A stretch of 41,681 nt of DNA from Jimgerdemannia flammicorona (Eukaryota), in assembly GCA_003990765.1 (NCBI GenBank), contig RBNJ01000104.1, forward strand, positions 1 through 41,681, in the 5' to 3' direction. The notes beneath the pieces are model-generated. The model did not search any database, was not told the origin of the DNA, and saw only the letters and a program-made list of their open reading frames with translations. The translations under genes and the position numbers were made by a program. Positions 1 to 41,681 of the stretch are shown here, piece after piece (position 1 is the first letter of the stretch; each line of letters begins with the position of its first letter).

Positions 1-321
1 AATTTCCAAAATCGGCGATTCAGACGTTTTCCTTCATAACTCAGCAACGCATGATCCGATTTCAATGTTCTTGGTATCATTAGATAGGCCTTATTAAGGG
101 CTTTCAAATGACACCAAGATCATCAAATTTGGATGATTATTCATCAAGGTATTGATGTAAACATTTAATTGTCTAATTTGGAAATCAAAACAATGGTTGA
201 TTCGAATCCGATTCGAATCCATCCGGATGGGATTCGAATCCCATCTGAGTTGATCCGGATGGGATTCAATCCGAATCAATCCGAATCCAATCCGGATTAA
301 ATTGACTCGTTAGGAGCACTA
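1..321. mobile_element. Terminus of a young DNA transposon/MITE (hAT-like), inserted in gypsy gag
   Basis: CpG-rich unlike its flank. Dense subterminal GATTCGAATC/ATCCGGAT repeats, a perfect 20-bp palindrome at 226-245 and a hairpin at 69-81/107-119. Ends in ...GCACTA (reads TAGTGC on minus, hAT-like). From 322 the sequence matches gag at ~27277 (acctgaatggcttacaag). The other end is outside the window. Confidence 0.55.
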
Positions 322-2026
322 ATCTGAATGGCTTACAAGAAAGATCTGAGAACAAGGATGCTCAGTTGGTTGTAATTACCAACAATGATACCTGGTAAAA
401 ATCAAGACTATAGTCAATTGAATCCTGACAGCTAGATCAATTCTGCCTTGAAAATAATTCAACAATAAGGAAAAAACTTGGACCAAGAAAGAAGAACCCA
501 AGCATGAAGTACCTGAGCTCTCTCTATATCTACCACTTGGACACCCTTAAATCATAAACTCACCCAGCCAAGTATCTTCAAGAAACTCACTAAAGGAGAA
601 AGAAATAAACTTCAAAGAAGCAGAGCATACTTCTACTACCAAAAGACAGGACACATGGCCAGTGCCAGCCCCAACTGAAAACCCCAAACAGCAATATGAG
701 CAACTGTTACTTCTCTGCACCACCTCAACAATCTGACTACCAAAATACTGGACTTCATCAAGTTAAGGCAAACTGCTAAGGCCCCAACCAAAGGAAGTCA
801 AAAAGCAGCTGGATATGACCTATATATAGCTGAAAAAGCTATAGTTTCCAACTGAGAAGTCAAGCAAGTCTATACAGGAATCAGCATTCAAATCCCTGAA
901 GGACATATTAGAAGAATATGCTGTCATAGCAGCCTAATATTGAAAGAACTCTCAGTAGAAGGAGAAGTTATTGATGAGGATTGTATAGGTGAAATCATTG
1001 TCCTCATCTGAAACCATAGTTGGATACCCTTCAAGATTCCCATTGGTTTCTGTATTGCTCAGATCCTATTTGAGAAAATTGAGTCAACTCTGATAGTCAA
1101 GGAAGTCTCTGAACTACTGTCTACTATCCAAGGATCCAAGGGATTTGATTCATCAAACAAGACCTCAGCTTAACCTACTATAAATAAAAAAGAACAATTC
1201 TACAAGAAAATTGAAAATAGATTTATACCAAGTGACTGATGCCTCTATGGCATTAGAATGTACTCTTTTCAAATAACCAATAATTACTTCTCTTGTGTCA
1301 ATGAACTGGCCCAAAGAAGAATCAATAGAAGGAAAGCTCCTATAACTGAAATCACTACCATTTGATCAGATAAACTGCTTATACTGCAAGCTTTTGTTAA
1401 TAGAGTACCTGTTAAGATCATGATAGACAGTAGTGCCTCTGGCAACTTTATTAATAAAGAAACAGCCAACAGACTCAAGGTTCTGAATTGGTGACTACTG
1501 AGTATATGTTATACTCTAGATTATACTACTTTCTGACAATGAAATCATTCTTAGGACCCTATGGTTAAAATAAGAAAACCCTATGATTGATTGAATAAAC
1601 CACTCTCTGACTATTAAGAAAGAATGCCACAACTTCAAACTGTAAGGCAAAAAAGACCCACTCAGTTCTAGTGACTCTGAACCAAAAATTACTCATATCA
1701 ATAAGCTACAATTTAAGAAATTGACCAAGAAATGCCCTCTATTTGCTATCTCTATCTGTCTATCCAAAGAGAACCTGAAACCCCCAAAGAAGACTTTTCC
1801 AAAGTTGACAGCTGTGTTAGACCATTACTTCAGAAATTTCAAAACATATTCCTAAATTAACCTATAAAACCACCTATACCTGTCATCATTAATGATAAGA
1901 AAAAATACAAAGTTGAACAAATCCTCAACAAACACAACTATAAGAACTATCCAAATGATATAACAACACTAGATCAAATTAGAAGACCTCAATGAGAATA
2001 TTGAAAGCTAAGAAGGGAAGAGTCAA

Positions 2027-2139
2027 GTCCTTTAAGACCACTGATACTTGAAAAAATTGAGAAGATTAGCATGGCCCCTGTATAAAGATGACACTATCTT
2101 CCTGAGTAGATAGCCCTATATGGGTAAGTTTTTTTTTTT
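2027..2139 (+). pseudogene. U6: U6 snRNA retrocopy
   Basis: GAGAAGATTAGCATGGCCCCTG (2059-2080) followed by tataaagATGACAC is the U6 core with transitions. Decayed 5' stem gtcctttaagac, 3' T11 tail (2129-2139), 17-bp direct repeats at 2007-2023 and 2140-2156. ACAGAGA box damaged. Confidence 0.88.
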
Positions 2140-2156
2140 GCTAAGAAGGGGAGAGT

Positions 2157-3667
2157 TATAAGCACACAATCTCTAAGCCACCAAAATCATATATTACTCT
2201 CAGAACTAATTCAGAAACTACATGTAAGATCACAAAACAAGTTACTGAAGAGATCATCTAGTTATACAAAATATACCAGTATATATGAGGACTTACTACT
2301 AAGATACAAAAATACCAAAAGAAGTACTACAATTATAAGACTGACTCTGAACCTCTACTCATTAAGATAACCAGTCTTAGTGTACTGTACTATCACAAAA
2401 AAGAAACTGAAGTACCAAACTCAAACCAAAATGAGAAGAACCCTATCTCATCTACTAAAGGTTCATGAATTACACTTATCAACTCAAGACTAAGATATAC
2501 TGCAACTATATAAGACCTTATTACTTAGTAGAAGCAAAATATATTTGAATAACCCCATTTACTCTATCTATATTACCTCTATTGGAGAATAATAGATGCT
2601 TCATCTGAACTCAAGAAAGCTGACATTGTTAAAACCAATCTCAAGTCTATCTATATGACAGATATTACTACTAGAAATTGCCTCAGATTATAGAAAATAT
2701 CATTTCTAAGAGGTTTAAACTCTCAGCTGTGACAATGACAGCCCTCACTCTAGATAAAAATGGCCAGTCCTTGCAAATGTACCAGCAGTCTAAAAAAAAA
2801 GAGAACCAAGACCTATTATTCTTGTATAATTATTACTACTAAGAATAGTTTTAATTTTACAAGAGGCAGATATGATGACACCTTTGAAACTAATAATATC
2901 AGAAATCAGAAAACTGCTCAGATATTATCAGAAATGATGTCATCAATGGTGATATCATTGAAGACTACTCAGATAGTATCTAAATCTATAGATAGTCCAG
3001 CAGTTATTAGTATAGTTAGATTAGTCTCATATAATGTGACTGCAAACTAACTTAGCAATCAGATAATTTCTTAATATATTAGTTCACACTTGTACTATGT
3101 GACTGAATTCCAACTCAGCAAGATACTAAGTACTATATCCATATTCAGCATAGTCTAGATAGCCTCCTATTAGTATAAACTTCCCCCAGATCTCAGAATC
3201 TCAGACTTGAATAGATAAGAACAATTCAAATACAACTTCTGAACACTTCTCTACAATATCCCTTTATACAACTATTCTTAGTATAGTAATATCATTAATA
3301 GCAAATAAACCTATTTAATAATCTATAAACTACTCTTAAGTAAATCTACATCCCATTAGGTTCTATTTCTAACCATATCACAAAATTTCCTAATTGGGTA
3401 TTGTCTGCAGTGATATGCCAATTCAACTAAGCTAGTCTTAGTTTCTTAAACTTCCTGAAATATAGAAAATACTGAACATTCAGAACTAGTCCAAAAAAGA
3501 ACTTTGGTTGAGATATCAATCTAATTTTGAAATCAATAAGCATAAATAATATACTCTATATGAAATTGTTCTTGATCTTAAGAAAATAGTCTTTCAGAAT
3601 ATCCAGAACTTCTAGAAAACCCTTTCAGAAATATATAACATTTATCTTAATAAGTAACCCTCTTACA
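2157..3667 (+). repeat. 3' LTR of the deleted gypsy element (variant middle segment)
   Basis: Follows the PPT; starts TATAAGCAC (TGTAAG mutated), ends CTTACA. First ~100 bp and last ~740 bp match the LTRs at 23651 and 32237. Confidence 0.88.
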
Positions 3668-3900
3668 GGACCTCTATAATATAGGTTGTTAGATAATATA
3701 TCAGTTGCTGCAGTGATTTCTATAGTATTGATTATTGGAGATAAGCTGAATATTATTTATCTATATCATTCATATCTTATTCATTCATTCATCATTCAGC
3801 ATATATTACTTTTATTGTAATGTTATTGTTACTGAGTTATATGATTACTTATTATATCTTACTATGTCTCATCTGTTTATTTTATTATATTCTTCTCCTC

Positions 3901-5130
3901 TTAAAAATTAATATCTATATTGATTCTAAAGTTGAGAACTAAGAGAGAGGTTGTGGCATCCTTCTCATCCTCAATGCTATCACTTTCTTATCCAGTTATA
4001 AGAGGAGTTATTGTTGACTTAGTATCAAATATTGAGAAATCAATAAGGTTTGCAAATAGTTCTTGGGCATCTGCAGAAATTGGTTTAAGTGTCCTCTATC
4101 TAATATGATTGGGGCTATCCAGATACAGAACTTGCTAGTTATATCTAGAGATGTTCATTCAGTTGAGAGGTTCTTCAAAAAGATCAGAAAGATCTTAGAG
4201 TTATTGATTAGAGTTGTTATTTAAAAGGGAACTCTAATAGAGTTCACAGTGAGTAGACTTGAGAGTAATTCAGAAGAGAGCTTTATTAGTTATCTTGATT
4301 TTGAGTTCATTAATCTCAGAGCAGAAAAGGTTTTGAAAATTCTTTAGTTATATAAAGTTGAAGTTGAAGATTACAAAAAGTACATATCAGAATCTTCTTA
4401 GCTAGTCTTTGTTTATATCTATCTAATTAGATCTAGTCAGTAACTTGTTCAATAGTTAGGTCCTTGCTATATTGAGAAAGTTGGTATCCAATTTCATACT
4501 TATATCAGATTTTCAAATAGTTAGTAGTAAGATAGGTTCTTTTAATGACTTCATAGCAGTTGAGAATAGAGTGTTCCAGGTTCTGGCTGGTGAGATTAAG
4601 AGTCTCAGAGCAGTGATTTCTTTCTTAGATAGCAACCTGGATATATCCAAAGAGACAGTCTATCTTACTTAGAAGAGGTTAACTAGGGTAGACAGTTTAA
4701 CAGTGAGTAGCAGAGATTTTTGTATTCTTTTTTCTTTGAGAGAAAAGGAGATAAGGGTTGCAGTATATTTCTGCTCTGGGTATTTATGTCTTTTTACTAG
4801 TATGGTATAACCTCTTTTTAGTTTAATCATATTTCTCATGATTGTTATAGAAATGTATAATCTATTAAAGTAATCAGAGCATATACTGGTCATATGAGAA
4901 ATATTAGATATCACTGGCTAGAAATTTCCTACTTTTGACTTTAGATAGAGAATTGGTCACTCTGTTAAGATATTGTCCTCCAGACTATAGACTGAGGGTT
5001 CAAATCTAATCAGAAGACTTTCTGTAGCTACTGATAAGTACTATATATTAATATAGTTATTACATATTGTACTAATTATGTTATGGTCCTTCTGATTTAA
5101 CTATATAAGAGGTCTAGAGGAGTTCTTCAT
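3901..5130 (-). pseudogene. Degraded extra ORF (~410 codons) between chromodomain and PPT; function unknown
   Basis: One frame from ATG 5130 to TAA 3901 contains track ORF 4669-4914 and reads protein-like with ~20 internal stops. No recognisable domain. Confidence 0.5.
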
Positions 5131-6351
5131 TAGAACAATCTTTTTGTCCTATAAATTAATTATTGTATTTCTTTTTACTCAATATTCATTATTGTATTTA
5201 TATTTTCTTTATATATATTACATCTTTTAGGCTAGAGTTATAGTTCTATTCTTTACTGTGAGGTGAGTATTTATATATAGTCCTAGAGAGCTTCATATGT
5301 ATTTTCTAATACTTCTTTCTTTTTCCAGATAGTGTCATCAGTAGGATAACTCTTCAACTTAATGAGAAAGAACTGTTTGGCTTCTTTTGAGTATTTATGA
5401 ACCTTATGATCAAGAACTTCTTTAATTCAAATTTCTCATGATTATTAATCCCAATTGGAAGTAGTAGTGGAACTATATACTTAGAGAATAGGTTCTCATA
5501 GTAGTCAATCAGTTGACTGATATAGAATACTGAGTGAACTCAGATATTATAGGGAAGCTATAGCTTATAGTTAATATTCCACAATCTGGTATAGTCTAAT
5601 AATTCTGACATAAAGCTTCTTAGATAGTTATTGTATTAAGGTATCTGGATTGAGATGGTCTATTCTGAGTATACATAACTCTATCATTAATATTATAAAA
5701 GGCTTCTCTTTGCTTCAAGTTAGCATACTTAGTCTAGTAGTCTTACACTTCAATAAGAGTATCTCTTTTATTAGTATGAGGTCAGATTCAGTCTCTGCTA
5801 AGTTCTGTATAGCTATAGCTACTAATTTCACAACTATACTTAAGATTCTTAGATATTGATCATAATTTAGAAAGAATGGAGTCTTCTTTATAGAGATTTG
5901 TTAACTATTATTATAGGAAAACTCAGTATAGATCAAGTACTTATTTCAATCATTTTGCTTATAATAATTAAAGATACTAAGTATCTGCTTGAGAGTTCTA
6001 TTTGTAACTCAGTCTATCTATCTGTCTGGGGGTAATAGTCTGTGGAAAACTTCAGCTTAGTATTATAGAGTATGAAGAATGCCTTCCTGAAGTTATTTGT
6101 GAACTTGAAATCTCTGTTAGATATGGTAGTACTAGATATACTATATAGTCTGAATACTTGATTAATAAAGATTTCTACAATCTCAGGGGCCATAATAGTA
6201 ATCTTAATAAGTAAGAAATAGACTTATTTACTCAGATAGTCTACAAATACTACAATAACATCCTATTCTGCCTTGATCTTAGATAGCTCAATAATGAAGT
6301 CTATGGCAATCTAATCTCAGTTGTTGTTAGAAATAGGCAGAGATTGCAAGA

Positions 6352-6780
6352 TATAAGAGTATATAGTCAAAAACAGAATATATCCAAAATTGGCAAAATT
6401 CTGAATTCTGAAACACATATGTAATTAAAAGAAGTCTATTTCTATTTTTATCTCTAAAGTACTCTAATTACTTAGTAGAGTATTCCAGATACTTCTTGTA
6501 GTTTTGTAGAGGCATTACTAGTATTCTAATAGGTTTGAGAGAATAGAGACCTCTATGTATAAATAGTATAGGATTTGAGTATATAATAAAGGACAGAGTT
6601 GATTTAGATAATCAGAATACATATCCTGAGAATTTATAGATCTAAGAATTATATATACAAGTGAGTAAATTCTTTAGTAAATATATTATAACTACTACAC
6701 ACTTTTTCAGTCTACATCTAGACCAATTATCACTCTTTGACTATTAAGCAATTTCAGTAGAGACTGCCAAATTCCATACA
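6352..6780. mobile_element. Probable solo LTR inserted in the integrase of the minus-strand element
   Basis: Splits the integrase GLL|QSLP motif. Termini TATAAG (TGTAAG-like) and ATACA; flanks caaga / gaaga (imperfect TSD). Confidence 0.55.
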
Positions 6781-9700
6781 GAAGACCTATAGTTAGCTTA
6801 TTACTACTCTTAAATCTTTTATATATCTTATATAAGACTATTAAGGTCTTGATATCCTTAGTCATTCTTGGTCAGTAAAATTCTCTTGAGAGGAGATTAT
6901 AGGTTTTTTTTTTTGAAACCAAAATATTCTGCCATAGAAATGTTATAGAGTTTCTGTATTATTTTGAGTTATAGATTATTATTCTTGAGTACTACCTCTC
7001 TATTATACATAGTCTCTATAGATGAGTTCTTTATAGTAGATGAATCTTTTGATCATTCTTTTTATAAATTTGAGAACTTCAGCCTCAGGGTCTTCACAGA
7101 GTTAACAGAGAACTGTCTTGCTGATAACTATTCTTAATAAGCTAGATGAGATCACTAATGACTTTAATTATAAAGATAAGTTTTTTTTCTATATATCTAA
7201 AGAAATCATCAGTTATATAGTTAGTTTTGCCTGAGATATACTTGATTTTCATATCAAAGAGAGCAATTATTTCCATCTAACAGACTTGTCTGTAGATCAG
7301 TATAGACTGAGTATAAATATATTACAGAGTATAGTAATTAGTATAAGCCATAAATAGCTATCTCAGGAGAAAATAACACTATTTCTAAAGTGTAGTGACA
7401 ATGGTCAGAAGTTCTTTCTCATAGATAGTATACTAGGTTTCTACTGGTTTGAGCTTCTGGGAGAGATAGGCTACTGAGTGGTCTTCTTGGCTAAGTATTG
7501 CCTTAATGGCAATATCAGAGATATCTGTAGTCAGTGTGAATACTTTGATAGAGTCTTGTGTAATTATTACAGAAGTCTCAGTAAGGAGCTGCTTGAGGTG
7601 GTCTATAGTCTTAGTATATTCAGAGATTTATTTAGTCTTAATATTTACTCCTTTATAGGCCAGACTGGTCAGTTGGGCTTTAATTACAGAGTATCTCTAG
7701 ATGAATCTTTAGTAGTATTCTGCAATACTCAAGAAGTACTAGAGTAGCTTAAGGGTAGTAAGGATGGAAATATCCTAGAAAGCTAATATCTTTTGAGAGT
7801 TTACATTAATTCCTTTAGCAGAGATAATATATTCTAGATATTTGATCTAATCTTGATAGAACTTACAATTGCTCATCTTAACATAAAGCTAGTATTCTTA
7901 CAATAGAGTTAGTATCTGCTAGAGATGAGAGTGGTATAGTTTTACTATTTTACTATAGATCAGTATTATTAATATATATCAAAATATAAATATTAAGCAA
8001 TAATTCAAAGATATCATTTATCAGGTTTTGGAAAATTACTAGTATATTGGTCAAGCCTAAAGGTATGACTTGGAACTAGTAGTATCTAAAATATATTTGA
8101 AAGGCTGTCTTTTTAATATTTTTTTCTCAATGAGAATTCAGTGGTATCTATTTTATAAGTCCAGTAGAGAGAAAGTCTTGACCTTAAAGATCTGGTATAA
8201 TAATTTATTAATTCTGAGCAAAGTATATCAGTTCTAGATGATAATCTTATTGAGAGCTCTATAATCAATATATATTCACAGAGAGCTATCTTTCTTCTTA
8301 ATAAACAGGATGGGGGCTTTGATTGAGAAACAGCTGAGTTTAATATATTTTTAAACATCAGCTCATCCTTGAGAATTTTTAGTTCAGATTGGGCCAACTA
8401 ATAGATACTCTTATATAGTAGTTTGGATTCTAGAATGAGATCAATCTTATGTTGGATTTGGTACTTTGATAGAAGTTCTCTGAATTTCTAAAATATATAT
8501 TAGAATTCCTCAAATAGTTCTTAAACCTCTGGTGATACTGAGTTGCTTGAGGCTTCACTGACTTCTTGTACTGTGCAGATGTAGTATATATTTCTCTTCT
8601 TATAGAAGAGTCTCTTTATCTAAATGGCAGAGATGATCTTGATTCCTTGGTGGATGTTGTCTTTCTGAGACATTAGAGTGATCTTTCTTTCTTTATAAGT
8701 TAGATTGACCTCATTGGTTCTCTAGTTAATACCTGGGTTACTGGGTCAACTAAGCTTTTCCTAAGATGATATCTTGTTCTAGGAGATCCATAATACTAAA
8801 GTCCAACTTTTCTTGATATTTACTAATTTTGAATAATAGGTTTTTACAGATTCAGATCAATAGTACAGAATTGCCATCACTAAAGGTGAAACTTCTTTTT
8901 TCAATAGTTGGCTTACTTTGGGTTCCAATATTCTTAGTAGTCTTAGTACAAATATAGTTTTCAGTAGTATTACTATTTAGTAGAATATTGACATCTAGTC
9001 AGTGAACTTAATTGTAAACTTGAGTTAACTGTTCTCTTTCTTAATAGTATTGATCTCTTTATTATTATTATTCCAAGTATTCTAATTGCTATTAGTCTCT
9101 TCAAAGTCAGTCTTTTTCTATTCTTTATAAGAGATGTAGTCTTATTGAGATTCCTCAGTCTGTTGGGCTTATTATCTTTCAGATTGAATTTTGAAAACTC
9201 TGAAGAAATATGTATGGTATTCTTTGATATATTCTATATCCTATATTTGAATAGAATAAGAGTATTATTCACATAATGTGTAACTATTTATAATTCTCTT
9301 ATATCAGTTTTATCATTATTTTTATTTATAGTAGTGATTTTTTACTAGAGGATTTATTAGTAGATCTAAATCCTTTCTTGCCATAGTCTGTCTGGGTAAG
9401 TTCAGAGACTTCTTTGATAGTGAGATCTTGATGAATTACTTTGATAATAGCCTGGAAAATCCTTTGACCTATTTTGTCTTTAAATGATATATTATCAAAA
9501 TTTATAGATTTTGCTAGTAAAGTCTTGATAAATGACTCCTCCTCTTAGATCAATGTTGAATTCTTTAGTCAGACTGCTTCATTCAGTAAAATAAATATAT
9601 GTTTCTTGGAGAGCTTGTATTGTAAATCCTAGTATATACTATAGTATTAGTGCTTAGTGAAATTATAAGATTCTGACTACTATAGAGGTCATATCCAGTA

Positions 9701-11289
9701 TCAGTAGGGTGAGCCTTAGTGGAGATACATAGTTGTCTTATACTATATTTTCTATACTTTAATAACATTTTCAGAGTTCTCTTCCCTCAGGCCTTCTCCA
9801 ATAATAGTAATGGTCTGATTACTGAGTTCATCTGAAGAGTTGCTGTTTCTTTTCTCAGGACATCTGAAGGAAATATGTTCTGTTTTCTTATAGATAATGT
9901 ATAATTCTTTTTTATAAAGCTATTTCTTTTCATCCTTGTTGAGAGGTTCAGGTTTTCTATGATTTTACTGATTTCTCTGATCTCTTTAGTCATTTTTTCT
10001 GAGAGAGTTCCTCTTGTCCTAGTTGTCTTTTTTGTATTCTTGATTTTGTACTGAGTAATAAGGATTTCATGGGCTCTTCTTTATTCCTGGGCAAAATACC
10101 ATGAGTAATGTGGGCATTCTTGGAGGAGGTCCTATTTCTTATCTTTTAGATAAGTTCATCTAGTAAGAATGCAAAAAGGTAATTAGCTCTGGTGCTATTG
10201 ATTGCCAGATTGTTTTTCTAGTAGATAAGTTCTATAGTCTTGAGATAGACATCTATTCTATTAATAAAGATTTCTAAGTTCTCTTTGCTATTTTTGTGAA
10301 CTTTATCTAAACTAGTTTATTCTAAGTTTCTTATATATTGACTATATTTCTAAACTTGTTCAGTAGTAGGGTCTTGAGTTTTGAATCTACTATATGGTTT
10401 TCTCAATCTAGTCTATTTGTGGTGGCTATCTGTTCAGTTACTTGAGAATAGTTTTCTCAGATTACTAGGTATTCTTTTAAGATATACTAGATTTAGCTGC
10501 TGTTTCTATAAAGAAGATTGCAACTATTTCTACCTATGCTGCTGATATGGTAAATACTTATTAGAGTGTACTATTAATATTATTAGTGAGTATTTTTATA
10601 GATACTTAGTTATTATTCTATATATTAATTAGCTTAATATCCTATATTTACTATATTGATAAATGTTTTAATATCACTATTCTTTTCACTGAAAGTTAGA
10701 ACTCTCAAGATCTTAGAGAGTTTGTTCTGTTTAGAAATTTATTCTACTATTTTGCTAATATAGCTAGCTGGATAGTTAGGGTCTGATATTTATATCTGCT
10801 ATTATATTGATTACTAGTAGTGTGTCTGTAAAGGTGAATTTTTCTAAAGATTATTCTGTCTACTGTAATTGTAGTGCTGAGTAACTTAGAATTGCTTGGT
10901 TCTTAGAGACTAAGTCAAAAAGTTCTATAAGAGTGAGTAAACCAAACTATGATATAGATACTTATATTAGTTCTGAGGTTTAATAGATCTGATCTTTTTG
11001 ATCTATAGATCCTTGGAAAATTCCTAGGTCTGCTATTTCTTGTTGACTATTATTAGACTGATATTTTGCAGAATCTTTATCAGAATCTCTTCTCTGATGA
11101 GATAGTATATTCTTATACTAGCTGGATTCTTCAAAAAGAGTCTTGATATCTAATTAAGTGAATGGGTCTACTTCTTGATCAGAGATTTAAGATAAGAGAT
11201 CTGACTGCTTATTTTCATATCTTATAATAGTATTGACAGAATATATAGCTAACCAATAGTAGAGAGATATTTAGATAAGAGTATAGTAA

Positions 11290-11472
11290 TGGTCTGATTC
11301 AAACTCTATTTTTAGAAATTAAATAACTTGATGAATACATATCCAAATTCAATGATCTTTAGCTTGTTAGATTTCTCTTATATGGGGAAATCTAACAAGC
11401 TAAAGATCATTGAATTTGGACATATATTCGTCAAGTTATTACATTTCTAAAAATAGGTTTTGAATCAGACCA
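11290..11472. repeat. ~180-bp near-perfect palindrome (foldback/MITE-like)
   Basis: tggtctgattcaaa...tagatttc and gaaatcta...tttgaatcagacca are reverse complements with almost no loop; centre ~11381. Confidence 0.9.
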
Positions 11473-11474
11473 AT

Positions 11475-11695
11475 ATATATAATAGCTAAGTTATAATTTT
11501 TTTTTTTATTAATTATCTTTTATAACTATAAGATTTTTATATCTATAAGATTTTTATAATTATAAGTTTCTCATAAATATAAGATTAGATAACTACTAAC
11601 TATATATAATACTATACTATATTGAGAATCAGATTTAGAAACTATAATCAAATATTTATCTTTTTAATTATTTTTAATTTAGATTAATCATTATA
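11475..11695 (-). repeat. Truncated, extremely AT-shifted LTR of the third family
   Basis: Reverse complement matches the start of 40372-40858 and 36795-37283 (e.g. atttgattatagtttctaaatctgattctcaatatagtatag). Confidence 0.7.
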
Positions 11696-12183
11696 CTCTA
11701 TATATATAATTAGTTTTAATATTTTATATTTATATTATTTATATTTATTTTAAAATAATACTTGTATTTAATCAATAGATTAATTAGTATTTTCAAATTT
11801 ATTATTTTAATAATTAATAAATTTTATAAATATTAAATATAATATAAAAATATTAAAATATAATATTATATATTAATATTTCATATAAAATTATATATTG
11901 TTTTTATAAAACTATATCAAAAACCATAAAACTCAATTTTAGTATACATTTGATCTAACTATTTATTTTTACTCTACAATCTATTTTACTAATATTTTCA
12001 CTATATACAATATTAATACTGAATATAGCATATATCTTAGTGATAAATTTGAGTAAACTAAAAATAGTGTCCAGGTTTGTAAAATGAAAAGCAAATATTT
12101 TAAATCCATTCACCAGAAAAATATTGTTCAGTCATATACTGATCGCTTTCCACTCTATAAATGGGGAGCTACCCGTTAACCAC

Positions 12184-13775
12184 CTACAATATATTCGCTG
12201 TTAACACCCCATCATAATAGTGCCAACGTAATTGACGTCCACTCTTCTCCACCATCACCGGAATTTTCGCCGTCCTCTCTTCGTCCCACCCGTAAACCAG
12301 CACCTCTACATCATTTGGCCAACCTCCCCGCACCCACGGTTCCCCTTCCTCGACCCACTTAACGGCCTCCTCCATGCCCCAATTCCCCGCGACGCTGAAT
12401 TCAATTCTCCAATTGGACCAGCCGGGTATTTCACAGGGAAGATTCTCGTTGCTTGTAAAAAATGAAAAGAACCGGCCAAGAGCTGAAATCAGCGCCTCAC
12501 CTGGCGGGGCAAGGCAATGAAAGCGCTTCGGGGCCGAGAGAAAGGCCTCCTCGAGGGCATTCTTGCACGAGCCGAGATGCTGCATGCCGTCGATCTGTTG
12601 AGCGATGGAGGCGAGAATTTTTGTGGCTTTGGCAGAGAGTTGTTCGAGGTTGTGAAGGTGGCAGTCAAGCTGGGAAACGAGCGCGGCCTCGAAGACGTCC
12701 AATTCCGAAGTCTCCCGACGCCAGCCAACAACGTGAACGGGAGCTGCCCAGCGGCATGGGTTAAATAACGTGATCTCATCGAGAAGTGGTGATTCCGCGA
12801 GGATGTGGGTAAGGACATCCTCAAGCATCTTTAGATAGTTGGAGCGTTCTGGAGGTCTGTACAAACGGATCCCCACGTCATGAACGCGGAGACGACGGAG
12901 GTATGGGCGGAAGACGTAGGGATAATCAACGATGCTGGAAACACTGCAAGTCTTGGTAGTGTGGTAGAGGCTGGTTGCTACTTCGTTCCTGCGACGTAGA
13001 ATATGTCGAAAGGGTAGAAAACGGTCAAGAGTGAGCGAAGTGAACCCGAAAATTTCCTATATCCCTGCAAAACCTACCATACGCGGTTGACCAATCGCAT
13101 GTGAAGTATAGCGGGTATCAGCGCCATCTTGTCTCCTGAGGCAAACGTCAGTCGGAGGATGTCACGCCACAGCTCAGGAGGCAAGTCGGGCTGATTATTC
13201 ACAATGTGCCCGTCCTCAGATGCTGGCCACGGCGAGGGGGGCGAGTTATCCTTCCTTGTCAGCTTGTAGAAGTCTACCGCGACTTTCTCCATTTCATAGT
13301 AATCCCTGGGCGCAGCGACCACCTCGCCGAGCAGCGGCAGTCCCGACGTCTTGAACAACTGGTCGTAGGGACTGGTTTCCGCGAGTGGCTTACCGTCCGC
13401 GTTGGCGACGCATAGTTTCACGTCCACTCTACCGTCCGGCAATTTTTCGGAAAGCCAGAAGGTTCGGATGGTGTCGTGTCCTGTGGTTTCGATCATGTCG
13501 GGGTGCTGCGACTCGTCACGGTGTGCGCGCCGACAAGTGGGCAACTCAATCGTTTTACCAACACCGATGTCTTTCTCATTGACGAGGGGCCCCAAAGCGT
13601 CGGCGACGTGCGCGAGCCACTCCGGCTCAAAGAGTTGATAGAGTGGGGAGGTCGAGTCGGTGAAGTGGCGGCGGATGTCGCACAGATTTGCCTGCTTGTC
13701 GCATACTTCGAGGTAGGAGAAGGAGGAGGGCGAAGGGCTGACGTATAGGAGGAACGTCATGGGTAGGAGTTCCAT
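12184..13775 (-). CDS. Two-exon gene (13775-13078, 12988-12184), ~500 aa protein with internal F-box-like motif
   Basis: 89-nt GT..AG intron 13077-12989 joins the two track ORFs in frame: LPPELWRDILRL...MRLVNRVW/NEVATSLY. GC/CpG-rich with no internal stops. ATG homologous to the paralog start; an in-frame upstream ATG exists at 13874. Confidence 0.85.
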
Positions 13776-13836
13776 TTTTTGGGTAGATGTCGGAGGAAGG
13801 CAAAAAGAGAAAGAGAATCCGCAGCTGTCAGATGGC

Positions 13837-13853
13837 GAGGACACGTGATTACC
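13837..13853 (-). promoter_or_regulatory. Conserved upstream E-box (RTCACGTG) of paralog 1
   Basis: GAGGACACGTGATTACC matches 19365-19381 at 16/17 while neighbouring non-coding DNA is diverged. Confidence 0.55.
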
Positions 13854-14949
13854 TAAATTATTATTTAACGCCATAACTTAATACTATGCCAGAAACATAC
13901 TTCACCAGGTGTATGTCTAATCCAACAGGACAAGATCATTATGAAGAGAAATATATATATAAAGAGTATATAATGTGGCAACCTTCTCACTGGCTTTGGT
14001 GAATATCCATTATTTTTATTTCCAGAACGTGTAGTAGTTATGACACTTTTACTCTCAAAGCCACACTTGCCTAGTTTGTAATCTCTTAGTAACCTCACCA
14101 TTTAATTATAACCTCACTAGAGGAGTTGGTGAAAATATTTTTATAATTACAATATATCTCTAAATTTGGACGTTTAGAGTTGAGAATAATGTTGATTTTT
14201 TTTTTTTTTGAATAACTATAATTTAATTAGTGATATTATTATTTAATATTTAGAAAAAAGTAGAGCATAACATACTTAATTAAAATAAATATGAAATCTG
14301 ACTTATAAAATAGCTAAATCAATAGTATATTTAAGTTAAAAAAATAAATAAGTTAATAGTTGAAAAACTTAAAAAATAGTAAAGTCAGTAATATATTAAC
14401 TTAGATAATAGTCAAGTTAATAATATACTTATCTTAATCTAAATTCTAATCTATATTTTAATCTCAAAAATAATCAAATTGAAAATATATCAAAATTAAA
14501 AAATAAATCAATAAATAAATATTAAATATAAATATTTGAAATTAAAATTAGAATTAGAAATAAATCAGTAAAATTATATAGAATAAATTAGTAACTTAGA
14601 AATATATTATTTTATTTATTAGTAATTATATAATACTTAATTTTTCTTATTATTTATCTTTTTTTTTATTATTTATCTCATTCTTATTATTTATTTATTT
14701 TTATTTTTATTTTTTTTTACTAAATATATTACTTGATTATTCAATATACTTCTAATAGTTTTAGTATAATTGAGATATTGAATATTAGCTCTAAATATTA
14801 TATAAGAGATGAAATATATTACTATTAGCTATTTAATATATCTAATATTATGGCTTAAGTAATATATATTTAGCAGATAGATATTGTCTCATATTTAAAT
14901 AACTTATTTAAGAGTTCTGGAATTTTTTGATATTTTCTGAGATATAAAT

Positions 14950-15441
14950 TTTATTTTATTTTATTTTATTTTATTTCTATAAATATATACTAGATCTCTT
15001 TATTAACTAATCTATAATAAATATATAGTCCTTATATTACTCTGGTAGCTCCAATCTAATTACACTCTACTCTATCTAATATACTCTCTTCTTTCTATCT
15101 TCACTCTCTTAAAATCTATCAGATTGTTAGCTATCTCAATTTGTCTACTACTCCTCTCTATATTTCTTCTATTAGATATCTATGATAACTCTCTTAAGAA
15201 CTCTACTTCTGTCACTAGTATGATAGGAAACCTATTATCAATCTCTCTTATCTTGCTATCCTTTCTCTCAAAACCATCTGTCTCTTATTCTTGAATATAT
15301 ATTACTAGTATATAGCTAATTTTATCTATATCACTAATACTTATACAATAGTAAGCTACTCATTATTGATATATTTCACCAATTTTTCTCTCAAGTCATC
15401 TTATCTCTCTCTCTTTCTATCATCTTACTACTATATCTCTA

Positions 15442-15472
<31 letters not shown>

Positions 15473-16830
15473 CTATATTTCTAGGTAATCCCCAACTAAT
15501 ATTCAAAAGTTATAAAGTATCTTGTACTCTTTCAATTAATATTTAAATATCTATATAATCTCTCTCTTCTAGTATATGATATAATAATACTTATACTCAA
15601 AAACCATTCTTTTTACTAAGTATCTCAATCTAAAGTTTAATATAATATTTTTTCTCAAGATATACTACTATACTATCTAGAACTTTGGAGAAAGCTACTA
15701 TTATATCTCAGTACTCTAAGACCAGACTCCAGTCTAGTTCTATATCTTACTAATGCCTACTAACTACTAGTCTATTGGCTATATATTCTGTTCTACTCTC
15801 TGTTGATACTCTAAATAAGTACTAATGTTAAAGTCTATTAGTGGTAAATTACTCAATAGAAGTCTGTCTCACCTCTATATTATAGAACCTCATAATATCT
15901 CTCTTATATTATTATCAATATAGACTAATTTTGTGAGTCCTCTCTACCATCTCCTACCAGAATCCTCTTTACTATAAGTATCTACTACTATTCAGTCTAA
16001 TTATTAATAATAATTTACCAAAAGAGTATCTAGAAGAGAATCTTATCTCTCAGATCTTCAGCATTAATAGCACCCACTATCTGTCTTATAACTTATAGCT
16101 CTCTTTAATGACCAAGTTCTAAGACAATATAATCTCTTTAGAAAGTCCACCAGACCTAAACCTCTTCTATTTTCTGAAGTCACTAAGACCTTCTAACTGA
16201 TCTGAATTTGTCTTTTAGCTCAAATCTAGTTCTTAGTCATTATTAACAATCTCTTCACTACTTATATTAGAAAGTTTAAGTAATATGTCAGATACTACAA
16301 CTTCAGCAATTAGTGGATATAAAGAATTAATACTCTTCTAGTAAGTAAAATATAGTATCCTCTCTAACTTCAAAGAATCTTCTCTCATTTCACCATCTTT
16401 CTCTCTCACTAAGTTTTGGATAAGACTAATTTATATACTGATAAAAATATATCCAGATATCATACTATCTCTCTGATAGAGATAATAGTATCTACAATAT
16501 CTCTATCTACTAAACCATTCTCTAGCACTATTATCTCATATTTATGCCAGTGAACTTTGCCTCAGAGTTAAGTCTAACTACTATATCATCTGCAAAGACC
16601 CCAATCTTCCAGACAATCTCTAAGACCAAAAGCCTCAATATCTTATAATAAATTCTATCTATCAATAGCTCTAATTATAATATATATAGAATAGAAAATA
16701 ATAGGTCTCCCTGGAGAATCTCTTTCCTCAATAAGAATAAGATACTATAATATCTATTATATAAGATAGCTATCTGGCTACTCCTCAAAAGACTGATTAT
16801 CAATAATTAGAATTAATGAGAAATACTAAT
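14950..16830 (-). mobile_element. 5'-truncated degraded L1/Tx1-like LINE (RT C-terminal half to tail)
   Basis: Minus strand ILQGDLLFSILY ~16685-16720, GVFADD ~16585-16602; (TTTTA)n tail at ~14950-14975. Confidence 0.75.
15431..15486 (+). mobile_element. Solo poly(A) retro-insertion with TSD
   Basis: ctatatctctaggt (15431-15444) + A28 (15445-15472) + ctatatttctaggt (15473-15486). Confidence 0.8.
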
Positions 16831-17695
16831 TCTCTCTGACAGTAAATCTTATTTTTGACAGAATTGATTTGGTTTTATAATTAGTATAATATTTTGATTT
16901 ATCTGATGTAAATTTTAGTAGTGATATAATTTATTAGGTAATATAGACTTGGCAGATGATATAAATTAGCTAGTGATGAATTTTATAAAAACTAATAATA
17001 TTACTTTAAGTAATACTAACTTAAGTGATATAGTATAATAATTAGATTCAGTATAGTAATATATTATATATCTTAAGTTATTATCTATATTAAAGAAGTT
17101 ATTCTCTAAGATCTTATTTATAAAATTTATAAAATATCTCAATTAGTTTAAAGCTAAAGATACAAATTATATTAGAAGTAACTAACTTACTATAGGATTC
17201 AGAATACTAAATCTATCTTACCAGAATTTTACATCTTTTCTTTTTGAGACAACTACTGAGTTAATCTTACATATCTTATAATTTTTTTTAAATAAATCAC
17301 TTATTGCTATTAAAGTATGTAAAGATACTATTTAAGTAGCTCATTATATATTATATTATATAAATTTCAATTATATTAATTTATAAATATATAAAAACCT
17401 TAAATATAATTATTCTATAAATATAAATTAATACAATTATAAGTTATTTTTTGTAAAATTAAAAAGGTTATAATTATAATAATTATTTTAAATTAAAAAC
17501 TTTATACTCCCAAATGCGACAAAAGTCTCTATGTTCTCGATTTCAAATAATAACTTATGTTCTAATTAACACCGATATATCTTTCTTTCTATTTCACTCT
17601 CGGGTTTGTCAAATGACAAACAAATATATTAAATAAATTTAACAGAAAGGATTGTATAGTTATACGATAATCACTTGTCATCAAGGAGTAGGGAG

Positions 17696-19324
17696 TTACT
17701 CTAACTCCAAAATCCCTGATAATACCCTATTTATAGATTGCCAACGTAATTGGCGCCCACTCTTTTTCACCCTCGTCGGAAATTTCAATGTCTTCTCCTC
17801 GTCACACCCGCAAACCAGCACCGTTACACCTTTCGGCCATCCTCCCCGCACCCACGGCTCCTCTTCTTCGAACCACCTGTCGGCCTCGTCCATCCCCCAA
17901 TTCGCCGCGATACTGAATACAATTGCCGCCTTAAGCCCACATCGAAGACCCTTGTAGCCTGCAACAAATGTAAAGAGCCGGCCAAGAGCTGAAATCAGCG
18001 CCTCACCTGGCGGGGCAAGGCAGTAGAAGCGCTTTGGGGCCGAGAGAAAGGTCTCCGCAAATGCATCGTTCCACAAGTCGAGTCGCCGGAGGCCATTGGT
18101 CTTTTGAGTGATGGGAATTGTTGTGGTTTTGGCGGCAAGTTCTTCGAGCTGGTGGAGGTGGTAATCGAGCCGGGCGACGAGCGCGGGTTCGAGGAGGTCC
18201 AATTCTGAGACCGCCCGACGCCAGCCAACAACGTGAGAGGGAAAGGCCGGGCAGAATTGGTTAATTAATGTGATCTCATCGAGAAGTGGTGATCCCATGA
18301 GGATGTGGATAAGGCTATCCTCGAGCGTGTTTCGATATATGGGGAGTTCTAGCGACGGGACGGGAGGCTTGTATAAACGGCCCCCCCTGTCATGAACGCG
18401 GAGACGACGGAGGTATGGACGAAAGGCGTTGGGATACTCCACGATGCTGGAAACACTGGAAGTTTCGGCAGTCTGGTAAAGGCTGGTTGCGATTTCGTTC
18501 CTGTGATGCAGATAATGTAGAAACAGTAGGTGTAGGTTAGGAGTGGACAAAGTGAACCATTAATCTTCCCATATCTCTACATTAACCTACCATGTGCGGT
18601 TGACTAATCGCATACAAAGTATGGCCGGTATGAGTCCCGTCCTGTCGCTGGGGGTAACCCCATAGTAAAGGATATCACGCCAAATTTCTGGAGGTAAATC
18701 GAGCTGATTATCTTCGAGAGGTCCGGCCTTTGAGGCGGCCCACAACGAGGAGGGCAAGTGCTCCCTCTTTATAACCGTGAAGACGTTTTTTTCTTCCTTC
18801 TTCAATTCGAAGTAATCCCTGGGCGCAGCGACAACCTCCGGAAGTAGCGGCAGTCCCGACGTCTTGAACAAATGATCGAATGGACTAGTCTCCGGGAGCG
18901 GAGTACCGTCCGTGATGGCGACGCACAATTCTACTCGCACATTGTCGTTCGGTAAATTAGTAGAAAGCCGGAAGGTACGCATGTTGTCAAATATGGAGGT
19001 TTTGATCATGTCAGGGCGCTGCGACTCTCGGTGATCCGAGCCCAGGCAGGCGAGTAGGTCAATCGATTTGCCTATCGGTTTGCTAAAACGGATAAAAGTC
19101 TCCCTGAAGAAGGGTTGCAAAGCATCGGCGGCGCTCGCGAGCCACTTAGGGATAATGAGTTGAAAGAGAGGGGAGGCCGAGTCGGTGAAGTGGCGGCGGA
19201 TGTTATACAGTGTTGCATGCTCGTCGCAAACTATACTGATGTAGGAAACTGAAGGGTATTCAGTGTTGACGTAAAGGCGTGGGAAAGAAATTGGTTTGCG
19301 TGGGAGATGGAATAACAAGGCCAT
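17696..19324 (-). CDS. Two-exon gene (19324-18591, 18500-17696), ~512 aa paralog with internal F-box-like motif
   Basis: 90-nt GT..AG intron 18590-18501 at the same Trp codon: LPPEIWRDILYY...MRLVNRTW/NEIATSLY. Shared blocks with paralog 1 (IRRHFTDS, LFKTSGLPLL, CLAPPGEALISALGR, EPWVRGGWP). Confidence 0.85.
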
Positions 19325-19364
19325 TTTATCGGGTAGATGTCTGCTCCCTTGACAATAAAGTGAG

Positions 19365-19381
19365 GAGGACACGTGACTACC
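19365..19381 (-). promoter_or_regulatory. Conserved upstream E-box (GTCACGTG) of paralog 2
   Basis: GAGGACACGTGACTACC, ~45 bp upstream of ATG 19324. Confidence 0.55.
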
Positions 19382-19454
19382 CGAAAACCAATTAGTAAAA
19401 TTATATTACTGCGCCAGATTCGTCAAGTTTCACTGTTGGACCATCCTCCGCTAG

Positions 19455-19651
19455 CGTTTCATCAACGGCGGCCTCAAGATCAAGGGAAAGAAGAACGTTG
19501 TCACCTCAAATTTTCCTACCCTCTCGTTGATTGGTGTCGACAGCTCCACCAATATCTGGTCCGATAACAAGTTCTACAGCGATAAGACCTATGGCAAGGA
19601 TTACTACGACGGTATGGCGGATATACCCACGCCGGCGATTACGTGAGTATT
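19455..19651 (+). pseudogene. Pectate lyase (PL1-like) exon relic
   Basis: After a TAG acceptor: RFINGGLKIKGKKNVV..LIGVDSSTNIWSDNKFYSDKTYGKDYYDGMAD, then via a 1-nt frameshift THAGDYV. Resembles the fungal pectate lyase segment NVWVDH..SD..GKDYYDGLLDITHGSDWV. GTGAGT at 19643 is a possible donor. Confidence 0.78.
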
Positions 19652-22600
19652 CAGACTGACCTCTCAATTGCGCGAAGCATGTAAATGGCATCACCTTTCC
19701 CTGACATTATTCTTCAACAAAGAATATTTCTGAAGATCTGTTATCAAGATATTTATACATTTACTAAACTATTTTAATATGTAACTTATTTACTGATTAT
19801 TCTGAGTTAATTATATAAGTTTCCTGTGATATATATTGTAGATAAATATGTGGCTTCAAATTCTTTAGTATTTCTGAAATATCTGGTGAGTAATTTTGAT
19901 CTTCACTTAAGATATAACTTATTATAGATATTATAGAGAATATAATTTTATCCATTATTACCTTTCTTCAGTAACATTTAGGTTACACAACCTCTTGACA
20001 ATATTTTCAACACAGTTTCTGGAGAAAAGCTACTAGTATCATGGTAACTGTTGAGTATTCCAAGGTGCATACTGGACAGGGTGGCCCAGGTGCTTTCAAC
20101 TGACAGTATGTGAGGAGGGGCCCTGGCTTAGACAGAAGCATGAGGGGTCTGCTGGCAGGAGAATATGGTAGAAGAGAGGGAAGCACTGGAGGTCAGGGGA
20201 CAGGGAGGGTGAGCTTTGCAGATAAGGTGAAGGGGGGTCAGCAGGAGATAGGGCTGAAGGGCTGGCTTTGGAGAGGCAAGGTGATGGTAAAGACTGCAGA
20301 GCAGTTACTCTAAGGGAGAGTCTCTCTAGGGGGCTGGAGTAGTGGGGCTGGTGGTGCAGGGGCTGAGGAGATAACTGCTGATGGGAGCATAACAGGTGAT
20401 CAGGAGAAAAATCTAGATGAGACTGCTGATATTGGATCAAGTAGTGAGAAAGGCACAAGGCCTAGTGATCTGGCAGATAGTGTAATGGGACTGGTGGTAG
20501 TACTATTACTCAAGAAGTCAATCTCAGAGTTCACAGTCACCTTGTGCTTCTAGGGCTTAATAGTGATAGCAAAAATGGTCCTGGGCTGATTGCTAAGCAG
20601 GTGGCTGGAGCAGTATCTGTAAAGTTCCTAAAGAGACTAAAAGGAGTAGAGGTTGGCTTTAAGGAGGCTAGACCATTAGAGGAGGCACTAAAGACAGAGT
20701 TGACAGTTGGAGAGATGTGTATTCTGATGGTGTGCTACTTGAGGTAGTACTCCAGGATAGTGCAATTGCTAGTGAAGGGGGTACCCACAGTAACTACTGA
20801 GGAGACAAGGAGGAGAGTGGAAGAAGTCATAGCTGAGTATGGTGAGGTGGTCAATATTGGGTTCTGGGTCTGAGAGGGGACCCCATTCAGGACTGAGGAT
20901 ATTGATGTTTGAGTTCAGTTGACAGAGAAGGAGGCTACTGGGAAGGCTAGAGACTGGCCCTCAGTGATGATCTGGGGGACTTTCTTGTATAAGGTGACAA
21001 GGATGAAGAGGAGCAAGGAGGAGGAAGAGAATCTGCTAGAGGTGCTGGAAAAGCTGGGCAGAACTGTGGAGCAGAGGGTGAAGGCTTAAAAGGTGTATGT
21101 CAAGTTGATATATTTGGAAGTAGTAGATAGAAAGAGGATTTAGATGATAAGAGGTGGTGGGAATGATCTCAAGGATGTAAGAGACAGAGAGAGCTATTGG
21201 TGAAACTGAAAAGCAGGGCAAAGAAGGATACTGGTGGCATTGAAATCATGGGGAGAGCCAAGGAGAGTGTCTGGGCTGGCAAGGATAGAGAGAATACAGA
21301 GAAGGGGCCAGGAGGAGAAGAGAAGGCAAAGGGTAATGACCCTTATGTAGATGGTACCTTTGAGGTCTGAGAGCTGTCTCTGACCTCTATACCACTTATT
21401 AGATAAGGTCCAGCTTCAAGGGGCTGGGTGGCAGAAGATGTGCCTATGTGGAGTGTCCAGAGAGTATACTTTGGAGTTCTTAAGATAACAAAGAGTGGGC
21501 AGGTAGTGGTGGTGGATGAGGATGAACTAGTGGATATTCTGGAGGAAGAGGAGAAGTAAGATGAGACAGTGAGCATAGGGGCTGATATCTCTATACTGGA
21601 TAGAGGGTAGCTATTGACTCTTGGGAGGAAGGAGATAGGAAATCTACTATGGATATATAAGATAATAAATAACTTTACAGCAGAGGAGTTGGGGGAGGTG
21701 GACCTGTAAGTGATGAGTGATGAGTATTGGGTATATATCCTATAGGGTAAGAGTGTGGTAGAGGCACTGAAGGCAGAGATTCTTGTAGTTTTCCTGGAGG
21801 AGAAAGGTTATGAGGTTGATAAGAAGAGAGAGGCTAGGCTAGCAGTTGTTGCTGGTGAGAGGGCTGCTTACTGTTGGGCAGAGTGGCATAGGTTGTAGCT
21901 CTGGCAGAAGGCCTGCCTGGAATATTGCAAAGAGTTTAAGAAGAAGGAGGATGGGGAGCTCAAGGAACTTCTGGCTGAATTGGAGGCTAAGCAGACTGTA
22001 GGAGGAGAAAGCTGTGAAACATGATCTGGACCTGACTCAGAATGAGAGGCTCATAGAGCAGTAGAGGATGTATCTACTTTTATACATTATATATTATTTC
22101 TTATGAACAGTACAACCAACTTTTTTTCTTTAAATGTGAATGGGCTAAGGGGTTCATTTTGTTGATGGAACATTTTTGCTGGGCTGAAGAGATTAGAGAC
22201 CAATCTTTTTCTTTTGTAGGATGTCAGATACAAGGATGATTTAGATATACTGGAATAGATAAAGGAATGAGGAGAAGAGGCAGTTTGGAAGGACAAGGTT
22301 GGAATTCTGGTCAGGAAGGGCAGAGGGGAGATATAAGATGTGTAGAACTGGAGAGATAGGCTAGTTTGGGGTAAGTGGATTCAAACTGATCAGGAACCAG
22401 TTACAGTGGGATCCTGCTACTGTCCTGTAGTACAGAGTGAGCATATAGAGTGAGTGAAGAGGCTTCTGGAGGAAGGGCCTCTATTGGGGGCTGGAGTGGA
22501 TGTACTTGGTGAGACTTTAATATAGTCAGAGATGCACTGGCAGATAGAACTGATTGAGGGAGGGGGGTGGTAGGAAGGAGTAGAGGCTTGGAGATATAGG

Positions 22601-23650
22601 AGAAAGTAGAGAGGCTGAGTACATTGGTAGATGTTAGCTGGGAGCTGTAGTGGGACAGAAGGGTGTATACACATTGGGTGAGTGGCCTGGGGTCAAGGAT
22701 TGACTGGATTTTGACAGTGGACTCTGGGGTTTGGATGTTTGGAGATCTCTGGAGGCAGAATGGTATCTATGGTCTGATCATTGGAGACTGCTGGGACAGG
22801 GCCATTTTGGGGGGAGTGGGGATGGGCCAGGTCATTGGTACCTCAACTCTTCCTTGTTAGACAATAAGATACTGATGAGTGGGCTGCAGATATTCAGTGG
22901 AGGGTAGAGGAGTGGATAAGAAAAGGCACCTCAGTTGGAGATAGGTAGATGTGGCTGAAGGAGGCTGCTAGGGGCTATTGGAGAGAGGCAGGTATGGCAG
23001 CTAGAAGATAGAGAAGGAAGAAGAGGTTGTGGGCCTCTACTAGATTGATAAGGCTGTTGGGGGATTGGGCAGGTCTATTGGCTCTGGAGAGGGTAGAGGA
23101 TTGGAGATTACTATGGGTGAGAAAGGAGGTTGTAGAGTTGCAACAGATATTGTGAGTGGAGGATGAAGTATAGGTGCAAAGTATGGCAGTATGTCTATGA
23201 TGGCAGGGGCTGGAGGAAGGAGAGAGGTCCTCTAAGTTTCTCATAAGGGCCCTTCAAGCAAGGAGGATTCAGCAGAGGGGAGAGGGGATTATTGATTTGG
23301 AGGAGATAATAGTATATGATATATAAGACATTCTCAGGTCACAGAAGGAGCAGTGGAGTGGCTTGTGGAGTGAGAAGGAGGGTGGGGCAGAAAATGTCAC
23401 CATTGGCATTGTCTTGGAGAATTGGCAACTACCTCCAGCAGAAGAGCTGGGTGACCTGGTGATGCTGGTGCTAGAGAAGGAGATTTATCAGGTTCTTGCT
23501 ATGACTGTACTAGGTATAGCACCAGGTGAGGATGGCCTGCCCTGGGCTTTCTGGAAGAAGATGGTGAGCATCTCTGGTATGCTGGAGGAGCTGAGAGCTC
23601 TCTGTAATTTGGTACTGCAGTCTGGGAGATGAATAGGGGAGCAGAATCTG

Positions 23651-25680
23651 TATAAGCACACAATCTCCAAGCTACTGAAATCACATATGACCTCTGAACA
23701 AATCTTCAAATCACCTGCAAGATCACAAAGCTGAGTCAAACTGAAGTCACAGTATTCAAAGCTAAGTTAACTCAAAGTCATGAAATATAAGATTCACACA
23801 AACAGAATCTTACTAATCAGGACCAAATGTATATATATTGAGCACTAAGATGCATTGAAACAGAGAACCAAAACAAACCAAATAAACAATTCCAACTTCT
23901 GAACATATACAAACATGACTACTGAGATCTACAACTACATCCATACTGACATTTAGAATGTTATTGCCAATCGAGCCACACCCCCTCTACCCCTTATGAA
24001 TATCCATAGCTTAGCACCCCTCTACTTTGTAGAAGTCTGATGGAATGCCCTGAACATGCTTAGCAAAGCCCACCAAATTGGACAAATCTCAAGCTATCAC
24101 CAGATTGGCTGCCTTCTAGAAGATATGTCAAATACTACCATGATACAGATATTACTCAGATGTCTCAACACCAGAAACTCATTGCCTGCAAACATTGAGA
24201 ACTCTTCTACAAGTATAGCACTGTTATTTCTTGCCTCTGAGTTACTACTACTAAAATAATCACTACTCTGTCCTATGGCCAAATAGATGATATGATATAA
24301 GAACTCAACCACAAGTACCTCAAGTATATTCAGACCACAGACAGAACCTTCTCACACCCCAATAACTATATCCTGCAGATGCCCCAAGTCAGATATACCA
24401 TGAAGGATGTCTACAATATAATCTGATTTAATGAAGATGAAGCAGAAGACAATGATCTCTCTGATACTGATATAACCTCCAGCCAAGGATCCCTACTGAC
24501 CCTGATCACTCCACCAATCTTGCTGATGAACTTACAATAGTTTATAATCACCTACAAGACTTATTGGGACAATGACCACTGGCACAAGTACCAACTCACA
24601 TTTACTCCCAATTATTTCAACTACAATGAAGAGACTGGAGAATACAATCTGTACCTCCAGACAACTCTCAAGATCAAACTGATAACTCTGCTATCTGAGT
24701 ATGAGCAACATGAACTATAGCCACCAGCTTACTACAACTCAGCAACTCATAGTGTCATAACTTATAGAAGGTATACAGATAGTAATTCTGATGAAAGCAA
24801 AGATAATATACCCCTCCTTCACCCACCTACATCTTATCTAGCATATGAGACAGATGATGCTATTCTGTAAGATGGTGATGAAGTCTCAATATATTATTAC
24901 CTTAGTGAAAAGGAGAATTAATCCATGAATAACTCTTTCTAGATAACTACTTTATCAGAGATGATATCATCAATAGTGATGTCATTGAAGACTACTCAGA
25001 CAGCATCCAAATCTATAGATAGCTTAGCAGTCATAGTATAGTTAGATTAGTCTTATATGACATGATTGTGAACTGACTCAGCAGTCAGATGATCTCTTGA
25101 TATATTTGATCACACTTATACTATATGACTGCATTTCAACTCAGCAAAGTACTAAGTACTATATCCATATTCAGCATAGCCCTCACTAGTATAAATATCC
25201 CCTCCTCCAGACCTCAGAATCTCAGACTCAAACATATAAGAACATTTCTGAACACTTTTCCACAATATCCCTTCACACAACTACTTCTAGTATACATAGT
25301 AATATCATGAATAGTAAATAAATCTATATAATAACCCACAAACCACTCTTAAGTAAATCCACTCCCTATTAGGTCTCACTCTTAACCCTGTTACAAAATT
25401 TCCTAATTGGGTATTGTCTTCAGCAATATACCAATTCAACTAAGCTGGTCTTAGTTTCTTAAACTTCTAGAAATATGGAAAATTCTGAACATCCAGAACT
25501 AGTCCAAATAAGGACTTTGGTTGAAACAACAACCCAATCTTAAAATCAATAAGCATAGAGGATGTACTCCATATAAAATTGATCTTGATCTTAAGAAAAT
25601 AGTCTTCCAGAATATCCAGAACTTCTAAAAAACCCTTCCAGAACTATGTAATAGTTATCTTAACAAGTAACCCTCTTAAA
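23651..25680 (+). repeat. 5' LTR (~2.03 kb)
   Basis: Direct repeat of 32237-34301; TATAAG...CTTAAA (TGTAAG...CTTACA mutated). Confidence 0.93.
23915..24921 (+). pseudogene. LTR-internal ORF, ~335 codons, unknown product (second copy ~32527-33538)
   Basis: MTTEIYNYI...EDMVEHHHDTDII...YKTYWDNDHW...YYYLSEKEN*. Most stops and all indels differ between the two LTR copies, so the consensus is nearly open. Confidence 0.7.
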
Positions 25681-25683
25681 ACT

Positions 25684-25695
25684 TAGTAGCAGTAG
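25684..25695 (+). other. Primer-binding site, initiator tRNA-Met-like
   Basis: TAGTAGCAG 3 nt after the LTR equals TGGTAGCAG with one G>A. Confidence 0.6.
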
Positions 25696-27704
25696 TTTAC
25701 AATCCAATTCTACTTTAAGATGCTTCTTTACCCTACTACAAATACCTCTGAGAATTCCTATAAGTTGGAATTAAGCCCAACCTCTGAAATGGAATTTATT
25801 CTAAACTATCTACAATCTGGAGAGAATTGATGACATATAAGGACAATTTGATCTCCATACCTACAATAAGTGGGACAAACTTCATTTAAAGATAGAAGTA
25901 CTCCAGTTAAATCAGCAGATAGATAAAACCCTATATACAAAACTCCTTATACTACACTCAGTAAGTCAAGATGAAGAAGGTCTTATAGAAGCCTTCTTTA
26001 CTCTTCTCAACAAGAGTTTTGTCAGCTCCACAAATCCAAGTGATCTAGGATAACCAGCAGTGGTCTTTCTAGCCTTAGTTCCTCATGAAGCCCAAGTCTC
26101 TATAGTCAAGTGGCTCAACTCTACCAACTTTCACTGTACCAATACCAAGACTACATTATATTATAAATTTCAGAACAGCAAGGCCTGCCATATTCTTAAG
26201 AAAGAAGTAAGAGAAACTCTTCATCAACAACCTGACCCTGAACCAGAAGTAGGTGCAGCTACAGCTCTACCTAAACCCAAAACCAATTCTGAATCAGAAC
26301 TTGACTTTGAATTAAGTTCTTCCAAAATCAGATATACAACTGATTCTGTCTACTTCGACATTGAGTAAACCCAACTATACAGAGACCAAAGCCAAGAGAA
26401 GGAGGAGTATCTCAGTGAATTTGATTCCGGATATACTACTAAAGGAGATATACCTCTATTAGAACAGAACATACCTATATAGCAACAGATAGCTATCTAT
26501 TGAGCCCTCACTCCAGACCCACAACTACTATTTCAGCAACTTACACAGACTCAAAGAACACTCTCACATTCTGCACCAGTATCTCAAGTAGTACCAGTAA
26601 TACTACTACTAACTACTACCAGTAGTTCAACTGCCTCCAGCAAACAATATGGCAAACCAACAGATTCTAGACCTTATAGTCCAAATAGCAACAATAGCAG
26701 CAACCATTACTGCCTTAGCTGAACAGACCTGATCTACCAAAAATCTGAGCCTATCTACCTTCAATAGTACTGCACAAGAAGTCCAAAGCTTCATTAGTAT
26801 AATTGACACTAACTTTGAAGCCAATCAATAGACCAATGAGCAAGTTGCTAACTGCCTTCTGATAAACAATCAAGACCACACTCTGGAACAACTCTTTGCT
26901 ACTACTATAGTCTATATCTGTCAAGTTGTTATATTCTTCCAAGGACCTGCCAAAGAATGGTGGCGAACCCTTTCTGAAAAACCCCTCACATAGGATACCT
27001 GATCTACAGTAATTGCCCAAAATACAGCAAATAATGCCCCAGGATATGGAGCCCATCCTGCAGCTCCTGGACTCTGATTGCTCAATACTGCAGCAAAACC
27101 ATAATTGCCAAATCTTGAGTAAATCTCTGTAACCTCAAATTTGATATATATGGTAAGGAGGAATTTAAAACCTTTGGTACAAAACTCAAGTCACTTCTGA
27201 ATACTATTGGCCTAGGATATATTTCCAATAATGAAGCACAAAATGGTACAAGAGCAGATCATCTATTTGATACACTACCTGAATGGCTTACAAGAAAAAT
27301 CTGAGAATAAGAATGTCCAGTTAGTTGTGATCACCAACAATGGTGCCTAGTAAGAATTAAGACTATGGTTAAGCAAATCCTAACAGCTAGACCAATTCTG
27401 CTCTGAAGACAATTTAATAATAAGGAAAAGACTTGGACTAAGAAAGAAGAACCCAAATATGAAACATCCTGAGCTCTCTCAACATCCACCTCATAGACAC
27501 TCAGAAATCATAAACCCACCCAGTCAAGTACTTTTAAGAAACTTACTGAAGGAGAAAGAAATGAACTTTGAAGAAGTAGAGCATGCTTCTATTACTGAAA
27601 GACAGGATATATAGCCAGTGCCTGCTCCAACCAAAAACTCCAAACAGCAATATGAGCAACTGTTACTACTCTGCACCACCTCAATAACCTGACTACCAGA
27701 ATAC

Positions 27705-28110
27705 TAGACTTTGTCAATTTAAGTCAAACTACCAAGGCCCCAACTAAAGAAAGTCAAAAGGCAGCTGGATATGACCTGTATGCAGCCAAAGAAGCTATAG
27801 TTTCCAACTGAGAAGTCAAGCAAGTCTATCTAAGAATCAGCATCCAAATCTCTGAAGGATATATTGGAAGAATATGCTGTTACAGCAGCCTAGCATTGAA
27901 AGGACTCTCAGTAGAAGGAGGAGTTATTGATGAATATTATACAGGTGAAATTATTGTCTTCATCTGAAACCATAGTTGGATACTCTTCAAGATCTCCATT
28001 GGTTTCTGTATTGCCCAGATCCTATTTGAAAAAATCAAATCAATCCTAATAGTCAAGGAAGTCTCTGAACTACTACCTACCATCTGAGGATCTAAAGGAT
28101 TTAGCTTATC
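27705..28110 (+). pseudogene. Retrotransposon dUTPase domain between Gag zinc knuckle and protease
   Basis: KAPTKESQKAAGYDLY, GYIGRIC.YSSLA, GGVIDEYYTGEI, IAQILF, GSKGFSLS correspond to trimeric dUTPase motifs 1-5. Confidence 0.9.
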
Positions 28111-31100
28111 AAACAAGGCCCCAGCCCAACTTACCATGAGCAAAGAAGAATAATTCTACAAGAAAATTGAAAATAGATATGTATCCAGTAGCTGATACCC
28201 CTATGGTATTGGAATGTACTCTTTCTGAATGATTGATGATTGCTTCTCTTGTATCAATAAACTGGCTCAAAGAAGAACCAATAGAAGGAAAGCTCCTACA
28301 ATCAAAATTACCACCATTGGATCAGACAAACTACTCACACTTCAAGCTTTTGTCAACAGAGCACCTGTCAAGATTATGATAGACAGTGGTGCCTCAGGCA
28401 ACTTCATCAATGAAGAAACAGCCAACAGACTCAAGGTCCTGACATCTCTGGTACAACAAACTCAAGCAGTTGTTACAGCTAATGGAATCTCTCATGTTAT
28501 TAGCAAGGAAGTCCACAACCTGCCCTTCTGAATTGGTGACTACTAAGTACATATTACTCTGCAAATTATATCACTTCTTGACAATGAAATCATTCTTGGA
28601 ACCTTATGATTGAAACAAGAGAACCCCATGATTGATTGGGTAAACCATTCTCTGATCATTAAGAAAGGATGCCACAATTTCAAACTTCAAGGTGAAAAAG
28701 ACCCACTCAGCTCTAGTGACTCTGGAGCAAAGATCACCTATATCAACAAGCTATAGCTTAAGAAATTGGCCAAGAAATACCCTCTCTTTGCCATCTCCAT
28801 CCACCCATTCAAAGGAGAACCTGAGAACTCTGAAGAAGACTTTTTGAAAGTTGACAGCTGTGTTAGACCTCTACTTTAGAAATTCCGAGACATATTCCTG
28901 AAGAAACTCCCAAAAGGCCTACCTCCTAAATGAGCAGTTGACCACACCATCAAGACCATTCCAGATGCCAAGCCAGCCTTTAAGTCAATCTACCACATGT
29001 CTTCAAGAGAAATCAATATACTCAAGAAGGAAATTGATGAACTTCTAGAATAAGGATTCATTAGATCTAGTATATCACCCTATGGTACACCAGTCCTCTT
29101 TGTTGTAAAGAAAGGAGAAGACCTACAAATATATATTGATTACCATGACCTCAATGAACAGACTATCAAGAACTGTTGCCCACTACTCAGAATTGATGAA
29201 ATATTCAATAGGCTTACCAACCTGTAATTTATGAGCTCTTTTGACCTGCAAAATAGTTACTGGAAAATTGCCATGAAAAAAGAAGACATCTACAAGACAG
29301 CCTTCTGAACTTACTATGGATACTTTGAGTTCCTGGTTATGCCCTTTGGCTTAACTAATGCTCTAGCAATCTTCCAGACCCTGATGAATACTATTCTGTA
29401 CTTATATTTGAACAAATTTGTTGTTGTTTATATTGATGACATACTAGTCTTCAGTAAAACCCTGGAGGAACATCTTAAACACCTTGAACTAGTACTACTA
29501 AAACTCCAAGAAAACCAACTCTTTGTAAAACTCTGCAAATATGAATTTCTTCTAAAGGAAATTCAATTTCTTGAACTCATTGTTATACTGAATGAAATTA
29601 AAGTAGACTTTAGAAAAATCTCTGCAATCAAGGATTGGCCCAGACACAAGAAGCTGAAAGACCTCTAGTTATTCCTGGGATTAGCAAACTATTATAGTCG
29701 ATTTGTTGTCAACTTTACCAAAATTGCTACTGCCCTTATCTAAATAACCAAGTATAATAAGAAAGAAGAACAGTCCTGGACCATGAAATAAGAAAAAGAC
29801 TTCAACAATCTTGTAAATTGGAGACCTGAACAAGATACAGCCTTTCAAGCACTAAAGGATGCCTTAATAACCACTCCAGTACTCAAGTAGCAAACCCTGC
29901 CCTACTATATAAAGTTACTACTAATACCTCTGACCTAGCCCTTAGAGCAGTGCTCATACAAGAAGGACACTCTGTGGTCTATCATTCTCATAAGTTCAAT
30001 AATGCTGAAATCAACTACATAACTTATGAGAAGGAAATGTTAGCTATTATAGATACTCTGATCAAATAGTGACTATACTTAAAAGGAGCACACTTTACTA
30101 TATTAACTGATCACAAGACATTAGTCAATATCAAGACTCAGGCTACCCTTTCCCAAAAGCAAGCCAGATGGATGAAAGTCCTTGCCAACTTTGACTATGA
30201 AATCCAGTACTGCCCTAGCAAGGAAAATATTGTTACTGATGCAATCTCCAGACCACTAATTGAAGAAGTTATCCAAACCCTCATCTTGGTTACAAACTCT
30301 ATCATGAAATAAATTATTACAGCATGCACTGATAATAAAGAAGCTCAAGTACTCTGAGAAATTCTGAGCAGTAACAATGCTGACAAGTATATGTACTCAG
30401 TATCATCAATACCAACAAAAGGACAATACTATCTACTACAAGGACAGATTATATATTCCAAACAACTGAGACCTCCAAAGAACTATCCTATTTGAATGTT
30501 ATGATGCTCCTACAGCCAGACATTTAGGATTTGATAAGTACTATGAAGTTATTTCCCAAAACTTCTATTGACCCCATATGGCAGATCAGCTAAAGATCTA
30601 CATCACTTCCTCTGATGCCTGCCAATGTAATAAGTCCTCAACACTAGCAAAACCTGGCCTACTCCACCCCATCCCAGCACCATCTGCTAATTGGGAACAA
30701 ATTTCTATAGACTTTATTGTACAACTATCCTGGACCAAGAATGGGAAAGATGCAATTATTGTCTTTATAGACTATCTCAGCAAACAAGCCCACTTTGTGC
30801 CAACTACTACTACTGCAACAGCACCAGACATAGTCACACTCTTGTTTAATAACATATTCCACTATCATGGTCTTCCTAAAATCATTATTAGTAACCAAGA
30901 TCTGAAATTCATCAGTCATTTTTGGAAAACCCTCCATGCATACCTTGAAACAAAACTTGCACTATCCACAGCCTTTTACCTTGAAACTGATGACCAAACT
31001 GAAAGAATGAACTGAACTCTGGAATAAATGCTAAGGAAGTATATTTCCTACAGATAAGATGATTGGTATGAATACCTCACAACAGTTGAGTTTGCCTATA

Positions 31101-32236
31101 ACAATAGCAAGCAAACCTCTCTTAGAATGACTCCATTCTTTGCTAATATAGGACAAAATCCAAACACCCCTCTGACACTTATCTGAACTACTAATGAATG
31201 CTCCACAGTCAAGCTGTTGAAGAATTCCTGCTCCAAATGTGTAATCTAAGCCAGATCACAATCAAGAATTTATCATGAGCTCAAGAATAATAGTTATAGT
31301 ATGTCAATCAACACCACTGAGAAGAAACTTTCAATATCAGAGAAAAAGTTCTACTAGACTTCTGAGGATACCAAGTTGACAATCTCAAGCACAGACTATC
31401 TACAAAGCTGAACAGCAAGTTTATTAGACTACAATAAAAAAAATAAAAAAAAGCAAGTTTATTTCAACATTTGAATTTATTGCACAAGTCTCTCCTACTT
31501 TCTACAAATTGGTGCTACTAGACACCATTAAGATATACCCAGTCTTTAATGTCTAATATCTTAAGCAATATAATGAAAATGATGATAAGCTATTCCCAAA
31601 CTGAACCACAGAACCATCTGTATCTGTCATTATTAATGACCAAGAAAAATATGAAGTTGAATGAATCCTCAACAAACATAGCCACAAGAACCATCCTGAG
31701 TACCTTGTCAAATAGAAGGTTACCCAATCCATGATACAACCTGGGAACCCAAGACCAATCTCCAGAATGCTACCAACTTAGTTTAGAAATATGATTTCTT
31801 AAACAACTAAAACCAAATACTCAGCACCTATTAGTATATACTATATATTACTCTCCTAAATATTATAATTATCATGAACAAAATCAAGAACTCAGCAAGT
31901 CAAGACAAAAGAATACTGACCCTCTGGAAAAATAGCAAAACTGAAAGCAAGCCTATTCTCTCTATCCACTAGTGGGAAATGAGGTGTAGAAATTTAAGAA
32001 GATTCCTTAGAGAAAATTTTTCAGCAGTGAATTGTCAGAATTATTTCCAGTATATAGCATTGAACACATGACCATTTAATGTGTGAATTTAATGCATTAG
32101 GCAACTGTACTATGAGCATATCACTTTCTGAGAAAAATAGACTTTACTGGACTTTTGACCATCCAAATAGTATAATAACACTAGAACAAAATTAGAAGGT
32201 CCCAATGAGGATATCAAAAGCTAAGAAGAGGAGAGT

Positions 32237-34301
32237 TGTAAGCACATAACCTCTAAGCCACTGAATCACACATCACTCTCTAAACAAGCTACCAAAATCA
32301 TACATGATCCCTGAACAAATCTGGAAATTATCTACAAGATTACAAAGCTAAGTCAAACCAAAGTCACAGTACACAAAGCTGAGTCAAAGTCATGAAACAC
32401 AAGATTCATATAAATAGAATCTTACAAATTAGGACCAAATGCATATATACTGAGTACTGAGATACATTGAAACAGAGAACCAAAACAAACCAAACAAATA
32501 ATTCCAACTCCTGAATATATACAAACATAATCACTGAGATCTACAACTACATCTGTGCTGACATTTGGAATACCATTGTCAACTGAGCCACACCTTCTCT
32601 GCCCCTTATGAATATCTATAGCTTAGCACCCCTCTACTTCATAGAAGCCCAATAGAATGCCCTGAACATACTTAGCAAAGTTCACCAAATCAGACAAATC
32701 TTAAGCTATGACCAGATCAGCCACCTCCTAGAAGATATGGTTGAACACCATCATGATACAGATATTATCCAGATATCTCAATATCAGAAACTCATTGCCC
32801 ACAAACATCAAGAACTCTTCTACAAGCATAGTACTGTTATTCCCTGTCTCCAAGTTACTACTGCTGAAATGGTCACTACTCTGTCCTATAGCCAAATAGA
32901 TGATATGATACAAGAACTCAACCACAAGTACCTTGAGTATGTTCAGACCACAGACAGAACCTTCTCATACCCCAATGATCATATCCTGCAGATATCTCAA
33001 GTCAGATATACCATAAAGGATATCTATAATATAATCTGATTTGATGAAGATAAAGCAGAAGACAATGATCTCTCTGATGCCAACATGACCTCTAGCTAAG
33101 GATCCCTACTGACCCTGATCACTCTACAAATCTTGCCAATGAACTTATGTATAATAGTTCATAACCACCTACAAGACTTATTGGGACAATGACCACTGGT
33201 ATGAGTATCAATCTACATTTACTCCCAATTATTTCAACTACAATGAAGAGACTGGAGAATATGGTCTGTATCTCCAGACAACTCTCAAGATCAAATCAAC
33301 AACTCTGCTACCCAAATATGAGCAACATGAACTACAGCCACCAGCTTACTACAATCTAGCAACTCATAGTGCCATAACTTATAGAAGGTATGCAGACAGT
33401 GAATCTGATGAAAGCAAAGATAATCACCCCTTCTTTGCTCACCAATATCTTATCCAGCATATGAGACAGATGATACTATTCTGTGGGATGGTGATAAAGT
33501 TCCAATATATTATTATCTCAGCAAACAAGGAGAATTAATCTGCAAACAACTCTTTCTAAATGACTACTTCATCAGAGATGATGTCATCAATAGTGATGTT
33601 ATTGGAGACTACTCAGATAGCATCTAAATCTATAGATAGCTTAGCAGTCATTGTATAGTTAGATTAGCCTTGTATGATGTAACTGTTAACTAACTCAGCA
33701 GTCAGACAATCCCCTGATATCAGATCACACTTGTACTATATGACTGAATTCTGACTCAGCAAAGTACTAAGTACTACACCTATATTCAGTATAGCCTAGA
33801 TAGCCCCTCACTAGTATAAATATTCCCTCCCCCAGACCTCAGAATCTCAGACTCAAACATATAAGAACATTTCTGAATACTTCCCCACAACATCTCTTTA
33901 CACAACTACTCCTAGTATAGCAATATCATAAATAGTAAATAAACCTATTTAATAATCCACAAACCACTCTTAAGTAAATCTGCTCTCCATTAGGTCCCCC
34001 TCCTAACCCTATCATGAAATTTCCTAAATGGGTATTGTCTGTAGCAATATATCAATTCAACTAAGCTGGTCTTAGTTTCTTAAACTTTCTAAAATATGGA
34101 AAATCCTGAACATCCAGAACTAGTCCAAATAAGGACTTTGGTTGAAACAACAACTCAATCTTGAAATCAATAAGTATAGAGGATGTACTCTATACAAAAT
34201 TAATCTTGACCTTAAGAAAACAGTCTTCCAGAATATCCAGAACTTCCAGAAAACTCTTCCAGAACTACATAATGGTTACCTTAATAAGTAACTCTCTTAC
34301 A
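32237..34301 (+). repeat. 3' LTR (~2.07 kb)
   Basis: Preceded by PPT aagaagaggagag; TGTAAG...CTTACA 6-bp inverted termini. Confidence 0.95.
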
Positions 34302-36794
34302 ATCTGGGGCTGGTGATACTGCTGTATAAGAACAAGGGCAGGAGAGAGGATTGAAAGAACTGGAGACTGATCATACTACTGGACATAGACTGGAAGTTGA
34401 TAACTAAGGTGATAATAGTGAGGTTGCAGAAGGTGGCCCATCAGATCTTGGGGGCAGAGCAGTGGGGCTTTGTTGAAGGCAGACTTATTCAAAATGGTAC
34501 AGCTTGGGTATATAGTATTATTGAAGGGGCTTGGGCCTGTAGATTGGATGGGTGCCTGATCTTTTTGGATCAGGAGAAGGCATATGACTATATTCAGAGG
34601 GTCTGATTGGTAAAGGTACTGGACAGAATTAGAGTTCCTCAATAGTTCTGAGTGGCAATAGTCAGCCTACTGGAAGAGAGTAAGGCTGTACTCATATATA
34701 ATAGGCATAAAGGGGTGGCTTTTCCTCTGGGTAGAGGTGTGCCTCAGGGGGACCTGTGTCTCCCATTTTGTATGCACTCTCTTTAGAGCCCTTAATGGAT
34801 AGGATTTGGTAGAAGATAAGAGGACTTTTGATTTATAGTATTGAGTAGAAAGTTGGTGCTTTTGTAGATGATATGGTGGTTGGCCTGGATTTGATTGCTA
34901 ATATTGAGGAACTCAAGGAGACTGTAAAGTAGTATGAGATATACTCTGGGGCTAAACTCAATTGGCACAAGTATGAAATAATAGTGTTGGGTAATGGTCT
35001 GGTGGGGGGGGGATGTCATTGGAACAATTGTCTCTGCTGGGGAAGTAATGAGGTACTTGGGCATTTATCTGTTAGTATATGAGTCCATTCTTCTAAGACT
35101 CTGGTGGGAGCAGCAGGTGGTTATCTGGGGGGAGGTCTTGCAGAGCTGGAGAGACTACTACCTGTCTCTGGTGGGGTGTGTTTCCATCTTGAATACTTAC
35201 TGACTGCTGAAGTTATAGTATCTGATATATCATCTGGACTTTCTGATCTGAGTGGTAAAGAGATTGATGAATCTGGCCAAGGAGTGGATCTGGGCAGGGA
35301 GGAGGAGTCAGATTAGCTGGGAAATTCTGTCCTTACCACTGACTAGAGGGACTTAGGCTGGTTGACTTCCTGAAGAAGTTACACTCTGAAAACATGATGG
35401 CTGAAGAGAGCTATTGAGCTGGGGGACAGTAGCTGGGTTTCTCTATTGGAGAAGGTCTGGGAGATAAGGTCCTCTCTGAGAGGTTCTACAGGAGACCTTC
35501 TATCTTTGGTTGGACTTTAAAACAATGAGCACATGCAGTTTAGGGACTTCTGGTGGAGAGTCACTGATGGAGTACACTGCATTGTCATTTATTGGCAGAG
35601 AGATGAGGGAGAAAGACCTTGGCACCTGATAATGTAAAGATGGAACCAAGTGTTGCTGGGGGGCATTCCCCTAGGTGACTTTGATATTAGTGATGGGGTT
35701 GAGTGTCAGAGGGAGTTGGGGCAGGATCTGTGGCCCAGTAGATAGCAGTTAGTGGGTATTGGTAAAGAGTGAGATTGAAATAGGATCTGGAACTAGAGTG
35801 CTGAGGTTCAGTAGTAGCTACCACTGAAGTATTGGGTAGTCTGATGGTAAATGTTAAGAAGAAATATCATGCTCAACTTTTACTCTGGCCATCTGGTGGA
35901 AGGGGAATCCTTTGACTGTGAGAAGTACTATAATGTTGGGCAGGAAGGAGGCTTAGTACAGATATCTGAACATTGACTTAGAGAGTGTAAAGTGCTTAAT
36001 AACTTCTGGATAGCAGTTGGAGAGAGGTTGGGTGTCATACAGAAGAGAGATGGTATGAGGGGTCAGTGGGAGGATCTATGGGACAGATTGGTGAGAGAAA
36101 TTGGGATAGAGTAGCTTACTTTAGAGTGGATGCTAGCTATATAGATAGGGTTGGTAGGTTACTGGCTGTATGTATTTGAGGATAGGAGATGGATGTGCTT
36201 AGAGGCATGACTGTTGTAGTGAGAAGGGCTGATGGTAGATACTCTGATGGATTGGTGACTGAGGTGGGGACTACAGGGGGATTGGTAGTATCATTTGGTG
36301 AAGATATGTGGACAGAATGAGGAGAGGGTTGGGGTTGTGGGAGACAGGGTAATTTTTAAGCATGAAGGGGTAGAAGGGAGAGGGGGGCTCCCCTATAGGG
36401 ATTGGGTAGTAGGAAGAGATTATGTAAATTTATATATAGACTGATAATAAATGGCAAAGTCTGAGTGATTATAAAAAAAAAAAAATATATATATATATAT
36501 AATTTTATCTATACTATAAACTAAGAGATATTTATTATTCATCCAATCTGATATATAATATGAGCTAAGGTAGTATATATCTATTATTATTTATAATTTA
36601 AGCTAGATTTAATTTATATTTTATATTTATTTATTAATTTTTATTAAATTTTAAATTTTATAAAAAGTTTATTTCTATATATAATATTATGTTATTATAA
36701 GAAAATATTATATTTATTAACTATTTTAATATTCTTTATTATATATAATATTTAAAATATTTTATTAAAAATATATAAACTTAATAATATATAT

Positions 36795-37283
36795 TATAAT
36801 AGTTAATATAAATTAGAAACATTAATTAGAAAAATAGATATTTGATCATAGTACCTGAATCTGATTCCCAAATATAGTATAGACTTACAAATAGCTGTCA
36901 TTTTATAAATGAAGAAACTTTAACAAATGTTAAGATTTTATAAATATCAAGATTTAATAGATATTGAATTTTGACAATTATTAAAATTTCACAGATATTA
37001 AGAATTCATACTTGTGAAAAATGATATATAGAAACTATGGTTATAACATAGCCACCTATAGCTAGCAAACTTATATAAATATTTCCAGTATCTAGAGTAA
37101 ATAAATTTTAGATCAAAATAGTTCAAAGTAAAGAAAAAGTAAGAGAACTAGTAAGTCTGTAGATAGATATACTTTAAACTCACACTCTTATACTCTAAGA
37201 ACTCTATGTGAGTCAGAATATAATCAAGTTTCAAGATACAGAAATCTGCTATACTTCTAAGATCTGACTTCTACTATATTATA
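36795..37283 (+). repeat. 5' LTR of a third LTR family, followed by a PBS remnant
   Basis: AT-shifted copy of 40372-40858; followed by acttagtatc (TGGTATC-like). Confidence 0.75.
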
Positions 37284-37359
37284 ACTTAGTATCTATTAGT
37301 TAATAATTTAAGATAAATTCCTCAATTTTAAGCTAAATTATGAATAACTGCTTTTATTT

Positions 37360-39140
37360 ACAGTGTCTAATATCCCCAATGTTCCTCTTTCTCTTCTGAA
37401 CTAGAATACCCACTCTACTCTTCTATACTACCACATCTCTCCATTCTCTTATCAAATTTAGTATATTTAATTTCTCATTATATTCTACATTCTATAGCAA
37501 GAACAGTCTATATCCAGTTATCTCAGTCATCAGATACTATACTATCTCCTATAACTCATTGATATTTAGAAAAAAAATATTAGTTATATGATTCATATTG
37601 AATAAAGTTTATAGTAAAATATTCTAATCTATAATTACATACTCACTCTATTACTAGCTATATCTAAGTTCCTCTCAGCCTTAAGTTAAGCTACCTCTTT
37701 CTGCTGAGTATCCAGAACTATTAGTACCTCTAGACAGTCCTCTCTATCCTGGATCTCCATAGATGTTCTGTATTCCTCACACACCATTTACAATTTGGCC
37801 AATCTCTTCTTCACATCCTATAGATAAGCTATCTGCTTATTAGTAATCTCCAACAGTACTGCCACTCTATTCCTATCAACCTTGTACTCCTCTTTCTCCA
37901 GGAGAGCTACCATTAACTCATCTTATAGCTTGTATACTATTTCTTTATCATATAATATCTCCCCAATATACCTCATTGATAATATAGAAATCAACCCCTC
38001 AACTCATTAGCTACAATATTTATCAGTACCTTCTACAGTTACTTCTTACTTTCAACCATCTCTAACCTTAAGCTTCCCCCTCCTACTGCTAGGACTCTAT
38101 ACAGGATTTGAGTCTCTTCTTCCATCACTACATTCTCAGCCAATATACTCTATCTATGATTCCCACTCTCCTCCAGACCTCTCTCTTGTAACATTACTAT
38201 CTCTCTCACCCAGGCACTAGCTCTCAATCTATCTATCTTAGTGGTTTCCACTCTTTGTGCCTCTCCTTCATACTGGCCAACAAATCCTTCTATTGCTATC
38301 TTTCCTATACTCTCTCCCAAGCAGCTCAGTCTATAAACTCTCTTGCTATTGATAATCTCCACTACTGTCTTAGTCTTATATTTCTTCTAAGCCAGCTATC
38401 TCTTCTCTACTACTCCTGCCAAATTCTCTAGTACCTCTAGTAAGTCATTCTATCCCTCAGGTGACTCTTTTCCCCTTGACACCATATACTCCACTGGTCC
38501 CCACTTTGATACTATTAGCTAGTTCCTCTTGTTCTCTATGTTCTCCTTCTCTGATAGCTACATCTAAATATCTATATTACTTATTCAGAACTCTATACCC
38601 TTTCAGATCCAAAACCCAATATTTATAACATCTTTATACTCCTTGACTGTATCAATTATCAGCTTTTTGGTCTCTTTCTTCTTCACTATAGGAATATTGG
38701 TAACTATCAGCTGAATCACTTGAGGGTTCTAGCATAGACACCTTATATAGATACTATTATAACTCTGACTATCACCCTCTTCTTCAGTGCTACTAATATC
38801 AGATCCTCTTCCTCAAACTCCACCTCAACTCCCTCAAATCTCTTCAGAAACTTCACCCAGACTGCCTCTTTCACTTTCTGTACCAGAAGCTCCAGAACCA
38901 GTCTAACTATAACAGCTAAGTATCAGAAGTATAGAGTGAAAATAAATTTGGACACTAATTTCTTAAGTAATAATACTACTATTATTTCTGTTATACTATC
39001 AGGCAGATTCTCAGGCCTCATGCTACCTTTTAATTCAAACTCTCCCTCAACTATTACATCTGGATTTTTTTTCCAGATTAGCAATCACTCTCTTATCAAT
39101 AGTTCTCCCAACTACTATTTCTCTAGTTCTGTTATCATCA
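37360..39140 (-). mobile_element. LINE ORF1 fragment related to the 19959 family
   Basis: Minus strand AVWVKFLKRFEGVEVEFEE (~38810-38870) matches AVSVKFLKRLKGVEVGFKE at ~20610. Confidence 0.75.
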
Positions 39141-39989
39141 ACTCTTTCACCGGTAACATTCGGGTGACACAAGGCTCTGACAACACTTTTCACTACATTT
39201 TTGGTGTACAACAACTAACAACATAGATGGCAACAATCGAACTGGTGAGCATACTGGCCAGGGGAGGTAGTCAGGATCAGCAAGGAGTGGGACTGGGCTG
39301 GTATCTGGTCTTGGAGTGCTTAGGTGTGGCAGTGGCTTCCCCCCAAGTTCTGGGTGGTGTAGTGGCAGATGCTGCAGAGGAATGTCATGCTGAATTTCCG
39401 CACTGGGCATCTGGTGGATGGTGGCTGTTTTGATTGTGAGGAATGTTACAATGTAGAGCATGTTGGGGGTTTGGTGCAGATGCCGGAACATTGGCTAGGG
39501 GAGTGTGAGGTTCTGGGGGACTTTTGGGTTAAAATAGAGAATAGACTGGATATTGAGCGCAGGCCAGCAGATGAACGGGATTGCTGGGAGAACTTGAGAT
39601 CACGGCTGGTGGGGGGGGGTGAGTGATAGTTGGCTCACTGTCAGGTCGGTGTTAGCAGTTTGGGTGGGTCTGACAGGCCATTGGCTATTTGTGTTTGAGG
39701 AGGGGTGGCAGATGAGCCTGCAGGAGAAGGTTGTAAGGTGGGAAGAGCTGTTGAGGGATCTGTTGACTGGATGGTGGATAGGTTGGGGTCCCTCAGGGCG
39801 GCGGCGGCATGGTTTGGTGGCAAGGATATGCAAACAGAGTGATGGGAGGGTGGGAATTGTAGTCGATAGAGTAGTATTTCATTGGGAAGGAGTAGGGGGA
39901 AGGGGCCACCCTAGGGGGATTAGATAAGGGGTTGGTTCATTGTATTTATATAAGATAGATGGATGTAATAAAGGATGAGTCCAAGTGAC

Positions 39990-40034
<45 letters not shown>
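39141..40034 (+). mobile_element. Less-mutated internally deleted LINE: 5' UTR + ORF1 start fused to the ORF2 3' end and poly(A)
   Basis: 39141-39262 aligns with 19960-20082; 39265-39992 aligns with ~35748-36472. AATAAA at 39967, poly(A) 39993-40034. Retains CpGs. Confidence 0.8.
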
Positions 40035-40037
<3 letters not shown>

Positions 40038-40050
40038 AAAATAAAAAAAT

Positions 40051-40330
40051 AAAAATTCAAGAATACTTCAAACTGGGACAACTACTGAATTCACAGCCAG
40101 ATATGGGAAAAGAAGACTGGATTAGAGAGTGCCAGCTTTCCCATGCTCAGATCATGATTGCCAAATAAATCAACAAGTTGTTCAAAGATGACAAGCCAGC
40201 CTTAGCCCACTTTCGAGGAATAGTTCTAGGAGATTTTGGACATATTAAAAGATATCACCGGGAGAACGTAATGATACAAATCACACAGTACAAGGGGATA
40301 CAAATCGTAGAGATATGGGAGTTTGAGTAA
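40051..40330 (+). pseudogene. 3' part of an unknown ORF just upstream of the PPT of the third LTR family
   Basis: KIQEYFKLGQLLNSQPDMGKEDWIRECQLSHAQIMIAK*INKLFKDDKPALAHF...EIWEFE*; one internal stop; not integrase- or chromodomain-like. Confidence 0.5.
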
Positions 40331-40371
40331 ATAGGATATTTCAGGGATGAATCACTTATTCAGGAGGAAGT

Positions 40372-40858
40372 TGTGATGGTTGATCTGAATTAGTAACACA
40401 AATCAGAGGAATAAGACATTTGATCATGGTACCTGAATCCAATTCCCAAATATAGTATAGCCCAGATAGCAGTCATTTCACAAACATTAAAGTTTTCATA
40501 AATGTTAAACTATTCACAGATGTTAAACTCTTCGACAATTGTCAAAGATTTAACAAATATCAAGGATTTAATACTTGTGAAAGAAATGACTCATACATAG
40601 GAAATATAGTCATAACTTAGCCATCTTATAGCTAGCAAAACTTGTATAAATAACCCAGTATCTTAGAGTGAATAAAGCCTCAGATCAAAATAGTTCAAAG
40701 CAAAGAGATAGCAAAGAAACTAGTAAGCCTGTGGGTAGATACACTTTGAACTCACCCACCCCTATAACTCCAAAAGACTCTGCAAGAGTCAGAACAGTCA
40801 AGTATTCAAGATACAGAAGTCCGACTTACTTTCAAGAGTAAGTATCCACTACATTACA
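40372..40858 (+). repeat. 3' LTR of the third family (487 bp)
   Basis: Follows PPT aggaggaag; TGTGATG...CATTACA termini; internal ~20-bp degenerate tandem repeats at ~40475-40570. Confidence 0.8.
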
Positions 40859-41273
40859 CTATCTATAAATATGAATAATCCTTTCAACAATCTAATAAAT
40901 TAAATAAATTTTCTAAGTATATCAGTAGAGTGCATCAGTAACAAAGATAAGATTCTGACTCTGATATGATGCCTTCTCAAGATATATAATATTATAGTGA
41001 TAGCTATATATAAGAGTAAAAAACTTGTAAACTATATCTATATATATATTACAATATCTTATTAATAAAAAGATACATCAATAAAATGGTAGTAATAATA
41101 ATAATAAGAAAGCATTCTACAGATCATATAAATGAGGCAAGAAATACCAATAAGGTCAGAAATAGAAGTTCATCAAGTTTGACAGAAACTGCCATTACTG
41201 TAATAAGTATAGATATATACAAATGACTACTATCATAAAAATAAGGAGAATAATAAAAATAAGTATAGAATAA

Positions 41274-41654
41274 TACCTTTCTTTAGAATTATTTAGATTA
41301 TACAAACTTCTGACAATACTTCAACATAGTCTTTAGAGAGAAGATGATAGCAATATAGTAACAAATGAGTAATCTGAGGAGTATGTCAAACAGAGTAGCC
41401 CTAGTATATTTGACTAGTAGTATATGGAGTAGAGCCATAGCTTAGGGGGAAGTCTATAGAGCTCTCATTCAGGTGAATACTGGGTTAGTAATAGTGAAAA
41501 GCTCAGTGCTAAAAGACAGGAGACTGAGAGAGTGAGCTTTGCTGATAAGGTTAAGGCTGAAGATCAGACAGTGGGCTTAGATGGTTGGCTGTAGAGAGAT
41601 GGAGAGAAGGTGAGGGTTATAGGGCCTGGGGGGACAGCTTAGAGCAGTATTGAT
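41274..41654 (+). mobile_element. 5' end of another LINE copy (5' UTR + ORF1 start)
   Basis: tacctttctttag... aligns with 19959; RVSFADKVK at ~41531 matches ~20206. Confidence 0.75.
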
Positions 41655-41681
41655 AACAGAACGATTTTTTTTTTTTTTTAT
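41655..41681 (-). mobile_element. Probable poly(A) tail of an antisense LINE insertion running off the window
   Basis: ORF1 homology fades just before a T15-AT run, the reverse complement of the ATAAAA.. tails at 36471 and 39991. Confidence 0.45.

Follow-up and report, generated by a model that had tools for sequence, protein, structure and literature searches.

U6 pseudogenes serve as read-outs of LINE activity, and the direct repeat that flanks them is taken as proof of target-primed insertion. Both U6 processed pseudogenes and U6/LINE-1 chimeras have been described in vertebrates, as set out in the relevant sections of Doucet et al. 2015 (PMC4476161) and Moldovan et al. 2019 (PMC6789731). 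Retrocopies are also made by LTR elements: switching between templates inside the particle gives chimeras whose junctions sometimes contain 2-26 bp of sequence made de novo (the portions of Tan et al. 2016, PMC5131818, on chimera structure). The Ty1 work of Derr et al. 1991, cited in that paper, also concerns LTR-mediated retroposition. In the Drosophila cases presented in those portions, the retrocopy replaced part of the element in all instances and never duplicated it, and an element interrupted by an insert with a flanking repeat is taken by the same authors as an argument against LTR-mediated capture. U6 itself is packaged by retroviruses: the passages of PMC4931115 and PMC5086612 on virion RNA give about 1 copy per RSV virion and report 3'-extended U6 as nearly as enriched as 7SL in HIV-1 virions. 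Giles et al. 2004, as cited in PMC4476161 and PMC4931115, reported that the human genome holds snRNA copies in association with LTR elements. In the parts of this literature on retroviral U6 packaging and human LTR-snRNA copies that were examined, no description of a duplicated polypurine tract (PPT) was found.

Here we describe, in a probably fungal window of 41,681 nt (the whole stretch of DNA that was analysed), a U6 copy lying between two copies of the PPT of a gypsy element, an arrangement for which no earlier description was found in the literature searched, mostly outside subscription journals. The U6 copy is a mechanistic curiosity and no new kind of system: it is a single decayed copy without sign of function, its value is mechanistic, and it probably records the pick-up of U6 by a reverse transcriptase.

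The U6-derived insert

A cmscan of the whole window at gathering thresholds returns a sole match, to the Rfam U6 model RF00026 at 2027-2123 (+), which scores 47.8 bits (E 4.2e-9; gathering score 44) and runs end to end over model positions 1-105 of 105, so that membership in U6 is carried by the covariance-model score over the full length. No second U6-like match appears in the window in a permissive scan (E<=1). Aligned to RF00026, the 22-nt core, GAGAAGATTAGCATGGCCCCTG, equals the model consensus exactly, and the AGC triad region is intact. Decay is evident elsewhere in the copy: the ACAGAGA box is broken by a 2-nt gap and 1 substitution and reads TTGAGA; in the internal stem-loop region, the sequence 3' of the core carries 4 changes, all of them transitions; and the 5' stem retains GTC/GAC alone, with 2 of its 5 pairs marked by cmscan as non-standard and its loop shortened. 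A functional U6 is recognized by an intact ACAGAGA box together with the AGC triad, and here the AGC-bearing core is intact but the box is not. Because of this broken box the copy is, judged from its sequence, a dead pseudogene, U6-derived but no working gene.

The insert as a whole measures 116 nt (2024-2139). Its left end is formed by three filler bases, CAA (2024-2026, +), which match neither U6 nor the element and separate U6 position 1 from the PPT copy on the left. Its 3' end (2124-2139, +) consists of GTAAG followed by a run of 11 T residues (T11, 2129-2139) that directly abuts the right repeat, with neither an A tail nor a LINE-derived piece at this end. No LINE similarity was found within the insert, and no other copy of it was found in the window except for homopolymer matches.

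The duplicated polypurine tract and its host element

The insert lies in an element (E1) that is, from its BLAST alignment to a sister element in the same window (E2), a Ty3/gypsy deletion derivative. E2 (23650-34301, +) is complete but decayed, with BLAST and ORFs outlining the order LTR, gag-PR-RT-RNase H-IN, PPT, LTR. Its LTRs (5' LTR 23650-25678, 3' LTR 32237-34301) are 86.7% identical, and its RT-like, RNase H-like and integrase ORFs fall within 29309-31012; five relatives were found for the integrase ORF, the best at 79% identity. E2 sits in a LINE, which it splits into halves at 19953-23649 and 34302-36485 (+), with AATC (or ATC) repeated at its flanks. The 5' LTR of E2 starts with TG directly after the flank. 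As ATC, AATC and AATCTG are all acceptable readings of the repeated flank, the first base of the LTR can be placed only to within 2 nt. Elsewhere in the window, no Pfam family was matched by the tandem ORFs. The ORF at 13074-13877 (-) found 0 homologues among 754 candidates, and the stretch at 12187-13056 (-) gave weak leads (scores 0.90-0.93) to hypothetical or F-box-like clusters of Basidiomycota and Ascomycota, with a feature-search recognition of 2278, under the 2300 mark; on these weak leads a fungus is the likely host.

E1 lacks RT, RNase H and integrase. Its internal region (324-2006, +) retains the part with gag, dUTPase-like and protease sequence, along with the ~180 nt that immediately precede the PPT, and aligns with E2 in four blocks (324-1486 with 27279-28442, 1481-1856 with 28526-28902, 1847-1952 with 31591-31696 and 1946-2023 with 32158-32236). 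Homology to E2 starts at 324, positions 1-323 are unrelated, and the 5' part of E1, including its 5' LTR, lies beyond the start of the window. The two deletion junctions share 7-10 nt with both E2 sides, as expected from template switching, and a DNA-level deletion gives the same pattern; the deletions lie at least 78 nt upstream of the insert, none being located at the insert itself. The 3' LTR of E1 (2157-3667, +) starts with TATAAGCAC and ends with ...CTCTTACA; it aligns at 2157-2236 with 23651-23729 and at 2925-3667 with the ends of both E2 LTRs. Its start differs from that of E2, TGTAAGCAC, by one G>A change.

A 17-nt direct repeat flanks the insert, with 16 of 17 positions identical between the left copy (2007-2023, +; GCTAAGAAGGGAAGAGT) and the right copy (2140-2156, +; GCTAAGAAGGGGAGAGT). 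In E2, the same segment is present once, uninterrupted, at 32220-32236 (+; GCTAAGAAGAGGAGAGT), directly before the 3' LTR. Two separate BLAST alignments, that of 1946-2023 given above and that of 2140-2201 with 32220-32280, share these positions, so both flanks of the insert overlap the same 17 nt of E2. Because the segment directly precedes the 3' LTR in both elements, it is identifiable as the PPT of the host gypsy element. Such repeats are rare here, the window containing two pairs of 17-mers that agree at 16 or more of 17 positions at a spacing of 60-400 nt, of which this is one. Nothing of the element is missing at the insert site, where 17 nt are duplicated, and the right edge of the repeat (2156) abuts the first base of the 3' LTR (2157); the PPT adjoining the LTR remains intact. 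U6 and the element share the same orientation (both +), the U tail facing the LTR-proximal PPT copy. No microsimilarity or shared bases were seen at either insert junction, the 5' junction carrying the three filler bases. The chance that a random insertion would place a repeat edge 0-2 nt from a PPT/LTR junction is about 1e-4 to 7e-4, an estimate that generously assumes 3 such junctions in the 41,681 nt, 2 having been identified.

The original prediction had read this locus as a full-length, decayed U6 copy with a T11 tail, flanked by a 17-nt duplication inside a gypsy PPT that leaves one PPT intact and that has an uninterrupted counterpart at 32220-32236, and each of these points agrees with the results above. 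To these are added the coincidence of the repeat edge with the LTR boundary, the shared orientation and, as discussed below, the poly(A) found on all local LINE footprints and the mismatch between primer and tail.

Proposed capture in the gypsy particle and competing explanations

Several features of the locus are established: the U6 identity of the sequence, both insert ends, the repeat and its placement at the LTR boundary, an orientation common to U6 and the element, and the missing A tail. The packaging of U6, two template jumps and the order of these jumps are inferred. The repeat edge at the PPT/LTR boundary (2156|2157), together with U6 in the orientation of the element, points to the element's own reverse transcription: a + strand U6 with its U tail toward the LTR-proximal PPT is exactly what minus-strand copying requires, whereas random insertion would produce it half the time. 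Both ends of the insert correspond to ends of an RNA, one at model position 1 and the other at the U run, with three filler bases at the 5' junction and no A tail. We tentatively favor, at a little short of an even chance, the view that the U6 is a dead retrocopy captured within the gypsy particle while the element itself was being reverse-transcribed, as opposed to an insertion into finished DNA. With slightly more reserve, we suggest that the locus may still bear the trace of an "out-and-back" template jump made by the LTR-retrotransposon reverse transcriptase, which would have jumped off after the PPT, copied U6 end to end and come back at the RNA end at PPT/U3.

In such a capture, U6, probably 3'-extended or oligo-uridylated, would be packaged with the element RNA in the virus-like particle, where minus-strand DNA synthesis would copy U3 and then the PPT. 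RNase H would cut the template at the PPT/U3 junction, a step needed for the plus-strand primer, and the growing DNA end, 17 nt upstream of the cut, would leave the template for the 3' end of U6, which would be copied from the U tail to the 5' end with the addition of about three untemplated bases. The nearest free RNA 3' end, to which the DNA end would then return, is the one at the PPT of the original template, still held close by the PPT hybrid that resists RNase H. Because synthesis would have returned to the RNA end at the PPT/U3 junction, the PPT would be copied a second time before synthesis continued upstream, giving a product in the order internal-PPT-CAA-U6-T11-PPT-LTR; with a working PPT kept next to U3, the chimera could be completed and integrated by integrase. 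The 17-nt "TSD" may thus be a twice-copied PPT and no target-site duplication. In retroviral enzymes, the distance between polymerase and RNase H is 17-18 nt. In Ty3, the corresponding distance is about 13 bp and the PPT has 12 nt (PMC5371799), so that the fit of the 17-nt repeat to the retroviral spacing was dropped as evidence. Models based on plus-strand priming, with U6 as primer or with a nick at the PPT/U3 junction, were also set aside, since they predict that the left PPT copy adjoins an antisense U6, or require T-rich sequence on the upstream side of the PPT, and the locus shows neither.

On the other hand, an uninterrupted element with a foreign insert and a 17-nt flanking repeat is the textbook signature of target-primed reverse transcription (TPRT) into DNA already in place, and 17 nt is within the range of the local LINE duplications (13-14 nt or more). 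Also against capture, the junctions lack the microsimilarity seen at 25 of 29 junctions in the results of Tan et al. that deal with junction structure (PMC5131818). Moreover, the position argument is post hoc and would be weakened by a nuclease preference for purine tracts, and the uncertainty of up to 2 nt in the LTR start also counts against it.

TPRT by a local LINE, as proposed in the original prediction, is a serious rival to particle capture, plausible to us although at clearly less than an even chance. It would involve a bottom-strand nick at the left edge of the PPT, copying of a U-tailed U6 and a top-strand nick 17 nt away, leaving a true TSD. This is consistent with the 16/17 repeat of a segment that is single-copy in the sister element, with the full-length 5' end of U6 and with the presence nearby of LINEs that were once active: the LINE split by E2, which has an RVT_1 match, an AATAAA and an A13 tail (36473-36485), is bounded by a 13-nt duplication (19940-19952 / 36497-36509), and an A28-only insertion at 15431-15486 carries a 14-nt repeat. 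U6 is also a classic LINE passenger in vertebrates, where the conclusion of PMC4476161 proposes direct initiation on snRNAs ("template choice") for some classes, and fungal LINEs produce chimeric retrocopies with 10-20 bp repeats, as described in the sections of PMC2104539 on these chimeras.

However, the U6 copy has no A-rich tail or LINE 3' fragment, whereas the LINE-type footprints in the window are polyadenylated in 3 of 3 cases (A13, A28 and, at 39993-40035, A43). In the classification given by Doucet et al. (the relevant part of PMC4476161), stringent LINE clades give chimeras only and poly(A)-type pseudogenes end A-rich; measured against their groups II-IV of LINE-made pseudogenes, which have a target-site duplication of variable length, the locus shows a 17-nt repeat (16/17) that PPT re-copying would give equally, and shows neither an A-rich tail nor a fusion to the 3' end of a 5'-truncated LINE/SINE. 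U6 is likewise not part of the Magnaporthe chimeras in the sections of PMC2104539 that list their components. The bottom-strand primer end needed for TPRT, ...CTTCTTAGC-3', is without complementarity to oligo(U) and cannot pair with the tail; for the nick-site preference of the LINEs, the window offers two target sites. A top-strand nick on the PPT/LTR boundary would further have to arise by chance, at the probability estimated above for a repeat edge, in addition to the 1-in-2 coincidence of orientation. TPRT by the local LINEs, if true, would imply a retrocopy begun on a bare U tail and lacking an A tail, an unusual product for LINEs of the poly(A) type.

We consider it improbable that the insert arose from a DNA-level event, in which a U6 cDNA, or a U6 gene fragment with its T-run terminator, was captured in staggered-break repair or in a replication slip at the purine tract without dedicated retrotransposition machinery. 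Purine/pyrimidine tracts are fragile, and the three extra bases upstream of U6 position 1 would suit such an origin. The T11 could also be a gene terminator and no RNA tail, because long T runs can close the U6 genes of fungi: in the description of the yeast gene in PMC5855946, the terminator is T10 and the RNA tail no more than 4-7 U. However, the insert begins within 3 nt of the transcript start and stops where the T run stops, with no promoter or downstream flank, as expected of an RNA copy and unexpected of a random genomic fragment, and end joining does not usually leave a clean staggered duplication of 17 nt.

More remote still is the proposal, also made in the original prediction and not retained here, that the copy belongs to a U6-headed SINE-like family spreading on its own. 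U1- and U2-headed SINEs exist, according to the survey portions of PMC4494074, and the copy has flanking repeats. A SINE would be recognized by a body or LINE-derived tail behind the head and by many dispersed copies, but the 5 nt of GTAAG alone between the U6 match and the T run leave no room for either, the 41.7 kb hold one copy with no weaker U6-like match, and the local LINEs need the poly(A) that this copy lacks. Lastly, a functional U6 gene lying in the transposon by chance, as might be read from the above-threshold score over the full model and the intact AGC triad region, is effectively ruled out by the disruption of the invariant ACAGAGA box, and the 4 transitions, the decayed 5' stem and a flanking duplication of host-element sequence, which implies that the copy arrived as an insert, leave it a negligible chance.

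Comparison with known systems

If capture in the gypsy particle is correct, LTR elements, beyond LINEs, would make complete snRNA pseudogenes with repeats mimicking target-site duplications, and such a repeat would, by its length, reveal how far the RNase H cut lies from the polymerase site. Small-RNA copies inside LTR elements would then be misassigned, and a TSD-like repeat beside a PPT should not count as a LINE signature.

Like the chimeras of Tan et al. (PMC5131818, sections on chimera structure), the locus carries a cellular RNA copy embedded in sense orientation in a single LTR element, here with the internal region of E1 to its left and the PPT and LTR of E1 to its right, everything on the + strand. 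Hallmarks that depend on poly(A) are absent, junctions can include a few de novo bases, and the host elements are discontinuous or non-autonomous. On the other hand, the cargo in those sections is mRNA, usually partial, which replaces part of the element with microsimilarity at most junctions (25/29), whereas here a small pol III RNA is copied in full, the element is not discontinuous at the insert but keeps all of its sequence and gains a second copy of 17 nt, and the return jump would land at the PPT/U3 junction. With the vertebrate U6 pseudogenes, the locus shares a full-length U6 with a U run and a direct repeat of TSD-like length. The vertebrate copies finish either with an A-rich tail or with a LINE/SINE that is truncated at its 5' end and followed by poly(A), as characterized in the corresponding part of PMC4476161; here neither is present, the copy lies exactly at a reverse-transcription landmark of an LTR element, and the host is probably a fungus.

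Retroviral packaging supplies the premise of U6 in a particle, although the viruses concerned are animal retroviruses and the human copies are ancient and partly independent insertions in the assessment by Doucet et al. (PMC4476161, as far as it covers them). The capture proposed here, if correct, would back the older proposal that snRNA pseudogenes are made by retrovirus-like particles with evidence at the sequence level from a fungus. A fungal parallel is offered by MINE of Magnaporthe (Gogvadze et al. 2007, PMC2104539, sections describing the element), which likewise copies a non-coding RNA, is bordered by repeats of 10-20 bp and is made by template jumps of a reverse transcriptase; in those sections MINE always includes the 3' part of a LINE (MGL) and has the WEIRD RNA as its 5' partner, whereas the present copy is of U6 and has no LINE part.

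The TRIMp3 families Cassandra, Helenus and Ajax (Kojima 2024, PMC10886601) likewise combine small pol III RNA-derived sequence with LTR retrotransposons, including fungal (Pucciniales) families. In TRIMp3, a 5S or tRNA piece, thought to be a promoter, lies inside the LTRs of tiny elements and is proposed to originate from SINE insertion into an LTR. At the present locus no LTR of the window has an Rfam match, and the U6 lies outside the LTR, upstream of its start at 2157, between two PPTs and decayed. If capture is correct, LTR elements equipped with pol III RNA modules could originate in the same way.

The U6 copy and its flanking repeat

A U6 snRNA copy lies within a decayed Ty3/gypsy element, between two copies of the element's polypurine tract (PPT). 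RF00026 (U6) was the sole Rfam match in the window at curated thresholds (2027-2123, + strand; 47.8 bits against a gathering score of 44; E 4.2e-9; model positions 1-105 of 105); a permissive Rfam scan (E up to 1) gave no second U6-like match in the window, and ARAGORN found no tRNA there. In the Rfam alignment, the 22-nt U6 core, GAGAAGATTAGCATGGCCCCTG, equals the model consensus without difference, the four differences 3' of the core are all transitions, and the 5' stem is weakened. Immediately 3' of the match come GTAAG and then T11 (2129-2139), and 5' of it comes CAA (2024-2026), which is neither U6 nor host-element sequence. A U6 copy with a decayed 5' stem and a T11 tail had been the original prediction, and both the full-length match and its significance bear it out. 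In the same alignment, a 2-nt gap and one substitution interrupt the ACAGAGA box, leaving virtually no chance that this is a working U6 gene. Between the match and the T run, GTAAGT (2124-2129) corresponds to the fungal 5' splice-site consensus. Some fungal U6 genes have mRNA-type introns, and bases 2124-2129 may be native U6 3' sequence, a 3' extension, or the start of an intron.

The insert (116 nt) is bracketed by GCTAAGAAGGGAAGAGT (2007-2023) and GCTAAGAAGGGGAGAGT (2140-2156), and no further copy of it occurs in the window. The related element E2 has a single copy of the 17-nt sequence (32220-32236), to which both insert flanks align by BLAST, confirming the predicted duplication and uninterrupted site. 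Only two pairs of 17-mers matching at 16 or more of 17 positions and spaced 60-400 nt apart exist in the whole window. The repeat is the purine-rich plus-strand primer site directly 5' of the 3' LTR. The LTR starts of the host element E1 (TATAAGCAC) and of E2 (TGTAAGCAC) match apart from one G>A change, which puts the last base of the repeat at 2156 and the first of the LTR at 2157; this start is exact to within 2 nt only, since the repeat flanking E2 has three possible readings (ATC, AATC, and AATCTG).

Host elements and their neighborhood

E2 (23650-34301, + strand), a Ty3/gypsy element, is decayed yet complete and has RT-like, RNase H-like, and integrase-like ORFs. Its LTRs of about 2 kb each (23650-25678 and 32237-34301) are 86.7% identical (1749 matches, 268 mismatches, and 59 gap columns), and the mismatches comprise 244 transitions versus 24 transversions. 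Upstream of its 3' LTR (2157-3667), E1 aligns to E2 by BLAST in four blocks (324-1486 with 27279-28442, 1481-1856 with 28526-28902, 1847-1952 with 31591-31696, and 1946-2023 with 32158-32236), so that no RT, RNase H, or integrase is left in it. Relative to E2, it carries two internal deletions of about 2.7 kb and 0.46 kb, and at both junctions 7-10 nt are common to the two E2 sides. This gag/protease-only derivative of the E2 family, seen from within the window only and with its 5' end outside it, may represent a non-autonomous subfamily. Positions 1-323, which stand in place of the expected upstream part of E1, are unrelated to E2; they match themselves in inverted orientation over 73 nt (199-271), hold repetitive short ORFs, and may be another small insertion. 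By eye, E1 and E2 share a dUTPase-like AGYDLY motif (700-855). Gypsy elements with dUTPase are known in basidiomycetes. Another decayed gypsy-type element (about 3700-11000, - strand) has an RNase H match (7436-7627, E 1e-11) and weak dUTPase matches (9329-9786). Decay in the window is strongly transition-biased, with two C/T changes for every A/G change on the + strand, and CpG observed/expected is 0.24 over the whole window, consistent with repeat mutation that is methylation-driven or RIP-like; the changes in the U6 copy are of the same kind.

E2 splits a full-length, G-rich LINE of about 5.9 kb (19953-23649 and 34302-36485, + strand), which has an RVT_1 match (34355-34603, E 2.3e-9), ends in AATAAA, A13 (36473-36485), and then (TA)n, and is flanked by a 13-nt target-site duplication (19940-19952 and 36497-36509). 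A related LINE, about 67% identical to it in aligned stretches, ends in A43 (39993-40035), and the 5' end of a third lies at about 41271. An A28 run (15445-15472) with a 14-nt direct repeat on both sides (CTATATCTCTAGGT and CTATATTTCTAGGT, 13 of 14 identical; site 15431-15486) looks like a LINE insertion cut down to its poly(A) tail. All three LINE footprints in the window thus carry poly(A).

Elsewhere, two tandem paralogous two-ORF genes (12184-13877 and 17696-19405, - strand; 72-80% nucleotide identity, 5.5 kb apart) are GC-rich, show no decay, and have an F-box-like LPPE(L/I)WRDIL motif; they gave no Pfam match and no sequence homologue, and Atlas leads point weakly toward fungal F-box-like clusters. 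The signs of a fungal, perhaps basidiomycete, source for the window are weak. A GC-rich open stretch with CpG (19400-19640, + strand) that ends in GTGAGT resembles a host-gene exon and adjoins the LINE 5' end. An AT-rich stretch (11322-11440, - strand) resembles MIR6135, a plant miRNA family, below the Rfam threshold (54.7 bits; gathering score 99), most likely by chance or because of a palindrome.

Origin of the insertion

Our tentative preference is that U6 was captured during the gypsy element's own reverse transcription, which on the evidence here is slightly likelier than target-primed reverse transcription (TPRT) by a LINE. Minus-strand DNA would have copied U3 and then the PPT, left its template for co-packaged U6, copied this from the U tail to the 5' end, gained a few untemplated bases there, and resumed synthesis on the RNA 3' end made by RNase H at the PPT/U3 junction; the PPT would be copied twice because that RNA end would remain tethered via the RNase H-resistant PPT hybrid. 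Such a capture would explain why the repeat edge is the PPT/LTR boundary, why the U tail faces the LTR-proximal PPT, why poly(A) is missing, why filler bases are present, and why a functional PPT is kept next to U3, and it would make the common orientation of U6 and E1 obligatory. What such a capture presupposes is documented in the literature: chimeric retrocopies arise from LTR elements via template switching (PMC5131818), the RSV virion holds about one U6 copy, and 3'-extended U6 is enriched in HIV-1 virions nearly as much as 7SL (PMC4931115; PMC5086612). Giles et al. (2004), as cited in PMC4476161, reportedly found snRNA copies associated with LTR elements. On the other hand, the junctions lack microsimilarity, the chimera gives no sign of integrating or spreading within the window, the spacing between polymerase and RNase H in Ty3 is about 13 bp rather than 17 (PMC5371799), the position argument is post hoc, and the locus has a duplication, whereas the published capture cases show replacement (PMC5131818).

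Less probable, although a serious competitor, is that a LINE made a bottom-strand nick where the PPT starts on its left side and copied a U-tailed U6, a top-strand nick 17 nt away producing a true duplication. A continuous element interrupted by an insert with a repeat on both sides is the standard insertion signature, and Tan et al. rely on interruption plus repeat to distinguish LTR-mediated capture from an insert that entered an element already in place (PMC5131818). The local duplications of 13 and 14 nt also place LINE duplications here in the range of 17 nt. However, the insert has neither an A tail nor a LINE 3' fragment, whereas processed snRNA pseudogenes, according to Doucet et al., end A-rich or as LINE/SINE chimeras, the latter being the only product of stringent LINE clades (PMC4476161). 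In addition, the primer end, ...CTTCTTAGC-3', is unable to pair with oligo(U), the second nick would fall on the PPT/LTR boundary only by chance, estimated at 1e-4 to 7e-4 (tolerance 0-2 nt; three PPT/LTR junctions assumed in the window, a generous figure, two having been identified), and the common orientation of U6 and E1 would be a 1-in-2 chance. Of the earlier proposal of a retrocopy made by LINE/TPRT, the retrocopy is sound, but the mechanism is slightly disfavored by the missing A tail, LINE piece, and primer pairing.

It is improbable that a piece of a U6 gene including its terminator was captured at the DNA level. Yeast U6 has a T10 terminator and RNA tails of 4-7 U (PMC5855946), which makes T11 long for a primary transcript, but the insert limits coincide with transcript ends. 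A U6-headed SINE, the other earlier suggestion, is more improbable still, the insert having no body, no LINE tail, and one copy in the window.

Relation to known systems

Chimeras formed by LTR-mediated retroposition resemble the locus in principle but differ in cargo and junction type, whereas vertebrate U6 processed pseudogenes and U6/LINE chimeras resemble it in cargo but differ in 3' end and context. U6 in retroviral particles, a further close case, provides the premise for capture. Magnaporthe MINE chimeras are fungal LINE template-jump products in which the LINE part is always present and U6 is not involved (PMC2104539), and TRIMp3 elements carry 5S or tRNA pieces within their LTRs (PMC10886601). 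The literature searched, with few subscription journals among it, contained no account of U6 flanked by duplicated PPTs. The locus misses a defining feature of each family compared and is therefore filed only as a U6-derived pseudogene in a gypsy element; it is a single dead copy, yet an informative footprint, and can be classed as a variant form of known retrocopy-forming processes.

Follow-up and report, generated by a model that had tools for sequence, protein, structure and literature searches.

A predicted 369-codon gene within both long terminal repeats of a decayed chromovirus

We report that each long terminal repeat (LTR) of a degraded Ty3/gypsy chromovirus contains a frame of 369 codons in sense orientation, located at 23915-25022 in the 5' LTR and at 32527-33639 in the 3' LTR of the window, the stretch of 41,681 nt that was analyzed as a whole. 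The frame matches two proteins, P0007 and P0008, and on the strength of these matches it is read as a real coding sequence. Both copies of the gene in the window are dead, so that nothing there is expressible. As the best explanation of the data we propose, giving it about an even chance, that a genuine protein-coding gene resides in the U3 region of the LTR of this chromovirus family as an accessory gene.

The element was recognized as a single LTR retrotransposon occupying 23649-34301 on the plus strand, on which all the features described below for it also lie. The LTR ends were read by eye and place the 5' LTR at 23649-25680 (2032 nt, beginning with TGTA) and the 3' LTR at 32237-34301 (2065 nt, ending in TACA where the 5' LTR has TAAA as its last bases). 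A blastn comparison of one LTR with the other aligned 23648-25681 with 32261-34302 at 85.7% identity over 2056 columns. Near the 5' end of the 3' LTR (32237-32300) there is a tandem duplication of about 28 nt that the 5' LTR lacks. The primer-binding site (25683-25695) lies 2 nt past the 5' LTR and presumably resembles the initiator-Met tRNA type, and a polypurine tract (32223-32235) precedes the 3' LTR. Both element ends are flanked by a target-site duplication, AATC at 23645-23648 and ATC at 34301 or 34302-34304. One contig of run X1, a soil metagenome used in the form of contigs (word share 0.08), joins 23644 to 34301; this is a single contig with 30 letters on its shorter side, and the join is weakly consistent with an unoccupied target site.

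Pfam searches on the read-through translation of the element interior returned an aspartic protease (28328-28636), a reverse transcriptase (29138-29572), an RNase H (29842-30192), an integrase with its H2C2 zinc domain and core (30467-30955) and a Tf2-type SH3 domain (SH3_Tf2-1). A dUTPase domain (27734-28108; PF00692, E 6.6e-26) was located in the polyprotein frame within the gag/protease interval, and a degraded CCHC-like zinc knuckle of gag (27584-27625) was read by eye, with no Pfam match. The chromodomain (31632-31810) is split by a frameshift near 31718 into two halves with E values of 0.003 and 1.2e-4 and scores of 17.9 and 22.4 bits, both below the Pfam cut-off of 25.1. The domain order is protease, reverse transcriptase, RNase H and integrase, with the chromodomain C-terminal of the integrase, and a TG..CA pair of LTRs, a primer-binding site and a polypurine tract are present. 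Since the dUTPase, protease, reverse transcriptase, RNase H, integrase, SH3 and split chromodomain matches occur together, we assign the element to the chromoviruses, with the dUTPase as an additional domain. The first-pass annotation of this DNA had called it a chromovirus with unusually long LTRs bearing a sense ORF; the pol and SH3_Tf2-1 matches, together with the two sub-cut-off chromodomain halves, agree with the former, and the LTRs of about 2.03 kb with one sense frame each agree with the latter. The dUTPase domain represents a second accessory feature of the chromovirus that bears the LTR gene. The clusters nearest to a reverse transcriptase fragment in the Atlas were generic reverse transcriptase clusters of 2-7 records each, labelled mostly Streptophyta.

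The surroundings of the element are heterogeneous in composition, with blocks of 17-30% GC adjoining genes of 51-54% GC. Two tandem paralogous genes on the minus strand (12184-13877 and 17696-19405) form islands of 51-54% GC separated by AT-rich DNA of 17-29% GC; each consists of two adjacent long frames (267 and 290 aa, and 272 and 287 aa) that are 51-60% identical between the paralogs, and Pfam assigned no family to either gene. A second degraded gypsy-type element, also on the minus strand (5849-9698), is more distant, its DNA being 58-63% identical to parts of the main pol. The insertion-site DNA (20000-23648 and 34302-37000) shows a G-over-C skew of +0.24 to +0.53 on the plus strand, the element-adjacent segments 23000-23793 and 34513-34900 are multi-copy in run X1, and a Pfam search of the minus-strand read-through translation of the flanks (19400-23649 and 34302-38500) gave no match. 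This insertion-site DNA probably belongs to another repeat family, oriented on the minus strand.

In the 5' LTR the frame extends from an ATG at 23915 to a TAG at 25020-25022, with 10 premature stops and one nucleotide missing at both 24126 and 24909. The 3' copy has ATA as its start codon, 7 premature stops, four extra nucleotides at 33146-33149 and one nucleotide missing at 33424. The LTR alignment bears out the 1-bp deletion at about 24126 and the 4-bp insertion at about 33148 that the first-pass annotation had described, the extra nucleotides of the latter being 33146-33149. The product had been given there as about 335 aa (23915..24921) and has to be extended to 369 codons, because the two further single-nucleotide indels, at 24909 in the 5' copy and at 33424 in the 3' copy, carry the frame on to the TAG at 25020-25022. 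The premature stops occupy 15 positions across both copies, each of them one or two transitions away from a sense codon, and 13 of the 15 are sense in the other copy, as in TAG/TGG at codon 14 and TAA/CAA at codon 129. The proposal that stops complement between the copies thus stands for these 13 positions and fails at codon 171 (TGA, 24424/33037) and codon 209 (TAG, 24538/33155); as these two stops are common to both copies, the two-copy reading is not fully open.

The two LTRs are about 86% alike and differ by 268 substitutions, 242 transitions and 26 transversions, and by 32 gap columns, with C/T and G/A changes falling evenly on both copies. CpG sites are altered in at least one copy in 59 of 60 cases, and the altered share is 33-39% for CpA, 14-37% for CpC and 2-3% for CpT. 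The classical RIP indices are met only in part, with a TpA/ApT ratio of 0.92 and a (CpA+TpG)/(ApC+GpT) ratio of 1.3. Copies in run X1 differ from the window mainly by T>C (380) and A>G (225). We call this decay RIP-like, a repeat-directed C-to-T process. A plant-like CHG pattern was considered and rejected because CTG shows no excess. Taken with the canonical chromodomain and with the alternation of 17-30% GC blocks and genes of 51-54% GC, the decay makes it likely that the host is a fungus. The dinucleotide context is unusual for RIP, with CpG near saturation, CpA and CpC intermediate and CpT almost absent, and LTRs of 2 kb are long enough to be mutation targets on their own.

To read the frame through this decay, the transitions between the two LTR copies were reversed by script. 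The resulting transition-undone frame has 369 codons from the ATG at 23915 to the TAG at 25020-25022 and two stops left, its whole span being 373 codon positions; the remaining five frames yield no more than 78 aa. Among 2000 shuffles that preserved the composition, none attained 373 codon positions with two stops or fewer, and 16 attained the longest stop-free run of 174 codons. A search of 5.8 billion proteins with the longest piece of the 5' copy, stops being written as X, gave P0007 (247 aa, ENA) as the sole match with an E value of 3.1e-73, and a protein search with the N-terminal piece of the 3' copy gave P0008 (128 aa, JGI) as the sole match with an E value of 1.5e-52. P0008 begins with the Met of the frame and runs off its contig, and P0007 covers codons 119 to 365 approximately, is open across its 247 codons, has Gln at both shared stops and aligns with two in-frame gaps only. 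Identity to P0008 is 88.3% for the transition-undone reading and 74-79% for the raw copies; for P0007 the corresponding values are 64.4% and 54-58%. The undone reading is nearer to both proteins than the raw copies are, and undoing the transitions therefore recovers real ancestry.

In a drift simulation limited to substitutions, some 1% of 4000 trials ended with 247 codons still open at an amino-acid identity of about 64%. The conservation between the window reading and P0007 spans the Tyr/Trp-rich blocks, beyond the helical part of the protein, which favors a constrained protein over filler. Part of the openness of P0007 and P0008 may come from ascertainment, since only open frames become database proteins. 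Both are singleton clusters on short contigs (998 nt for P0007 and 1180 nt for P0008), and the LTR residence of the gene is known from this window alone. In run X1, contigs from many diverged copies together span the entire element, the gene region included: 6152 pieces fell on a stretch of 11.9 kb, 401 of them at least 99% alike and 1760 below 90%. Two X1 contigs lack the four extra nucleotides at 33148, and six have a base at 33424. Scans of JGI metagenome contigs with N-terminal and C-terminal alignments gave 298 and 275 pattern matches respectively, and no relative was confirmed among them.

The predicted protein consists of 369 residues with a pI of 4.65. Its N-terminal 170 residues are near neutral, and its C-terminal 197 residues have a pI of 4.05, contain 15% Tyr/Trp/Phe and 7.6% Pro, and lack Cys. 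The hydrophobic spans of the protein are all too short for a membrane segment. AF2 predicted five helices for the N-terminal 128 aa at low confidence (mean pLDDT 48.2), and its fold model of P0007 is unreliable (mean pLDDT 32.9). The ESM Atlas model of P0007 (pLDDT 0.39) gave no usable feature match, with structure rows at a TM of at most 0.30. Pfam found no family in the pieces of the frame, PDB sequence profiles gave nothing below E 0.13, and phmmer with P0007 against 1.84 billion representative proteins retrieved P0007 itself alone, all of which accords with the earlier remark that the product has no recognizable domain. Shorter fragments of P0007 were also looked for and none was found. 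The best PDB profile match, IL-10 receptor beta at E 0.13, was taken as noise.

The frame begins 266 nt from the LTR start and stops 168 nt short of a conserved TATAAATA (25190-25197), the presumed core promoter, which is kept at 33815. A presumed poly(A) signal, AATAAA, follows at 25317-25322 and is kept at 33938. A related truncated copy of the element has TATAAA in its LTR (2157-3667) and AATAAA at 3304, so TATA and AATAAA are kept in three of three LTRs. A TATATA-type motif (23830-23837) lies 78-85 nt ahead of the ATG, recurs at 32444 and hence occurs in both gene-bearing LTRs; it is a candidate promoter of the gene. The frame was assigned to U3 because it lies upstream of the conserved TATA. 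The promoter, the poly(A) site and the U3/R border are guesses from motifs: the border would fall about 30 nt downstream of TATAAATA, and if TATAAATA is the core promoter and AATAAA the poly(A) signal, the gene would lie wholly inside a U3 of about 1.55 kb.

The truncated relative (1-3667, cut by the window edge) is 77% identical to the main element over 317-1861 and has an internal deletion of about 2.7 kb. Its LTR at 2157-3667 on the plus strand matches the main LTR only over some 40 nt at its 5' end and over the final 740 nt or so. This shared 3' part (24952-25680 in the main 5' LTR against 2925-3667) is about 82-85% identical; besides roughly the last 23 gene codons it contains the TATA box, the poly(A) signal and U5. 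Between the shared parts, a middle of 730 nt is unrelated to the gene-bearing block of 1.26 kb. The homology breaks are sharp, at about 23688 and at 24952 (2925 in the relative), the latter 70 nt before the stop of the gene. Sharp breaks around unrelated middles indicate that the gene-bearing block is a swappable U3 module. The pattern fits either a gain of the gene by the main subfamily or its loss from the other, and an LTR that lacks most of the gene means that the element does not need it in cis and may have acquired it recently. A frame of 98 aa in the LTR of the relative (2754-3050) was examined as a gene and taken as chance; it is out of frame with the C-terminal tail that the LTRs share, and Pfam returned no match for it.

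The sharp breaks and the unrelated 730-nt middle of the relative also suit the possibility that the frame is a passenger, coding DNA of a host gene or of another mobile element that replaced the variable U3 through recombination or gene conversion and does the element no service, its relatives being open because the capture is young. Segment swaps of this kind in U3 are documented in the account of the crapaud subfamilies, a fungal chromovirus of Podospora (PMC10787394), and have been proposed for wheat LTRs in the relevant part of PMC11302176. Against it, at 64% identity P0007 still has 247 open codons and gaps that keep the frame, an outcome reached in about 1% of the drift trials, no donor gene appeared among the 1.84 billion representatives, and the segment resembles the element in base composition and strand skew and not the nearby genes of 51-54% GC. 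We regard such a passenger as possible, if on balance unlikely.

A nested remnant of a different transposable element, inserted in the LTR before the family amplified, would likewise account for a discrete block of 1.26 kb that a related LTR lacks, and yet it appears very improbable. The block edges show neither terminal inverted repeats nor flanking direct repeats, Pfam gave no match of transposase, reverse transcriptase or integrase type, the window holds no further copy outside the two LTRs, and the last 23 codons or so with the stop sit in the LTR part shared with the truncated relative; a search for tandem arrays in the gene segment found none that mark a nested element. An unrelated nested element, which the first-pass annotation had named as the case that would overturn its reading, accordingly finds no support in terminal repeats, a flanking duplication or a transposase-like match. 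That there is no gene at all, and that the frame arose by chance from an A/C-rich, G-poor strand and the bias of undoing transitions, is hardly credible. Reversing C-to-T and G-to-A changes does strip stops by construction, and 16 of the 2000 shuffles did reach 174 stop-free codons, but none reached 373 codon positions without exceeding two stops, and two independent proteins align along the frame (E 3e-73 and 1.5e-52).

The explanation that we favor, an accessory gene resident in U3, has consequences for how the gene would be copied and expressed. Each retrotransposition would copy it to both ends of the element, and it would be kept by selection on the element family without being needed in cis for transposition. 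In the order of the full-length RNA the gene would sit in the sense strand after pol, a spacer of 410 nt and the polypurine tract. There it would be found solely at the extreme 3' end, over 6 kb away from the cap, and for this reason it may be expressed on its own. A separate transcript could start at the TATATA some 80 nt ahead of the start codon and end at the AATAAA of the LTR itself; such an mRNA, about 1.45 kb long, could be produced from every LTR, even a solo one. It is a tentative and rather unlikely extension that each LTR is a self-contained cassette of promoter, 369-codon orphan gene and poly(A) site, with every insertion or solo LTR contributing one more expressed gene for a factor acting in trans to boost the family or protect it. 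More doubtful still, and offered as a speculative guess, the protein might be a trans-acting regulator of the expression or silencing of the family, with a tail resembling an activation domain.

Extra genes of LTR retrotransposons usually lie between gag-pol and the LTRs, and to our knowledge LTR-resident accessory genes occur only in a few retroviruses. The sag gene of MMTV, which encodes a superantigen within the U3 region of this betaretrovirus, is expressed from spliced or internal-promoter mRNAs. Like the frame described here, it is a sense gene of about 320-370 codons within U3 that occurs in both LTRs when integrated and that the genomic RNA has at its 3' end alone; the two differ in that they have no sequence similarity and that the present case involves no membrane anchor, a non-animal host and no env. 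The nef frames of HIV/SIV and the bel/bet frames of foamy viruses extend into U3. Their products, like that proposed here, are accessory and non-structural, and their coding sequences at the 3' end overlap the LTR; unlike the window frame, which would lie wholly in U3, 266 nt from the LTR edge, they begin upstream of the LTR. A relationship to sag or nef was looked for, and there was no Pfam match and no PDB sequence match below E 0.13.

Among elements of fungi and plants, Boty-like (BcGypsy1) elements of Botrytis cinerea possess an extra gene, brtn (Zhao et al. 2011, as cited in PMC8365987). According to the description in PMC8365987, brtn is likewise an orphan extra gene of a fungal Ty3/gypsy element that genome annotation missed, and differs in being antisense and in not being placed in the LTR, the window frame lying on the gag-pol sense strand. 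The rice elements Retrosat2, RIRE3 and RIRE8, as characterized in the pertinent part of PMC3485330, are also gypsy elements, have LTRs longer than 3 kb and a fast-evolving orphan, ORF0, found in close relatives only; in contrast to the gene reported here, ORF0 belongs to plant elements and is located outside the LTR, in the internal region upstream of gag-pol. The LTR variants of crapaud, as presented in PMC10787394, share the sequence from the TATA box onward and differ by replacement of a whole U3 segment, as do the two LTR types of the window, but their variable U3 is shorter than 200 nt and non-coding, compared with the protein-encoding 1.26 kb found here. A dUTPase domain in the polyprotein is recorded for fungal chromoviruses of Postia, Phanerochaete and Tuber (Tmt1) in the corresponding passage of PMC2864245; the likeness concerns the element and not the LTR gene, since that passage describes no LTR gene for them. 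A search of open-access full text for a retrotransposon ORF in, within or inside an LTR returned no report, and this literature agrees with the earlier comment that U3 genes are not known in fungal gypsy elements.

A conserved gene wholly within U3 would change the view of what an LTR is. Such a gene would double the gene dose per element, would leave solo LTRs as coding units and would lengthen the LTR enough to make it by itself a substrate for repeat-directed mutation, as the decay observed here shows. Segment swapping in U3, which in fungal chromoviruses has been described for short non-coding pieces, can, as it appears from the two LTR types, move a whole gene. The gene belongs to an orphan family with two relatives among billions of predicted proteins, and its function would be new information.
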